Source: Candidatus Hydrogenedentota bacterium
GTDB lineage: Bacteria; Hydrogenedentota; Hydrogenedentia; Hydrogenedentales; SLHB01
NCBI GenBank assembly: GCA_045863335.1
Contig: BTVY01000002.1
Coordinates: 64,001-128,000, forward strand
Length of the DNA stretch: 64,000 nucleotides
Direction: 5' to 3'
Shown here in pieces: positions 1 to 64,000 of the stretch. Every line of letters starts with the position of its first letter. Position 1 is the first letter of the stretch. The notes under the pieces were generated by a model. That model was not told where the DNA came from and did not search any database. It worked only from the letters and a program-made list of their open reading frames with translations. The position numbers were made by a program, and so were the translations under genes.

Positions 1-1154
1 ATGTCTCGGTAATCGGAGCCTTGCGTTATAAGTCCGGTGGGAAGTGGGTGAACAATGTGCTTCAGGACACGCGCATCTATTTAACCGCTCCAAATCTTGC
101 GAGCTTCGCGCTGGACTATCTGTCGGAAGACGGGAAGGTGAAAACGACGCTCGAGATATTCGAAGCGCCCCAGAACGATGAAGCGCGGAGTTTTGTGAAA
201 ATGACGATGGACGTGCTCGAACCGGTGGAGATTGACGGTGGCAGCGCGCAGCATCTGCGCTTCCTGAACGCCGGCGCGTATATCGTCAATACGGTCTGGC
301 CGAAGGTGGCCTACACTGCCGCGGACGGTGCGACGCAGATTGTGGATGTGACCGCGGATGACTCGTGGACCTTGGAGGCGGTGCCGATGGGCGACGGCGC
401 CGTGTTCGCCGCGGCGTACCCTCACGAGCATGGCAACATGGCTTTCGTTGTTAACCGCGTCGAAGGTATGCTCGGCGGCAAGCCCATCTCGGCCTTTGGG
501 TTGAGCTGTTTCGGCGGAGAGCATTGGACGGAGCTGTTCCTTACGGCACCGGAGAACCTGGAGCGGTTGGAGGCCGGCGACCACCTCGAATCGCACCTAT
601 TTGTCATGCCCTATGGCAACGAAGACAGCGACTTCCTCGTCGCGGAGCGTCAAACGGAACTCTATGGCGAGGGCTTGGCGAAGGTCGAAGCAATTCATGG
701 CGCGACGTTGCCGGGCTATCCTCCGCGCGTGCAAGCAGACCCGCGCGGCTTCGCGGAGTTTACGCTGTCTGGTGGATCGAACTGGGTACCCATTCTCGTC
801 GAAGGATTCGATAGCCATCGCGGATTCATGTTGTGGGAGCAGACTGGTAACGAGTGGCTTTTCCACGATCAGCAGATCTACGGCAATGATTGGTATCAGA
901 CCTACGCCGCTGAGGATGGTTCTGTCGGGGTCGTGATAGTCCTTAATGTGCGCCCCGGCCAATCGCATCACTACGTGATAACCCAGTGTGCGGAAGCAAA
1001 AAGCATCACGCAACGTAACGGATTTGTTACAATAGAGGGTGGACCCATGGATTTCATCAGTCCCGTCGCATTCACGGGATTGATCGGCGCTCCGTTGGAG
1101 GGCACTTCCTTGATTCGGTGCAGCGGTCTGGTATCGCAAGCGACACAGGAATAG
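1..1154 (+). CDS. hypothetical protein, 5'-partial
   Basis: Frame is open from the window edge to TAG at 1152-1154. Protein-like composition but no family motif recognised. Confidence 0.7.
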   Translation, partial: VSVIGALRYKSGGKWVNNVLQDTRIYLTAPNLASFALDYLSEDGKVKTTLEIFEAPQNDEARSFVKMTMDVLEPVEIDGGSAQHLRFLNAGAYIVNTVWPKVAYTAADGATQIVDVTADDSWTLEAVPMGDGAVFAAAYPHEHGNMAFVVNRVEGMLGGKPISAFGLSCFGGEHWTELFLTAPENLERLEAGDHLESHLFVMPYGNEDSDFLVAERQTELYGEGLAKVEAIHGATLPGYPPRVQADPRGFAEFTLSGGSNWVPILVEGFDSHRGFMLWEQTGNEWLFHDQQIYGNDWYQTYAAEDGSVGVVIVLNVRPGQSHHYVITQCAEAKSITQRNGFVTIEGGPMDFISPVAFTGLIGAPLEGTSLIRCSGLVSQATQE

Positions 1155-1164
1155 TCGATTCCCG

Positions 1165-3357
1165 ATGAGTTCACGGCAGCGACGAGAATCCGAACAACGT
1201 ATCCACGAGCTTGAAGCTCGCGTTGCCGAGCTGTCACGAGAAGTCGAGACGTTGCGCGCCGAGCGCCAACGGCTATCGAGAGGCGGCCGCCGGGCCAGCG
1301 ATCCTGCACCCCAAGAACCACCGATCCGCAGACGCCTCTGGTTGGGTCGCACGCTACTGCTTCTGACGGCAGCGATAGTCGGCCTCGCGGTTCGCGGCAC
1401 GATTGGCCGAGGACTGGCGGGCATCGGCCCATCGGAGGAGATCTGGCGGCGGTTAGCTTCGTTAGAAATAAATTACATCTTACTTGGGTACGCCTTCCTA
1501 TTTGTACTGGCGTTTTTTTCGCATCTTTCGAGACGATTTCTTACGTCCATATTCTTCTGCAGTACGTGTATTTACGCCACATATTGGACTTTCAATTCTA
1601 CCGTGCTGGACACACTGGGCCTGGGACCGCGTGGCGCGCTTATCGCCAGTACTTTATATTTTACTTTGTGCTATGGCGCAACGTCCTGGCTGGCAATTTA
1701 CGAGTCATTGGGCGCAGGCCGTGCGCGCACCCGGGCGATGTGGCTTTCCTTCTTCGCTACGGTCGCATACCTGACGACGCTGGTACTCATTATCAGAACG
1801 TACGCGGCGGATTCGGGATGGTATATCTACGTTGGCACGGCCATTTTGGCAGGATTCTTCGCGGTTCTCGCGGAATCGGTGGGCTCCCATCGGAATTACC
1901 TCTTTCAACTGTTTACGGCGACAGCGATTCTGCTCTGCAATGCCGCGCTCTACAGCTTGCTGAGTGAAGAGCGGCTACTCCTCGCGCTGGCGATAGAGTG
2001 TCTGGTTCTGGCGGCGGCGTACCACACGAGCGGCATCGTGGTCTTGAAAGTGCTCAACCTGGCTGCGTTAGCGGTGACCGTGGTCCTGGGGTTGCGCGTT
2101 ACCAAGCTGGGATCGCCGGTGCCGCTGGCGGGGGTGACGCTGCGGGAGAACTGGTTGTACGGGTTGTTTACCTGCGCCCTTCTCGTGTTTGCCGCCTACT
2201 ACTACCAGCGGCACATTCGGAGCCTGGACCGCCACGAACGGCGCTTGAGCGGGCACTGGTTTCTCGCGGATTCGTTCTGGGACGTGCCCTCGTCGACGGC
2301 GGGGCTGCTGCACAGCGCGGGCGCCGCGTTGATTGTGATGGTATTGACGATATCAGATTTCGGAGACCGGCCTTCTCTTCCCTATATCCTTGCGGCGGGC
2401 AGTGTGGTGTTCGCAGTGCTGGGCTTCGTTGCCCGTCTGCCCCAACTCGAGGTCGGGGCCGTGATGTTGGTCGTGGCCACGCATGTGAGCTATTACTTCT
2501 TCTGGGCCATTGGTAAGGAAGCTTTTTCCGATCAGCCCCACTTTCTGCTGTATACGCTTCTCGTACTTGGATTCACGTATTTCCTCGCGCACCGATGGGA
2601 GAAGTACCTCGAGGGATTGCGCAAGGGCCACCCATGGGAGCATTACTTCAGCGCGGCCATACCCTATCTCGTGGCAACCGCGATGCTGCTGACCGTGCTT
2701 TCACGACAAATCCTTCCGGCCTATGTACCCGTGGTGTACGGCGCCGCAGGCACGGCATTCGTACTCATCGGCGCGTTGACGTCCAGCGCGCCGGTGAAGA
2801 CCAGTGGTGTCTTTGCGCTCCTTGCAGGGGTCGGAATCTTCCTGGACCCGTATCTGACACGATTCGCGCTGCGGATGGCGCCGGAAGCCCAGTGGGGGAT
2901 CCCGATGGCGTTACTCGGGATGCTTGCCCTAGCCGAACGCGCCATGTTTTGGGGGCGTAAGACTGAGCGGAGCTTGGCCGTAACCGAGCGGTTCACGAGA
3001 ACGGTGCTGGTGCTTGTCTTTGCGTTCACTGGGTTTACCAGCGCCCGTGAATTCGGAACGCAGGACGGCCGGTATCTGCTATGGTTGGGGCTCGCACTGG
3101 TGTGTACGATTTTGGGGACACTATTCCGTGAGAACCGCTATCGTTGGAGCGCCTTAATCGTCATCGTCGGCGCGATGATCTGGACTTTTGGGTACGAACG
3201 GGTCATCTGGACCGAACGGCCCTCCGTCGTGTTTCTCGCCGGCGCGGTGGGGATACTCTTGTTGCTCGGCGGTACTTGGGGGTACTTCTTGCGCCACCCA
3301 GTGGCTCCGGCGCCGCCACCCGACCTGCCAGCCAAAGGCGTATCGACCGATGGATGA
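1165..3357 (+). CDS. polytopic membrane protein, DUF2339-like
   Basis: N-terminal coiled coil (RIHELEARVAELSREVETLR) followed by many hydrophobic segments; 730 aa. Confidence 0.65.
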   Translation: MSSRQRRESEQRIHELEARVAELSREVETLRAERQRLSRGGRRASDPAPQEPPIRRRLWLGRTLLLLTAAIVGLAVRGTIGRGLAGIGPSEEIWRRLASLEINYILLGYAFLFVLAFFSHLSRRFLTSIFFCSTCIYATYWTFNSTVLDTLGLGPRGALIASTLYFTLCYGATSWLAIYESLGAGRARTRAMWLSFFATVAYLTTLVLIIRTYAADSGWYIYVGTAILAGFFAVLAESVGSHRNYLFQLFTATAILLCNAALYSLLSEERLLLALAIECLVLAAAYHTSGIVVLKVLNLAALAVTVVLGLRVTKLGSPVPLAGVTLRENWLYGLFTCALLVFAAYYYQRHIRSLDRHERRLSGHWFLADSFWDVPSSTAGLLHSAGAALIVMVLTISDFGDRPSLPYILAAGSVVFAVLGFVARLPQLEVGAVMLVVATHVSYYFFWAIGKEAFSDQPHFLLYTLLVLGFTYFLAHRWEKYLEGLRKGHPWEHYFSAAIPYLVATAMLLTVLSRQILPAYVPVVYGAAGTAFVLIGALTSSAPVKTSGVFALLAGVGIFLDPYLTRFALRMAPEAQWGIPMALLGMLALAERAMFWGRKTERSLAVTERFTRTVLVLVFAFTGFTSAREFGTQDGRYLLWLGLALVCTILGTLFRENRYRWSALIVIVGAMIWTFGYERVIWTERPSVVFLAGAVGILLLLGGTWGYFLRHPVAPAPPPDLPAKGVSTDG

Positions 3358-4669
3358 GCGACGGGCGGCCGCGGAACGCATCTGCGGCGTGCTTCGCGAG
3401 CGGGGATTCCGAGCACTGTTTGCGGGCGGCTGCGTTCGCGACATGGCATTGGGAATCCCGCCGAAAGACTTCGATATTGCGACCGATGCCAAACCAGACG
3501 ACGTGGCGTCCCTCTTTTCACGAACTGTGGGGGTGGGTGCGGCTTTCGGTGTTGTTCTAGTGCTCATGCCTGAAGGACCTGTCGAGGTTGCCACGTTTCG
3601 GGGTGATGGCCCGTATCTGGACGGACGGCACCCCAGTTCGGTCGAGTTCCTGAGTGAACGGGATGACGCCTTGCGGCGTGACTTCACCGTAAACGCCATG
3701 TTCTACGACCCAGTGGCCGAGATGGTGGTCGACTACGTAGGGGGACAGGCTGATCTGAAGGCCGGCATCATTCGCGCGGTGGGAGATCCGGCAACCCGGT
3801 TCGCGGAAGATCACCTGCGCCTGTTGCGGGCAGTGCGCTTCACGGCGCGACTCGGCTTTGAAATGGACCCGCCCACGCTTGCCGCGGTGCGCGAGTTGGC
3901 ACCGTCGATACGGACGGTCAGCGCGGAACGCGTTCGGGACGAGCTAACGAAGATGCTCACCGAAGGCGGAGCGCGACGGGCGTTTGAGTTGCTCGATGCG
4001 GCGGGCCTGCTTGAACAGGTGTTGCCCGAGGTCAGCCGCATGAAGGGCGTCCCGCAGCCGCCGGAGTTTCACCCGGAAGGCGACGTGTTCGTGCACACGC
4101 TGCTGCTGCTTGATCATTTGAAGGGAGCCTCGCCTACGTTGGCGTACGGCGCGCTCCTGCACGATATCGGCAAGCCGGAGACAATCACCTTTGCGGACCG
4201 AATCCGGTTCAACAACCATGACAGAATCGGCGCCGAGTTGGCACGGAAGATCTGCCGCCGGCTGCACATGCCCAATGAAGATACGAATCGCATCGAGTGG
4301 CTGGTAGACCAACACATGCGGCTGGCACACGCACCGAACATGCGGCCCAGCAAACTCAAGCGTTTTGTCCGCGAAGAGGGGTTCCGGGAGTTACTGGAGC
4401 TGGGGCGCATCGACTGTCTGGCGAGCCATGGTGACCTGGACACCATTGACTGGATCGAAGACTATCTCGCTCATCACACGGAGGAGGAGTATCGTCCCGA
4501 TCCGCTGGTGACGGGCAAGGATCTTATCGCGATGGGATACAAGCCTGGTCCGCTATTCAAAACCATCCTGGCCGCCGTGGAAGACGCGCAATTGGAGGGA
4601 CAGGTGACCACACCCGAGGAAGCGCGCGGGTTGGTCTCCGGACGATGGCCGCTGGAATTGGACTTATGA
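3350..4669 (+). CDS. cca: CCA tRNA nucleotidyltransferase / poly(A) polymerase family, HD domain
   Basis: GGCVRD..LG..PKDFDIAT, EVATFR, DALRRDFTVNAM, EDHLRLLRAVRF, HPEGDVFVH and LLHDIGKP. ATG at 3350 overlaps the upstream gene end. Confidence 0.93.
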   Translation: MDERRAAAERICGVLRERGFRALFAGGCVRDMALGIPPKDFDIATDAKPDDVASLFSRTVGVGAAFGVVLVLMPEGPVEVATFRGDGPYLDGRHPSSVEFLSERDDALRRDFTVNAMFYDPVAEMVVDYVGGQADLKAGIIRAVGDPATRFAEDHLRLLRAVRFTARLGFEMDPPTLAAVRELAPSIRTVSAERVRDELTKMLTEGGARRAFELLDAAGLLEQVLPEVSRMKGVPQPPEFHPEGDVFVHTLLLLDHLKGASPTLAYGALLHDIGKPETITFADRIRFNNHDRIGAELARKICRRLHMPNEDTNRIEWLVDQHMRLAHAPNMRPSKLKRFVREEGFRELLELGRIDCLASHGDLDTIDWIEDYLAHHTEEEYRPDPLVTGKDLIAMGYKPGPLFKTILAAVEDAQLEGQVTTPEEARGLVSGRWPLELDL

Positions 4670-6217
4670 GGCGACCAGGGTCTGCGTCGGAATCGCGATA
4701 GTGAAGGTGGAGCCTTTGCCGCGTTTACTTGCGAACGTAATGGTGCCGCCATGTTCGCGAATGATTTTCTGCGAACAGGCCAGGCCCAGGCCGGTACCTC
4801 GGGAGCCTTTCGTGGTGGCGAAGGCGGTGAACAAACGATCATACATTTCATCTGGTATGCCGCACCCGTTGTCCTGGACGTCGACACAGTAGTGGGTGTC
4901 GTCGCTGCGGGTTCGAATGGTTACTTCCCCCCCGTTTTCTTCACAGGCGTCGATGGCATTGCTTACGAGATTGAGAATGGCGCGATACACGCCCAGGCTA
5001 TCCAGGGGCAGGGGCCGTAGTTCGCTTTTTTCAACCTTCACCGTGACTTTTGCGAGCGCGGCTTGGGCCGCAACGGTATCCTTGATTTCGTCGATCAGGA
5101 GATTCAGGTCCGTGTTGGTCCGCTCCCCGCGCTGGTGGCGTGAATAGGTGAGCAAATTGAGCACGAGATCTTCAATGCGATCCACCGAGCGGCGAATCAG
5201 AGGCCATCCCTTTTGGATGTACTTCATTTCGTTGGTTTCGAGCGCCAGGTCGACGAACTCGGCGCCGCCCTTGATTCCGACGAGCATATTCTTTACGCAA
5301 TGGCCTAGTCCCGCAGTGGCTTGACCAATCGCAGAGAGCCGTTCCGTTTCGACCAGTTCCTGGTGGAGCTGGGCATTTTCAACGGCCACCCCGGCGACGC
5401 GGCCGATGGCCGTGAGAAGTTTCAAGTGGTCATTTTTGAAGACGACGTCGCTCGCGCCGGAGTCGACGTAAATGGCGCCGACAATTTCTTCGCGTCCGCA
5501 CAAGGGCACGCACATCGCGGCATGAATGCCGTGGACGACGACGCTTTCCGAACTGGAGAAATCTTCATGGGCATCCAGGGTCAACACTGAGTTGCGGTGC
5601 TCGAAAACGTGGTCGATCAAGGTACGGCTGAGGGGCAGGCTTCCGTTACGATCGTCGCGCGGGAGGCTGGCTCTCACGTCGGGGGACTTGTCGTGGGAGT
5701 CGAGCGTAAGAATGAACCCCCGCTTCACCGGCAAGGCCTCGAAGATGAGTTCGAGCAAGCGGTTCAGGAGATCGTCGAGGTCAAATATGGTACCGAGCAA
5801 CTGGGAAGCTTTGTAGAGAATAATCAAGCGATTGAAGTCCGGCTCTTTCAGCATGCGCGCGTACATGTCGCCGGCCTTCTCAAAGCTGATCGTCGCGCCC
5901 GTATCGGGTTTATCCTTATGCCGCGTTACCTTTGCGATACGGAAGGTGTGAGTGCCAACGGTGAACTCATCTCCCTCGTCAACCCGGAGACGAGAGACCT
6001 TCTGGCCGTTGACCAGGATGCCGTTGCGGGCGCCGAGGTCTTCGACTTTGACACTCTTGCCGTCGTTCCAGACGCGCGCGTGGCGCCGGGAGACCATGGA
6101 ATCTACCAGTACTACGTCGCATTCGGAAGCGCGGCCGATGACTAGACCTTCAGTGTTGATATCGTAAGTGCTGAGGTGTTTGTCACCTTGGTGGAGAATC
6201 AATTCGTACTGCGGCAT
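4664..6217 (-). CDS. FHA-GAF sensor histidine kinase
   Basis: FHA motifs (IGRASECD, VSRRHA, DLGARNG), a GAF domain, H-box GLGHCVKN, and NAIDA / DNGCG / GTGLGL boxes. GGGAGG RBS precedes ATG 6217. Confidence 0.9.
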   Translation of the reverse strand: MPQYELILHQGDKHLSTYDINTEGLVIGRASECDVVLVDSMVSRRHARVWNDGKSVKVEDLGARNGILVNGQKVSRLRVDEGDEFTVGTHTFRIAKVTRHKDKPDTGATISFEKAGDMYARMLKEPDFNRLIILYKASQLLGTIFDLDDLLNRLLELIFEALPVKRGFILTLDSHDKSPDVRASLPRDDRNGSLPLSRTLIDHVFEHRNSVLTLDAHEDFSSSESVVVHGIHAAMCVPLCGREEIVGAIYVDSGASDVVFKNDHLKLLTAIGRVAGVAVENAQLHQELVETERLSAIGQATAGLGHCVKNMLVGIKGGAEFVDLALETNEMKYIQKGWPLIRRSVDRIEDLVLNLLTYSRHQRGERTNTDLNLLIDEIKDTVAAQAALAKVTVKVEKSELRPLPLDSLGVYRAILNLVSNAIDACEENGGEVTIRTRSDDTHYCVDVQDNGCGIPDEMYDRLFTAFATTKGSRGTGLGLACSQKIIREHGGTITFASKRGKGSTFTIAIPTQTLVAS

Positions 6218-6460
6218 AGGCCTCCCTTGCGGCACAAGATGTTACTGCTAAAAACCTTATGGAATCCACCCAGAACTCTTGCAGTCTTAAGCGAATCCCG
6301 ATGCGTTGGCATGGCCAGACTTCAATTCGTCGCTGCGACGCTATTCCCCCGTATTTTATCACGTTTGAAACAGGCCTGTGGAATACCACGCCTCGAGATA
6401 GCGCTTGCAGCGGAGAAATACTGATGTTATATTCAGATGGTCAATCACTGGAATCAGCTC

Positions 6461-8728
6461 ATGAACGTAGCACAAATCGTCGACCGATTGCAGAAGGACC
6501 CGGAAATCCGCAGGAATCAGACTGCCTGGCGGGTGATGCCGGCCAAGCCGGCCCGGTACGCGGATTTCCCCACAAACCTGAATCCGAAACTGGTTGCGGC
6601 CATGGGCAAGCGGGGCATCCATCACCTTTACACGCATCAGCGCGATGCCGTGGACGCGGTATTGGCTGGGTCGCACGTGTGTATCGTCACGCCGACGGCT
6701 TCGGGCAAGACCCTGTGTTACAACGTGCCAGTCTTGAACCGACTCATGGCGAACTCGGATGCGAGGGCGCTGTATCTGTTTCCGACCAAGGCCTTGTCCC
6801 AGGATCAGGTCAATGAGCTGAAGACGACCATCGACGACCTTGAGGTCAAGATCGGGACGTACACGTTCGATGGGGATACACCCGCCTCCGCGCGCAAGGC
6901 GATCCGAAACGCGGGGCATATAGTCGTAACGAATCCGGACATGCTTCATACGGGGATCCTCCCCCATCATACGATTTGGATGAAGCTGTTCGAGAACCTG
7001 GAGTTTGTTGTAATTGACGAGCTTCACCATTACCGGGGCGTATTCGGGAGTCATCTGTCCAACGTGCTGCGGCGGCTCAAACGCATTTGTGCGTTTTATG
7101 GGTCGAAACCGACGTTCATCTGTTGCAGCGCGACCATTAACAATCCGCAGGAAATGGCCGAGCGGATCGTAGAGGAGCCGGTCACGCTTATTGACAACAA
7201 CGGCGCGCCAACCGGGGAGCGGCATTTTCTGTTCTACAATCCGCCGGTGGTAAATGCGGAACTGGGGATTCGGCTGTCGTCCGTGAAGGAAGCCAACCGG
7301 CTCGCCAAAGAGATGTTGTCGCGAGATATTCAATCCATCGTGTTCGCGCGGAGCCGGTTGCGGGTCGAGATCCTGACGACCTATCTCAAAGAAGCGGTCC
7401 GCAAGATGGGTAAGGACCACAACCTTGTGCGCGGATACCGCGGCGGGTATCTGCCGACCGAGCGGCGGGCGATTGAGAAGGGGTTGCGCGACGGCGAGAT
7501 CATGGCGGTAGTAAGCACGAATGCGCTGGAACTGGGGATCGACATCGGGTCGCTGGACGTATGCATCATGACCGGGTACTCCGGCAGCGTTGCGAGCACG
7601 TGGCAACAGGCCGGGCGCGCGGGACGGCGGTCGGGGGTATCGCTGGTGATCCTCGTGGCGTCGAGCGCGCCGTTGGACCAGTACATCATCAACCACCCGG
7701 AGTACTTCTTCGAGCAGACGCCGGAAAGCGCGACGGTCGACCCGAATAATCTGATCATCATGACGAGCCATTTGAAATGCGCGGCCTTTGAGATCCCGTT
7801 CAAGGAAGGGGAGGCCTTCGGAATGGACGCGGCCTCGACGCGCGAGATTCTGGAATTCCTATCCGAGCAGCGCGTGTTGCGGCACGTGCGCGACAAGTGG
7901 CACTGGAGCGCGGATACCTATCCCGCGGAAGACATCAGCCTGCGCACCGCCGCGCCGGGGAACGTGGTGATCCTCGACACGTCGCAGAACGGCAGGGTCA
8001 TCGTGGAGATCGATCTGTTCGCGGCGCCGACAGAGGTCTATCAAAACGCGATCTACTTGCACCAGAGCGCGCAGTATACGATCGATCATTTGGACCTGGA
8101 GGATCGGAAAGCCTACGCGCGGCCTGTGGACGTTGATTACTACACGGACGCGCAGATCAAGGTCGATGTGAAAGTGCTGGACACCTTCCGGGAAGAGTCC
8201 GTGGGCGACGCGACGAAGCGGACCGGCGAAGTGAGCGTGACGTGGTTGCCGAGCATTTATAAGAAGATCAAGTTCGGTACCCACGAAAACGTGGGCTGGG
8301 GCGAGATCGATTTGCCGGAATCGACGATGCACACGACGGGGTACTGGATCGAGTTTCCCGAAGACGTCGCGGCGCGGTTGGATATCAAGCAGCAGGAGCT
8401 TGGCGAGGCCTTGCACGGTCTGGCCAATACCTTGCGGCAGGTTGCGCCGGTGCAGGTCTTGTGCGATCCGACCGATATCCGCGCGCTAGGGATGCTACGG
8501 GCGCCGTTTTCGGAATTGCCCACAGTATACTTGTATGAGACCTATCCCGGCGGCGTTGGGTTCAGCGAGAAGTTGTTTACCCACCACCGGCAATTGGTGG
8601 AAGCCGCCATCTCGCTCATCAGCCGATGCAGTTGCAAGGAAGGCTGTCCCAGTTGCGTTGGGCCGGGGCTGGAAGTCGGGGCCAAAGGTAAGCACGGCGC
8701 GCTCATACTGGCGCGGTTGGCGTTGTGA
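6461..8728 (+). CDS. mrfA: MrfA/YprA-family DEXH helicase with C-terminal DUF1998 Zn domain
   Basis: TPTASGKT, PTKALSQDQ, DELH, TNALELGIDIG, QQAGRAGR, and C-terminal CSCKEGCPSC. Confidence 0.92.
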   Translation: MNVAQIVDRLQKDPEIRRNQTAWRVMPAKPARYADFPTNLNPKLVAAMGKRGIHHLYTHQRDAVDAVLAGSHVCIVTPTASGKTLCYNVPVLNRLMANSDARALYLFPTKALSQDQVNELKTTIDDLEVKIGTYTFDGDTPASARKAIRNAGHIVVTNPDMLHTGILPHHTIWMKLFENLEFVVIDELHHYRGVFGSHLSNVLRRLKRICAFYGSKPTFICCSATINNPQEMAERIVEEPVTLIDNNGAPTGERHFLFYNPPVVNAELGIRLSSVKEANRLAKEMLSRDIQSIVFARSRLRVEILTTYLKEAVRKMGKDHNLVRGYRGGYLPTERRAIEKGLRDGEIMAVVSTNALELGIDIGSLDVCIMTGYSGSVASTWQQAGRAGRRSGVSLVILVASSAPLDQYIINHPEYFFEQTPESATVDPNNLIIMTSHLKCAAFEIPFKEGEAFGMDAASTREILEFLSEQRVLRHVRDKWHWSADTYPAEDISLRTAAPGNVVILDTSQNGRVIVEIDLFAAPTEVYQNAIYLHQSAQYTIDHLDLEDRKAYARPVDVDYYTDAQIKVDVKVLDTFREESVGDATKRTGEVSVTWLPSIYKKIKFGTHENVGWGEIDLPESTMHTTGYWIEFPEDVAARLDIKQQELGEALHGLANTLRQVAPVQVLCDPTDIRALGMLRAPFSELPTVYLYETYPGGVGFSEKLFTHHRQLVEAAISLISRCSCKEGCPSCVGPGLEVGAKGKHGALILARLAL

Positions 8729-8791
8729 ATACACGACCGGGCGAGAGAAATTCGCGCATGCTATGGAAGTCGAGAATGCTCTGGACAACTC

Positions 8792-8965
8792 AACATCCCC
8801 CTCGGCCCTTCGGACCTGCCCCCTTCAAAGGGGGATTTTTCGCGGCCGCTTTGCGGCGCGGAAGCGGATCGTTCAGGTACTTGACTCGCGCAGATTCAGC
8901 TTTGAACGCTCGAACGACTACGATGGGCACAACTCCCCCTTCGAAGGGGGATCAAGGGGGATGTT
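8792..8965. repeat. MITE/REP-like element with CCCCCTT...AAGGGGG palindromic termini (copy 1)
   Basis: Terminal inverted repeats AACATCCCCC...GGGGGATGTT with internal CCCCCTTCAAAGGGGG palindromes. Homologous to 45877-46035 in inverted orientation. Confidence 0.8.
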
Positions 8966-9002
8966 CTTCCTCGTCGTTCCCAATGCACTTGGACGGCAAA
9001 TC

Positions 9003-10304
9003 ATGTCCGGCATGAAGGACAAACTCGAAGGGCTTCTCACGGGCAAGTCCGGCCTGATGAAAGGGTCAGACTGGATGCAGAAGCTGGACGACCTGCGCAG
9101 GCAACGGGAGTCCGGCGAGTTCGAGATTGACAAGGTCGTGCCGGGACGCGTGGTCGGCGACGATGATCTCGGCTTCTATCTGGTCCAGCAAGATTTCCCG
9201 CTCGACACGTTGCAAGGGGCTATCGCACTCGGAGCCGTGCTCGACGTGTGCGGGGATCACATCGCGTTGTCCGCTTCCGACGACGAACTCTGCGAGTTCG
9301 ATCCGCGCAAGGCTTTGTTCATCGATACCGAGACCAGCGGCCTCTCCGGCGGCACGGGAACAGTCGCATTTCTCATTGGGGTGGGGTACTTCGTCGATGA
9401 CGTGTTCCGGCTCGATCAGTGTTTCATGCGCGACTACGACGACGAAGAGCACATGCTCGAATACCTCGGTGAGGTGTTCAAGGGAAAAGAGGCGGTCGTC
9501 AGCTACAACGGCAAGAGCTTCGATTTGCCGCTGTTGCGCACACGGTTTATTCAGAACCGCATTCCGTTCAGGGGCGATTCGTTCCTGCATTTCGATCTGC
9601 TGCACGCGGCGCGGCGGTTCTGGAAGCGCCGGTTAGGGGCCTGCAACCTGACGAATGTGGAACGGATGGTGCTCGGCATCGAGCGACATGGCGACGTGCC
9701 GGGCTTTGAGATCCCGCAACTCTGGTTTGACTACATCCGCACGCGCGACGCACGGCGGCTGGATGGCGTGTTCTATCACCACAAGATGGATATTCTCTCG
9801 TTAGTGGCGTTGACGGCGTGGCTGTCGCGATGTTTGTCCACCACCGAGGGCGGCGGATTCGAACACGCCGAGGACCATCTGTCCTTGGTGCGGGTCCTGT
9901 TTCTTCAGAAGAAATACACCGAGGTGGTCGTGCGGGGCGAGCGGCTCCTGGAGATCGAGGAACAGGGTGAACTGCGTAAGGAATGCCTGGAATTCATCGC
10001 CCTTGCCGCAAAGCGGCTGAACGACTGGCAGCGCATGGAGGACAGCTACACCCTGTTGCTCCAGGAGAATCCGACGAACCTCATTGCCCGCCTCGAACTG
10101 GCCAAGCATTACGAACACCGCGCGCGCCGTCTCCCGGACGCGGAACGCATGTGCTCAGAAGCGGTTGACTATCTGGAAACCCGCGCCACGCTCGGCCGCG
10201 CGACCGAATTCGAAGCCGCACCGCTCGCCGCGTTTCAGAAGCGCCTCGAACGCATCCGCCGCAAACTCGCCCGCGGCAAAGGGGACTTAGAGCCCGACCT
10301 GTAG
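9003..10304 (+). CDS. mrfB: MrfB/YprB RNase H-like (DEDD) exonuclease with TPR-like C-terminus
   Basis: FIDTETSGLSGGTGTVAFLIG, SYNGKSFD, HFDLLH, HHKMDILSL. Lies downstream of mrfA; start is 9003 or 9012. Confidence 0.88.
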   Translation: MSGMKDKLEGLLTGKSGLMKGSDWMQKLDDLRRQRESGEFEIDKVVPGRVVGDDDLGFYLVQQDFPLDTLQGAIALGAVLDVCGDHIALSASDDELCEFDPRKALFIDTETSGLSGGTGTVAFLIGVGYFVDDVFRLDQCFMRDYDDEEHMLEYLGEVFKGKEAVVSYNGKSFDLPLLRTRFIQNRIPFRGDSFLHFDLLHAARRFWKRRLGACNLTNVERMVLGIERHGDVPGFEIPQLWFDYIRTRDARRLDGVFYHHKMDILSLVALTAWLSRCLSTTEGGGFEHAEDHLSLVRVLFLQKKYTEVVVRGERLLEIEEQGELRKECLEFIALAAKRLNDWQRMEDSYTLLLQENPTNLIARLELAKHYEHRARRLPDAERMCSEAVDYLETRATLGRATEFEAAPLAAFQKRLERIRRKLARGKGDLEPDL

Positions 10305-10444
10305 CGCTCGGATTCCACGCCGGGCGGAACTGAATCCAGGATCTGACCATTTGGGGTCGTTGCCGCGAAAACGATAAGTGAGTCCGCAAAGAGAATGTCT
10401 TACGGTCCTCGCTGAAGACGCCCGGCGTGGAAGCCGGGCGCTAC
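10301..10444. repeat. GTAG-type REP doublet (REPIN)
   Basis: GTAGCGCTCGGATTCCACGCCGGGCG (10301-10326) and an inverted copy at 10419-10444 with 2 mismatches. The first copy contains the mrfB stop codon. Confidence 0.8.
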
Positions 10445-10480
10445 TTCGGGGAGATTTTGAAACCCAACGAAACGTACCTT

Positions 10481-10508
10481 CAGCCTCCGGTCTCCAGCCT
10501 CCCGCCTC
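10481..10508. repeat. 4 x 7-bp tandem repeat (CAGCCTC)
   Basis: cagcctc-cggtctc-cagcctc-ccgcctc. Confidence 0.6.
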
Positions 10509-10528
10509 GTTTCTTACCCGCAATCAAT

Positions 10529-10558
10529 TTGACTTAACCATCGGCCGCGCGATACCAT
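10529..10558 (+). promoter_or_regulatory. sigma70-type promoter of tRNA-Pro
   Basis: TTGACT-18 bp-TACCAT, ending 11 bp upstream of the tRNA. Confidence 0.6.
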
Positions 10559-10569
10559 ACGCATTCTGT

Positions 10570-10647
10570 CGGGGTGTAGCGCAGCCCGGTTAGCGCGCTT
10601 CGTTCGGGACGAAGAGGCCGGAGGTTCAAATCCTCTCACCCCGACCA
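10570..10647 (+). tRNA. tRNA-Pro(CGG)
   Basis: Acceptor stem CGGGGTG...CACCCCG plus ACCA; anticodon arm CTTCG-TT CGG GA-CGAAG; T loop GGTTCAAATCC. Confidence 0.97.
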
Positions 10648-10650
10648 TTT
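10601..10650 (+). repeat. attL core (50 bp)
   Basis: CGTTCGGGACGAAGAGG...CCCCGACCATTT, identical to 20757-20806. Confidence 0.95.
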
Positions 10651-10663
10651 AAGTGCAATAAAA

Positions 10664-10699
10664 ACAGCGACTTACGAGTTAGATACCGTAAGTCGCTGT
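10664..10699. repeat. palindrome downstream of tRNA (ACAGCGACTTACG...CGTAAGTCGCTGT)
   Basis: 13-bp stem. The same GCGACTTACG/CGTAAGTCGC core recurs after attR at 20823-20854. Confidence 0.7.
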
Positions 10700-10718
10700 A
10701 CTATTTCTAGTGGCTAGC

Positions 10719-10737
10719 CTGTCCCGTATCTGTCCCG
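10719..10737 (+). promoter_or_regulatory. putative integrase arm-type sites, left
   Basis: CTGTCCCGTATCTGTCCCG (two CTGTCCCG units, 11-bp period), identical to 20609-20627. Confidence 0.75.
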
Positions 10738-10828
10738 AGCGACAAGGTATTCTAACCAGCAAAACCGTTCTTACGTGAGAATACAATGGCCATCTTTATG
10801 TGTTATACTCAATTTGGAGGGTAAATCC

Positions 10829-11389
10829 ATGTCGTTCACATTCCGGCTTCCGAAAGTTGTTCAGGAAGTCGGCGTCATCCTCAATCAAGTGCCGGAGCAT
10901 CGCTTTAACTACACGATGCTTCTGAAGATCCTTTACTTGGCAGATCGGGAAAGCCTCGCGGAAGTTGGACATCCAATTAGCGGGGACATTCATGTTGCCA
11001 TGCCGCGCGGTCCGGTCCTGAGTCGCGTATGCGATTTGATCCGACAGACGAATTATGTCTCAGAAGAGCAATCGGAGTACTGGTCTAAGTTCTTTGAGAC
11101 AAAAAGAAAGGAATTGGTCCTGAAGGCAAGCCCTGGAACGGATCATTTGTCCAAATACGAAATTGAAAAGCTTCAGACGCTAACCGCCAAACATAAGAAG
11201 ACACTCCTCGGGAAGATGCTTGACTTCGTGGGGGACTTGCCGGAGGTCAAGAAGAACAAGAGAGGTTCCTCTCGAAAGGCAATTCCGCTGGAAGACATTC
11301 TTGTTGCCGTTGGCCGAGAGGACAGCATCGCAGAAATTCGCCAGAATCAGGCCGAGGATGAGTTCTTGGCAAAGATCCTCGGTGATTAA
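10829..11389 (+). CDS. Panacea-domain (SocA/DUF4065-like) antitoxin
   Basis: YTMLLKILYLADRESLAEVGHPISGD...AMPRGPVLS motif. GGAGGG RBS and extended -10 TGTTATACT at 10801-10809. Confidence 0.85.
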   Translation: MSFTFRLPKVVQEVGVILNQVPEHRFNYTMLLKILYLADRESLAEVGHPISGDIHVAMPRGPVLSRVCDLIRQTNYVSEEQSEYWSKFFETKRKELVLKASPGTDHLSKYEIEKLQTLTAKHKKTLLGKMLDFVGDLPEVKKNKRGSSRKAIPLEDILVAVGREDSIAEIRQNQAEDEFLAKILGD

Positions 11390-11776
11390 ATGCCCCCCGG
11401 TAGATGGGAAGGTGGGGATTCGTTTTTCCTAAGCGCCGCCGGTTCTCACCTCTATTTTTTGCTTCATGTACCCGTCGAAGAGAGCGTCGTGGTCGTCAAC
11501 TTCATTACAATAAGAGAGTGGACAGATCCACCGTGTGTCATCTATCCCAATGAGCACGACTTCCTAACTGAAAAGTCAACTATAAACCTTTCTCGTGCCC
11601 GACTTTGGACAACCCAACAACTAACGACAAGTGAACAAAGCAATCTACTCAAGCGCCATATTCGCGTGTCAGATACGATAGTGAGCAAGGCTCTCAAGGC
11701 CGTCTCGAAATCGCAAGTCATAGAGACTCGGGTTCTTGATTTCTTGCGCATTCATGGGCTTATCCAAGTTGATTAG
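11390..11776 (+). CDS. putative PanT toxin, PemK/MazF-like fold
   Basis: Abuts the antitoxin stop (TAA-ATG). Pattern GDSFF...HLYF...VVVNFITI...D..CVI...EHDFL...STI. Low GC. Confidence 0.6.
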   Translation: MPPGRWEGGDSFFLSAAGSHLYFLLHVPVEESVVVVNFITIREWTDPPCVIYPNEHDFLTEKSTINLSRARLWTTQQLTTSEQSNLLKRHIRVSDTIVSKALKAVSKSQVIETRVLDFLRIHGLIQVD

Positions 11777-11810
11777 GTGATTCGACGCCCGTTCGCAGAA
11801 TTCACACGGT

Positions 11811-12317
11811 CTACACTGCCCCACACGGCGCGATCTCCTTTTCCGCAAGGGAATCATTCAACCGTTTCGCGTCCTTTTCGATGCCTCGCACGAATTGACG
11901 CACCAATCTTTCGAGACTCCGCGCCGCGCCGGTAGGATCGCCGCACCAAATCACATGCACGTTAGCCCGCGTCTGTATCGCCGCGAGACTCGCAAGGATC
12001 GATTGCGGACGCGCCAGGCTTCGGTATTGCCGGAAATGAATCTCCGCTTCCAGCCCTTCCACGAGGATCGCGCGGAATCCGAATTGCCGTAGCTTCTCAA
12101 TCTCGCGCATGAACCGATCCCGCTCGCCCGTGAGACTCGATACCAGATCGTCCAATGACTTCCGCTCCACGATGAACCGGGGATTGTTCCAATCGCTGAA
12201 TCCACGGATGCCATAATCGCCCACGGGCAACGTCACGGTTTCGAGCCGGTACGCTTCAATCGGAAGGATGGATTGCTCCCGCGTGTCAACCTGAACGATT
12301 GGGCTTGGCGTGTTCAT
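11811..12317 (-). CDS. ERCC4 (XPF/Mus81-type) domain nuclease
   Basis: VDTREQ, TLPVGDY, and VERKSLDD (ERKxxxD catalytic motif). Confidence 0.88.
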   Translation of the reverse strand: MNTPSPIVQVDTREQSILPIEAYRLETVTLPVGDYGIRGFSDWNNPRFIVERKSLDDLVSSLTGERDRFMREIEKLRQFGFRAILVEGLEAEIHFRQYRSLARPQSILASLAAIQTRANVHVIWCGDPTGAARSLERLVRQFVRGIEKDAKRLNDSLAEKEIAPCGAV

Positions 12318-12321
12318 GGAA

Positions 12322-12591
12322 TCAATCCCAGTCCCCGTCTGGTTGAACATGGGGCACCTCGATACGGTCCGGTCCAAACAGATAGATTGAATCTTCGTCG
12401 CCCCGTGTCCCGCGCGACTTCGGCCACGGTCCGGCCAATAGTCCCGATTTCTGCGCCCGTGTCATGACGGCTTCGCACAATGGCTCCCAACACCGATCCG
12501 GTACGTCGGCTTCGATGAACGATTGAGACAGCACGCCCTCAAGCCATTGTTCTTTGGAAAAGTGGAATCCATCATTGCGACACTTCGCCAT
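12322..12591 (-). CDS. hypothetical protein (89 aa)
   Basis: GAAAGGA RBS before ATG 12591; stops 4 bp before the ERCC4 start. Confidence 0.55.
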   Translation of the reverse strand: MAKCRNDGFHFSKEQWLEGVLSQSFIEADVPDRCWEPLCEAVMTRAQKSGLLAGPWPKSRGTRGDEDSIYLFGPDRIEVPHVQPDGDWD

Positions 12592-12777
12592 TGCCGATCC
12601 TTTCATGGGGTGCGGGACGCCGCGAAGCGGAGAAAAACGCGACGCCCCGCCAGGAGAGGGAGATGAGACCGTTAAACTTTTTGCTCGGCCTCGGGGACGG
12701 CGCAAACGACTAGGCGATATGCGCCGCCCCCGTGCTGCGAGTAATCGCGCGAACTACAGGTCCGCGCAAGGAATGCA

Positions 12778-13491
12778 CTAGATACTCGCTGACGCGCCTA
12801 CCTTCTGCGTGACAGCGCCGTCCGGTTTCCCGCGCAAGAGCACGACGGCCACATTGCTATTGGCCGTGGTCGTGACTTTGCACGCGATATGGGTGAATCC
12901 ATCGCTCAGATCAAAATCGTCCAGTTCCACGTACGCTTGCGCTTCAACCGTGGCAATCGTGAACGTCGCATCTTCGGACGAAATCGTGAGCACGCGCGAG
13001 CCGGGATCGTCCACAGTCAACGTGATCGTACCGGTATTCGCCGCCGCCGTGACGCCCGGTACGCCGTAGGTCGCATCGTTGATCAAGCCCGCCAGCGCCG
13101 CCGCGTCTGCGGTATCGTCGCCGTCAATCTTGAATTCCCGATCCGCCGCCGTGGTCGTGTCGGTGTGCGCGGTGAACGTGAGACCGTTGATAACGATGGC
13201 CTCGCCATTCAGGACGGTCGCCAGTGCGATAGTCGCTTTCGTGACGTTCGTGTTGGCCGTGATCGTGGCCGTCGCGCCGCTGATAAGCTGTGCGCCGGTA
13301 CCGTCCTCGTCGGACGCCTCGAATACTTCGATCTTCGTGGTTTTGGTAGCCGCCATTGCGCCGCCGTTCAGGATTGCCAACGCGGAGCCGTAGTCCTTCA
13401 TGGCGAAGTATCGCCCCGTGGCGTTGGTATTGTTCAAGGCTTGCGAGACAAGCCCGATGTCAATCTTCTGTGCTTCATACAATCGGTTCAT
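12778..13491 (-). CDS. putative capsid cement/decoration protein with inserted beta-rich domain
   Basis: Starts 15 bp after the capsid stop with a GAAGGA RBS. Ala/Thr/Gly-rich, beta-type virion-protein composition. Confidence 0.6.
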   Translation of the reverse strand: MNRLYEAQKIDIGLVSQALNNTNATGRYFAMKDYGSALAILNGGAMAATKTTKIEVFEASDEDGTGAQLISGATATITANTNVTKATIALATVLNGEAIVINGLTFTAHTDTTTAADREFKIDGDDTADAAALAGLINDATYGVPGVTAAANTGTITLTVDDPGSRVLTISSEDATFTIATVEAQAYVELDDFDLSDGFTHIACKVTTTANSNVAVVLLRGKPDGAVTQKVGASASI

Positions 13492-13506
13492 GATCTGTTT
13501 TCCTTC

Positions 13507-14859
13507 TTAGGCCAGGATGCCGGTGATCTTGGTGAAGTGAGTCGGGCGAAGGATCGCGAAGTCCATCCGCATGTATGCGCGAATCAGGACTTGCAGACGG
13601 GAGAATGCTTCATCGCCCGTGCTGCCGCCGCCGGTTTCCGCGATCTTCATCTTCAGCGAAGTCCGCATACCGAATAGGCATTGCTGAAAGTCGCCGACGA
13701 ATGCCGCGCTCGCCACGCTGGACGTGCCCTGCGTCAAGGTGTTGCCGATCTGGTTCGTGACGTACTTCGCCAGATTCTTGTAGCTGTCCGGCGGAGGCAA
13801 GGGATCGCCGTTACCGTTGATCAGCCTGTCCAGCGTGCCCGCCGTCCGGGGGTTGTAGATCGTCGCGTTCGGTTCACCGTTCGCGTTCTGAATGGCTTGC
13901 ACGGCTTGACTCCAATCGTTGTAATCGGTCGGGACCGCGCCATTCGCGCCAAGGCTTTGCTCGTTCAGGTCGCTATGGTTGAACAAGCCCTTGGGTTCGC
14001 CCACGCCGCTGCCGAACAGCGCTACACGGTCGATCTCCAGCGCCAACGCCGACGCCATGGAGTTCTCAAGGGTGCTCACGAAATTGTCCGCGTCCTCGAT
14101 CAACTCGATGGATGAACGGACAAGGCATCCGATGGTTTTCGCCCGAAGGATGACCGGCGCGAGTGTCATGTCGCTTTCCGTGATTTCGGCATGCTCTTCG
14201 CGCCAATACGCGGTAGGATCGCCGGTGACTTTGACGAGGGTAAGCTCGCTGGAATCCATCGGGATCGTGCCCGCGCCCGCCTGGATGACACGCGCCTTGT
14301 TTCGCGCCGCATCGATGACGCGCATCGACAGGACGGACGGAACGAAGAAACCGCCGCCCGCGCCCGTGCCTTGGCCCATGGCCCGGAGTTCGGACTGAGA
14401 CTGCGACCAGTCACCCAACGCCGCCGCGCGGACCAGCCGTTGCAAGCTCAGCTCCTCGGGTTCGATGCCGTCCGGCAATTCGTTGGCGAAGCGATTGCGA
14501 AACACGTCCGCCATGCGTGCCTCGGGACCGATGCACGGCACGCGATCCCCGCTCTTGGTTTCAAACGTCATGCGGGCGCTAAAACCGCCGGCGTTGGGGT
14601 GCGTGGAATCGTGTGTGTCGCCACGGCCCGGAAGGATGCGCCCTTCGTTCACGCTGCGGGACATTTCAGCATCAAGATCGTTGACGCGCTCAGCCGACTT
14701 GATTTGGTCGCCCATGCCGTCAACTTCCGCATTCAACTTGTCCCACTTCTCGCGCTCTTCAGCTTTGAAATCGCGGGATTCTTTCTGAATCGTCTCGGCC
14801 ATTTGCTTGATCTCAGAGACCAGCTTGGCCCGCTTCTCGCGTAGTTCTTTCAAATTCAT
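13507..14859 (-). CDS. phage major capsid protein, HK97 family
   Basis: Coiled-coil delta-like N-terminus; GGGFFVPSVLS..VID, W..E, SIELIED, FGSG.GEPKG, GDF, and R.DFAILRP.HF motifs. Confidence 0.93.
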   Translation of the reverse strand: MNLKELREKRAKLVSEIKQMAETIQKESRDFKAEEREKWDKLNAEVDGMGDQIKSAERVNDLDAEMSRSVNEGRILPGRGDTHDSTHPNAGGFSARMTFETKSGDRVPCIGPEARMADVFRNRFANELPDGIEPEELSLQRLVRAAALGDWSQSQSELRAMGQGTGAGGGFFVPSVLSMRVIDAARNKARVIQAGAGTIPMDSSELTLVKVTGDPTAYWREEHAEITESDMTLAPVILRAKTIGCLVRSSIELIEDADNFVSTLENSMASALALEIDRVALFGSGVGEPKGLFNHSDLNEQSLGANGAVPTDYNDWSQAVQAIQNANGEPNATIYNPRTAGTLDRLINGNGDPLPPPDSYKNLAKYVTNQIGNTLTQGTSSVASAAFVGDFQQCLFGMRTSLKMKIAETGGGSTGDEAFSRLQVLIRAYMRMDFAILRPTHFTKITGILA

Positions 14860-15015
14860 GGTTTCAAAACCTCATGTTTCGTTTCGTTCGTTCAACTCTG
14901 GCGTGCTGCCATGCGACTGGGCGCGTGGCGTTTCGCCGCTACCTTCGACGCTTGGGGTTGACTAGGCCGCCCCGTCGCGCCGTGGCCCGCTTAACCCCGC
15001 TGTGCGGGGGTGTGC

Positions 15016-15267
15016 TCAACTTTCAGTCCGCCGGTATGTGGCCTCGACGGCTTCGTGCATTTCGGCTTCTGTGAATTTGTGCCCTATGTGCGCTTCAATT
15101 TCTGCGCGCATATCGGGAACCAGTCGTGCCCACGCCGCGCCATGAACCGGCCAATAGGCGCGATACTTCCGCAAGTACGCCCCGCCCAACTTGGCGATCC
15201 TTTTTACCTCGAAATTGCTGAGCGGTTGCATGCCGCGTGCAATCCCCTTGCGTCGTACCTTTGGCAT
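15016..15267 (-). CDS. hypothetical protein (83 aa)
   Basis: TAATG overlap with the TerS stop; lies between TerS and capsid. Confidence 0.6.
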   Translation of the reverse strand: MPKVRRKGIARGMQPLSNFEVKRIAKLGGAYLRKYRAYWPVHGAAWARLVPDMRAEIEAHIGHKFTEAEMHEAVEATYRRTES

Positions 15268-15611
15268 TAACGTGATCTCCCTTCGGTTCCGACTGCTTTC
15301 GGTGGTCGGGGTGCCTCTATCGGCCCGCCCTCGAAATCAAGCCCGAGTTCCCGCTGAATCCGTACCGCCAACGTGGTAGCGTCTCGCTCGATGCCGCATG
15401 CCGGGTTTGCCTTCCATTCGCCGAAACGGTTTTGCACAAGCTCGCCCTCGGCTTCGATCAACTTCCGCGCAGCCCGTGCCCGGTCCAACTGGGTGCAAAG
15501 GTTTTCGAGTAGGTTCAAGTGATGCCTTTCGAGGTTGAAATCCGCCACGATGGATCGCCAGAGTGCTTTAGACTCCCGGCTAAGGTGTGTCGGTGGTTTT
15601 GGAGTGTTCAT
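15267..15611 (-). CDS. terS: phage terminase small subunit, P27 family
   Basis: PKPPTHLS.E.K..W..IV...LLENLC...A...I..EG.....G..KANPA..I........RELGL signature. Confidence 0.88.
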   Translation of the reverse strand: MNTPKPPTHLSRESKALWRSIVADFNLERHHLNLLENLCTQLDRARAARKLIEAEGELVQNRFGEWKANPACGIERDATTLAVRIQRELGLDFEGGPIEAPRPPKAVGTEGRSR

Positions 15612-15644
15612 GTTCTCGAATCCTCAAATTTCGGTTTCAACCGG

Positions 15645-15720
15645 GTAGGCACGTGCAAGCGAACGCCTAGGCACACGGTACACAACCGCCGGTTGCCAGA
15701 ATATCGACCCCCTACCCCTA
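15645..15720 (-). promoter_or_regulatory. putative cos packaging site
   Basis: Minus strand TAGGGGTAGGGGGTCGATATTCTG...TACCGTGTGCC...GCACGT immediately upstream of terS, the position and G-run style typical of HK97/P27-type cos regions. Confidence 0.55.
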
Positions 15721-15736
15721 TGTGCCTGTGCCGCCA

Positions 15737-16210
15737 TTAGTTACGCTCCTGTATGTCTATGCGCTCGGCGAGCATATTCTCTGCCGCTTGCCGTGTGCCG
15801 TAAATCCAGCCTAAGAGTTCGTCGCTTGCCTCGATGTGTCCGGGGTTCAACGCTTCCAGTTCGTCCGCGTTCGCCGTGGCCACGTCGATGTAGCCAATCA
15901 TGACGTTGCACGCCGCGATAAGCGCCGCGAGGTTGTCATCCTGCATGAAGTAATCAGCATCCCGCCGTTGAACGTCCGTTGATACCGTGTGCCCCAGCCG
16001 TTCACTGAGCACGGACGCTGCCCATTGACGTGTGGCGTACAAGAATCTCATCGTGTCATCCGCCGCGCGTGCCTGGTCTACCGTGGCCGTCCGTTGCTCG
16101 AATGCTGCGCTCATGGATGCATCGTTGTAGGCAATCAATACCGCGCATGCCTTGCCGATGTTGGCTAGACCCTCGTCGGTGAGTAATCCTTTGACTTCCG
16201 GCAAACTCAT
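15737..16210 (-). CDS. hypothetical protein made of two ~64-aa internal repeats
   Basis: AAGGAG RBS; two gaplessly alignable helical halves. Confidence 0.7.
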   Translation of the reverse strand: MSLPEVKGLLTDEGLANIGKACAVLIAYNDASMSAAFEQRTATVDQARAADDTMRFLYATRQWAASVLSERLGHTVSTDVQRRDADYFMQDDNLAALIAACNVMIGYIDVATANADELEALNPGHIEASDELLGWIYGTRQAAENMLAERIDIQERN

Positions 16211-16315
16211 GCTGCCGACTCCTTCCGCGTTTCCATCCCAAGGTTGCCGACAACGCGCGGGAGTATCTGTCCAACGCTCTCGATAGGTCCGCCGCGCCGG
16301 TGCTCAATAACCGGC

Positions 16316-16547
16316 GGGGGACAAAGTGTGCTGCAACCTGCGGACAGCACTTTGTCCCCCTTTAGGGGACGCCCTGTCCGTAGGTTTGGAGTATTGATAC
16401 TAAAGGACTTACAACTTACGGACAGGGTATCTTCACTTTTCGGCCTGTCCGTAGGTTTAGAAAGACTATTTAACGTATTGTTGCTCATTGCGTTACAACC
16501 TGCGGACAGGGTTCATTGTCCGCGCCTGTCCGTAGGTCCGTAGGTTT
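16316..16547. repeat. iteron cluster, putative replication origin
   Basis: About 6-7 copies of CCTGTCCGTAGGTT and its complement in alternating orientation, plus the GGGGGACAAAGTG...CACTTTGTCCCCC palindrome, at the 3' end of rep. Confidence 0.8.
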
Positions 16548-18074
16548 ACGAAGGGTAGGCCGTTGCTTGCCTTTTGTGGTCTCGGTTTCCTCGATAAGAA
16601 GCCCCGCGCCGATGCCGTATTTGATAGCGTCCCGCACCTTGTCACGGGTCGCGTTCGGGCCGAATTCGTCGCTCAATTTCTCGCGGAGCCATTCGCCGGG
16701 TTTGCCCTTGTAGATTTCCCATCGGGTGTAGGTGTGGTCCTCGGCTGCTATTTCGTCGGCAATTCGACGGGCGATCCTGGACTGGATATCTTTCAAGGTC
16801 TCGTCGCGTTGTCCGGCCATGTCGCATTCAAACCACACGCCGTCCTGATTCCGCAGGTACACGGCTCGGTCTGACAATGGAGTCCATGACGCCTTGGAGT
16901 GTTCCAGCCGCGCGAATAGCCTGGGGTTCGATATGCCGTAGTCCGTGACTTCCTTTTCGTTCAATTCAACAATTCCGAACATGCACCTTGCACTGTCGCG
17001 AATGGATGAAGCCCCACGCGCCGCCGCCGACTTTGCTTCCTTCTCTCTATCCTTCGGAACATGATGGACGGCCAATATCGCCGCGCAGTGTGGCGTGCTC
17101 AAGTCACGCAACCGAGACATAAAGACGGCCATTTCAGCATTACTGTTTTCATCAAACTGATGGAAATGGCATAGCGGATCGACGCAAACAAGGTCTGGCT
17201 TGAACGAGTCCACTTCCGCATGGAGCCACTTGTATGCGTCCGTGGTTCGTCCTGCGGCGTCCATCAACGGAATGCCGGGATTGCAGTAGAGCCGGAGATT
17301 CTCCGCGAAGGCCGCGCGATCCTCGTCGCTTAATCCGTAGGCATCCGAGAGCCGCGCCCAACGCCGCCAGACTTCCTCCGCGTCATCCTCAGAGCAGAGC
17401 CACAGCACGCGCAACCGGCTCGCAGGTCGAAACGCCGGGAGCAACGCCCGCCCAATGCAACCGGATGTCACAATGGCGAGTAGTACGCCGCTTTTCCCTA
17501 TTCCACCCTGACCCGTGAGCAGGATAAGCGAACGCCGCGCGATCATGTCGTGATAAAGGTATTCGATGGGGCGAGGTTCACCGGTGAGCCATTCGCTGGT
17601 ATCAACCGGGGATAGCGCCGAAGTCTTGCCCGCTGCTGCGGGTGTGTCTAGCTCCGCGAGTTTCGCTTGCAAGTCAGGGGCAGTGATTCCGCCGCGTAGG
17701 TACAGGTCCGCCAGGTGCCGCCCTTCGCGCTCTCGGTAGTCGGTGCGAATGATGTCGCCAAGACCCCAAGGGTTGCATGTTGGTTCCGCCGCCGCGAGTT
17801 CGGACACGTCGCCCGTGCTCACTTCCGCGCCGACTGCCAACCGATGCAACAGGATCGAGAGTTCCAACCGCCCGCCGCCTGCCGTGAGTTTGATAATTTC
17901 ACCGGCCACGACTCGGTGTAAAGTATCCGGCCAGGCTTGGGAAGGTATCGCCGCGAGTTCCGCCGCCGCATCGGGATCGCCTTTGATCGCAGTTCCGAGT
18001 AGGGATCGACACGCCGCGATTGTCGCTTCACTAGGGGCGTGCCCGTTGCGCCGGTGGGTTGCCGCGCCGTTCAC
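16485..18074 (-). CDS. AAA_25/RepA-type SF4 helicase with DnaB-N-like N-terminus and C-terminal wHTH-like domain
   Basis: Walker A GQGGIGKS, VCVDPL, AVHHVPK, ARGASSI. GTG start overlaps the upstream TGA. Confidence 0.85.
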   Translation of the reverse strand: MNGAATHRRNGHAPSEATIAACRSLLGTAIKGDPDAAAELAAIPSQAWPDTLHRVVAGEIIKLTAGGGRLELSILLHRLAVGAEVSTGDVSELAAAEPTCNPWGLGDIIRTDYREREGRHLADLYLRGGITAPDLQAKLAELDTPAAAGKTSALSPVDTSEWLTGEPRPIEYLYHDMIARRSLILLTGQGGIGKSGVLLAIVTSGCIGRALLPAFRPASRLRVLWLCSEDDAEEVWRRWARLSDAYGLSDEDRAAFAENLRLYCNPGIPLMDAAGRTTDAYKWLHAEVDSFKPDLVCVDPLCHFHQFDENSNAEMAVFMSRLRDLSTPHCAAILAVHHVPKDREKEAKSAAARGASSIRDSARCMFGIVELNEKEVTDYGISNPRLFARLEHSKASWTPLSDRAVYLRNQDGVWFECDMAGQRDETLKDIQSRIARRIADEIAAEDHTYTRWEIYKGKPGEWLREKLSDEFGPNATRDKVRDAIKYGIGAGLLIEETETTKGKQRPTLRKPTDLRTGADNEPCPQVVTQ

Positions 18075-18286
18075 CGCTCGCCCCCGTGCGTGTGCTGTTC
18101 TATCCACTCGTCCAACTGGTGAACGTCGTACCGAATCGTGCGCCCGATGCGAATGTACGGGGGTGCCGGAGTCCGGCCCGGTAGATTGCCTTGGCAACGG
18201 GAATTCGCGAGATACGACGGGGACATGCCAATGTATCGCGCCGCTTCCGCCGGGGATAGCAGTCTCGCCGTGATTGTGGGGTTCAC
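18071..18286 (-). CDS. AlpA/excisionase-like HTH protein
   Basis: LLSPAEAARYIGMS..YLAN.R..G...PPYIRIGRTIRY...LDEWI. Confidence 0.85.
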   Translation of the reverse strand: MNPTITARLLSPAEAARYIGMSPSYLANSRCQGNLPGRTPAPPYIRIGRTIRYDVHQLDEWIEQHTHGGER

Positions 18287-18483
18287 CGTGAACTGCCTCG
18301 CACGCCGCGAAACGCGTCAAGGCCCGCTTGGGTGACTCTCCATTGGCCGCCGCAACGGAATGTGCCTGGAATCACGCCCGCACGACACAGACGCCGCGCA
18401 GTTCTCGGATGGATTGACAACTGGGAAGCAACATCTTCAACCGATAGGTCTGGCTGCGATTCGATTTGTACCTTTGTGGCCAT
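18283..18483 (-). CDS. HTH_17 excisionase-like DNA-binding protein
   Basis: LSVEDVASQLSIHPRTARRLCRAGVIPG.FR.GGQWRV; GGGAG RBS. Confidence 0.82.
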   Translation of the reverse strand: MATKVQIESQPDLSVEDVASQLSIHPRTARRLCRAGVIPGTFRCGGQWRVTQAGLDAFRGVRGSSR

Positions 18484-18574
18484 TCTCGGACTCCCTTTGG
18501 TTCGTCTGTCCGAGTTGTACCACTTGTCTGTCATGACATTCGATATGAATGTCACACTTTCTGTAGGTGGGAGT

Positions 18575-19201
18575 TTACGAAGTTTCTTTGATGATGCGCA
18601 GGACTTGACGCTTACCTACAGTAGGCCATGAATCGCGCAGCCGGTGTTCGTTGATTTTGCGCAGGACATGATCGGCCACGGCACTTTGTGACGCGTTCTC
18701 GCGACTCGCTTTGAACGCGCGTGCTGTGTCCTTAATGAACTGGTCGCGGGGCGATAAGGTATTGCGCTTCTCCGCCTCTCGCCCTTGTTGCTCTTCATGC
18801 GCCCGCCGCCCCTTCCGGGTGTCGGGTGCATCCGCGTAGGCATTGATAGTCTGTTCAACGCGCCCAAGCATCAGAGCACAGTTGATCGCGTTCGCAATGT
18901 CCCCCGCTTTGATGTAATGCCGAAGTATCACGATTTGATGTAGTGCCGCCTGTGCCGCGATTCTCATGCCTTGCACGCCCTGTAGTGAGTCAATCTGGCG
19001 TTGGGTGGGGTTCTTCGGTAGTCTGGGTTCCGGGACTTGATCCAATACCGTGCGGGCGCTTCGTTCAATCTTCGACAGCCGCGCTTCAATGGACGCGGAG
19101 GATACCCCCCCAACAACGAACAAAGTGCCGTCCGGCGTGTCGAATGTTAGGTCTGGGGTGACGTTTTTCCATCCGGTAGGTTTCGGCTTCGATTTCTTCA
19201 T
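18575..19201 (-). CDS. hypothetical protein, possible C-terminal HTH regulator
   Basis: Lies between int and the HTH genes. C-terminal SQSAVADHV...VGKRQVLRII. Start uncertain (19201-19243). Confidence 0.55.
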   Translation of the reverse strand: MKKSKPKPTGWKNVTPDLTFDTPDGTLFVVGGVSSASIEARLSKIERSARTVLDQVPEPRLPKNPTQRQIDSLQGVQGMRIAAQAALHQIVILRHYIKAGDIANAINCALMLGRVEQTINAYADAPDTRKGRRAHEEQQGREAEKRNTLSPRDQFIKDTARAFKASRENASQSAVADHVLRKINEHRLRDSWPTVGKRQVLRIIKETS

Positions 19202-19234
19202 GATGTTCGGCTCCATCTTCGGCATTAAATGAGC

Positions 19235-19289
19235 CGGGGACAATCCACTGCCGATTGTGTGGACTTTCGGCCCGTCGGCCTAGTCCCCG
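19235..19289 (-). ncRNA. structured RNA downstream of integrase (int-alpA-like motif)
   Basis: CGGGGAC-UAGGCCGACGGGCC-GAAA-GUCCAC...GUGGAU-U-GUCCCCG three-way junction, 15 nt after the int stop. Confidence 0.5.
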
Positions 19290-19304
19290 AACGACTAAAC
19301 TGTA

Positions 19305-20576
19305 CTACTTCCCGCTGCGTTTCTTCCTCGGAAACTTCACTACCTTCGCGCCGCGTGGTTCCGCGATACGTTCAACGGCTTCGCTCTTGTGCTCCGGTGC
19401 GAGATGCGCGTACCGCAGCGTCATGGTTAGATCGGAGTGCCCTAGCAGTTCGCGAACGGTGTTCAGGTCCACGCCCGCCATAACCAGCCGACTTGCGAAA
19501 TGGTGCCGGAGGTCGTGCCAGCGGAAGTTCTTGATCCCCGACTTCTCTATTAGCCCTTCCCATGAGGTTTTGACGTTATCCAGACGGCCCCCGTTCGGAC
19601 TGGGGAACACGTAGCCATGCGGAGGTACTTGATCGCGCCACGTCGCTAGTGTGGACCGTGCGACGGAGTTCAACGGCACATGGCGGGACTGTCCCGACTT
19701 GGCCGTATCTCCGCGTACCGTAAGCATACCGCCGTCAAGGTCAACATCTTCCCATCGGAGGTTGAACACTTCGCCGCGCCGGAGGCCGGTATTCATGGAC
19801 ACGATAACCATGGGTTTCAGATAGTCGGCATAGGCCAGCTTCCGCAGGTCCGTCAATTCGACACGATGACGATCCCGCCGCCACTTGTTGTAGCTGTCCC
19901 GCTTTGCCCTCATTTCTTCCTCGCGGGTGTCCAGTGCCTTTAACAGCGCCTTTTCCTCGTCGGCATCCAGATACCGCACCTTGGGTGCCCGGTCAAATTT
20001 CAGCCGCTTGGTTTTGGCGATAGGATGCGACGGTACGCGATCCCACTCAACCGCGCGGGACAGACAGGACCGCAGATCGTCAAGGTAGCGGTTTGTCGTG
20101 ACAGCCTTCGCGCCGTCCGCAATCATGGCCGCTCGCCACTTTTCCACACGGCCCGGTGTGACTTCCTGCAAGGGAACGTTCCAAAGGCTTGCGAACGCCG
20201 ATTTCATGTTTCGGAGCGTAGCCGCGCCGGTGCGCTTCGAGCGTAACCACAGGGGATCGTATTCATCCTCCACAAAGGCCCCTAGGGTCAACGGTGCGGC
20301 TTTCTTGCGCTCCGCGCCGGGGTCGATGCCCTTCGCCGCGTCTGCGGCTTTCAGGACGGCTTCCGCGCGTGCCTCTTGGGGCGTCATAGACTCCGCTCGC
20401 CCTATCTTCACCCGCCCCCGTGTTCCGTTGGGAAGCAGGTACCGGAGGTAGTACGTCCGCGCCCCGCCCGATTCGACTCGCAAGCTAAATCCGCGCAAGT
20501 CAGGATCGAACACTTCGTAAGGTTTCTCCTGGGGCGTGTACTTCGGTAAGTCCTTCGCCGTCAGCTTTCCTTTCAT
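19305..20576 (-). CDS. int: tyrosine integrase with N-terminal arm-binding domain
   Basis: N-terminal YEVFD..LRGFSLRV...G.RTY; catalytic TGLRRGE, K, HDLRH, LGH and Y. Adjacent to attR; GGAG RBS. Confidence 0.95.
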   Translation of the reverse strand: MKGKLTAKDLPKYTPQEKPYEVFDPDLRGFSLRVESGGARTYYLRYLLPNGTRGRVKIGRAESMTPQEARAEAVLKAADAAKGIDPGAERKKAAPLTLGAFVEDEYDPLWLRSKRTGAATLRNMKSAFASLWNVPLQEVTPGRVEKWRAAMIADGAKAVTTNRYLDDLRSCLSRAVEWDRVPSHPIAKTKRLKFDRAPKVRYLDADEEKALLKALDTREEEMRAKRDSYNKWRRDRHRVELTDLRKLAYADYLKPMVIVSMNTGLRRGEVFNLRWEDVDLDGGMLTVRGDTAKSGQSRHVPLNSVARSTLATWRDQVPPHGYVFPSPNGGRLDNVKTSWEGLIEKSGIKNFRWHDLRHHFASRLVMAGVDLNTVRELLGHSDLTMTLRYAHLAPEHKSEAVERIAEPRGAKVVKFPRKKRSGK

Positions 20577-20608
20577 CCGTATCACTCCTATAGTGCGTGT
20601 GCCGGATT

Positions 20609-20627
20609 CTGTCCCGTATCTGTCCCG
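20609..20627 (+). promoter_or_regulatory. putative integrase arm-type sites, right
   Basis: Identical 19-mer to 10719-10737. Lies between the int start and a minus-strand TGTTATACT extended -10. Confidence 0.75.
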
Positions 20628-20756
20628 GAGACAGTATAACACGGAGTAAGACGGTAGAAAAGCATGAATTTCGGATAGCCAATGTTTACGGGGGTTTTGT
20701 GGGGTATTTGCCTCGAAAGGCCGGATTAGAATCTACCGCGTTACACGGCAAAAATC

Positions 20757-20806
20757 CGTTCGGGACGAAGAGGCCGGAGGTTCAAATCCTCTCACCCCGA
20801 CCATTT
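20757..20806 (+). repeat. attR core (tRNA-Pro 3' fragment)
   Basis: 50-bp identity to 10601-10650; lacks the tRNA 5' half. Confidence 0.95.
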
Positions 20807-20917
20807 TAAATCTCCTCCAATTGGCGACTTACGTGCTATAATGCGTAAGTCGCCGTATTTTTCCCGGTGTTTATCGTATCTCCTCTGGCCCGATAGGTAA
20901 TTGAAGGAAGTGATCAA

Positions 20918-21025
20918 ATGCCTACGATCTTTACGCTGTTGCAAAGTTTGAGCCAGTTCTTGCAGCTCATTCAGTTCATCCAACAGATATTGAGCTTCTT
21001 CTCGTTGTTGTTACCTGTAGGGTAG
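20918..21025 (+). CDS. 35-aa uncharged amphipathic peptide (sORF)
   Basis: GAAGGAAG RBS; MPTIFTLLQSLSQFLQLIQFIQQILSFFSLLLPVG. Absent from the supplied ORF track. Confidence 0.55.
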   Translation: MPTIFTLLQSLSQFLQLIQFIQQILSFFSLLLPVG

Positions 21026-21210
21026 CATCCACCACCATTATCGGTCGTTCCTCTGGGAGCCTGCGATGATTGCGGTCCCAACGGTCCGCGGTCGCGTGGC
21101 CGACGCCGCGATGCTGCTTGGTGGCCGCAGGCGGGTTTGTGGTTTCACGCGAAATCGTAGGATAATGCCGGGGACATTGCCATAACCACGGCGTAGGGGA
21201 ACTATTTACC

Positions 21211-22539
21211 ATGAACACAAGTCGACGATCCTTCCTCAAGACTGCGGCGGTTGCCGCCGCTCCGTTGATTCTGCCGTCCAGTGTTTGGGCGGCCAAGACC
21301 AAGCCCAACGATCGGATCACGATGGGATTCATCGGGATGGGAAAGCAGAACCGGTATCTGCTGAACACGTTTCTGCAATATGATGAATGCCGGGTTGTCG
21401 CCGTGTGCGACGTGGACACAACGCGACGTGAATCGGCACACCAGATGGTGCTCGAGCGGTATGCGGACCGGCCGGAGTCTGGTTCGGCGGATTGTCAGGC
21501 CTACAACGATTTCCGGGAGATCATCGCGCGGAATGACATCGACGCGGTCTGTATCGCAACGCCGGATCATTGGCATGCCATTCCCACCATTGCCGCCTTG
21601 GAATCGGGCAAAGATGTCTACTGCGAGAAGCCGCTGACGCACAACATCCACGAGGCGATCGCGGTGATGGATGCGGTGAAGAAGAACAAGCGCGTCTTGC
21701 AAACCGGGTCGATGCAGCGTTCCATGAGCGAATTCCGCATCGCCTGCGAGTTGGTTCAGAACGGCGCCATCGGCAAAGTCGATCGGGTGGAATGCAGCTT
21801 TGGCCCTCCGGGGGTTCCCTGTGACTTGCCGGAAGAGCCGATGGAACCGGGATTGGATTGGGAGATGTGGATCGGCCCCGGGCCCATGCGGCCGTACAGT
21901 TCGGTCTTGAGTCCACGCGGTATACATGACCACTTCCCCGATTGGCGAAACTACAAGGAATACGGCGGCGGCATGGTCTGCGACTGGGGCGCACACCATC
22001 TGGACATTGCTCAGTGGGGCCTGGACATGGACAACAGCGGGCCAGTGGAAGTTTGCCCGCCCAACGATCCGGAAGCCCAAAACGGAGGCGTTCTCTATTA
22101 CAAGAACGGCGTGCGCGTAATCCACGTGAGCGGGTTTGGTGTGGAGTTCTTCGGCAGCGAGGGCGAGGTCAAGGTGAATCGCGGCAGGTTCGAGTTTTAC
22201 CGCGACGGCAAGAAGGTGGCCGGTTTCGTTGAGCGCACGGACGGTTCACTCGGCGCAACGTTGCTGAAAGTTGAAGAGGAATATCTGAAGGACGCGCGCA
22301 TCAAGCTGTACAAGAGCGACAACCACCTCAAAGACTTCCTGAACTGCGTGAAGTCTCGCAAGAAACCGATCACGAGCGAGATCGTGGGTGGGCATTCGGC
22401 GATCTGCTGTCACCTGTTGAACCAGGCCTACTACAATCACTCCCCGATCAAGTGGAAGCCGAAGCGCCTGCGTTTCGAGAAGGATGGCGGCAAGGCGGAA
22501 TGGTTGACGCGCGACTACCGCGCCCCGTGGAGTGTCTAG
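21211..22539 (+). CDS. Gfo/Idh/MocA oxidoreductase, Tat signal
   Basis: SRRSFLK, GFIGMG, IATPDHWH, YCEKP, DWGAHHLD. Confidence 0.92.
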   Translation: MNTSRRSFLKTAAVAAAPLILPSSVWAAKTKPNDRITMGFIGMGKQNRYLLNTFLQYDECRVVAVCDVDTTRRESAHQMVLERYADRPESGSADCQAYNDFREIIARNDIDAVCIATPDHWHAIPTIAALESGKDVYCEKPLTHNIHEAIAVMDAVKKNKRVLQTGSMQRSMSEFRIACELVQNGAIGKVDRVECSFGPPGVPCDLPEEPMEPGLDWEMWIGPGPMRPYSSVLSPRGIHDHFPDWRNYKEYGGGMVCDWGAHHLDIAQWGLDMDNSGPVEVCPPNDPEAQNGGVLYYKNGVRVIHVSGFGVEFFGSEGEVKVNRGRFEFYRDGKKVAGFVERTDGSLGATLLKVEEEYLKDARIKLYKSDNHLKDFLNCVKSRKKPITSEIVGGHSAICCHLLNQAYYNHSPIKWKPKRLRFEKDGGKAEWLTRDYRAPWSV

Positions 22540-22562
22540 ACACCAACCCGAATTTACGCGAT

Positions 22563-22596
22563 AACGGCCGGGGAAGGATCCTCTCCCCCGGCCGTT
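22563..22596. terminator. hairpin between convergent genes
   Basis: AACGGCCGGGG...CCCCGGCCGTT. Confidence 0.6.
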
Positions 22597-22608
22597 TCAT
22601 CTTCTGCA

Positions 22609-24927
22609 TTAATTCTTGCGCGCCGACACTTTCCATTTGACGTTTGCGGTGTCAAACGCGATTTCGAGAGCGTGGAGTCCGCGGCCCAGATTGTGCGCCG
22701 GAATGGATGTCTTTTCCAGAGTCCAGTTCTCCGGAACGTAAACATACAGGTTTCCCCGGAGGCCTTTGGCGCGGTGAATCGTGCCAGAAAGGCGTCCTTT
22801 ACTTTCGTCCCAGTCGAGCTTGGCGAGTTCGGCCTGACCCTGTGAGAGATGAAAGTCGGTGCCTACAAACTGAGGCCGACCCTGTTCCGGCCATAGCGCG
22901 AAGAGGCGCACGGCCTTGCCGGGAACCGACGCGGTGAAAGCATCCGTGCTGGCTCCTTTGAAGTCGTCCGTCCAGAATTCACGTGCGAGGTAAGAAGTGC
23001 CCGGCTGTAGCCCCATCTCTTCCCAAGTGACGGAATAGCTGCGTTCCTCATCGGAGAAATTGAAGAAGGCGAGCAGTTCCCATTCGATACCGTTGTGTTC
23101 GACGTGGAGGTGCCAGATGTCGGGCTCGCTACCGGCAAAAAGGTTCAAGGGCCGCGCCGCCTGGGCAAAGGCCGGCATCGTCTGTTGCATCATGCGGATG
23201 CGTTCTTCGGGGAGAGTGGTGAGGTCGTCGGAGTACATGATGCTCGAACCGGAGAGAGCGAGCATGGTTGCGCGCACGCGGCATTCTTCGGTACTTCCTT
23301 GCGCGCGGATGGACAGGTCGCAGGCTTCGTGATTGTACAACCGGCCGTGAAGCCAGTACTCGGCGGACGACATGGCGAAGACGCTGCGGAGCGTGGGCCA
23401 CGTGCTCGTGCCCGCGTCGAGGGTGTCGCTGGTGGCGTAGACGCCGTCGGCGAGGCCGCTGGACAGGAGCGGCGGCGTCTGGCAGTAACGCACGTAGGCT
23501 TCGTCGCCCGCGCCTTCGCGGACGGCTTCCATGGCGCGGCGCAAGGGCTCCCAGCCGCGCGCGTTCGCGGGGTCGGCGGGATAGAGGTTCTCCCCGGCGC
23601 AGGCGGCGATGAAGTCGATCTTGTAGTATGAAGCCCCGGCATCGGTGAGGCGCCGGAAGGTATCCACGATGTAGTCGTAGGCGTCCGGTTGCGTCGCGTC
23701 GAGTTGGAATTGCTGTGGGTTCGGTTCCCAATACCACGTCCAGGTGACGGCGGGGTTGCCGGATTCGTCGCGCAAGACCCAGTCCGGGTGTTCCTGAAAC
23801 AAGCGCGAGGTTTCCGCGACTTCCGTTGGGGCGATCCAGATCCCGAGTTTCAACCCGAGTCCGCGGAGGTCCGCTGCGAGCGCTTCCAGACCGCCGGGAT
23901 AGTCAGCCCTATCAACATCCCAATCGCCGCAGATGTCGCCGATTTGCCAGCCATGATCGAGCAACATCAGGTCCATGCCAAGGTCCCGGAAGCGTTCGGC
24001 GACGACCTGGGCGTTCGCCATGGTGAATGCGTGGCTAATCGGGAGGCGGATGGCGTACCAGGAACACCAGCCGATCGTGGCCGGCGAACGGCGTGGCGGA
24101 AGCGCGCTGGCGAGCAAGTCGCCGTAAGTTTCCAGGGCGTTCAAAGGATTGGCGTCGCTGCGGAGGACGAGCCAGCCGGTTTCGAGGCGTTCACCTTCCG
24201 CCAGTTGGCGACCGTGGAAACGTGCGACGCCCGAGATTAACGTCTCGTCAGTGTCCGCCGCGTAGCGGACTTGAACGACGGGGCGGCAACTCGGGGCGGT
24301 AATGAAACCCGCGGTAAACGCGGGTCCAGACGGAAAGCCGAACGTGACCATCCCGCTGCTGTCGGCGTCGAGCGCCGCTTCCGTTCCGTCCTCGTTGGTC
24401 GAACAAAAGGCTTCCATTGTCGGATGGCCGGGACTGCGTTCGATATAGGCGCAGGCGTCGCGCGCGGGTTGTCCCAACGCGACGCGACTCGGCGTGACGA
24501 GCGTGAAATCGCCCAGTGATACCGACGCACCGGACTTGTTGACGATCTCCCCCTGAATCGCTACCAGACCTTGTTCGTCGTAACGTCGCAATCGGATCGT
24601 CACGTCGACGGGAAGATTCTCCGCGCCGAGCGATGCAGAAATCTCTGTTGCCTTCCCCAGTTCGTCGTCGACCGCGGATTCCGTAGGCCGGTCGAGTGGC
24701 CGCAATGGGTATGCGACGCCATTAACGTCAATCTGCGAAGATGCGTCCGAGATCCCCACGTTAGTCGCACCCCACGTTGCCGACCAGACCCATGTGTCCG
24801 GGTTCGTCTCCACGTGTACGGAATCGACACTGCCGGAATCCTGTGCATCTGCGGCTGGGATCAGGCATAGCAGGGCGAGCAACATGGCAGCACAAAAGAA
24901 CGCTCGTCTATTTCGCGGAACGATCAT
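22609..24927 (-). CDS. secreted alpha-galactosidase-like glycoside hydrolase (GH36/GH27 clan)
   Basis: Signal peptide; GWCSWY, LLDHGWQ, GLKLGIWIAP, YYKIDF. Confidence 0.8.
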   Translation of the reverse strand: MIVPRNRRAFFCAAMLLALLCLIPAADAQDSGSVDSVHVETNPDTWVWSATWGATNVGISDASSQIDVNGVAYPLRPLDRPTESAVDDELGKATEISASLGAENLPVDVTIRLRRYDEQGLVAIQGEIVNKSGASVSLGDFTLVTPSRVALGQPARDACAYIERSPGHPTMEAFCSTNEDGTEAALDADSSGMVTFGFPSGPAFTAGFITAPSCRPVVQVRYAADTDETLISGVARFHGRQLAEGERLETGWLVLRSDANPLNALETYGDLLASALPPRRSPATIGWCSWYAIRLPISHAFTMANAQVVAERFRDLGMDLMLLDHGWQIGDICGDWDVDRADYPGGLEALAADLRGLGLKLGIWIAPTEVAETSRLFQEHPDWVLRDESGNPAVTWTWYWEPNPQQFQLDATQPDAYDYIVDTFRRLTDAGASYYKIDFIAACAGENLYPADPANARGWEPLRRAMEAVREGAGDEAYVRYCQTPPLLSSGLADGVYATSDTLDAGTSTWPTLRSVFAMSSAEYWLHGRLYNHEACDLSIRAQGSTEECRVRATMLALSGSSIMYSDDLTTLPEERIRMMQQTMPAFAQAARPLNLFAGSEPDIWHLHVEHNGIEWELLAFFNFSDEERSYSVTWEEMGLQPGTSYLAREFWTDDFKGASTDAFTASVPGKAVRLFALWPEQGRPQFVGTDFHLSQGQAELAKLDWDESKGRLSGTIHRAKGLRGNLYVYVPENWTLEKTSIPAHNLGRGLHALEIAFDTANVKWKVSARKN

Positions 24928-25040
24928 TGAAAGAAGTCCCCTTTTGCGTTGAGAATCGTTGGCATTCGATCGCAACTGAGAGGCTGCGGTCCACGCCACC
25001 AAGAATGAAGATCGCCCTGGGTCCTGTATTCAGACTTCCG

Positions 25041-25194
25041 AGGAGGGCGGTTTTTCGTACCCGCCCCGCATACGATTGCATTTGTGAGGCAGACCTCTCA
25101 ACTCCCGCGGCACCTTACGCAATCCATCTCTAATTCACATCAACGCACTGTCGTGAAATGGCTGGCGTGGCGGGTTGGAAAACCCGCCCTCCTA
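25041..25194. repeat. REP doublet (AGGAGGGCGG...CCCGCC)
   Basis: 25041-25065 and a degenerate inverted copy at 25169-25194. Confidence 0.6.
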
Positions 25195-25345
25195 TCAATC
25201 CCGGCGCTTGGTGTGCGCTGTTGCGAACCTGGGGCGCAACCTCGGAATTGCGCGGGGCACCGGTTGCGATGCTTCTTTTCATTCCAAGGTACAGTGTATC
25301 CTGAATTGTAGAAAGGCCTGATTTCGTAGGCCAAAGGGGGGAGAT

Positions 25346-26407
25346 TTGGGGATTACGCATCGAGAGAATTTTGAACGGATGATACGAGACGGCCGCGCGG
25401 GATGGATCCCGTTCACGCTGGACGTGGGAGGGGTTCCGGGTTTCACCGGTCCGATTCTCGAACGCTGCGAGCGCGAAACAGGGTCACGCCACCCCGAGGA
25501 GTACTTTGATTACGACTTCCGGACGGTGTCTCTGAAGACACGGTTTGGCGGGGACGACCCGGCAGCCCTCCACGCCTCGGTACCCGGCGGGACGACCTTT
25601 GACGAGTGGGGCATTGGCCACTGGGCGGGCGGCGCGACGGGGACGTATGAGAAGACCTTTCCCCCACTCGCGCATGCTGAATCGGTGGCGGACGTGGAGT
25701 CGTTTCCGGTTCCGATCATCGAGGAGGGAACAGCAGCGGAGACAGCGCGGGGTTACCGCGAACGAGGGTATCCGGTATTCGGGTATGCGGGCAGCATCTA
25801 CGAATGGTCGTGGTGGCTTCGGGGGATGGAACACTTCATGATGGATCTCTTGTCCAACGCGCCGTTGGCGGAGGCCGTAGTCGGGAAAGTGGCGGGGTAC
25901 ACGAAAACGCTGGCGCTGGAATCGGCGGCCGCTGGAATCGATGTGCTCTGTTTTTACGACGACGCCGGAATGCAGACAGGCATGCAGATCGACCCGGACC
26001 TTTGGCGGAAATTCATCAAACCGCAGTGGAAAGGTATTCTCGATACGGTGCGGGCGGAGCATCCAAACGCGTGTTTTTTCCTCCACAGCTGCGGCAACAT
26101 CGAGGCGATCGTTCCAGACATCATCGAGGTGGGTTTCGATATCCTCCACCCGATTCAACCCGAATGCATGGACTTCGCGGCCATACACCGGGAATATGGA
26201 GCGGACATTACTTTGTGCGCAACGATCAGCGCGCAGAAGCTGTTCCCCTTCGGGACGCCGGAAGCGATTCGCGCGTGGGTCAAGCGAACCCGGGAATCCT
26301 GCGCGCCGGAGAATCGCGCGATCTTGTGTCCGTCGAACATGGTGCAGCCGGAGACGCCCTGGGAAAACATCGTGGCGTTCGCAGAGGCGGCGCGAAACCG
26401 GGGTTGA
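25346..26407 (+). CDS. uroporphyrinogen decarboxylase (URO-D/MtaA-CmuA) family protein
   Basis: DEWG, LRGMEHFMMDL, YDDAG.Q, HSCG, HPIQPECMD, FGTPE, PETPWEN. Confidence 0.85.
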   Translation: MGITHRENFERMIRDGRAGWIPFTLDVGGVPGFTGPILERCERETGSRHPEEYFDYDFRTVSLKTRFGGDDPAALHASVPGGTTFDEWGIGHWAGGATGTYEKTFPPLAHAESVADVESFPVPIIEEGTAAETARGYRERGYPVFGYAGSIYEWSWWLRGMEHFMMDLLSNAPLAEAVVGKVAGYTKTLALESAAAGIDVLCFYDDAGMQTGMQIDPDLWRKFIKPQWKGILDTVRAEHPNACFFLHSCGNIEAIVPDIIEVGFDILHPIQPECMDFAAIHREYGADITLCATISAQKLFPFGTPEAIRAWVKRTRESCAPENRAILCPSNMVQPETPWENIVAFAEAARNRG

Positions 26408-26423
26408 CCCGCCAATCGAATCG

Positions 26424-29072
26424 TTACGACGCGCTTGTGATGTTGAATCCGTCTACCCGTAGTACGGGCGCCGCGCCGCCGAGGTCTGCTGTCGCAAAGG
26501 TCGCCGTCACCGTGCGGCTGGCGCCGGGAAGCAATGAGAAGTCATTGTCCTCCCAATAGCATGGGGCGATTTCGAGACCCTCTTCCCCTTGCTTGATTCC
26601 CAGATTAATGAAGAAGGCAATCTGATCCGTGGGATTCTCGAGGGTAACCGTTGCCAGGGTTTCCTCGCCCTTCTCGGAGGTTTCCATCGTCGCGTTGATT
26701 GCCACCTTGGGCAGACTGCGCAGCGCAGTCAGATCCGCGACCGACTTCGCGTTGATTTGAAAGTCCATCCAACTGTCTTTCAATTCTCCGGGAATGTCGG
26801 GCACGGTTGAGAGCCAGTATAGATTCTCCGATATGCGATTCCCTGCCGCGTCGTCTAACGTGAGAACCAGAAAGTAGGTGGTGGATAGTCCTTCCGGAGT
26901 ACCGACGACAAAGGCTTTGGCCTTGCCGTCGGGGCCGACTTCGACAGTTGCGTTCTCTGCGTACAGCTCCGTCATGTTGAGGTTCAAAATCCGGGCGGTG
27001 ACCTTCAAGTCGTCGTAGGGTTGATAGAGACTGTTTACGACCCAAACCGACCGGTCGTCGTAGGAATACTGCACGTGCAGTGATTCGCAGGCTTTCTTTG
27101 CTCCGTAGTAGGCACCGGTGGGTACGAGGTAGTAGTCCACGTAATGCCAGGTCATGACCGCAGGCCACGCGGCGTTGTACTTCCAAGTTGTGATGCCGGT
27201 GGCGTCGTACTTATTGCGCGCGTAGGCTTCGTACATGGCGCGGGCGCTCTCGTAGTTCATCACCTGAGCCGTCATGCAGAAGTCGTCAATGTCTTTCGGC
27301 TCGCCATAGCGCGTGTTCAGGGACTTGACGGTTTCGCGGAAAAAGTCGCCCTCCTGAATCACGGTGTGGAAGGACATGGCGTCGGTCCAGATCGGCCAAA
27401 GCTGGTCTTCCGGAATCATGCGGCGGACGCTCTCGATTTGCGCGACGATGCCGCCGATTCCGCCGGATTGCGCGAATCCCCACGCATATTCTTCAAAGGC
27501 GTCGTTGTAGTATCGCGTGGGGTCGGCGTAGGTCCAGAGTTCGCGCGTGCCGGTGCGCGTGCCGCCCGTATCGAAACGGTCATCCACCTCGAAGGCGCCG
27601 GAATGAGGCTGATACGTACGACCGGGAGAGTACTTGTCGATGATGCCCCGGTAGGCCTCGTCGAGCCGGTCGGTGGGGAATGTCTCGTCGTGTCCCAGGA
27701 AATGGACGAGGCTGGGATGGTTGCGAATGCGCAGCACGCTGTCGCGGATGCAGTCAACGGCGAGTTCTTCGTCGGGAATGCTGCGCCCGAAGAGTTGCTG
27801 CGTGACCATGACGCCCAATTCGTCGCAGGTGTCGTAGAACTGATCCGTTTCGCGGATGGAGAAGCCCTCGGACCGCAGCATGTTCAGGTTGGCTTCGCGT
27901 GCGTAACGCACGAGCGCCCGGTCGCGCCGTTCGCTGAACCGCAGCAGCATCTCGTTGGTCATCCACGCGCCGCCGCGAATGAGCACATCCTTTCCGTTGA
28001 CCTGGTATCTGCGCCAGCCTTCGTCATTGATGTAACTCGTGGCGTGACGGATACCAAATCGGGTGCCCGCGGAATCCGAGATCTCGCCATTCACTTCAAC
28101 CTGCATTGATACTTCGTAGAGATTCTGCGGACCCAACGGATTTGGCCACCAGAGTCTCGGATTCTCTATCGAAAGCGCCGGGCACTGGACCGGCGTGATG
28201 TGGATCCAGCGGGCTTCCTGGGGATACAACTCCACCGTATCGGCGAACGTGATACCTTCAATGGAACCGCTGACTTCGGCGGTAATGCGCTCGGTCGTGA
28301 GATTGGTGACCTGCACCTGTACGGTCAGGTCGGCGCGATCCAGGCCAGGCAGACTCAGGTCGCTCTGGATGTAAGGATGACGCAGCATTGCCGGTCCGCA
28401 GGTTGTCAGGTAGACCTCGCGCCAGACGCCCATGTTGAGGTCCGGCGGTTGCGGGTTGTGATCGTCCCAGCCGGTAGTTGCCTCAACCTGTTTCGTTCGG
28501 TAGGCGCCTTCCGGGAGTTTCCCCGGCGCGAACACTTCTATTGCGAGAGCGTTCACCGCGCCGCGTTTAACAACATCCGTGACGTCAAACTCGAAGCGCT
28601 GGAACATACCGCGTACGGTGTCGTCGCCGGCGACCTTGACGCCGTTCAGCCAGACGTTGGCTCGGTAGTTAATCCCGTCAAGGTGGAGGCGAATATGATC
28701 GTCAGGAAAGTCGGAGGGGATTGTGAACTCCGTCAGGTACCACCAGGATGGATAGAATGGGCTGTCCTCACTCATTCGCATCCAACGGCCGGGTTGATAT
28801 CCAGGGATTGCTTTGAGATTCTCGCCGAAGTAGGGATCGGTATACACACCGTTTTCGACGAGTGCGGCAAGGACAGTGGTAGGCAAAGTCACGGGATACC
28901 CGTCCCCCGTTTGCGCGCCTGGTGTGGACAGTGCGGCCCCATCAGGCTGGCTCATTTGCGCCGAGGATACAAGCCGCCACGCGCCGTCGACTGGCAACGG
29001 ATTGGACTGGCCAACCGCTCCTGTAGTCAAGCCAAAGAAGACGGCCAACAGCAATAGCTTATCCCGGTACAT
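26424..29072 (-). CDS. GH2 glycoside hydrolase, exo-beta-D-glucosaminidase/beta-mannosidase-like
   Basis: LDGINYRANVWLNG, LWWPN..GPQNLY, FGIR, LRSEG, RIRNHPS; signal peptide. Confidence 0.85.
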   Translation of the reverse strand: MYRDKLLLLAVFFGLTTGAVGQSNPLPVDGAWRLVSSAQMSQPDGAALSTPGAQTGDGYPVTLPTTVLAALVENGVYTDPYFGENLKAIPGYQPGRWMRMSEDSPFYPSWWYLTEFTIPSDFPDDHIRLHLDGINYRANVWLNGVKVAGDDTVRGMFQRFEFDVTDVVKRGAVNALAIEVFAPGKLPEGAYRTKQVEATTGWDDHNPQPPDLNMGVWREVYLTTCGPAMLRHPYIQSDLSLPGLDRADLTVQVQVTNLTTERITAEVSGSIEGITFADTVELYPQEARWIHITPVQCPALSIENPRLWWPNPLGPQNLYEVSMQVEVNGEISDSAGTRFGIRHATSYINDEGWRRYQVNGKDVLIRGGAWMTNEMLLRFSERRDRALVRYAREANLNMLRSEGFSIRETDQFYDTCDELGVMVTQQLFGRSIPDEELAVDCIRDSVLRIRNHPSLVHFLGHDETFPTDRLDEAYRGIIDKYSPGRTYQPHSGAFEVDDRFDTGGTRTGTRELWTYADPTRYYNDAFEEYAWGFAQSGGIGGIVAQIESVRRMIPEDQLWPIWTDAMSFHTVIQEGDFFRETVKSLNTRYGEPKDIDDFCMTAQVMNYESARAMYEAYARNKYDATGITTWKYNAAWPAVMTWHYVDYYLVPTGAYYGAKKACESLHVQYSYDDRSVWVVNSLYQPYDDLKVTARILNLNMTELYAENATVEVGPDGKAKAFVVGTPEGLSTTYFLVLTLDDAAGNRISENLYWLSTVPDIPGELKDSWMDFQINAKSVADLTALRSLPKVAINATMETSEKGEETLATVTLENPTDQIAFFINLGIKQGEEGLEIAPCYWEDNDFSLLPGASRTVTATFATADLGGAAPVLRVDGFNITSAS

Positions 29073-29301
29073 CATTCTCACTCTACCCCCTGGTTCCGAT
29101 TGTCCGGCCGATCAATTCGGCATCCATTGTGCCACATCGATTCTTCCGGGGCATCCCGTCTCATCCCGATCCGGATCGATACGAATCTATGCCGAATGCG
29201 ATCCGGGATTTGATTGCAGGTCTAAACGTGATTAGACTATTTTAGTTTCTGTAAATTACGCGCCGGAAGAATTGAACGAGCCAAACGATTTGGGGGCGAC
29301 C

Positions 29302-30990
29302 ATGCGAGTCCTTTCGATTTTTGTTACGTGTTTCCTTTGTGGAATGGCCAGTGCGCAAGACGCAGCATTGCGGCTACCCGTGGATGAATATGTCACCCGG
29401 ATGAAAGCCGGCTGGATCGGCCAGATGGCTGGCGTGGGCTGGGGCGCGCCGACCGAGTTTCAATTCAACGGACAGATCGTTCCCGAGAGCGATATGCCTC
29501 AATGGGAACCGGTGCTGGTCAATCAGTTTTGGCAAGACGACCTTTATGTTGAGATGACCTTTCTGAAGTCGCTGGAAGATTACGGATGGGACGTTACGCA
29601 TAAGCAGGCCGGGCTCGATTTCGCGGTGAGCGCTTACCCGTTGTGGCACGCGAACAACACGGGTCGCAGGAACCTGCGTGAAGGGATCGCGCCGCCAGAC
29701 TCGGGCCATCCGCAGTTTAACTCCCACGCCGACGATATCGACTACCAAATCGAGGCCGATTACTCGGGCCTCATCGCGCCGGGATTGCCAAACGTACCCA
29801 TCGCGCTGGGGGAAACCTTCGGCCGGATCGTGAACTATGGCGACGGATTGTACGGTGGGCAGTTTGTGGGCGGCATGTATGCCGCGGCGTTTTTTGAAAC
29901 CGATCCGGAAACGATCGTGCTTGCGGGCCTGGATTGTATTCCTGCTGAGAGCCAGTACGCGGAGTGCGTTCGGGACGTGATCGCATGGTGGAAGAAGAAT
30001 CCGGACGATTGGGAAACGACCTGGCACGAGATCGAGGCGAAGTACAACGAGAATCTTGACTACCGCAAGGCCTCCTGCGGCGGCGCGAAGAAGACCTTTA
30101 ACATCGACGCCAAGATCAATGGCGCGTATATCGTTATGGGACTGCTCTATGGCGAGCGCGACCCTGACAAGACCATCGAAATTGCCACCCGTTGCGGACA
30201 GGACTCGGACTGTAACCCGTCGAGTGCAGCGGGAATCCTCTTTACGTCGCTCGACCTGCCGAACGTACCGGACAAGTTTACGTCGGATTTAAAGCCCGAC
30301 ACGGTGTATTCCCACACGGAGTACTCTTTTTCCCGGCTGATCGAAGTCTGCGAGATGCTCGCGCGGGATGCGGTGGTGCGTGCAGGCGGGAGCATTGAGA
30401 AAGAGTCGGATGGACGCGAGGTATTCGTCATTCCCCGACAGACGCCGAAACCATCGCCGTTTGAGCAAAGTTGGAACCCGGGACCAATCGCCAACAGCCG
30501 GTATTCAGACGCGGAAATGGAGGAGCATATCCGCTCCAAGAATTTGTCGGACGGGCGAACGGATATGAGTCTAGTCATCCCCCAGTTTGCCGAGGGGTGG
30601 CAGATTGAAGATTGCGGCCTGGAAATGGACCCCGGCATTCGAGCTACGTACCGGGGAAAAGAAAACGTACTGGTCACCCACCCCGACGACGGCGCCACGC
30701 CCTGCGTTATCTGGCGGGAGGGAACCCTTCCCGCAAACTCCAAGGGAACGCTGCGGCTCACCATGAGCCATCACGACGGCGGCGATTGGCAACTTATCGT
30801 AAAGCTTAACGGCGAGGAGGTGGTGAACCGCCCGGTAAGCGAAGCGACCGTGACCGATGGCTGGCTTACGGTCGACATCGATCTCGCGCCCTACGCCGGA
30901 CAGACGGTCAAGGCGGAAATCCTGAATGCGCCGACGGGATGGTTCTGTGAAGCGGCATACTGGGGCGAGATTTCGCTGCTTGGGTTGTAG
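29302..30990 (+). CDS. secreted ADP-ribosylglycohydrolase-family protein
   Basis: GQMAGVGWGAPTEF, QDDLYVE, DIDYQIEAD, CGQDSDCN. Signal peptide and a C-terminal beta-sandwich. Confidence 0.8.
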   Translation: MRVLSIFVTCFLCGMASAQDAALRLPVDEYVTRMKAGWIGQMAGVGWGAPTEFQFNGQIVPESDMPQWEPVLVNQFWQDDLYVEMTFLKSLEDYGWDVTHKQAGLDFAVSAYPLWHANNTGRRNLREGIAPPDSGHPQFNSHADDIDYQIEADYSGLIAPGLPNVPIALGETFGRIVNYGDGLYGGQFVGGMYAAAFFETDPETIVLAGLDCIPAESQYAECVRDVIAWWKKNPDDWETTWHEIEAKYNENLDYRKASCGGAKKTFNIDAKINGAYIVMGLLYGERDPDKTIEIATRCGQDSDCNPSSAAGILFTSLDLPNVPDKFTSDLKPDTVYSHTEYSFSRLIEVCEMLARDAVVRAGGSIEKESDGREVFVIPRQTPKPSPFEQSWNPGPIANSRYSDAEMEEHIRSKNLSDGRTDMSLVIPQFAEGWQIEDCGLEMDPGIRATYRGKENVLVTHPDDGATPCVIWREGTLPANSKGTLRLTMSHHDGGDWQLIVKLNGEEVVNRPVSEATVTDGWLTVDIDLAPYAGQTVKAEILNAPTGWFCEAAYWGEISLLGL

Positions 30991-31045
30991 GCTTTCGCTT
31001 TTCGACCGGCAAAGTAAGAGTTTGCGACAGAAACGCGCTTGCCTA

Positions 31046-32446
31046 CTATGCGATGATGTCGTGGACGACGTTGCCGTAGACGTCGGTGAGGCGGTAGTCG
31101 CGGCCGGCGTAGCGGTAGGTTAGTTTTTCGTGGTCGATGCCCATGAGGTGCAGGATGGTCGCGTGGAGATCGTGGACGTGCACCTTGTTCTCCACGGCGT
31201 GCCAGCCGTAATCGTCGGTCGCACCGTAGGTCATGCCGCCGCGCACCCCGCCTCCGGCCATCCACATGGTGAAGCCGAAGGGATGATGCTCGCGTCCGTT
31301 ATCGCCTTCCGCGGTGGGCGTGCGGCCGAACTCTCCGCCCCAGAGGACGAGCGTGTCTTCCAGCAACCCTCGCGCTTTGAGATCCTTCAATAGACCCGCA
31401 ATGGGCTTGTCGGTTGAGGCGCAGTTCATGGGCAATTCTTCGCGCAAGGAACCGTGCTGATCCCATAGCTGGCAACTGCTGCGCTTGGACGTTTGGGTAT
31501 GGTAGACCTGCACGCAGCGAACCCCGCGCTCGATCATGCGCCGCGCCATGAGGCACTGCTTGCCGAAGATCTCCGTCACGGGATTGTCGAGTCCGTACAG
31601 TTCCCGCGTCGCCGGGGATTCGCCGTCCAACGCGAAGGCTTCGGGCGCTTCGGTCTGCATGCGATACGCCAGTTCAAATGACTCTATCCGGGCGCTTAGC
31701 CGGGAGTCTTCCTCGCGCAACGCGGCGTGTTGCTGGTTCAGTTCCTTCAATGCGTCCAGCTGCATACGCTGCGTCTGCCGATCGAAGCGGTCGTTGCTCA
31801 GGTCCGCGATGGGCTCGTTCAAATTGGCAACCAAAGTGCCCTGGTATGCGGCGGGCAGAAAACTGGAACTCCACAGCGGCGCGCCCTGCGCCGGCTGGGC
31901 CGGACTGAGCACGACGAATCCGGGCAGGTTCTGGTTCTCGCTGCCGAGTCCGTAGAGCAGCCAGGATCCGAGGCTTGGCCGGGAGAAGGTCTGCTCGCCG
32001 GTGTTCATCTGGAGGCAGGCGCCGTTGTGATTGATGTTGTCGGCCACCATGGAACGAATGACGCAGAGGTCGTCGGCGCAGGTCGCGAGGTGCGGGAGCA
32101 GTTCGCTGATCTCCATGCCGCACTCGCCGTGTTTGGGGAATTTCCAAGGCGATCCGAGCAGGTTGCCGGTCTTGGTGCGTTCCAACGCGGGCTTGTCGAA
32201 GGGCAGCGGCTTGCCTGTTTCCGCCAGGAGCCGTGGCTTCGGATCGAAGAGATCGACGTGCGAAGGGCCACCGGACATGAACAGAAAGATGATCCGCTTG
32301 GCGCGCGGGACCAAATGCGCGGAATGGGGCGCGACGGCCGAAGCGGTCGTATCAAACAGGCCGGCCAGCCCGAGCATGCCGAAGCCGTTCGCGAAGGTGC
32401 GGAGCGCCTCGCGGCGGGACAATGTCGTCCGATGGTTCGTGTTCAC
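31046..32446 (-). CDS. DUF1501 protein (Tat)
   Basis: SRREAL, IFLFMSGGPSHVDLFDPKP, WDQH, GEFGRTP, GREHHP. Confidence 0.92.
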   Translation of the reverse strand: MNTNHRTTLSRREALRTFANGFGMLGLAGLFDTTASAVAPHSAHLVPRAKRIIFLFMSGGPSHVDLFDPKPRLLAETGKPLPFDKPALERTKTGNLLGSPWKFPKHGECGMEISELLPHLATCADDLCVIRSMVADNINHNGACLQMNTGEQTFSRPSLGSWLLYGLGSENQNLPGFVVLSPAQPAQGAPLWSSSFLPAAYQGTLVANLNEPIADLSNDRFDRQTQRMQLDALKELNQQHAALREEDSRLSARIESFELAYRMQTEAPEAFALDGESPATRELYGLDNPVTEIFGKQCLMARRMIERGVRCVQVYHTQTSKRSSCQLWDQHGSLREELPMNCASTDKPIAGLLKDLKARGLLEDTLVLWGGEFGRTPTAEGDNGREHHPFGFTMWMAGGGVRGGMTYGATDDYGWHAVENKVHVHDLHATILHLMGIDHEKLTYRYAGRDYRLTDVYGNVVHDIIA

Positions 32447-32499
32447 GAGCAGCTTTCCTCAAGACCGATGCAATCAGGATAGCACAGAATCGGGCAAAC

Positions 32500-32565
32500 G
32501 TAGCGCAGGCGTCCTCGCCTGCAAAAGACCTTGGCGAAGAATGCAGGCGGGGACGCCTGCGCTAC
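32500..32565. repeat. GTAG-type REP doublet
   Basis: GTAGCGCAGGCGTCCTCGCCTGC ... GCAGGCGGGGACGCCTGCGCTAC; second copy at 50019-50096. Confidence 0.85.
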
Positions 32566-32584
32566 ATGGCTCTGTATCACTTCG

Positions 32585-35500
32585 TCAATCGACAAAATAA
32601 AACTCGTTCGTGCTCAACAGGACTTGCGCGTAGACGGCGATTGCGTCCTTCTTCGGGAAGCCAAGACCGGTCAGCGCCGATTGACCCACCGAAAACTCCT
32701 CGTCCGTGGGCGTGCGTGCGAACAGGCGCAGGTAGAGTTCGGCGACGACGGCGCCTTCGGCCGTGAAGTCCATTTCCTCGGCCAGGGCATGCGCCTGATC
32801 GAGCATGAAGTCATTGTTCAGGGTAAACAGTGCCTGGGGCACTACGATGGACTGGTTTCGTTCCGGCGTCACGGCGGTGGGATCGGCGCCATCAAACAGC
32901 ATGGTGTAGGTGCTGATGTTGGAACGCACGGTGCGCAGGTAGAGCGTGCGCCGAGGTGTGGCCATCTCCACGTATGCGGGCCCGCCGGGCGTCAGATCGA
33001 GTTGGTTGGTGACAAACAAGATGCTGTCACGCAACGTCTCCGCATCCAATCTGCGCCGGTTCATGCGGGCCAGGTACAGGTTGTCCGGGTCTTGCGCGAT
33101 ACTTTCATCGGACCCAAAGCTCGACTGTTGATAGGTTGCCGAACTCAGGATTTCCCTATGCAGGGCTTTGATGCTCCAACCGGATTCGATGAAGCGTCGT
33201 GCGAGGTAGTCGAGCAACTCTGGGTGGCTGGGCGCTTCGCCTTGGGCACCAAAATCGCCGGGCGTGCGGACGAGTCCTTCGCCGAAGTGATGTTGCCAAA
33301 TGCGATTGACCATGACGCGGGCCGTAAGTGCGGCACAGTCATCCGTCACCCAGTCGGCGAGATCGCGGCGGCCGCTTCCCTCCGTAACTGGACGGGGTGA
33401 TGAATCGGTCAGCACCGACGGCATTTGGCGTGGCACGAGATCGCCAAGCGTCGTGTACGAACCCCGACGATGAACCTGGACGTCGTGGATGCCTTCGTGC
33501 TCGGTGCCGGGCACGCCGCCTTCCTGAATGCCCACGGCGTAATCGAGGGGCGCGGGAGTTTGTGATTCGAGTTCGCGGAGTTCGGCTTCAACGGCCGCGC
33601 GTCGCGAGCCGGCCGCGGGTGGAAGCGACCCGAGCCAGAAGGGCCCCTGGTCTGATAAGAGCGCCGCGGCACCGTCGCCTGAATTTGCTGTAACGGCCGC
33701 TTCCACATTCTTCGCGGCTTCTTCGAGCGCTTCGGGACCTCGACGCCCTGCTTCCACTTCTTCCAGGACCGCCCACCACGGCGCGAAGAGGATCGCGTCC
33801 AAAGGCGGCTTCGCGCTGCCGGCAAAGAGCCACCACACGTCCGGCCGGCCGGAGGCGTCTTGCCACGGATTGCCGCCCGTGAAATGGGGCAAGATATCGG
33901 ATGCAGTGGACCACCTCTCCCCCGCTCCGTCGATTTGAAGGTCGACTACCGTCGTGTCGCAGGAATAGTCGCCGTCGGGCAGGACGGTCAACAGGAGCTG
34001 CTCGCCCGGCTTCAAGGGCACAGGCGCATCGATTGCGATGGCGCCATCGCCACCGTTCATGATTTGTCCCTCGGCCACGATTCGTTCAAATCCACGGCCT
34101 CGGTGCGCCACGGTCCAGCGAACGCCATTGCCGCAATTGCCGTCGGCATCGGCGATCCGCCCGGAGACGGCCACCGCAACTTCGACGGGCGCGCGCCAAC
34201 CGATGCCGACGCCGTCGGTGGGCGACGGATGAATGACGAGCGAATGGGGCGGTTGGGTGATGGTGCTGTACTTCAATTCGTTATCGGTCGTGTTCGCGAC
34301 GGAGGACGGGGTGGATTCCGCATCGTGGCGCGAATGGAGACCGGGGATGCTCTGGAAATCTTTGTCGACCGTCAGTAGTGCGGGCGGGCTGTCGCCGTTC
34401 AGCATGCGCGACCATTGGCGCAGCACATCGGGATGCAGCCCCTCCGCCTCGGCGGAAACGCCTCGATACGCCGCAAGGAGGTACTGCGCGGTTCTCGCGC
34501 TTTCCTGCCGCGCGAACGACGCCCGTTCTTCCGCGAGCGAGGTGTCCCGTTCCGCGCGAAGGGCATTGATGCGCTCCTCACGAGCCGACCGCGCCGCGAG
34601 TTCCTCTTTCGACGCGAGCGGCAGATGGAGGATGGGCGAGCCCTCCGTCTTGGCGCCCGGACCGGGAAGAATGCTGCTGCTGAAGAAAATGCCGGCAAGC
34701 CCGTAGTACTCCTCCGTCGTGAAAGGGTCAAACTTGTGGTCGTGGCACCGGGCGCAGGCCATGGTCATGCCGAGCATGGTGCGCGTGACGACGTCGATTT
34801 GGTCGTCCACGATGTCCGTGACCATCTTCTGTTTGTCGGCGTCGCCTTGAGGCCAGTTGCCGATAGCCAGCATGCCGGTGGCGATGAGACCGTCCCGGTT
34901 GAAGCCGCCGTCTAGACCGGGCAACAGGTCGCCGGCGATCTGGTAGCGCAGGAACTCGTCGTAGGGCATGTCTTCGTTGAAGGCGTTGACAACCCAGTCG
35001 CGATAGCGCCAGATTTCGACGGGATCGGTCTGCGCGCTGGCCCGGGAGTCGAAGGAATCCGTGTACCGGACCACGTCGAGCCAGTGGCGCGCCCAGCGTT
35101 CGCCGTACTGAGGGGACGCCAGCAGACGGTCCACCAGTTGCGCGTAGGCGTCGGGTCGCGTGTCAGACTCGAAGGCGTGTACTTCTTCGTGAGACGGCGG
35201 AAGCCCGGTGAGGTCGAAGGAAAGACGTCGTATCAGCGTGCGCCGGTCGGCTTGCGGTGCGGCTTGAAGTTTCTGCGACTCAATCTTGTGGAGGATGTAG
35301 CGATCGATATCGTTCTTCGGCCAATCAGAATGCTGGACGTTGGGCGCGTCCGTTTGAGCCAAGGGCTGATAGGCCCAGTGCGCCGCTTTGCGCTCGGCGA
35401 GGCTCGGAGCGGCTGCCGCGGGCTTATCCCCATACTCCGGCCATTGCGCTCCTTCGACCACCCACGCGGTGATAGCGTCGATGGCCTCCTGTGAGAGTTT

Positions 35501-35803
35501 CTCGCGGGGCGGCATCTGCACGTCACCGGTATGGGCGATGACCTGTACAAGGAGGCTCTCCGGATTGCCCGGCTCCACGGCGGGACCCCGGCTGCCGCCT
35601 TGCAACATGGCCTCGGCGGAATCGAGGCGGAGGCCCGACTTCTGTTTCTCAGGGCCGTGACACGAATAGCAATGCTCGACGAGCACGGGCCGCACGTCGC
35701 GCTCGAAGCGTTCCAGCGCGGCCGAGTTTGATGGCGCGGCGTGGGACGGTCCTGTTGCGTACACGCACACGGCAATCCAAACGCCAAACGAGTATGACTT
35801 CAT
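32585..35803 (-). CDS. planctomycete cytochrome c / DUF1549 / DUF1553 (PSD1) protein
   Basis: CYSCHG, RRLSFDLTGLPP, GERWARHWLD, CARCHDHKFDP, NRIWQHHFG, PSHPELLDYLA. Confidence 0.92.
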   Translation of the reverse strand: MKSYSFGVWIAVCVYATGPSHAAPSNSAALERFERDVRPVLVEHCYSCHGPEKQKSGLRLDSAEAMLQGGSRGPAVEPGNPESLLVQVIAHTGDVQMPPREKLSQEAIDAITAWVVEGAQWPEYGDKPAAAAPSLAERKAAHWAYQPLAQTDAPNVQHSDWPKNDIDRYILHKIESQKLQAAPQADRRTLIRRLSFDLTGLPPSHEEVHAFESDTRPDAYAQLVDRLLASPQYGERWARHWLDVVRYTDSFDSRASAQTDPVEIWRYRDWVVNAFNEDMPYDEFLRYQIAGDLLPGLDGGFNRDGLIATGMLAIGNWPQGDADKQKMVTDIVDDQIDVVTRTMLGMTMACARCHDHKFDPFTTEEYYGLAGIFFSSSILPGPGAKTEGSPILHLPLASKEELAARSAREERINALRAERDTSLAEERASFARQESARTAQYLLAAYRGVSAEAEGLHPDVLRQWSRMLNGDSPPALLTVDKDFQSIPGLHSRHDAESTPSSVANTTDNELKYSTITQPPHSLVIHPSPTDGVGIGWRAPVEVAVAVSGRIADADGNCGNGVRWTVAHRGRGFERIVAEGQIMNGGDGAIAIDAPVPLKPGEQLLLTVLPDGDYSCDTTVVDLQIDGAGERWSTASDILPHFTGGNPWQDASGRPDVWWLFAGSAKPPLDAILFAPWWAVLEEVEAGRRGPEALEEAAKNVEAAVTANSGDGAAALLSDQGPFWLGSLPPAAGSRRAAVEAELRELESQTPAPLDYAVGIQEGGVPGTEHEGIHDVQVHRRGSYTTLGDLVPRQMPSVLTDSSPRPVTEGSGRRDLADWVTDDCAALTARVMVNRIWQHHFGEGLVRTPGDFGAQGEAPSHPELLDYLARRFIESGWSIKALHREILSSATYQQSSFGSDESIAQDPDNLYLARMNRRRLDAETLRDSILFVTNQLDLTPGGPAYVEMATPRRTLYLRTVRSNISTYTMLFDGADPTAVTPERNQSIVVPQALFTLNNDFMLDQAHALAEEMDFTAEGAVVAELYLRLFARTPTDEEFSVGQSALTGLGFPKKDAIAVYAQVLLSTNEFYFVD

Positions 35804-35903
35804 ATTTGTATCCCAGGGTCCTTGCAGGTGAACCAAAGCTAGAATAGCAGAAGAAGTCCGCTGACGGTAGCGGGAGAATGCCGGATTTGTGGCCGATAAT
35901 TCG

Positions 35904-36578
35904 TCAGAAGACGAAGGCAAAGAGCCTCATAATCGCGGCCACGATCAGGAACAACCGGGGAATGATGCCGAGCGGATCGTCAGACACCTCGTGAAAACTA
36001 CGCACCGTACGAAGGGTCTCGGGATACGCGAGGATGTCGGAAATCCCGAATTGCTCCTCGCGGCCAAACGCAACCCACAACTTGCCAGCCGAGTCTTCCG
36101 GATGATACCCGACGATGTAGTAGGTCCCCGTCGAGGGGAGCGTCACGTCTTCTTCGACATAAATCCAGGATTCCGTTCCCGTGAATGGCTCCGAGAAAAA
36201 CTCGACCTCGGAACTGGAGGTCTCGAAGGTCAACGCGCCCGTTCCGTTGGGGAGATCAAAGGGAACCGTCGCGCTCGGCAACCCCGGACCCACCAGCGCA
36301 ACCGCGGGCAGGTACTCGGACAGGTTCTCGATGACCGGTACGCCGAGCTGCAAGTAGACGGAGTCGCCCGCAGTCCCGCCGAACGTCAACCAGACCTCCT
36401 GATTGTTTTCGGAGACTTCGTGGAGGATCAGTTGCGATACGCCCGGTTCGACGACGGCGAGCGCGGACGCTGCGTCGACGTGCGTGCCGTCATTCTCGAT
36501 GAGCCGATGTGCGAACACCTGAGGTGCGAAGAACAACACAAGCGCGGACACGACAATGACGAATCGTTTGGCGTACAT
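35904..36578 (-). CDS. secreted hypothetical protein with C-terminal hydrophobic anchor
   Basis: Signal peptide, acidic beta-rich body, hydrophobic tail. Confidence 0.65.
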   Translation of the reverse strand: MYAKRFVIVVSALVLFFAPQVFAHRLIENDGTHVDAASALAVVEPGVSQLILHEVSENNQEVWLTFGGTAGDSVYLQLGVPVIENLSEYLPAVALVGPGLPSATVPFDLPNGTGALTFETSSSEVEFFSEPFTGTESWIYVEEDVTLPSTGTYYIVGYHPEDSAGKLWVAFGREEQFGISDILAYPETLRTVRSFHEVSDDPLGIIPRLFLIVAAIMRLFAFVF

Positions 36579-36685
36579 ACCTGAACCTCCTGATCCGCCC
36601 GTGGGGGCTCCCGATCCAGCCGTTTTTTTGTCGATACGTCGAGTATACCACGCGTATACTCAGGCACATTCGCTGGAGGGTCAAA

Positions 36686-37870
36686 ATGAGTACGCCACAT
36701 ATTGGTTTAATTCGAGACCGGTATCGCAATGCGCTCCTGGATGACGTCTTGCCGTTTTGGATGCGGCACATCCGCGACGACGAGATGGGCGGGTATCTCC
36801 ACCACATCGACGCGGACGGGACGGTGGTGTCGACGGACAAGTGCTTCTGGATGATCGGACGCGCGGTGTGGATGTATTCGAAGGCGTACAACGACATCGA
36901 GCCGCGGCCGGAATGGCTGGAGTTCGCGCGGCTCGGGTATGAGTTCATCCTGAAGCACGGCTTCGATTCGGACGGCCGCATGTTTTACACCGTCACGCGC
37001 GACGGGCGGCCCTTGCGGAAGCGGCGCTACCTCTTCACGGAAACCTTCGGGGTTATCGCGCTGTCGGAATACGGCAAGGCGACCCGCGACGCGGCCGCTA
37101 TTGACCGGGCGCGGGCGCTTTACCGCAAGGTGATCGAACTGAACGACGCGCCGGACGCCTCCATGCCGCCGAAGTTCTACCCGACTCGGCCCATGAAGTC
37201 CCACGCCATGCCCATGATCATCATTGCGATGACGCAGGTGTTGCGACGGAACGGCGATGCTCCCTTCTACGAGGCTACGATTGATCGCTGTATCGACGAG
37301 GTATTGAATCACTTCCTGCACCACGAGAAGCGGGCTCTGTTTGAGACCGTGGGACCGAATGGCGAATTGTTGCTGGACATCCCGGAAGGGCGTTGCATCA
37401 ATCCCGGTCATGCTTTGGAAACGGCGTGGTTTCTTCTGGAAGAAGCGCGCCATCGCAAGGACGACGCACTCATCGCGAAGGCCCTCCCGATCATCGACTA
37501 CTCCATGAACCTCGGCTGGGATGACGAATACGGCGGCATCCTCTACTTCGTCGATATCGACGGAAAGCCGCCAGAACCCTACGAACACGACATGAAACTC
37601 TGGTGGGTCCACTGCGAAGCCTTGTACGCAAACCTCCTCGCCTACCACCTCACAGGCGAGCAGCGCTACTGGGACAACTTCGCGAAGATCGACGAATACG
37701 CTTTCGCCCATTTCCCCGACCCCCAGCACGGCGAATGGTTCGGCTACCTTCATCGGGACGGATCCCTCGCCAATACGATTAAAGGGAGCAAATGGAAAGC
37801 GCCGTTCCATCTCCCGCGTATGCTGCTAAACGTCTGGCGGCTGACGGAGGAGATGTTGGACAGGTTGTAG
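36686..37870 (+). CDS. N-acylglucosamine 2-epimerase (AGE family)
   Basis: VLPFW, INPGHALETAWF, GWDDEYGG, KLWWVHCE, GEWFGYL, KAPFH.PR. Confidence 0.92.
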   Translation: MSTPHIGLIRDRYRNALLDDVLPFWMRHIRDDEMGGYLHHIDADGTVVSTDKCFWMIGRAVWMYSKAYNDIEPRPEWLEFARLGYEFILKHGFDSDGRMFYTVTRDGRPLRKRRYLFTETFGVIALSEYGKATRDAAAIDRARALYRKVIELNDAPDASMPPKFYPTRPMKSHAMPMIIIAMTQVLRRNGDAPFYEATIDRCIDEVLNHFLHHEKRALFETVGPNGELLLDIPEGRCINPGHALETAWFLLEEARHRKDDALIAKALPIIDYSMNLGWDDEYGGILYFVDIDGKPPEPYEHDMKLWWVHCEALYANLLAYHLTGEQRYWDNFAKIDEYAFAHFPDPQHGEWFGYLHRDGSLANTIKGSKWKAPFHLPRMLLNVWRLTEEMLDRL

Positions 37871-38005
37871 CGTCCGAGCACGGCCCCGTCTTCACAGGCA
37901 AAGTGGACATTGGCAAAGTCAGCCGGTGAATTCACCCGAATTGAATTGACTCGCGCTTCTCTCCGCAAATCTGACTAAATAGTCATATGTGGTAAAATAC
38001 GAGAC

Positions 38006-38464
38006 ATGAGGCTTAGAGTCTACACAGACACGTCGGTTTTGGGCGGTTGTGAGGACGAAGAATTCGCGGCGCACTCTGTCCGCCTTCTGGAAGGTTTCGT
38101 CCTCGGTGAACGAACTCTCGTCCTCTCCGACCTAACACTACAGGAGTTGGCGAACGCGCCTACCGAGGTCCGCGATAGGCTTGCTTTGGTTCCGGAAGTC
38201 TACATCGAGACAATCCGACTCGGAGCGGAGGCGGGTGAACTTGCCGATGAGTACATCTCCTCGGGCGTGCTACCCGCGAGACTGCGGGCCGATGCCCAAC
38301 ACATTGCTATGGCAACTGTGGCCCGGGTGGATGTGCTCGTAAGTTGGAACTTCAAACATATCGTCAATCTACAGCGTATCCGCGGCTACAACTCGGTCAA
38401 TCTGCGTCTGGGTTACCCTTTGATCGAGATTCGGACTCCACGGGAGGTCTTTAATGATGAGTAA
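38006..38464 (+). CDS. PIN-domain toxin
   Basis: VYTDTSV.GG..D.EF, DAQHIA.A, VSWNFKHIVN. Confidence 0.88.
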   Translation: MRLRVYTDTSVLGGCEDEEFAAHSVRLLEGFVLGERTLVLSDLTLQELANAPTEVRDRLALVPEVYIETIRLGAEAGELADEYISSGVLPARLRADAQHIAMATVARVDVLVSWNFKHIVNLQRIRGYNSVNLRLGYPLIEIRTPREVFNDE

Positions 38465-38660
38465 GCCGGCGAAGAAGTTCGACTCTGTCGCGATGATGCG
38501 CGCGGCGCGCGATAAGCTTTCCGCAACCATCGAGAAAATGTCAATAGAAGAAGAGTTGGAGTGGCTTGCCTCGCAGGATATCCAGGATCCGTTCTTGAAA
38601 CGCCTTCGAGATCGTTCCAATGCGCCAAGGGATAATACGAACAAGTCTACGGCGCGGTAG
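38457..38660 (+). CDS. putative antitoxin of the PIN toxin
   Basis: Overlaps the toxin end; KKFDSVAMMR..RDKLS motif. Confidence 0.7.
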   Translation: MSKPAKKFDSVAMMRAARDKLSATIEKMSIEEELEWLASQDIQDPFLKRLRDRSNAPRDNTNKSTAR

Positions 38661-38673
38661 GCGGCTAGTAACT

Positions 38674-39201
38674 GTGGAACTAATCGAGGCAAAGGCAAGA
38701 TATCAACTAGGGATCCTGGACAGCGACGCTATTTGTGCCCTCGCCCGCCAATGGATTGACCAGGACATCGTGTCAAATTCCCTCGCTGAGTTGTCCACGG
38801 TCAGTCGGCCGATCATGTCGGAAGTCGGTCCGTTGTTTGAATCTGCAATGGAAGAACTGGGGGTCGTTAGCCTATCGCGAATTGGGACAGTACGTCTCAT
38901 CGTTCGAAGCACGCTTTCTCGGATGGTGGCCGGAGATCTGGACATCCTGGATGGAGCGGAGTTCCTATATCGTTTGCACCTGGCTCTGGGCGAGGAATTT
39001 CCGAATCAAGAGTATGTCGGGGACGCGCTCGGACTTGAATTTATTTTTTCCTGGCTGCGAGAAATCTGGGACTATCGAGATGGTTCTCCTATTGGGCACT
39101 CGGTAGACCACCCTAGCTCTGAGATTGAGCAGACGCTAAGGCAACACCTACTTGATGAGTCCAATGCATGGTTAGATCGCTTTCAGGAACCGACATGTTA
39201 A
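38674..39201 (+). CDS. hypothetical protein
   Basis: Acidic helical ORF following the TA pair; start uncertain. Confidence 0.55.
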   Translation: MELIEAKARYQLGILDSDAICALARQWIDQDIVSNSLAELSTVSRPIMSEVGPLFESAMEELGVVSLSRIGTVRLIVRSTLSRMVAGDLDILDGAEFLYRLHLALGEEFPNQEYVGDALGLEFIFSWLREIWDYRDGSPIGHSVDHPSSEIEQTLRQHLLDESNAWLDRFQEPTC

Positions 39202-39311
39202 AGCTACGTTCCCGGACGCATGGCGTATCTGGATTATTCCCATCACTGACATGAACGATGGATTCCGATCGAGGAACTGTCCATCCAGAAGAGATGCCCT
39301 TGGCCATGACT

Positions 39312-40040
39312 ATGATCTCCTTCATCATCCCCGCGCATAACGAGGGGCAACTCCTCGGGCGCACGTTGGACGCGATTGATGCGGCGGCGCGGTCGCTTGC
39401 CGAATCGTACGAAGTTGTCGTCGTGGATGATGCGTCGACGGATCGCACGACTGCGATCGCAGAGGAACATGGGGCGCGAGTGATCCGGGTTGAGCATCGT
39501 CAGATTGCGGCGACGCGGAATGCGGGGGCGCGGGCATCGACAGGCGATATGCTCATCTTTGTCGATGCGGATACGGTGGTCACTGAGGCGGTAGTTGGCG
39601 CTGCAGTGAATGCGATGCGTGGCGGGGCGGTTGGCGGCGGGTGTTCGGTACGTTTTGACGGGCCTTTACCGCTATACGGCCGTATCATGGCGGCCATCGT
39701 AATCCCCCTGTATCGCGCGGCGCGACTCGCGGCCGGGTGCTTTGTGTTCTGTACCCGTGATGCTTTCGATGGCGTAGGCGGTTTCGATGAACGACTTTAT
39801 GCAGCGGAGGAAGCGGTCATGAGCCGGGCGTTGCGCCGCCATGGACGGCTTGTCGTGCTGCGCGAGACGGTGACCACATCCGGCCGAAAGTTGCGGGCGC
39901 ATTCCGCGCGCGAGATCCTGGGGCTTCTGGTACGATTGGCCGCGAGCGGACCGAAGGCCATACAGCGGCGTGAAGGATTGGATGTCTGGTATGGCGAGCG
40001 GCGAGAAGATCATCACCATACCGGACGGGATGATTCGTGA
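39312..40040 (+). CDS. glycosyltransferase family 2
   Basis: ISFIIPAHNE, VVDDASTDRT, RNAGA, FVDADT. Confidence 0.9.
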   Translation: MISFIIPAHNEGQLLGRTLDAIDAAARSLAESYEVVVVDDASTDRTTAIAEEHGARVIRVEHRQIAATRNAGARASTGDMLIFVDADTVVTEAVVGAAVNAMRGGAVGGGCSVRFDGPLPLYGRIMAAIVIPLYRAARLAAGCFVFCTRDAFDGVGGFDERLYAAEEAVMSRALRRHGRLVVLRETVTTSGRKLRAHSAREILGLLVRLAASGPKAIQRREGLDVWYGERREDHHHTGRDDS

Positions 40041-40099
40041 TTGACACGCACCGGTTCTCAACGTGGTACGATAAGACTGAAAGAAACGGGAGACGGCAA

Positions 40100-40288
40100 A
40101 TGGACAGAAGCACGAAAATGCTCTTGATCGTGGCCCTTGTCGGCCTTCTGGTGGTCATCGGCGCGGTGATGTACGTGTGGAAGGACGCAACCGGCGAAAC
40201 GGATTACGATCGACAGTACCAGGAGAACCTGCAGAAGAACAAAGCCTATTTTGATCAGATGCAACCGGATGCGCAAACTTCAGAGTAG
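40100..40288 (+). CDS. small single-pass membrane protein
   Basis: GGGAG RBS; one TM helix. Confidence 0.55.
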   Translation: MDRSTKMLLIVALVGLLVVIGAVMYVWKDATGETDYDRQYQENLQKNKAYFDQMQPDAQTSE

Positions 40289-40302
40289 GCGAAGCACTAT
40301 CG

Positions 40303-40752
40303 ATGGGTCCAACAACCACCAACGCGATTCCCACCGTCGAGCCGACTGGCCGTTGGGGTGCGTTGAAGTATTTGAAGAACAATCTATCCCGCGCCCATGC
40401 GATCGTGTTCGTCGTCTTGTTCATTGTCTTCACGCTATTGACGTACCGGATCACGAATGCGGGATTGGATGATGGGCCCGAACACAACTACCGGGTATAC
40501 CTAACGACCTTGGGTACGATCGCTGGACCGCTTACCGGGGCAATCTCCCGCGGATTTCAGGGGTGTTGTCTCCGGTTCTCCCTGCTGGTGATGGCGTACT
40601 GCGCGCCGGTACTTCTCGTTAGCGCCGGGCTTCAGTTTATTCGCACGCCGGATTGGCGTTGGCTGCGGGTCGCGAAATTGGTGTTCTGGACGCTCGGGTG
40701 GGTCGTCTGGTTTGGCGGTGGCATCCTCTCCTTCGGCCACGCGCTTTCGTAG
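40303..40752 (+). CDS. hypothetical membrane protein
   Basis: 3-4 hydrophobic segments. Confidence 0.6.
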   Translation: MGPTTTNAIPTVEPTGRWGALKYLKNNLSRAHAIVFVVLFIVFTLLTYRITNAGLDDGPEHNYRVYLTTLGTIAGPLTGAISRGFQGCCLRFSLLVMAYCAPVLLVSAGLQFIRTPDWRWLRVAKLVFWTLGWVVWFGGGILSFGHALS

Positions 40753-40834
40753 CGCTCCGACAGTCGCGCACCGGGCGCGCGTCTGTGCGCATGCGCCGCC
40801 GATAGGACAAGCAAGCAATCGCAGGAGATGTGCA

Positions 40835-41587
40835 TTGGATAATGAGAAGGTACTTGTAATCACCGGCGCCAGCCGGGGCATTGGGGCTGCAACGGCCCTT
40901 CTTGCGGCGGAGCGGGGATACGCCGTGTGCGTCAACTACGCGAAACGACGTGACGCGGCGGAATCGGTTGTATCGCGGATCATTGCGAACGGAGGCCAAG
41001 CCCTCGCGGTCAGCGCGGATGTGTCGGTGGAGTCGGAGGTGGTCGCGCTCTTCAAGACGGTTGATAAGCATTGGGGCTCCGTATCGGCGTTGGTTAACAA
41101 TGCGGGCATCCTGGAAACCCAGATGCGCGTCGAGACTATGGACGCGGCCCGGCTCACGCGGATCCTCGCAACAAACGTTACGGGGAGTTTTCTGTGCGCG
41201 CGGGAGGCCATCCGGCGCATGTCGACGCGAAACGGCGGGAAAGGCGGGGCCATCGTCAACGTGTCCTCCGCGGCTTCACGTCTTGGCTCCGCGGGCGAAT
41301 ACGTCGATTATGCGGCGTCCAAAGGTGCGATGGATTCATTCACCATTGGTCTCTCTCAGGAAGTGGCCGCGGAAGGGATCCGCGTCAATGCGGTCCGGCC
41401 CGCGTTCATCTACACGGATATCCATGCCAGCGGCGGCGAACCAGGTCGCGTGGACCGCATCAAAAGCGCGATTCCCATGAAGCGTGGCGGTCAACCGGAG
41501 GAGGTCGCAGCGGCTATCCTGTGGTTGTTATCCGATGAGGCGTCGTACGTGACCGGCAGTTTTGTCGATCTCGCCGGTGGAAAATGA
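40835..41587 (+). CDS. SDR family oxidoreductase
   Basis: TGASRGIG, NNAG, YAASK. TTG start after AGGAG. Confidence 0.92.
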   Translation: MDNEKVLVITGASRGIGAATALLAAERGYAVCVNYAKRRDAAESVVSRIIANGGQALAVSADVSVESEVVALFKTVDKHWGSVSALVNNAGILETQMRVETMDAARLTRILATNVTGSFLCAREAIRRMSTRNGGKGGAIVNVSSAASRLGSAGEYVDYAASKGAMDSFTIGLSQEVAAEGIRVNAVRPAFIYTDIHASGGEPGRVDRIKSAIPMKRGGQPEEVAAAILWLLSDEASYVTGSFVDLAGGK

Positions 41588-41615
41588 GGGGTGGCCGGAT
41601 GGCGAGCCCTGGCGA

Positions 41616-42251
41616 TCATGATGTTTTCTGCGATCGTTTCGTGGCCCGCGCGTAGATATTCATGCCAAACTCGAAGGAGCCAACTTTCACAGCGTCGCGG
41701 GAAAAACCGGCTTCTTCCAGTAATGCGCGTACGTCTCGCGGCGTCAGTAGCGTTTTGTGTTCTTCGATTTCTTCCGGGCTGACCAAACGCAGCCTCGCCA
41801 TGCCTCGCAGGATGGGATCCACCCATCGAGCCGGCGTGGTCAGAATGAGCACGCCTCCGTCTTCGAGCAATGTGGCGGCGTCTCTCAGGACGGAAACGAG
41901 GTCCGCTTCCGAGAGATGCTCAGCAACAGCCAGCATCGTGATCGCCGAGAACGAGCCTGCCGGATAACGCGACAGCGCCGCAGTGGCGATTTGCTGGCCG
42001 ACCGCTTCGATGCCGTGATCCTGCGCCAATTGGCGGATGGCTTCGCCGGTCAAAGCGGGGTCCAGGGCGCACTTCTGGCCAAAGGGCGTAGCGAGAAGGA
42101 AACCCGGCCACGATCCGCATCCGATGTCCAGGATGCGTCCGGCGCGAAGTTCAGGACGAATCAGCTTGTTCGCGATGCGATACCGCTGGCGCGCCAGGAA
42201 TGGTTCCATCAAACCCGTTCCGCGCGTCGCCCGGCGCTGCGATGTTTTCAT
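41616..42251 (-). CDS. class I SAM-dependent methyltransferase
   Basis: ILDIGCG, AVAEHL, GGVLILTTP. Confidence 0.85.
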   Translation of the reverse strand: MKTSQRRATRGTGLMEPFLARQRYRIANKLIRPELRAGRILDIGCGSWPGFLLATPFGQKCALDPALTGEAIRQLAQDHGIEAVGQQIATAALSRYPAGSFSAITMLAVAEHLSEADLVSVLRDAATLLEDGGVLILTTPARWVDPILRGMARLRLVSPEEIEEHKTLLTPRDVRALLEEAGFSRDAVKVGSFEFGMNIYARATKRSQKTS

Positions 42252-42468
42252 GCTTGTAACCTATATTGGATGACTTACGGGAATCGGCAGTTCCTATCGG
42301 GCGGAGAGAGTCTATCATGTCATCGCGCTTTCTGTCCTTCCATTCAGGCGGCCGGAGATCCAAGCGTAATACCCTGGGCCGAAGGGTGTGCAAATGGAGC
42401 TGAATCCTGTAGAGTAATCCCGCAGCAGGGGTTGGGCGACGGGGCGCCATTGCGGGAGGAGTTCTGCC

Positions 42469-43167
42469 TTGTTCTACATTGTCTTTATCGTACTCCCTAT
42501 CGTACTCGTACTTGGGATCGCCGTGGTGGGACGGCTCGAGAAGCGGCTCGTGTGGCCGTACGGGCCGATGCAGGAGCGTCCGCCCTATCCGGACGCGTCG
42601 GGGTACAGCATCCGCTGGGTCCGCGAAGCGTTGCAGTTGGGCTTCGTCTTTCTCGGTTGGGCGCCGGATGCGAAAGGCGAGAAGTACAAGCTCACGTACG
42701 GACTCCTGGTATCACCGGAGCGAGACTGCTTCGTCATTGTGGGCGTGGGCACGATTATGGGGATTTCCATGCGAGGGACTTGGATCTACTCGGTCGATCG
42801 GGATGGCCGGGCGATCTATACGACCGACAACCAGTCCGCCATTGAAGTCGATGTGACTCGCCTTTGGAAGAGTCGGTTGGTGCGGGCCAAGTCGTTTACC
42901 GATCTGCTGCAACGCCATCGGGAGATGCTGCGCTTTTCCGGCTTCGACGCCTATCGATTCACGCCGGGCCAGGAAATCGCCGAATTCCATCGCGCGCGTC
43001 AGGCGCACTACGAGTACCTGGCGAAACGCGGTCTCATCGCCTACACCGACGACACCGCGACGTGCTGGCAGTACACCATGTGGGGCGCGCTAAAGTTTGC
43101 CGCGTTGAATTACACCATCGGCATGGTGCGCGCCGTGACGTTTGGGCGCGTGCTCCGGTTGGCGTGA
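42469..43167 (+). CDS. hypothetical membrane-anchored protein
   Basis: GGAGGAG RBS, TTG start, N-terminal TM. Confidence 0.6.
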   Translation: MFYIVFIVLPIVLVLGIAVVGRLEKRLVWPYGPMQERPPYPDASGYSIRWVREALQLGFVFLGWAPDAKGEKYKLTYGLLVSPERDCFVIVGVGTIMGISMRGTWIYSVDRDGRAIYTTDNQSAIEVDVTRLWKSRLVRAKSFTDLLQRHREMLRFSGFDAYRFTPGQEIAEFHRARQAHYEYLAKRGLIAYTDDTATCWQYTMWGALKFAALNYTIGMVRAVTFGRVLRLA

Positions 43168-43261
43168 TGGAGGCGACACTCCCGGCTGCTTGAATTCAGA
43201 CTGGGCACCGCCCGTACCTGTCTTTGGTTGTATTTGCGCAGAATCGATGAAGGGGTTGACC

Positions 43262-43543
43262 GTGGTGATTGCTAAACTGATCTGGCCGCAAGACCGTGTC
43301 GATCATATTGCGCGTCATGGCGTTCGGCCTCATGAAGTGGAAGAAATTTGCTTCGGAAAACCACTTATTTTGCGTGGACAGTCCAAGGGGAAGAATCCGG
43401 TCTACTACATTTTAGGCCGCACCACGGCCGGGCGATATCTATTCTGCGTTGTGATACAATTCCCTCAGGGCAAAGGTTACCCGGTGACCGCCAGACCAAT
43501 GACCGAAGCCGAGAAACGTCGATTCAGACAGAGAAAACAATGA
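43262..43543 (+). CDS. BrnT-family toxin
   Basis: W....HIARHGV...EVEE, GRT..GRYL..V, VTARPM...EKR. Confidence 0.85.
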   Translation: MVIAKLIWPQDRVDHIARHGVRPHEVEEICFGKPLILRGQSKGKNPVYYILGRTTAGRYLFCVVIQFPQGKGYPVTARPMTEAEKRRFRQRKQ

Positions 43544-43791
43544 CACGAATTCCAAAAACTGATTCCGTGGATGAGTTGGCGCAGTTTTGGGACACGCATG
43601 ATATTACGGAGTTCGAGGATGAACTTCGAGTAGTGTCAGAGCCCCTTTTCGTTCGCAAGGATTCAATCGTGGTACAAATCGCGCTGGACCACAAGGAAGC
43701 GGACGCATTGCACCGGCTTGCGCAGAGCAGGGGAGTCGATGATGCCGATCTTCTCAAGGAATGGGTCAGCGAGAAACTGGAAACTTCCTGA
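43540..43791 (+). CDS. CopG/BrnA-like antitoxin
   Basis: ATGA overlap with the toxin; IPKTDS..ELAQFWDTHD, C-terminal RHH-like region. Confidence 0.82.
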   Translation: MTRIPKTDSVDELAQFWDTHDITEFEDELRVVSEPLFVRKDSIVVQIALDHKEADALHRLAQSRGVDDADLLKEWVSEKLETS

Positions 43792-43846
43792 AGACGCACG
43801 ATCGATGTATCGACGCCGTCCACTATTTCAGCGCTTCTTTTGAGCC

Positions 43847-44029
43847 ATGTATACAATGCAGCAGCTTGTAGAAGCGATCGAATCGCTACCGGAGGATGCG
43901 AACGACGCTGACGCCGTGGAGCGGCTCTACCTGATCTTCAAGATCGAAAAGGGAATCGAGCAGGCAGAGGCGGGCGCGCTGATCGGCCAGGAAGAGGCGC
44001 GCCAGCGAATGGCGAAATGGCTCGGGTAA
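43847..44029 (+). CDS. small antitoxin of RelE/ParE-type TA pair
   Basis: IESLPED...ERLY...KIEKG..Q.E.G....EEAR.RM.KWL. Confidence 0.65.
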   Translation: MYTMQQLVEAIESLPEDANDADAVERLYLIFKIEKGIEQAEAGALIGQEEARQRMAKWLG

Positions 44030-44069
44030 GATGGACATCGCAAGCGCTGAATGATCTGGTGTGTGTCCC
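44017..44069 (+). pseudogene. truncated RelE/ParE toxin
   Basis: MARVRWTSQALNDL is a ParE/RelE-type N-terminus; it runs into the convergent gene after ~15 codons. Confidence 0.6.
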
Positions 44070-45350
44070 TTACACAATCTCCTCCGCGTTCCGATCCCAG
44101 CGTGCTTCGCGTTTTTGCCGGTATGCCTCGACGCTCATGAGAAGCGTGACGACTTCGATGAAGGCCTCGTCGATGTTGCACTTGGGCTGCTCGCCCGTCC
44201 GGACGCAACGGAGGAAGTCTTGCATGTGCGTGGGCCATTCGGGGGCAGTCGTCGGGTCGAACCGTTCGACTGGCTCGGTCGTGCCGCCCTGGAAAGGAAA
44301 GGCGGGCTTGTCGTCGAAGATGCTGTAGGTTGAGGCGTCCTGCCCGATCCCGTTGAATACGAGGCGGCCTTCCTTGCCGACGTATTCCGGCGCCTGACAG
44401 CGGCCGGAGTTCATGCAGCCCTCGAACATGACGGTGCAATTCTGCTCCTCGAAAGTGTAGGTCGCCATCCAGTTGTCCGGCACTTCGCGGTCGTCCTTGT
44501 AGTAGGTGAGTTGGCCGGTGCAGGTGCAGGAGTCCGGGATGCCCCAGCCGAGCACGCATTGGACGTGGTCCAGTTCGTGGGAAAGCAGGTCGCCTGCCTG
44601 GCCGGTGCCGTAGGGCCAGTAGCAGCGCCAATGCCAGAAGTGGCGCTCGTTGAAATCGATCTTGGGGCAATTCCCCAGCCACGCCTCCCAGTCAAGCTGT
44701 TTGATAACCTCAGCGGGATCGGGACGATCCCACCAGGTGTAGTTGCCGTACCAGCGCCACGGCGCACGCTCGAGCGTGCCGTTGAAATAGCGGCCGGTCT
44801 TGACGACCGTGACCGGACCGAGGCGCCCTTGCCGGATCAGATCGCCGGCCACGGCGGTAGCGGGATGCTGGCGCCCCTGATGGCCGAGCTGGAAGACGGT
44901 GTCTTGTTTGCGGATGACGTCGCGCATGCGTTTCGCCGATTCCACCGAAACAGTCAGCCCTTTCTCGCAATAGACGGCCTTACCCGCGTTCGCCGCGTCG
45001 ATCACCATCTGCTCGTGCCAGTGGTCCGGCGTGGCGATGATGACCGCCTCCACATCAGGGTCGGCGATGAGATCGTGGTAGTTGGTGTAGCGTTTGGCAT
45101 CGGGATTCAGCCCAGCGTCGAATCCTCGCTGCAGATGGGGCTCGTACACATCGCAGACCGCGACGACCTTCGCTTCCGGAATACGGCCCGTATGCTGCGC
45201 CAAATCCCAGCCTCGCGTGCCGCAGCCGATATGTCCCACGCGCACCGGGTCGTCGGTAGGTTCCGCGCCGCGAAGTATCGCGGGCGCGAGGAGCGTAGCT
45301 GCGCCGGCAGCGAGGACGGTTCTGCGGGTCATTCGATTTGGTTCAGTCAT
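44070..45350 (-). CDS. Gfo/Idh/MocA oxidoreductase, Tat signal
   Basis: TRRTVL, GHIGCG, ATPDHWH, YCEKG. Confidence 0.9.
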   Translation of the reverse strand: MTEPNRMTRRTVLAAGAATLLAPAILRGAEPTDDPVRVGHIGCGTRGWDLAQHTGRIPEAKVVAVCDVYEPHLQRGFDAGLNPDAKRYTNYHDLIADPDVEAVIIATPDHWHEQMVIDAANAGKAVYCEKGLTVSVESAKRMRDVIRKQDTVFQLGHQGRQHPATAVAGDLIRQGRLGPVTVVKTGRYFNGTLERAPWRWYGNYTWWDRPDPAEVIKQLDWEAWLGNCPKIDFNERHFWHWRCYWPYGTGQAGDLLSHELDHVQCVLGWGIPDSCTCTGQLTYYKDDREVPDNWMATYTFEEQNCTVMFEGCMNSGRCQAPEYVGKEGRLVFNGIGQDASTYSIFDDKPAFPFQGGTTEPVERFDPTTAPEWPTHMQDFLRCVRTGEQPKCNIDEAFIEVVTLLMSVEAYRQKREARWDRNAEEIV

Positions 45351-45382
45351 CGTTCGTTGCTCCATTGCGGGGTTGAGGCAAA

Positions 45383-45808
45383 CTACCACGTGGTCGATCC
45401 AGTATCCGAGAGCACGTCGATTCGGCTTTCCCCGGTGTCGAGTATCAATGTGGAGAAGGTCCATTGCCCGGCGGATTTCTGGGCCTCCAGGTAGAGGGTT
45501 CCGGAATCGTTCGGACCGGATAAGGGCACGGAGAGGCTGGCCTCGCCGGAACCGTTGTTCACGCTGACGTTGCCGGTCACGAGCAGGCCCTCTTCAATGG
45601 GTGTGCCAAGGGCGGCTTGCACGGCGGGACTCGCCTTGGCTTGCGCCACGCCTTGCACGTAGGCTTCGGAGGATTTCATCAGGCTGAAGGCAGCGACAAG
45701 GATGAGGGCGATGAAACCAACGGCCACGGCGAGCATCCCGAGGCACCCGGCGGGGACGACCCAGAACCAGTTGCGTCCAAGCCAGCTCTTTCGTGGTTGC
45801 CCGGCCAT
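45383..45808 (-). CDS. Coa1-family (cytochrome c oxidase assembly factor 1-like) protein
   Basis: W..RNW.WVVP.GC, MKSS.AY, LG.PIEEG, G.A.L..P.SGP...GTLY.EA.K..G.W. Confidence 0.7.
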   Translation of the reverse strand: MAGQPRKSWLGRNWFWVVPAGCLGMLAVAVGFIALILVAAFSLMKSSEAYVQGVAQAKASPAVQAALGTPIEEGLLVTGNVSVNNGSGEASLSVPLSGPNDSGTLYLEAQKSAGQWTFSTLILDTGESRIDVLSDTGSTTW

Positions 45809-45876
45809 ATTGATCCTCTCGTTGAACGAACTGGAGGTCGCCGTGAACGTGCGCAGTGCCACGCGCGGGGTTTAAG

Positions 45877-46035
45877 AACATCCCCCTTAGTCCCCCTTCA
45901 AAGGGGGAATGGGCTATAGAAATCGCTTGAACGAGGCAAAGGCAATGACGCGAGAGTCAAGCGCCATCGATCTTCATTCTCGTAACGCTTTGCGTTGCAA
46001 GACTTCCCCTTTGAAGAGGGATCAAGGGGGATGTA
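45877..46035. repeat. MITE/REP-like element (copy 2)
   Basis: AACATCCCCCTTAGTCCCCCTTCAAAGGGGG ... GATCAAGGGGGATGT; related to 8792-8965. Confidence 0.8.
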
Positions 46036-46096
46036 TCTTCGACGTCCCGCGATAAGCCGCTCGCCAGCCGACGAATAATTGCCTGTGATTCCCTTG

Positions 46097-46432
46097 CTAC
46101 GAACTGACCTTCTTCTTGGTCGATGCCTTGGATTTGGTCTTGGCCTTTGCCTTGCTCTTCGTCTTGGCTTTTGGCTTTGACTTCGCTTTGGCCTTCGCCT
46201 TAGCCTTCTTTTTATCGGGAACGACAGAGACCTTGGAATAGAAGTGCTTGCTGGCTTCGAGGACGTTGCCGAGGTTGCGCTTTACTTCGTCCGTGAGTTC
46301 AACGCCGGCTTTGTTCACCTGATCGAGAAAGGCTTCCCAATCCTTGTGCTCCCACTTGCCGCGTTGCTCCTCGACGAATTTACCGGCCATGTCAAGGAGT
46401 TGTTGAAGTCCGCTGCCTTTTTTCGTCGCCAT
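46097..46432 (-). CDS. small protein with Lys/Ala-rich histone-H1-like tail
   Basis: ~75-aa helical domain plus (KAKAKS)n tail; GGGAG RBS. Confidence 0.7.
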   Translation of the reverse strand: MATKKGSGLQQLLDMAGKFVEEQRGKWEHKDWEAFLDQVNKAGVELTDEVKRNLGNVLEASKHFYSKVSVVPDKKKAKAKAKAKSKPKAKTKSKAKAKTKSKASTKKKVSS

Positions 46433-46583
46433 AGTCGTTTCTCCCACGCCCGGGTGATTTTGATTTCGTCCTTCCACCGGCCCGGGTTCGCGCTCCCCCG
46501 AAACCCAGTGGCCTAGTACTCAAACGATACAAGAAAGCCGCCAGAAAAGCAATGGGATTTGGGATGCGACGTCGCAGTCGCAA

Positions 46584-47846
46584 CTACTGGGGTAGTTTCA
46601 GGAAACCGCTCCCGCCTTTGAGCCAACGCTCCATAGTTTTCGGGTCGCCGGTGATTTGGTGGTGGGGTTCGTCGCTCGCCGGGAGCGTTTCCAGGCTGCC
46701 CATTTCGCGGAAGAGAGGGCTTTTGGGGTCGAAGAGATTGAAGGTGTAGATCCCACTGACGCCGGCTTCCAAGGCGGCGCGCGCTTCGGCCTGCCAGAGG
46801 GCACGGCTGTCGGGACGGCTGCCTTCGGGATTGGACGCGGAGACGATGCGGGATCCGCTGAGGCAGGCGTAGACGGGGACCTCGTACTGCTTGCCGATGG
46901 CGACCATGTTCTCCCAGGGTTCGAGGTGGAAGTAACCGGTGAGCGACACGATATCGACAAGGTCCTCTTTCAGCCAGGTTTCCCAGTCGAGCCCGATGCC
47001 CTTCGCGTATCCAAGCGAATCGGGGACACGGATGGCGATGAGAATGGGTCGCCCGCGTTGCGTGCCGATCATCTCGGTCATGATCCGTACCCGGCGGATG
47101 AGATCGGTCATCTGGTCGCAGTGCTCTTGCGTGACGGGTTCGCCAATCATTTGGGGTTTGAAGTAGACCGGATGCCGGAAGAAATCCATTTCGATACCGT
47201 CCACGTCGTAACGCGCGCAGACATCGGCGAAGATCCGGAAGACCTTATCGCGCACCTCGGGCAGGCCGTAGTTGACGGCGGACCAGCGCCCGCCGCCGTG
47301 GGGGAACTTCTCCCCCTTCTTCCCCATCAGGTACTCGGAATGATCCTGTTTCCACTGGCATAAGAGCGCGTCGTCGCCCGAGTCATGAGTGTCGTTCATC
47401 CGCATGGACCAGAAGGCTTCCATGTCGTTGGCGTGGCAGAAGCGGACGATCTCGGTCAGCGAGTCGGTGCCTTGCTTCGTCAGTTCCCAGGCCCAGTCCA
47501 GCGCTTCGCGGTCGCCGTGGCCGCGCAATTCGGTTTCTTTGCTCGCGTGGGTGTAGAGGTTGAACACGCCCGTGCAGTAGAAGATCGCGTCCACCTGGGA
47601 CCCTGCCAAGGGCGTGGTCCGGTTCGCGAGGAAATCTTCGACCGTGTGCTCCTGGTCTTTCGTGCGCGCGTCGTTACCGTCGTTGTTCATGATGATGCGG
47701 CGCGGCTGGTGGGCGGCTTCTTTCCGCGCGGCTCGGAGTTGGTCGAGCGTGAGGTTGGCGTCCTGCGCGAACGCGCAAGAAGACATCACGAGAGCGGCGA
47801 GTATCGCGAGGCGCATGCTTCTAGTCGAACTGAACAAAGGAATCAT
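46584..47846 (-). CDS. GHL10/DUF187-like glycoside hydrolase
   Basis: RRIIMNNDG, SMRMNDTHD, YDVDGIEMDFFRHP. Confidence 0.7.
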   Translation of the reverse strand: MIPLFSSTRSMRLAILAALVMSSCAFAQDANLTLDQLRAARKEAAHQPRRIIMNNDGNDARTKDQEHTVEDFLANRTTPLAGSQVDAIFYCTGVFNLYTHASKETELRGHGDREALDWAWELTKQGTDSLTEIVRFCHANDMEAFWSMRMNDTHDSGDDALLCQWKQDHSEYLMGKKGEKFPHGGGRWSAVNYGLPEVRDKVFRIFADVCARYDVDGIEMDFFRHPVYFKPQMIGEPVTQEHCDQMTDLIRRVRIMTEMIGTQRGRPILIAIRVPDSLGYAKGIGLDWETWLKEDLVDIVSLTGYFHLEPWENMVAIGKQYEVPVYACLSGSRIVSASNPEGSRPDSRALWQAEARAALEAGVSGIYTFNLFDPKSPLFREMGSLETLPASDEPHHQITGDPKTMERWLKGGSGFLKLPQ

Positions 47847-47921
47847 TGGGTTCCCCCTTGATTGAATTCGAGACACAAGTAAGTCCACAGCGATACCGAA
47901 CGGAACTCCTCGGTCGATGGC

Positions 47922-48485
47922 CTAGTCTTTGTAGTACCGTACCGATTCTATAATTTGGTCCGCAATCCGAGCCTCCCGCTCCGGCAAATCCGAGTACATC
48001 AAATGCAGCCGCATAGGCACCTCTTCTTTGGACTTCTGGTACGTATACAAGAACTCACGCGACTGCAGCCCCGAATCGGAATTTGGCCTCCAAGAAACGG
48101 ACCGCTTTTCCACCTTTCCCTTGCTTGCAATGTCGATCTGCGCAGTCTTGGGTGCCCGCGCCGGAAAGGGTGGAAAGGCGGCATCGTACGTGACCATGAA
48201 GGATCGAGGGGGATCTTCTCTCAGGTAAAATTCATAGCGAAAGAAATCGGCCTGCTGAGATTCTTCGATCGTGACATTCGCGGGGATTTGCAGCCGGAAC
48301 ACATATGCTTCATATTCCACGAAATCCACATCATCTTCTTCGATTAAGTTCTCCGGCTCGGACGATTCGTCGCGGGAGGAAACAAGTCCGTCGCTGCGAC
48401 AGCCGCTATTAGTGGCCATGACAATTCCGGTGAGTACCATCCCGACGAGAAGACATCGACTAATTGTTCTTTGGACGTTCATCAT
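47922..48485 (-). CDS. hypothetical (lipo)protein
   Basis: Hydrophobic N-terminus followed by SGC; start uncertain. Confidence 0.5.
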   Translation of the reverse strand: MMNVQRTISRCLLVGMVLTGIVMATNSGCRSDGLVSSRDESSEPENLIEEDDVDFVEYEAYVFRLQIPANVTIEESQQADFFRYEFYLREDPPRSFMVTYDAAFPPFPARAPKTAQIDIASKGKVEKRSVSWRPNSDSGLQSREFLYTYQKSKEEVPMRLHLMYSDLPEREARIADQIIESVRYYKD

Positions 48486-48505
48486 TGAGAACTCCCTTAC
48501 TTTCG

Positions 48506-49915
48506 TCACATCGGTTTCGCGTCACGACACCGCGCGGTTTCGGCAATTTGGTATTCGATCTGTTCCGGGGTGAGTTGTTCGGGGGACCAGGCAGCGGGTT
48601 TGGGGTCGGGGACGGTCAGGGGGACGGGGTCGTCGTATTGGCGTTGGAGTTCGGCGAGTTTGTCCATCATGGTTTGGATACGTTGCGCGTGGTCCGGATT
48701 TGACGCAAGGTCGTTCTGTTCGAGGGGGTCGTTCTGCAGGTCGAAGAGTTGGGTCTTGTCGATGAGGGGATAGCGGATGAGCTTCCAGCGGCCGTCGGTT
48801 ACGGCGCGCTGTCCTTCCTGGTAGGCGGTGTACAGCCAGTCCCGGACGCCGGAGTCGCGATCGTCAATGACCGGCGCGAGGCTTTTCCCTTCGACGTTGG
48901 CGGGATTGGGGACGTTCGTAAGGTCGCACACCGTGGGGAAAATGTCCATGAGATAGGCGAGCGCGTCGGTGTCGCCTTCCGGAATGCCGGGTCCAGCGAA
49001 GACGAGGGGCACGTGCATGCCGCCAAACTCGTACAGATTCTGCTTGCCGAGGAGGCCGTGATCGCCGAGGGAAAGGCCGTTATCCCCGGCGATGACGAAA
49101 AGGGTGTTGTCGTATTGGCCGGCGTCCTTCAGGGCCTGCACCACGCGACCGACCTCGGCGTCGAGATAGGCGATGGACGCGTAGTACCGCGCGAGTTTGC
49201 CCTTCACCTCCTCCGGCGTGCGTGGGAAGGGCAGGGTCATTTCGTCGCGGATGGTCATGGCGCCGTTGTCGAAGGGTTGATACGGGGCGAAGCGCGCGGG
49301 CAGCGGCACCTCCTCCGGCGGATACTGGGCGTAGAATTCGTCAGCCGCGTACTGGGGATCGTGGGGTTCGCGGCCGGCCATGTAGATGAACATGGGCGAT
49401 TTCGAGGCAGTCCGGCCGATGAAGTCGATGACATCGTCGGCGACCGCCCCCGCCCAACCGGGATCGGTGGTTTCGTCGAACTCGCTCGTGATGGGTTTGG
49501 GCGAATTCCCGAACTTGCCCGCGTGCATCGTGGTGTAGCCCGCATCTTTCATGACCCGCGGGAAGGTATGCGTCGCGGGATCATCGCCGCTGGCGTCGCC
49601 GGTGGCATGGAAGAGCGAGCGCCCGGTCAGCATCATGGTGCGGCTGGGCAGGCAGACCGCGCCCACCATGGAGCCCATGGTGTAGGCCCGACGAAAACGG
49701 CAGCCGCGACTGACGAGGGCATCGAAGTTGGGCGTCTTGACGACGGGATTGCCCAGGGACGCAAAGCCATCTGGCCTGAGGTCGTCGATGAAGATGCAGA
49801 CCACGTTAGGCCGGTCCGGCGTTTGCGCTATCGCGCGATTCGCCGCCATGGCCGTCATCACGGAAGCCGAAGTGTATTTCAGAAACGATCTGCGGGTCGT
49901 TGAAGTCATCGTCAT
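48506..49915 (-). CDS. sulfatase (FGly, Cys-type), Tat signal
   Basis: TRRSFLK, FIDD, CLPSR..MLTGR, GKF, DNG, GKQNLYE. Confidence 0.92.
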   Translation of the reverse strand: MTMTSTTRRSFLKYTSASVMTAMAANRAIAQTPDRPNVVCIFIDDLRPDGFASLGNPVVKTPNFDALVSRGCRFRRAYTMGSMVGAVCLPSRTMMLTGRSLFHATGDASGDDPATHTFPRVMKDAGYTTMHAGKFGNSPKPITSEFDETTDPGWAGAVADDVIDFIGRTASKSPMFIYMAGREPHDPQYAADEFYAQYPPEEVPLPARFAPYQPFDNGAMTIRDEMTLPFPRTPEEVKGKLARYYASIAYLDAEVGRVVQALKDAGQYDNTLFVIAGDNGLSLGDHGLLGKQNLYEFGGMHVPLVFAGPGIPEGDTDALAYLMDIFPTVCDLTNVPNPANVEGKSLAPVIDDRDSGVRDWLYTAYQEGQRAVTDGRWKLIRYPLIDKTQLFDLQNDPLEQNDLASNPDHAQRIQTMMDKLAELQRQYDDPVPLTVPDPKPAAWSPEQLTPEQIEYQIAETARCRDAKPM

Positions 49916-50018
49916 CCCTCCTCTCGCGCCGGAAATGTCATGAGCATGAAAGTGTAACCTCCTCAGACCGAGAATGAAACGGAGGGTGTTTCTCGCGTCA
50001 GGGGAGTCTCAACCGCAT

Positions 50019-50096
50019 GTAGCGCAGGCGTCACGCCTGCTGTTTGTCTCCGGTCGATACGCTTGGCGAAGAAGCAGGCGGGGACGCCTGCGCTAC
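50019..50096. repeat. GTAG-type REP doublet
   Basis: Same REP as 32500-32565 and shares the spacer CTTGGCGAAGAA. Confidence 0.85.
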
Positions 50097-50196
50097 ATGG
50101 GAGCCTCGGTCCTGTCACCTTTTTGGCCGCTGAAACGTCTTTCTTTAGGATAGCAAGGCCACGTGAACTTCCTGGTGAACCAATAGGGGCTAATCG

Positions 50197-51519
50197 ATGC
50201 GAATTATCTCCATTCTAACGTTGTGTTTCGTTGGCTTCGCCGCAGGCGCCGCCGAACGCCCGGATCTGACCGGAACCATTTATGACGAAACAGAGAAGCC
50301 GTACGAGGGGGCCATGGTGAGTATCTACACGGCGAAGCCGCGTACGGGAACCGGGATTGTTTGTCCGTCCTGTTATCTGGACTGTGCGAAGCGGTCGACG
50401 ACGGGTGAGGATGGCTCGTTCGAGGTGAAGGCATTGGACCCATCCCTGCTCTTTCGCGTGCTGGTAATCGCGGAGGGTTACACGCCCATGTTCGTGGACA
50501 ATGTCGATCCACTCACCGGACCGATTCGCGTGAAGCTGGTCAAGCAGGATCCCTCGCGGAACGAACCGGGCCATGTGCTGCGGGGAAAGGTGCTCGATCC
50601 GAATGGGAAACCGGTTGCAGGTGCGAAGATTGAACCCTACGCGATGCATTACGGCACCACCAATCAATACGGGGGACTGGACGGAGTCGATCCCTTGTCC
50701 GCCACGAATGCGAAGGGTGAGTTTGCGGTGACCAGTGAGAAGCCCGACCTCGTGTTGAGCGTTAAAGTCGAGGCTCGGGGTCTGGCGGCGCAGAATTTCA
50801 CGCGTCTCGCCGCAGGAGACGACGTGCATGAACTGACGATGGGCTACGGGGCAACGGTATCCGGCCGCATCGAAAAGGGTGGCGAGCCCGTGCCGGGGGT
50901 CGTAATTGGAATCGTGCAAACGGACCGCAGTTCGGAGTCGTTTTTAGGGGAGATCGAGGTCGCGACTGACGACCAGGGCCGGTTTACCTTTGCGAACGTG
51001 CCGCCGAACGACGAGTATGCGGTCTACGGGCAATTGGCCGACGCGAGTTCAGTAGGGGCCGTACCCGTCAAAGTGGTCCGCACGGAAAGCGACGGTAGTC
51101 TCCTGGATGCGGGGGTGCTGTCGGTCGAGCCAGGGCATTCGGTTTCCGGGCAGGTCGTGCTGTCAGATGGCGGGGCGTTGCCGCGCGACGTGCGTATGAT
51201 GATTTCGCGTGAACTCGCGTGGGACTGGCTTGAAGTGCCCGTGGACGAGTCTGGGCATTTCGAGGCACACAACTTGCCTTCCGAGGAGTACACGATTGGT
51301 TGCCGCATTCCCGATTATCACCTGTCGCCCAAGAACTACAGCCTCGATCCGCTCAACAAGTTCAGTCTCATGGGTCGCATCGACGCGGACATCGCAGACC
51401 TGACCCTGCTCTTCGAGCCCGGAAAGTTCGAGTGGCAGCAAGCGCCGCAGGAAGCCAGCACGCGGTACACGGAACTGAAGTCCGAGCCGATCCAGGGTGC
51501 GGATTGGCCGGAACGGTAA
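50197..51519 (+). CDS. secreted carboxypeptidase-regulatory-like domain repeat protein
   Basis: Repeated G.V...G.PV.GA / T...G.F modules; CPSCYLDC motif. Confidence 0.75.
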   Translation: MRIISILTLCFVGFAAGAAERPDLTGTIYDETEKPYEGAMVSIYTAKPRTGTGIVCPSCYLDCAKRSTTGEDGSFEVKALDPSLLFRVLVIAEGYTPMFVDNVDPLTGPIRVKLVKQDPSRNEPGHVLRGKVLDPNGKPVAGAKIEPYAMHYGTTNQYGGLDGVDPLSATNAKGEFAVTSEKPDLVLSVKVEARGLAAQNFTRLAAGDDVHELTMGYGATVSGRIEKGGEPVPGVVIGIVQTDRSSESFLGEIEVATDDQGRFTFANVPPNDEYAVYGQLADASSVGAVPVKVVRTESDGSLLDAGVLSVEPGHSVSGQVVLSDGGALPRDVRMMISRELAWDWLEVPVDESGHFEAHNLPSEEYTIGCRIPDYHLSPKNYSLDPLNKFSLMGRIDADIADLTLLFEPGKFEWQQAPQEASTRYTELKSEPIQGADWPER

Positions 51520-51634
51520 GGCGTAACCAAATCCGAAACATATCCGAATGACCAAAATCAGAAATGGGATTTGTCGTGGGAATGATGTCGATCAATGGAG
51601 GACTTGCTAGAATTCTCCAGCGTCGGATGCGGGC

Positions 51635-52009
51635 CTAATGCTTTCCTCCGTGCTTCGCGACGAGATTGCGCACGGCAGGAAGCAGCTCCACGTTGATCTC
51701 GACGGCGGTGTGTTCGGGCACTTCGAATGCGGCCATGCCCACACCGCTGATCCCGGCATCGGGCCCTTGCTCGACCCAGGGCAGTTCGGTGGTTTGCCAC
51801 TCGATTGCCCCGAGTACGGGCATGCTCTTGACCTCATCTGACGAGACCTCCGAAAGGGGTGGGTCGACGGTCTTGCCTTCCTTCGGCACCGCTTTCCCGG
51901 CAGCAGCGTTGGCGATGCCGTTGAAGCAGGTACACAAAACGACCAGTGCCAGAAGGACGAATCCGTATCGTGCTGCGGCCATAGTCCGGCAGCGTTTCGT
52001 TTCCCTCAT
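51635..52009 (-). pseudogene. possible internally deleted secreted protein
   Basis: Signal peptide and the start of a domain (IEWQTTELPWV..GP.AGISG) abruptly joined to a short C-terminus. Confidence 0.35.
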
Positions 52010-52166
52010 CATATCCGCCCCGAATTGAGCGATTCACCCACGGCAGGGCTAACGATCACAAGGGTATTTCGGTTGCCAACAAGGGCGCAACTTTGTCCAT
52101 TCACTTTTGCTGGCGGCTGAGATTCGGTACACTGCTGAGAGTCGCAGTATTCAGGAGGAACCGGAA

Positions 52167-53399
52167 ATGACTGGCAACGAAACTACACGAGTTGGACGGC
52201 GGGAGTTCTTGAAGACGGCGTCGGCGGGGACGGCCGGATTGGTGCTGGCGTCGGCGGGGGCGGCGCAAGGCACGGGGGCGAATTCGAAGCTGCAGCTCGG
52301 CATCATCGGGTGCGGGGGCCGCGGGGCTTGGATCGGCAATCTGTTCCAGCAGAACTCGAACACGAAGGTGGTCGCCTTGCACGACTACTTCGAGGACCAG
52401 GTGTTGTCGACCGCGCAACGGCTCGACGTGCAGGCCGAATGCACGTACACGGGCCTCGACGGGTACAAGGAGCTGGTTGCGCGGGAAGACGTGGACGCAG
52501 TGGCGATCATCAGTCCCCCCTACTTCCATCCCGATCAGGTCGTGGCGGCGCTGGCAGCGGGCAAACACGTATACCTTGCGAAACCCATCGCGGTGGACGT
52601 GCCGGGATGTCAGGCGATTGTAGACGCCGCGAACGCCGCCCAAGGCACGCTATCGACGCTGGTGGATTTCCAGACCCGGAACAACGAGTTCTTCCGCGAG
52701 GCGGCGAAGCGGGTTCATGAAGGTCAGATTGGCGAGCCGGTCTGCGGCCAGACCTTCTACCACACGGGGCGCTTGAACCTGAAGGCACAGCCGGGCACCG
52801 AGGTCGCGCGCGTGCGGAACTGGGTGTTCGACAAGGCGCTGTCGGGGGACATCATCGTGGAGCAGAACATCCACGTGCTGGACGTGGCGAACTGGTTTCT
52901 CGAGGCGCACCCGGTCGAGGCGCAGGGCACGGGCGGGCGGAAAGCGCGGACCGACGTGGGCGATTGCTGGGACCACTTCATCGTGACCTACCGCTACCCG
53001 AACGATGTGCTCATGGACTTCAGCTCGACCCAGTTCAACATCGGGTTCGACGACCTCTGCACGCGGGTCTTCGGGAAAGAAGGCACGGTCGAGTCCCACT
53101 ACGGCGGCGACGTTTTCATCAAGGACCGCAAGGGCGGGTGGCCCGGCGGCGCCACGTCGATCATCTACCAGGACGGCGCCATCAACAACATCAAGGATTT
53201 CTGTGCGAGCATCGAGACCGGCGAGTATCTGAACAACTCGCAGGAAAGCGCGAACAGCACGCTGACGAGCATCCTGGGGCGGATGGCCGCGTACGAGGGC
53301 CGTCCGGTGACCTGGGATGAGATGATGGAGCGGGCCGAGCGATTGGACGCGAATCTGATCCTTCCCGAGGACGGGCCGACGACGCCGCGCCAGATTTGA
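52167..53399 (+). CDS. Gfo/Idh/MocA oxidoreductase, Tat signal
   Basis: GRREFLK, GIIGCGGRG, SPPYFH, LAKP, EQNIH.LD. Confidence 0.9.
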   Translation: MTGNETTRVGRREFLKTASAGTAGLVLASAGAAQGTGANSKLQLGIIGCGGRGAWIGNLFQQNSNTKVVALHDYFEDQVLSTAQRLDVQAECTYTGLDGYKELVAREDVDAVAIISPPYFHPDQVVAALAAGKHVYLAKPIAVDVPGCQAIVDAANAAQGTLSTLVDFQTRNNEFFREAAKRVHEGQIGEPVCGQTFYHTGRLNLKAQPGTEVARVRNWVFDKALSGDIIVEQNIHVLDVANWFLEAHPVEAQGTGGRKARTDVGDCWDHFIVTYRYPNDVLMDFSSTQFNIGFDDLCTRVFGKEGTVESHYGGDVFIKDRKGGWPGGATSIIYQDGAINNIKDFCASIETGEYLNNSQESANSTLTSILGRMAAYEGRPVTWDEMMERAERLDANLILPEDGPTTPRQI

Positions 53400-53544
53400 A
53401 CGCCGGGAATAAAGGGCTAATCCTGATAGTTAATGTGAGGAATGGCGGCGGTTGGGGCCGTTGCGATTCAAATCAAAGTTACTCTGGCAGGGCCGTCTAT
53501 GCGCCCAAATTTCAGGTAGTTGGTACGTCTGGAGGATAGTGAGA

Positions 53545-54063
53545 ATGCCCCCGATTTACGATCCGGAAGCTGTGAAGCCCATGTGGGAAGAGTTGGTTGC
53601 CGTTGGAATTCGCCCGCTGACCTCACCGGAGCAAGTGGACGAAGTGCTTGCGAACGGCGCCAAGGGAAGCACCTTGCTGGTGATCAATTCCGTATGCGGG
53701 TGCGCGGCAGGCGCGTGCCGGCCGGGGGTGATGCTGTCGCTTCAGAACGAGGTGATTCCCGACAATCTGGTAACGGTGTTTGCGGGGGTCGACACGGAGG
53801 CCACACAGCGGGCGCGGCAACTCATGCCGGATGTGCCGGCCTCGTCTCCGAACATCGTTCTGTTCAAAGACGGCAAACCGACGCATGCGTTACAGCGTCA
53901 CCACATCGAACAGATGACGGCGGTGGACATTGCAAACACGCTGAAGCAGATCTTCGACAAGGAGTGCTCGCGAAAGGGGCCGTCGGTACCGCCGGAGCAG
54001 TTCGAGAAGATCGATCCGGTCCAGCAGTGCGGGTCTTCGATTCCCCTTTACCCCGGCAACTAA
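53545..54063 (+). CDS. BrxA/BrxB-family bacilliredoxin
   Basis: INSVCGCAAG..RPG, TVFAGVD.EAT, SSP.I.LFKDG; GGAGG RBS. Confidence 0.88.
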   Translation: MPPIYDPEAVKPMWEELVAVGIRPLTSPEQVDEVLANGAKGSTLLVINSVCGCAAGACRPGVMLSLQNEVIPDNLVTVFAGVDTEATQRARQLMPDVPASSPNIVLFKDGKPTHALQRHHIEQMTAVDIANTLKQIFDKECSRKGPSVPPEQFEKIDPVQQCGSSIPLYPGN

Positions 54064-54081
54064 GCGAACGAGAGAATTTTC

Positions 54082-54114
54082 AACGGCGCACGAGACGTGG
54101 TTTCGTGCGCCGTT
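54082..54114. terminator. hairpin between convergent genes
   Basis: AACGGCGCACGA...TCGTGCGCCGTT. Confidence 0.65.
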
Positions 54115-54115
54115 C

Positions 54116-54955
54116 TTATTTTTCGGGGGCGGGGCGTTTGCCGAAGAACCGCTTCCAGATGATCGTGAACGAGGGGCCTTCAAAATCGTCGCGCTCGTCG
54201 AAGAAGCGGTTGTAGCTCGCGTTGAAAGAAAGTTGGCTGCGCTTGCTGATGGGTACGTCAGCGCCGATGTTCGCACTGACACTCGGCAAGAGCCATTCGT
54301 CGCTTTCCGTGTAGTCGACCAGGTTGTCAAAAGGCTTGAACCCCACCTTCACCTTGGCCTTGTAGGTGGCGTTGGTCCAGGTCACTCGAGGGCCCACGTT
54401 CAGTTTCGTTCCTCGCAACCGATCCATGACCCCGTCGTACTCGCGCAGTGCCGGCATGCCGAAGGGAAAGTAGTCGGCACCGATACCTCCGTACAACGCG
54501 CCGCGCTTGATCTCGAAATCGGTGTGAAGCGGCAGAATGAGGATGCTGGGATCGTCGGCCTTCGTGCGCACTTTACCCGCCGCGTACCCGGCCTGCGCGA
54601 AAACAGCCCATTTCGGAGACATGACGCGGCCCACGCCGATGTACGGGACCCAGAGGAGGCCGCTATCACGGAGGTCGCCGACGGTCATGACGTCGTCATA
54701 CGTCGGTGAAAGAAAACCCATGGTGCTGTTGAAATAGCGGTCGATGAGTTGTTCGCTCTCGATACCGGGATGGGCGTTCGAGAAGCCCAGCAGAAAGAAC
54801 CAAGGCGAGTTCTCGCGGACTTTGGATTCGTCGGCGAGAAGTTCTCGCGTCGGCGCCGTATCGTCGGGAGGCGGCTGCGGTGGTTCGCCGGCCCAGGCAT
54901 TCATTGCGATAGCGAGTGCTACGGCAAAGATGCACACCAAGACTCGCAGACGCAC
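54116..54955 (-). CDS. putative outer-membrane beta-barrel protein
   Basis: Signal peptide and alternating aromatic/Gly strands. Confidence 0.55.
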   Translation of the reverse strand: MRLRVLVCIFAVALAIAMNAWAGEPPQPPPDDTAPTRELLADESKVRENSPWFFLLGFSNAHPGIESEQLIDRYFNSTMGFLSPTYDDVMTVGDLRDSGLLWVPYIGVGRVMSPKWAVFAQAGYAAGKVRTKADDPSILILPLHTDFEIKRGALYGGIGADYFPFGMPALREYDGVMDRLRGTKLNVGPRVTWTNATYKAKVKVGFKPFDNLVDYTESDEWLLPSVSANIGADVPISKRSQLSFNASYNRFFDERDDFEGPSFTIIWKRFFGKRPAPEK

Positions 54956-55141
54956 GAACCAAGATGTCCCTTCCGACAGAGATCCACCCTCCCTCAGTAC
55001 ATCGTGAATCGCGCTATTGACCGATGAAACCCTACCGCCGCGACCAGTTTACCGATCACCACAGAGCGATCCAACCTGGAAGCGGGCGGTACGGGCAGGG
55101 TAAGGTCAAGGTCCATAGTCGACCTAATGAAGGGATCTCGT

Positions 55142-55540
55142 ATGAGTAAGCAGGTGACGTATGTCCGTTTGGGGGCGGTGTTGGGCGGGCTCGCGGTGGC
55201 GGTGGGGGCATTCGGCGCGCATGGGCTGAAGGCTCGTGTGAGCGCCGAGTTGTTGGAAATCTTCGAGGTGGGGGTTCGGTACCACATGTATCACGCGCTC
55301 GCAATCCTGGCGTTAGGGGTGGCGGCTCCGGCTTTGTGGAATTCCAAGTGGGCGCGACTCGCGTGTCTGGGGTGGACTTTTGGGATCGTGGTGTTTTCGG
55401 GAAGTCTGTACCTTCTGACGTTGACGGGGTTGCGCTGGCTTGGGGCGATCACGCCCATCGGCGGCGTGGCCTTGATCGCGGGTTGGGCTATGGCGGCGAT
55501 TGCCGCGGGCGGGCTTGCGCGGGGGAATGCGGAAGGATGA
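55142..55540 (+). CDS. DUF423 membrane protein
   Basis: GAFGAHGL, YHMYHAL, FSGSLY, GAITPIGG. Confidence 0.92.
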   Translation: MSKQVTYVRLGAVLGGLAVAVGAFGAHGLKARVSAELLEIFEVGVRYHMYHALAILALGVAAPALWNSKWARLACLGWTFGIVVFSGSLYLLTLTGLRWLGAITPIGGVALIAGWAMAAIAAGGLARGNAEG

Positions 55541-55559
55541 GGCAGGGACAGCGAGACTC

Positions 55560-55595
55560 TATGGACTATATGGACCGTATGGACTATATGGACTC
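55560..55595. repeat. 4 x 9-bp tandem repeat (TATGGACTA)
   Basis: tatggacta tatggaccg tatggacta tatggactc, between convergent gene ends. Confidence 0.7.
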
Positions 55596-56038
55596 GAACA
55601 AGGCGTTCACGAAGCGCTTCGTTGCCGCGTAGACCGACGGCGCTTTGCTGGATCTTGGTCCGGCGATGTTGATCACGGCGATTCGATATTGGCGAAGCCA
55701 GGCAGAGATGGCTCCAGAATCCACGGGGTCTTGCAGGTTTACGACGAGATGCGGCTTGCCGAGTTCCTGGGCGCATTCATTTGTAAACGCCGTGCCGTTG
55801 GCGGGCGGGCCCCAGGTCAATATCAAGGTTCCATCCGAGTCGCGGACATTCCAGCGGGTTCGTTCGGCGTAATCCGACGAAGGGGTTTCGATGAGGGGTA
55901 TTTCGGATCGATGGGTCCATCTTCGGCGAGGCGTCCGGAGGGACACCAACCGCCGCAGGGGATTCCACGTTCCAAGGCGACATCGAGGGCAGCGCGGTCG
56001 ACGCCCGTCTGACCGCCGGAGATAATCCGATCAATCAT
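55584..56038 (-). pseudogene. putative molybdenum carrier (SLOG) protein, frameshifted
   Basis: [26 protein letters not shown] in one frame and [26 protein letters not shown] in another. One base is missing at the G4 run near 55895-55898. Confidence 0.8.
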
Positions 56039-59000
56039 TCGCCGTGAACGGGCTTGACGAAGCAATCGGTGAAATAAGGCAACTTGCTCAGAGCCTGTTG
56101 AACGGCCAGCGCAGATTCATGGTCGGGAAATCCGCCAACACAGGCGCGAATGATGGTACCGTCCTTCGCGGGCACGAGCGCAAGGTCATACCCCGTGGTC
56201 TTTTCGATCTCCGCCTCGTACGCTTGTGCAACGCGCTCGTTCGAGGCGGCGAACGACGAGACTTGAATGGTGAAGGTGGTGTCATTAGTGAAAATCCCCA
56301 CCGTTTCGGGTGGGGGCAAGTCGGTTGTCATAGGCGCCGCCAGTATCGCGTCGGGCATCTCCGGAGGGCCGGGCGCGTTTACGACCGTCGCCTCCTGTTC
56401 CACAGGCGGGGATTGCGCCGCAGCTTCGGCCGGAGGCGGCGCGGCCGGGGGCGCTTCAATCGGCGCACTTTCGGGCTCCGGCGACGCGGCAGGTTCCGGC
56501 GTTTCTTCCACACGCTCGGCCGGGGCTTCAGGGACTACCGGCTGCGTGACAGCGGCCTCCAATGAAGTTTGGTCTTTTGTTCCAGATTCTTCTTCCGCCA
56601 TTGGTTCCACTACCTCCGGCGGGTCCAAAGTCTGCGGAACGGCTTCTGGTACTGGCAGGATGGGTACAGGCGTATCGGCCGGCGCAGGCTCCACTGCCTC
56701 CGGCGCGACGACTACTGGTTCGGACGGGACCAGCGGCGGTACATTGGCTTCGAAACTCGGCACGAAGGGCAGTCGTGAATCATCCGCGACCACTTTCAAA
56801 CCTGCGGCTTCCGCCGAGGCGCGTATGCTTGCCGCGACAGAAGGCGGCGCACCGGGATGCGTGCGGAGGATGATCTTCGGTTTGACTGTAGAATTACGCA
56901 GTTCTTCAAAAGCGCGGTTCAGGTCATCGACCGTGACCAGCTCTCCGTCGGAGTAAATATCACCCGCCTGCCCAATCGCCACACTACGCTCGTTCTTTCC
57001 TTGAGCCAGCCGGTCGGCCGTGCGGCCCCAGATGTCCTTTGCGGAATGGCGCATGGTGTTGGTGGCGTCTTCGTCGAATTTCGCCAAACGTTCCGCTTCC
57101 GGTTGCGTGGTCTCGTCCACGATGGTAGGCGTGATGAACACGGCCAGTTCGCGATCCGTGTGTTCTTTGCTGGTCGTGCGGAAGAGGCGCCCAATGAATG
57201 GGAGATCGCCCAATAGCGGAACCTTCTCCAGATCATCCTGAAGACTCAGGGAGCGCAATCCGCCGATCACGATGGTCTGCCCGTCGTTGACCAGTATCTG
57301 GGTCTCTGCCTTGTTCTGAGTCTTCTGCGGAATGGTGCTTGCCAGGTCCGCGGAGATGATGGTCTTGTCCTCCGCCGTGCTGTCTTCCGCTTCGATATCC
57401 ATGAGGATGTTGTTGTCCGCGCTGATACGCGGCAGCACGCGAAGTATGGTACCTACGGTAATGAATTGTACGGACCCTGGAAGCACGCGGCTGTTGATGG
57501 AATCCTGGGGCGAATCCGGATTGATGGCACCGCCGTAGTTCGAGAATCCGATGCTTTGGAACGGCCGGTCGGTGGTGTTTTCGAAGACGGCCTCCTCCCC
57601 ATCCTGCACGGTTACGCGCGGGCGTGACAGGATAGACAACTCTCCGGTGTTGTCGAGGTAGTCGAGAACGACGGCCACGCGGTTACCCTTAAACTCGGGA
57701 TCGAGAATGAAGTCGCCCGTGGCGTTGCCGGCTTCGCCACCGTTGTCGTTGCTCAATTGTTCGATGCGGGAACCCGTAATTGGATCGCGGAGATAGGCGC
57801 GATAGGGCCGCCGGCCGGCGGTCGCGCGCTGGCCACCTTCCGGACCGCTAGTGTAATCGGGTTGCACGTTTCCGCTTTGAATCGCGAAGGGCACGCCGCT
57901 GATCTCGTCGAAATAGGCCCAGTTGATGGAGAGATCGCGCATGACCGTAGTACTTGCCGAGACCAGGTAGGCCTCGATTTGGACTTGACGCCCCTTGATA
58001 TCCCAGGACTTGATGATGGCGTCGATCTCTTCGATACGGCTCGGGATCGCGGTGACGCTGACCTGATACGTCTCCTCGTCGACCGTGATGGTTCCGAGCT
58101 CTTCGGGAAGGATGTTTTCGAGGCGCTCCACCAAGACTTCGGGATCGGCGTAATTAAGCGTCCAGGTGCGCGTTTCGAGTTTTTGATCCAGGGCTTCGAG
58201 CATGGTGCCAATCTGCTGCTGACGCGCGGGCAAGTCGGTAACGACGATGGCGTTGGTGCGCGGATCGGCCTGGGCGATGCCGCGTTCCGAGAGGAGGCTC
58301 TCGATGGTATCCAGCAGATCCTCGGCGGACAGGTAGTTGAGCGGAAACACTGCCGGTTCGAGCGGCACGTCGAGCTGATCGACGGCGGCTTCCATGGCGT
58401 CGATGTTGGCCTGGGTATCCCACACGAGGATGAGTCCCGTACGAGGATCGCTGATCAACTTGCCTGTCTGCGACATGAGGGCCATCAAGATCGTTTCCAT
58501 GTCGACGACATCGGCGTGCTCCACATGAAATTCAGCGTGTGCCTGCGCGCCATACTCGCGTTCCAGGTACTCGCCGTCGAGCATGACGTACAGCAGGTTG
58601 GCCGCGGGATCGAATTCGTAGTAGACCCCTTTGAAACGCAGGGCCTCCATGACCTGCTTGGGCGTCACATTCGTGAGCCAGAGCCGAATCTTCTCTTCTT
58701 CGACTCCTTGCGAGGCGATGATGTTCCAGCCCGCGGACACGGAGACTTGATCGAGAATCTCAATGACCGGTTTTGGCGCTTGCGACGCAACCACGGACAT
58801 GGGATCCCCCACTTCGGGCAGGTCGCTGGTAATCACCTGATGCTGGAGTATGGGCTCGAAAGCCTGCTGTCCCGCGACATTGACCTGCCGTCTCGCGGAG
58901 GAGCGGATGGTCTGGACGCCTTGAACCCCAGGAACCTGCGGGGGCGGTTGCGCGCTTCCCGTCACAACGGGCCCGACATCGACCGCGCCCGGAACACTGG

Positions 59001-59145
59001 GAGGGGGTTGGAGAATGATCCCCTGCACGCCGGTGGCGACGTCCGGGGTTTGTGTTGGGCTCGTCGGGGTCTGTTGGGCGATTGCGACGGACGATAGGGT
59101 CAGCACCGCAACCAGCACCGCCGTATGGAGGGAAAATCGAATCAT
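56035..59145 (-). CDS. gspD: T2SS secretin with ExbD-like, Pro/Glu-rich and SPOR C-terminal extensions
   Basis: N domains (DPRTN), [53 protein letters not shown]. Confidence 0.88.
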
Positions 59146-59331
59146 TCTTCCGCTGCGCCAATCCTTCTGCGGCAAGCCCCGGTAGCTCGATATGGAACCT
59201 CAACCGCGTTGAAGCGGTCACCGAGGCAGTATACCGCAATTTTCAAGAAAATAATAGCTTGTGTCAACATTAGAAACCGCAATGGGTTTCCGCGTTGGGC
59301 CGATTGCCCTAAGACATTCCCCAAGAATATC

Positions 59332-59808
59332 TTAACGCCTCGGCAAGGCGATCCCGTACTCCTGACCGCTTTGCGTCACTGTAAAGAGAACAGTCGTGCC
59401 GGTGATCTCTTTGATTACGCAGCCTTTGATCTGATCGCCGACCGCGTACCAGTTGGGTTGTCCGTCAACGCTAATCTGCACTTTCTGGGAAGCGCCGGAT
59501 CCGATTCCACTGCGCGTTGGGACAACGCCATTCAGCTGCTGGGCCAGATTGGGCGGCGGCGCGGCTTGCGCCTGGGGTTTGTATAGCGGCTCCCACAACT
59601 TCGGCTGCGCGGCGATGGCCATTTGCCACCGGTCAAACTCGGGGTTCTCCGCGTCGCCGAACTGAATCTCCGGTACGATCATTTGCTCGAGTTGATACTG
59701 AAAGTTCTGGCGCTTGTCCTTGACCGGGCTGTTGATAATGCCTAACACGATCAGTATCGCGACTCCTGCGAACACGCCGCCGCCGAGTATGCCTGCGTAA
59801 CGATTCAT
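59332..59808 (-). CDS. GspC/PilP-like T2SS component
   Basis: N-terminal TM, HR-like tail (YAVGDQIKG..IKEI....V), and position in the operon. Confidence 0.55.
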   Translation of the reverse strand: MNRYAGILGGGVFAGVAILIVLGIINSPVKDKRQNFQYQLEQMIVPEIQFGDAENPEFDRWQMAIAAQPKLWEPLYKPQAQAAPPPNLAQQLNGVVPTRSGIGSGASQKVQISVDGQPNWYAVGDQIKGCVIKEITGTTVLFTVTQSGQEYGIALPRR

Positions 59809-60905
59809 GGTCCGGCTTCGACCTCCGAAAGTACGACGTTGTCGAGCAGCACGACCGCGTCCGCTCCCTCAAGAACGACATGAGGCACGCGAAGGGTGAC
59901 GGTCTCTCCGGTGTTTCCAGGCACTTGAAACCGGAACGTGTAGCGGTGTGGCGCGCCATCGGCGGTTAGCGGTTGCGGGTTCGCGAAGGATAGCCCGGTC
60001 GATTCGTTCAGGATCTCCACGCGAGCCTGTCCCCACGCATAGGCATCGAGCGCAAGTTCATACGTGGTCCCCGCGATCATTTGGAGGGACTGATAGAAGC
60101 CAGCCGGGGCGGCAACAGCCTGGAGCCTTGCACAAACGTCGCCTTCGGTCGCTTGCGCGCCATGTTGGGTCACTTGACACTGTTCCGCCGACCATTCTGG
60201 AAACGAACCCGATGCCGGGTCCCACTCCTCGAATCCGGCGTTCGCCATCAGAACAATCGAAGACAACGGCGCAGGTTGTTCGGATGGCTCCTCGCCGGTG
60301 CCCGGGCTGGCGACATCGTCGATGATGGTGCGCGTGACCCGCATGTTCGCAGTGGCCACAGCGGCGAGGGGTTGACGAACGATTTCCAGCGTGTCAATAC
60401 GGAGGGCCTGATCGCTCCGTTGCAGTCGCTCGATGAAGAGCGTGATGTTCTGGATCGGGGCCGGTTCCGTTTTGAAATTAATCTGATAGCTGCGGTAGCC
60501 GTCTTCGTGATCCACGAGGCTGCCCAGCGGCATCTGCGGAATGCTAACCAGCACGTCATTCGGGTTTGCGGCGGCAGGCATGGGACTTCCCGGCGCAGGG
60601 ACATTGCGCAAAGACAATCTCGTGATCTCGCGACGAAGGCGGTCGTGAATTTCCTCTTGCGTCCATTGGCTGGAGTGCTGGGAGGCCATCGCGTCAAAGG
60701 CCCGGTTGACGGGACCCGCCTGTGCGACGAGTTCCTCGTAGGACGCCAACTGCAATTGAAGACTGTCGATGGTCGCATCCATGAGGGCGAGGCGGTCGGT
60801 GGCAGCGCGGTAGCCCAGCATCGCCAAGGCCGCCCCGATGCAGAGTCCCGTGAGTACGAGAAGGCGTCGTTCCGACGCGGACAGGGTGTGGAATCTCCGC
60901 ATCAT
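59805..60905 (-). CDS. GspM/PilO-like protein with C-terminal CBM-like domain
   Basis: LSASERRLL + TM + coiled coil + ferredoxin-like domain, then a NAGFEEW domain. Confidence 0.6.
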   Translation of the reverse strand: MMRRFHTLSASERRLLVLTGLCIGAALAMLGYRAATDRLALMDATIDSLQLQLASYEELVAQAGPVNRAFDAMASQHSSQWTQEEIHDRLRREITRLSLRNVPAPGSPMPAAANPNDVLVSIPQMPLGSLVDHEDGYRSYQINFKTEPAPIQNITLFIERLQRSDQALRIDTLEIVRQPLAAVATANMRVTRTIIDDVASPGTGEEPSEQPAPLSSIVLMANAGFEEWDPASGSFPEWSAEQCQVTQHGAQATEGDVCARLQAVAAPAGFYQSLQMIAGTTYELALDAYAWGQARVEILNESTGLSFANPQPLTADGAPHRYTFRFQVPGNTGETVTLRVPHVVLEGADAVVLLDNVVLSEVEAGP

Positions 60906-62389
60906 TCTGAATCGGCCTCCGGTTCGCCTTCCGTCTCGGATGTCGCAAAGGGAATGTTGATCTCGTATTGGATCACGGCCTGGCCTTGTTCTTGATCTTC
61001 GCGGTACGGCCCGAGACCGGCGCGGGCAAACTGCGGGATATCCTCGCGTCCGGCTTCGCGCAGGGCGTCCGCCAGCGCGTAGACGAGCGTGAGCGTTTCC
61101 GAGCGGCCGGCGAGCGTGATCTCTTCCCCGTGGGAGAAGGAATAGCGGGTAATGTTCAATCCGGAGGCCGGCGTGAGTTCGCTGATCTTTGCGAGTAGCT
61201 CCAAGGCGCTGCCACGGCGGTCGAGGTGCTGTTGGAGGCGGATCAATTGACGTCGCTTGGCCTCAACGCTGAGCGCAGTCGGTTCAATCTCCGTGATGCG
61301 GTTTTGGAGTTCGGCGATGTAGCGGGAGCGTTGGAACGCGGCCTGGCCATAAAGCGCGAGCAGCGCGATCAGGATTGCGAGCACGAATCCGCCGACCTTG
61401 GCGAATTTTCGGCGCGTTTCGCCGCGGCGGCGTGCCTGTTCCAGCGATGCCGGTACAAGACTAATGGATACGGGAGCGCGATTCTGCGCGGCAAGGGCAG
61501 CGCCGAGCGATGCCAAAGGAAGCGTTGCCACGCGATCCGCACCCTGCGTACAAAGGCTCCGGGCGAACTGGGCGGGCTGGCACTCATATCCGAGCGTGTC
61601 GGAGAGTGCCGAAGCAATTTGTGCGGTGTCCACCCATTCCGACGACAAGTAAACGCGTTCCGCGCCGATCCCGTCTTCGGAATCGCGGCGGTGGGCGGAA
61701 ACCGTTGCGCGGACTTCCGAGGCGAGTTCTTCTACCGCTTCCGATCCCACAGCGGTCGCGGCGGACCAGTCCTGCAGCGTGGCGACGGCCCGCCCGTACT
61801 CAAGCCGGTTGCCGTTGAAGACCAGCACCTCGACACCGCCGGATGCGAGGTTCGCGAGGGCGAACTTCTCCCCTTCTTTGCCGTGAGCGAGGATGGCGCT
61901 GGTCGCGATGCAGGCCGTGCTCACGGAGATCTGTTCGGGCTCAACCCCCGCCGCACGGAGAATGGCGACGTGGAATTCGACGACATCGCGATGGGCGAAG
62001 ACGGCCAGCACACGAGACTGGCCGTCGGGTAAACGCTGGAGCAGGCATTGGTCCATGACCAGTTCATGCTCGGGATAGGGCACGTAATCCTCGACCCCGA
62101 GGCGGACCATGCCGTCAAGTTCTTGTTCGTCGTGGGACGGCAGAAGGAGAATGCGCGCGGTCATGTCGTGACGCGGCATAACCGTGTGGACGCGATCCGC
62201 GGCAATGCTGCGGGTCTTGACGAACTCTTCGACAGCCAATTCGAGGCTGCCATCCTGGGCAGACCAGACGCCGAGTTTAGTTTCCCAAGAGAGGACCTCG
62301 ATCCCCTTGGGAGAAGGCTTGACGCGCAGCCAGGCGATGAGGTGCTCGTCAAACTGCAAGATACTGATATTTCCAGTTTTACGAGCCAA
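60902..62389 (-). CDS. gspL: GspL (PilM-PilN fusion type)
   Basis: Actin-like cytoplasmic domain, ISLVP motif, TM, periplasmic PilN-like domain. Confidence 0.75.
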   Translation of the reverse strand: MARKTGNISILQFDEHLIAWLRVKPSPKGIEVLSWETKLGVWSAQDGSLELAVEEFVKTRSIAADRVHTVMPRHDMTARILLLPSHDEQELDGMVRLGVEDYVPYPEHELVMDQCLLQRLPDGQSRVLAVFAHRDVVEFHVAILRAAGVEPEQISVSTACIATSAILAHGKEGEKFALANLASGGVEVLVFNGNRLEYGRAVATLQDWSAATAVGSEAVEELASEVRATVSAHRRDSEDGIGAERVYLSSEWVDTAQIASALSDTLGYECQPAQFARSLCTQGADRVATLPLASLGAALAAQNRAPVSISLVPASLEQARRRGETRRKFAKVGGFVLAILIALLALYGQAAFQRSRYIAELQNRITEIEPTALSVEAKRRQLIRLQQHLDRRGSALELLAKISELTPASGLNITRYSFSHGEEITLAGRSETLTLVYALADALREAGREDIPQFARAGLGPYREDQEQGQAVIQYEINIPFATSETEGEPEADSE

Positions 62390-63320
62390 AATCCCCCTCC
62401 GACCAATTCAAAACGGTAGCGGTTCCGTTGGCTACTTGCACCGTAGCCTTCGAAACCGCGCGTACCTTACCTTGCCGCAATGTCGCAAACCCGGTGATTG
62501 TAAAGTACTCCGATTCAAACTTGCAAAACCGGGCGATGGGTTCGAGATCGTTCATGCGAACACCGGTGACCGAGGCAATCTCCTCGACACTTCGGAACCG
62601 GCGGTCGTCGGCGGTTTCCATCTCGCCATCGGCCCCGGCACGATAGGAGAGGACCACGGCCGCGACGGCAGGGTCCAGGTCGGGCAAGGATTCGAGCACT
62701 TCTCGCGGGGCCGTGTTGACGTTGACGCGGCCGTCGCCGTAGATGGTGAAGAGATCCCGTAACCCGGGACGGTCTTTCGAACCGTACCAGTCCGAGTCAC
62801 TGATTCCTTCGAGGAGACGGGCCTCGTCGATAGCCAGGAAGGGCATGGGCTCGTCGTTGCCCAAAGGACCGCCACGGCGGCGGAGGATCGCGGATACCGT
62901 GGTGAAGCTGAGGATATCGATCTCGTCAAAGATTTCTCGCGGCGCCGTATTCAATGAGATCTTGCCCTCCGCGTCCTCCACAGTGAAGGTGACCTCATCG
63001 TTCTCCAGAAGCGCATCGCTGCCGAGGTCAAAGAAGTTGCCCTCGGTGAGCATGTTTTTCTGCGTCTGATAAATCGCAATATACGAGTCGCCCCCGTACT
63101 GCTCGACGAGTTGCTGTACAAGGGCCTGATTTCGCATATAGGCGATCCCATACTCGACGGCGCCGCGCGCGAGGTGCTGGGTGCGTGTGTGGTCGATACT
63201 CAATGCCGCGGCGCGCTGTTCAAGGAGCGCGCGGCGTCCAAAACCGATCGCAAGCACAGTCAAAATTGCCAGCATCCAAATGACAGCCACCAACACGAAT
63301 CCGTGTTCCCCGCGCTTCAT
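62379..63320 (-). CDS. gspK: T2SS minor pseudopilin GspK
   Basis: G-FVLVAVIW prepilin, DAEGKISLN, RVNVNTAP.EVL, SEYFTI. Confidence 0.88.
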   Translation of the reverse strand: MKRGEHGFVLVAVIWMLAILTVLAIGFGRRALLEQRAAALSIDHTRTQHLARGAVEYGIAYMRNQALVQQLVEQYGGDSYIAIYQTQKNMLTEGNFFDLGSDALLENDEVTFTVEDAEGKISLNTAPREIFDEIDILSFTTVSAILRRRGGPLGNDEPMPFLAIDEARLLEGISDSDWYGSKDRPGLRDLFTIYGDGRVNVNTAPREVLESLPDLDPAVAAVVLSYRAGADGEMETADDRRFRSVEEIASVTGVRMNDLEPIARFCKFESEYFTITGFATLRQGKVRAVSKATVQVANGTATVLNWSEGDFGS

Positions 63321-64000
63321 TGGAAGGCCCCCCCCTCCGTGTCGATGGATTCTTCTTCCAGTTCCGTGGTGGCGCCGCGAAAAACGACGAACGTGGAGAA
63401 GGTCGTTTCACCGGATTCGCCGTTGTCGTCGAGCAGGGTGAGATCAATGCGAATGCCCTGCGGGATTCCGGAGCCTTTCGGATGATCGTCGCGCACGATG
63501 AACTCCGCCGGTGGAGGCGGACCCTGGTCGGTCGCGTCCTGAACGGTGGTAATGGGCGGATTCCAGTAGTATCGTAGTTCGAAGTTTTTCACGCCATAGG
63601 CGAGTTCGAAATCCTTTTCCGCGGCCATCTTGATAATGGTGCGATCGATCTCCCCTTCCCCGGGCGGCGCGGACGGAAGCGGGCTCTTGACCAACCGTTC
63701 CTCGCGAAGGAGAATCCGGCCCTCGCCGTCAGGATCTTTTCGCGTGCGGTAATGAATCTGGATGACCTGCGGCCTCGAATCCTCGTCCACGTCCAGCGGC
63801 GGCGACACGGCGAAGAAGGTGAAGTCGTCATTGCTGCCCTCAACGAGGTGAGCCGTGCCGGGAATCACGTTCTGGAGTTCCTGGGTCATGATGCTGAGGG
63901 CGGTGCGCGCATCCTGGTACGTTGCGATATTCGCTTCCCCGAGACGCCAGAGCCGGACGGTGGAGCTGAAACACAGAAAGACGCCGCTCATCACGATCGT
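63317..64000 (-). CDS. T2SS pseudopilin GspJ-like, 5'-partial
   Basis: End of a hydrophobic helix, AR.AL..M..EL, GIPQGIRI.L; upstream of gspK. Confidence 0.7.
   Translation of the reverse strand, partial: TIVMSGVFLCFSSTVRLWRLGEANIATYQDARTALSIMTQELQNVIPGTAHLVEGSNDDFTFFAVSPPLDVDEDSRPQVIQIHYRTRKDPDGEGRILLREERLVKSPLPSAPPGEGEIDRTIIKMAAEKDFELAYGVKNFELRYYWNPPITTVQDATDQGPPPPAEFIVRDDHPKGSGIPQGIRIDLTLLDDNGESGETTFSTFVVFRGATTELEEESIDTEGGAFQ

Follow-up and report, generated by a model that had tools for sequence, protein, structure and literature searches.

A 10,156-bp integrative element of a Hydrogenedentota bacterium as a likely helper-dependent phage satellite with capsid and decoration-like genes but no portal or large terminase gene

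PICI-type phage satellites are defined by five core components (de Sousa 2023, PMC10085698), and several described systems resemble the locus reported here. In the account of Fillol-Salom 2018 (PMC6092414), EcCICFT073 has a head-decoration gene immediately after its capsid gene and no portal, TerL or TerS homologue; transfer and interference were unchanged when the capsid or the decoration gene was deleted, and the packaged DNA was of phage size. According to the same account, PmCI172 encodes a capsid homologue and its capsids are small, and some Gram-negative PICIs have terS. In SaPIbov5, Ccm is a delta-domain capsid homologue that makes up the pentamers in T=4 shells; it was found cleaved, presumably via the helper protease (Hawkins 2021, PMC8569155). 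Published cf-PICI types, e.g., EcCIEDL933, contain 9 to 11 of 11 core components (PMC10085698; bioRxiv 10.1101/2022.09.08.507074). Finally, portal-less HK97 genomes of 5 to 11.6 kb with integrases have been published as "twilight-zone" genomes, for which a satellite hypothesis was raised (Aguilar 2026, PMC13669383).

The window analyzed here, a stretch of 64,000 nucleotides from a Hydrogenedentota bacterium, contains a mobile element of 10,156 bp inserted in tRNA-Pro(CGG) and bounded by exact 50-bp direct repeats. Its features are as follows.

10570-10647, +, tRNA-Pro (anticodon CGG; ARAGORN), the integration target, intact at the left junction
10601-10650, no strand, attL, left 50-bp repeat copy (tRNA 3' end plus 3 nt)
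10664-10699, -, hairpin with a 14-bp stem on the element side of attL
10719-10737, +, 19-nt exact repeat, copy 1
10775-11389, + (opposite strand), SocA/Panacea-domain antitoxin-like protein, cargo (PF13274, 4.1e-16)
11390-11776, +, ORF of 128 aa starting directly after the Panacea stop (phrog_19071 only, 1.4e-5)
11811-12377, -, ERCC4-type nuclease (PF02732, 6.8e-19; phrog_3490, 5.3e-16)
12322-12606, -, ORF of 94 aa (open frame reaches 12705)
12778-13491, -, orf237, jellyroll protein with an inserted domain (618 homologues)
13507-14859, -, HK97-family major capsid protein, 450 aa (PF05065, 2.8e-31; TIGR01554, 2.8e-43; phrog_10, 2.9e-52)
15016-15267, -, basic ORF of 83 aa between TerS and the capsid gene
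15267-15611, -, P27-family small terminase subunit, TerS (PF05119, Terminase_4, 36.9 bits, cut-off 24.7; phrog_83, 1.9e-15)
15737-16210, -, orf157, internally duplicated (halves match at 33% over 64 aa, E 3e-11)
16337-16536, no strand, iteron field, six CYTRCGGACAG copies that alternate in orientation, immediately 3' of the replicase gene
16485-18320, -, AAA_25 (RepA/DnaB-like) replicative helicase, 611 aa (PF13481, 5.1e-31; PHROG primase/helicase families)
18283-18555, -, HTH_17 protein (excisionase/AlpA-like MerR-type HTH; PF12728, 7.9e-11; excisionase PHROGs)
18575-19243, -, orf222, regulatory role assumed from position
19305-20642, -, tyrosine integrase with arm-binding domain (PF00589, 1.6e-31; PF13356, Arm-DNA-bind_3, 4.6e-14; phrog_1, 7.3e-71)
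20609-20627, +, 19-nt exact repeat, copy 2, in the arm between int and attR
20757-20806, no strand, attR, right 50-bp repeat copy, exact match to attL

The perfect att repeats of the initial annotation were recovered at the tRNA-Pro 3' end, and their spacing of 10,156 bp agrees with the size of the predicted circle. A precise empty site is present in a genome of the same genus (G107:C240), where tRNA-Pro runs straight into the right flank (20807 onward) and this flank is 90% identical to that of the element's host. The alignment with the empty site continues into the element up to 10699, and the stem of the hairpin that ends there (GCGACTTACG/CGTAAGTCGC) is a copy of a chromosomal hairpin located after attR, at 20822-20855. 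The 19-nt repeat matches twice in the window, against 0.00 matches expected, and its copies in both arms are candidate arm-type integrase binding sites. The integrase itself likely starts at the ATG at 20576. The iteron motif has six matches in the window versus 0.09 expected, all inside 16337-16536, a pattern in line with the earlier proposal of an origin beside the helicase gene, and this field is the probable origin of replication; orf93, which overlies it, is probably no gene. Based on the empty site, the arm repeats and the iteron origin, we consider the element to be discrete, integrative and apparently intact.

Pfam and PHROGs agree with the initial identification of the integrase, helicase, TerS, HK97 capsid protein and ERCC4 nuclease, although TerS scored 40.2 bits against TIGR01558, below the NCBIfam trusted cut-off of 45.6. 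No primase domain was detected in the 611-aa helicase. Two labels found no confirmation: a single HTH gene (HTH_17) was detected where two had been listed, and the proposed regulator, orf222, matches no family in Pfam, PHROG, NCBIfam or PADLOC, with a relative at 35% identity occupying the same position in G105:C814. The "repeat protein" corresponds to orf157, whose duplication is evident from the match between its halves; its sole relative in a search of 5.8 billion proteins is an 85% copy in G105, and it appears to occupy the slot where other satellites keep packaging-interference genes. The opposite-strand toxin-antitoxin cargo also stands, with the 128-aa ORF as the presumed toxin partner of the Panacea antitoxin-like protein; PADLOC gives no match for the Panacea gene, and the ORF has none in Pfam, NCBIfam or PADLOC. 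Neither of the two small ORFs on the other strand has a match in Pfam, PHROG or NCBIfam. The 94-aa ORF has an 80% identical copy in L011 (dN/dS 0.23) and accompanies the capsid module in G105, and the G106 element has the N-terminal 49 aa of the 83-aa ORF at 59% identity. An ERCC4 homologue (48% identity) is encoded on the circular contig L018.

The packaging and head genes of the element consist only of those for TerS, the capsid protein and a decoration-like protein. The capsid protein is full length, spanning positions 1 to 384 of 385 in TIGR01554, and has a delta/scaffold region at its N-terminus. The conserved protein orf237, with 618 homologues, has no Pfam domain. Its AF2 model has a pLDDT of 90.9, a trimer model passes controls, and fold matches to cement proteins are weak; together with its position after the capsid gene, these models point to a probable head decoration or cement protein, in line with the cement-like gene initially annotated. 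Partners of the orf237 type directly follow the capsid gene in many phages too.

As had been claimed, portal and TerL genes are missing: neither Pfam nor PHROGs identified a portal, TerL, prohead protease or tail gene in the element, nor did we detect an HNH, head-tail adaptor or connector gene. Across 845 ORFs from the element and nine small relatives, local portal, TerL and protease profiles gave no match even with a limit of E ≤ 1, the TerL rows for the element being noise only (E 0.16), and the largest element ORF without a family assignment is at most 222 aa. With neither protease nor portal of its own, a delta-domain capsid protein requires a closely compatible helper. The helper prophage that was to be sought in the host was not found: Phage_portal, TerL_ATPase, Terminase_6N, Peptidase_S78 and PhageMin_Tail had 0 matches in the host genome (99.4% complete, 105 contigs). 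In the likely source run, contig depth was 18.8 for the element versus 17.7 and 19.7 for its flanks, and the assembled contigs, which hide rare forms, contained no att joint and no direct trace that the element is excised, replicated or packaged.

Compared with the known systems as they are described, the element resembles in layout the PICIs of the EcCICFT073/PmCI172 type, which are likewise att-flanked, about 10 kb long and composed of co-oriented int, small HTH regulator, replicase with origin, and packaging genes. The EcCICFT073 capsid and decoration genes, annotated in RefSeq CFT073 at 1385668-1387070, encode products of 351 and 111 aa, whereas the element encodes a 450-aa delta-domain HK97 capsid protein and a 237-aa jellyroll protein, a comparison of annotation rather than of sequence kinship; EcCICFT073 also has no TerS homologue, whereas our element, from another host phylum, has TerS and ERCC4. 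With SaPIbov5, a cos-type SaPI, it shares a delta-domain capsid homologue of the HK97 fold, the lack of portal and protease, and, presumably, reliance on a helper (PMC8569155). However, cos-type SaPIs are reported to use the helper terminase directly via a cos site, while the element encodes a TerS and, next to its capsid protein, a decoration-like partner; Ccm is limited to pentamers, and the element's capsid protein is not known to have such a limit. SaPI1/SaPIbov1-type PICIs, as described, also have their own TerS, which redirects the helper large terminase to satellite DNA (a likeness in gene content for the element), but they resize helper capsids through scaffold-like proteins, not through a capsid homologue, and use pac (headful) packaging. 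The cf-PICIs share int, regulator (by position in the element), replicase, and their own capsid protein and TerS, but the element lacks TerL, portal and protease and has no more than 5 of the 11 core components.

Similar gene sets were found elsewhere. Two orf237-based scans yielded 120 distinct loci, 74 of them at least 5 kb long; among these 74, a portal match was present in 37, the capsid-orf237 pair occurred without a portal in 28, and orf237 lay directly after the capsid gene in 65. The pair is also found on seven circular metagenome contigs (IMG/VR; circularity judged by terminal overlap or exact repeat), namely L012 (6.4 kb), L100 (7.5 kb), L088 (8.4 kb), L107 (8.9 kb), L015 (9.1 kb), L069 (9.5 kb) and L018 (9.7 kb). 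None of the seven has a portal match, and the relatives thus include complete small circles besides full prophages; a TerS match is present in four, a tyrosine integrase in three, and a TerL match and an S78 protease in two each. Replication initiators of the small relatives are their own and varied, and L013 combines TerS, a small ORF, capsid, orf237 and a serine recombinase. The capsid tree (84 rows from a quick search, sampled by orf237 similarity and including many unclassifiable fragments) splits deeply in two (SH-aLRT 99). The element's clade of 32 rows comprises 16 small elements, 4 compact full-head elements and 12 fragments (10 unclassifiable, 1 with protease only and 1 with TerL), and among the 52 rows of the other clade are 36 phage loci with portal or TerL as well as 4 small elements, suggesting that satellite-type capsid proteins mostly cluster apart from full-phage ones.

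Within the genus, the G106 element in the same tRNA has the same backbone (int, replicase and TerS) without the capsid module, and in G105 the element's capsid module is joined to a different backbone, indicating that modules are exchanged. Relative to the G105 copy (dS 0.3 to 0.4), orf237 has a dN/dS of 0.10 and the capsid C-terminus one of 0.017, values that indicate purifying selection on the capsid genes. Diverged copies of the element are present in runs from two other studies. Judged from these comparisons, the design recurs and is not a one-off remnant.

Since the element has its own coat, decoration and DNA-recognition genes but no portal, motor or tail, it most likely borrows these from a helper phage, and we favor, with a probability of about 0.6, the reading that it is a helper-dependent phage satellite of PICI-type architecture. 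The trigger would be infection by a cos phage of the HK97-like kind, one that the host genome does not itself carry. Int and the HTH protein would then excise the 10,156-bp circle, and the AAA_25 helicase would replicate it from the iterons. The satellite TerS would bind a putative site on satellite DNA and recruit helper TerL, while the satellite capsid protein would assemble on the helper portal and be trimmed by the helper protease, forming either whole small shells or, as with Ccm, some capsomers of a mixed shell. orf237 would decorate and stabilize the shell, and helper tails would then join. The ERCC4 nuclease might, speculatively, resolve branched concatemers or replace the HNH packaging nuclease of related elements, and the Panacea toxin-antitoxin pair would be cargo. 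A shell of its own, with portal, TerL, protease and tail borrowed, is what we infer from this gene set; carrying capsid and decoration genes is no proof of a satellite-specific shell, given the EcCICFT073 deletions without effect and its packaging at phage size.

Accordingly, the element could be a satellite whose capsid protein and orf237 build no shell of their own, acting as Ccm-like capsomers, mainly poisoning helper assembly or being dispensable; filling a few capsomers would force small or mixed helper capsids, and packaging specificity would come from TerS alone. SaPIbov5 Ccm, reported to make pentamers only and no capsids by itself (PMC8569155), and the G106 relative, which uses the same att site without a capsid module, are consistent with this. 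We nevertheless consider it unlikely, as the capsid protein aligns with the HK97 model over its whole length and strong purifying selection acts on it, compact elements with portal and protease, presumably builders of whole heads, are its closest relatives, and a dedicated decoration-like partner always accompanies it. Decay from a cf-PICI-like full-head element or prophage, leaving something that integrates and excises and is no longer packaged, would agree with the TerL, protease and portal genes of the closest capsid relatives (L014, L019, L024, L165 and L176), with the frameshifted replicase of the capsid-less G106 relative, and with the missing helper and signs of activity. This is improbable in view of the exact att repeats and the ORFs, all of them open as initially annotated, the dN/dS of about 0.02 to 0.25 across four genes, the copies in other studies, and the occurrence of the reduced gene set on seven independent circular contigs and in elements with other recombinases.

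The least likely reading, to which we give a slim chance, is an autonomous portal-less HK97 mini-virus of the "twilight-zone" kind or a capsid-like compartment without a portal/terminase motor, the autonomous alternative having been raised by Aguilar et al. 2026 (PMC13669383). At 10.16 kb, the element fits that 5- to 11.6-kb class in its integrase, helicase and HK97 capsid genes and in having no portal or tail. However, those genomes are described as coming from gut samples, with encapsulin-like capsid domains and no terminase genes (PMC13669383), whereas the element has TerS, orf237 and a capsid protein that matches viral PF05065 alone in Pfam, with no encapsulin family at E ≤ 0.01. Further, P27-type TerS is known solely as a TerL partner, related small elements have HNH, TerL or S78 protease, and the replicase is an AAA_25 helicase rather than a rolling-circle HUH Rep.

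The satellite reading places the element in a kind that is already known. The initial view that it sits between PICIs and cf-PICIs is fair insofar as its capsid protein falls among those of compact elements, some of which have a full head module, but the gene set already contains all five core components of the PICI definition in PMC10085698. With that definition, the EcCICFT073 capsid and decoration genes and the portal-less HK97 genomes in print, an undescribed satellite family was an overstatement. If the satellite reading is true, the element would spread with the portal, motor and tail of its helper, as known phage satellites do.

The island at 10601-20806 is a real, well-bounded element and most likely a phage satellite. 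Its ends are formed by an exact 50-bp direct repeat (10601-10650 and 20757-20806) with a spacing of 10,156 bp, the sole such pair in the window, which bears out the perfect att repeats and the spacing proposed in the initial annotation. The left copy coincides with the 3' end of a tRNA-Pro(CGG) gene (10570-10647), the only tRNA within the window, and the corresponding empty site is present in G107, another genome of the same genus, in which tRNA-Pro is joined straight to the flank that lies right of attR here (flank 90% identical). The integrase gene is located at one end of the att-flanked island, as expected of phage-inducible satellite islands (PICIs). An identical 19-nt sequence occurs as an exact match in both element arms, consistent with the integrase having an arm-binding domain, and a hairpin beside attL, on the element side, has a stem that is a copy of a chromosomal hairpin downstream of attR. 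Elsewhere in the window, what looks like a REP/MITE-like dispersed repeat of ~40-55 nt (~8917-8975), with hundreds of copies (90-100%) across all six genus genomes, sits upstream of the probable true start of an RNase_H_2-domain gene (8535-10304).

Between the repeats, most genes form a minus-strand series, listed here from the integrase onward and followed by the plus-strand genes:

minus strand: tyrosine integrase with an arm-binding domain
18575-19243, minus strand: orf222, a 222-aa ORF
minus strand: 90-aa HTH_17 protein
minus strand: 611-aa AAA_25 helicase
15737-16210, minus strand: orf157, a 157-aa protein with an internal duplication
minus strand: P27-type small terminase (TerS)
minus strand: 83-aa ORF
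13507-14859, minus strand: 450-aa HK97-family capsid protein
12778-13491, minus strand: orf237, a 237-aa protein without a Pfam family
12322-12606, minus strand: orf94, a 94-aa ORF
11811-12377, minus strand: ERCC4 nuclease
plus strand: Panacea-domain protein
plus strand: 128-aa ORF abutting the Panacea-domain gene

The genes and their order agree with those first proposed, except that one HTH gene was detected rather than two and that the "regulator" had been named from position alone. The 90-aa protein matched HTH_17 (7.9e-11) and excisionase PHROGs; no match to Phage_AlpA was among its listed matches at E≤0.01, and orf222 had no family match. TerS matched PF05119 above the cut-off and also phrog_83, and the capsid protein matched PF05065 over positions 1-279 of 280 and TIGR01554 over positions 1-384 of 385 (148.5 bits versus a cut-off of 27.5). 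An encapsulin operon was considered and set aside, because the capsid match is purely to the viral family PF05065 and a TerS is present. Six iterons (CYTRCGGACAG) on alternating strands, with 0.09 expected, lie immediately 3' of the helicase gene, so that the AAA_25 helicase and its origin-like iterons provide the replicase module of a PICI; as no primase domain was detected in the AAA_25 protein, only the replicase half of a primase-replicase module is evident. A small orf93 that had been called as a gene overlaps the six-iteron field, which is more likely a replication origin than a gene. For orf157, a protein atlas gave nothing usable and a single relative was found, in G105 of the same genus, and none of the eight element proteins submitted to PADLOC (0/8) was matched.

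Searches of the element's 14 ORFs against Pfam, PHROGs and NCBIfam gave no match to portal, large terminase (TerL), prohead protease, tail, or lysis families, nor to holin, head-tail connector, or adaptor families. Even with the threshold relaxed to E≤1, local profiles built from Pfam-verified proteins of related loci likewise found no portal or protease in the element, and their TerL matches were noise, in line with the absence of portal and TerL in the original description. The longest ORF without an assigned family is only 222 aa, and there is no room in the element for a divergent portal; the idea that its unassigned ORFs are portal or TerL fragments was rejected on both the profile results and this size limit. 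The 83-, 94-, and 157-aa ORFs without a family are possible head-tail connectors. The element's own genome (99.4% complete, 105 contigs) contains one Phage_capsid match and one Terminase_4 match, both inside the element, and 0 matches to Phage_portal, TerL_ATPase, Terminase_6N, Peptidase_S78, or PhageMin_Tail. The helper prophage suggested as a target for a host search is therefore not visible in this genome, and one may be missing from the bin.

By the definition in de Sousa 2023 (PMC10085698), PICIs carry five components (integrase, regulator, primase-replicase, capsid morphogenesis gene, and small terminase) and no further structural genes; the capsid-forming type (cf-PICI) needs TerL, portal, and connectors. 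The element contains the PICI integrase, replicase with origin, capsid gene, and TerS, and no tail, holin, portal, or connector gene was matched. All five PICI components appear to be present by function, although the regulator is AlpA-like only broadly and no primase domain accompanies the replicase. In contrast to cf-PICIs, it lacks TerL, portal, and prohead protease, and no family match was found for an adaptor or connector. No Pfam match to the marker proteins of P4-like elements or PLEs was found among the ORFs scanned, and membership in those groups was set aside on that Pfam search. The initial annotation had proposed an undescribed satellite family; what we find is a PICI-type design built of sequence-unrelated parts in a phylum that is itself unstudied, and for this design EcCICFT073, PmCI172, and SaPIbov5 offer precedents. 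EcCICFT073 is described as having a head-decoration gene next after its capsid gene (Fillol-Salom 2018, PMC6092414), with which its RefSeq annotation agrees, and the same paper reports no phenotype for these homologues in EcCICFT073 and the making of small capsids by PmCI172, which has a capsid homologue. SaPIbov5 carries the capsid homologue Ccm, as stated in the account of that protein by Hawkins 2021 (PMC8569155). Capsid genes are absent in most marine VEIMEs. Aguilar 2026 (PMC13669383) lists DTR genomes of <11.6 kb with HK97 capsid genes, names satellites as one explanation, and describes a dominant gut group with integrase and helicase and with no portal, tail, or terminase. The element fits these twilight-zone mini HK97 genomes in size and gene content and differs from them in being integrated rather than a DTR contig; the capsid protein of the described group has an encapsulin-type Pfam domain, and that of the element matches PF05065 only. 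Our literature search, with most subscription papers outside its scope, found no paper on the combination of TerS, capsid, and orf237 or on Hydrogenedentota satellites.

The protein encoded by orf237 has 618 homologues at E≤0.001, none with a Pfam domain. Many of them, at 55-72% identity, derive from assemblies that bear the labels of different phyla. The capsid protein is less conserved, its best matches over the full length being ~44% identical. An AlphaFold model (pLDDT 90.9) shows a jellyroll sandwich with an inserted domain similar to those found as insertions in sheath and nozzle proteins (Z up to 11.3). The sandwich itself aligns with XepA and YomS at Z ~10 and with cement proteins at lower scores (chain G of the phage 7-7-1 capsid, 8.0; KHP40 cement, 7.1; BPP-1 cement, 6.8), a range that the comparison tool calls common. 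Foldseek returned only two PDB matches at E≤0.001 (TM ~0.33), and the BFVD matches were uncharacterized proteins. Modeled as a trimer, orf237 passed its controls, reaching an ipSAE of 0.59 against 0.01 for the best control, with contact agreement of at least 75% and pLDDT of at least 83, a mark also attained by 20 of 30 solved homo-pairs and by 1 of 23 single chains. The gene directly follows the capsid gene in 65 of the 74 related loci of at least 5 kb. From this position and the predicted fold class, we read orf237 as a probable head decoration protein. Among 50,697 deposited GenBank phage records, orf237 had no match and matches to the capsid protein did not exceed 26% identity, with no cultured relative found. 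Most portal-bearing loci show the canonical head-gene order, so orf237 is a routine part of the head module in a group of uncultured HK97-like phages. The gene is also a convenient marker by which to track down the satellites as well as the phages that probably help them.

Scans of IMG/VR and metagenome contigs with an orf237 alignment yielded 120 distinct loci, which locally built marker profiles, seeded by Pfam-checked proteins, separated into two kinds. A single-protein capsid scan of species genomes found only the G105 fragment. The search for shared synteny recommended at the outset had a divided outcome: 37 of the 74 loci of at least 5 kb carry portal modules, but small circular elements without a portal match were also recovered. 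The portal-bearing loci are mostly arranged as (HNH-)TerS-TerL-portal-(protease-)capsid-orf237, and some are on viral contigs of 34-49 kb. A further 28 loci have the capsid-orf237 pair without a portal match, about half of them cut too near the capsid gene to judge. Seven contigs are circular, as judged from overlapping ends or an exact repeat of their own sequence (L012, 6.4 kb; L100, 7.5 kb; L088, 8.4 kb; L107, 8.9 kb; L015, 9.1 kb; L069, 9.5 kb; L018, 9.7 kb), and among them portal was found in 0/7, TerS in 4/7, TerL in 2/7, S78 protease in 2/7, and tyrosine integrase in 3/7. The small elements bear their own, varied replication initiators; L018 has an AAA_25 replicase and an ERCC4 gene, as the element does, and another locus, L013, combines TerS, a small ORF, capsid, and orf237 with a serine recombinase. 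HNH genes occur in L013, L015, L069, L076, and L132 and ERCC4 genes in the element and L018 (9133-9612), never together in this small set, which would allow a possible functional replacement of one by the other, the numbers being small (two versus five elements). As cargo, the circular L107 element, which has capsid, orf237, and integrase, encodes a radical-SAM protein (6863-7663; PF04055, 7.4e-13). Large conserved ORFs of 394-621 aa without a Pfam or PHROG family were seen in L088 (3262-5127, 621 aa), L077 (2557-4335), L012 (2691-4028, 445 aa), and L018 (7274-8458, 394 aa). In the circular mini-elements, they might be divergent portals or replicases, and since they match no family, they leave room for a divergent portal in L088, L012, and L018. 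In L082 (JABUBL010000111.1), three diverged copies of a capsid-orf237 element (75-80% nucleotide identity) are arranged in tandem at ~7.6-kb spacing and separated by ~65-nt repeats of 92-97% identity, a pattern that resembles repeated integration into a single att site.

A different class of relatives (L014, L019, L024, L115, L165, and L176) comprises compact elements of ~9-11 kb with the unusual order TerL ... capsid-(orf237)-protease-portal-integrase, which resemble cf-PICIs and are nearest to the element in their capsid proteins. When IMG/VR was scanned again from capsid sequences of the element's own clade, more such full-head elements were recovered, including L165 (9.2 kb; TerL-capsid-protease-portal-integrase) and L176 (10.9 kb). 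In a maximum-likelihood tree that a short search gave for 84 capsid proteins (midpoint rooted, with sampling seeded by orf237 and groups assigned from whatever DNA was available), a deep split is supported by an SH-aLRT value of 99. The element's side has 32 rows, namely, 16 small elements, 4 compact elements (capsid-orf237-protease-portal-integrase), 10 unclassifiable fragments, 1 protease-only fragment, and 1 fragment with TerL adjoining the capsid gene; the other side has 52, including 36 portal- or TerL-bearing phage loci and a subclade of 4 small elements. The nearest rows to the element are the compact full-head elements L014 and L019, at up to 49% identity. The element belongs to a widespread set of uncultured mini-elements with capsid and decoration genes that grades into compact full-head elements.

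Four genomes of the genus hold differing mosaics of the element's modules. In G105, a capsid C-terminus (98% amino acid identity), orf237 (97%), and orf94 (80%) are followed by a different excisionase and integrase. Comparison with this copy gives a dN/dS of 0.10 for orf237 and of 0.017 over the 62 available capsid codons, at a dS of 0.3-0.4; the head genes are being retained. Elsewhere in G105 (contig C814), a copy of orf157 (85%) lies behind a replicase that is only 42% identical, and after it, where TerS would be, comes the apparent beginning of a tape-measure-like gene. Such a gene takes the TerS position in L010 (G104:C125, 4588-6756; PhageMin_Tail, 5.7e-23) and in L241 (G105:C814, 8153-8629), the latter being judged by eye from just an N-terminal fragment; further tail genes were seen in neither element. 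The G104 contig (10,095 bp) combines this PhageMin_Tail protein with an integrase, an orf237 homologue, and a capsid protein of 42% identity. In G106, the same tRNA-Pro site and 50-bp att hold an element of ~8.5 kb (L162; G106:C14:58000-73000, ~4280-13000) with an integrase 85% identical, an AAA_25 replicase 88% identical and broken into at least two frames, and a TerS 50% identical; capsid, orf237, ERCC4, and toxin-antitoxin genes are absent from it. Restriction-modification-like genes, one of them read as a Dam-like methylase from its translation, lie beside the alternative integrase in L011 (G105:C213, 3526-4610). Sludge runs of two further studies also yielded contigs with diverged copies of the element (90-99% identity).

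Ten sequencing runs containing the element were matched, all as assembled contigs, in which rare excised forms are hidden, and no RNA run was among the matches listed. The predicted attP junction and excised circle found no counterpart here: the contigs contained no att joint, and depth was equal inside and outside the element, which is fully covered in the likely source run, with no part left without cover. The element has the anatomy of a satellite that depends on a helper. It carries genes for integration and excision, an autonomous replicon that includes an origin, and TerS; in the later steps that we propose, TerS would bring the helper TerL to the DNA of the satellite, capsid assembly would take place on the helper portal, and the helper protease would remove the capsid delta region, a removal reported for Ccm (Hawkins 2021, PMC8569155). 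The orf237 protein would then stabilize the shell, and helper tails would complete the particle. The shell could be made wholly of satellite protein or be mixed as with Ccm, or the head genes could be immaterial as in EcCICFT073, and all three are possible. That ERCC4 serves as an alternative packaging nuclease in place of HNH is a guess.

A more far-reaching reading, to which we would give a probability of roughly 0.3, is that the element and its kin form an old, phylum-spanning, and unnamed lineage of 6-10-kb satellites. Its core would be the HK97 capsid and orf237, with a capsid clade of its own apart from full tailed phages, and its members would build a decorated, satellite-specific shell on a borrowed portal. 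Around this core, TerS, HNH, ERCC4, TerL, protease, or the tape-measure-like protein would be interchangeable, ERCC4 would replace HNH as a terminase accessory, and classical and capsid-forming satellites would be parts of a graded series, not two types.

The lineage-level pattern among these mini-elements is more worth following than the single copy. It bears on the role of the capsid and decoration homologues of PICIs and on how portal-less twilight-zone HK97 genomes are packaged. If confirmed, our findings would extend phage satellites to the Hydrogenedentota, which the searched collection represents by 135 species genomes. They also suggest that uncultured mini-elements which keep their capsid and decoration genes but shed the portal and motor are widespread.
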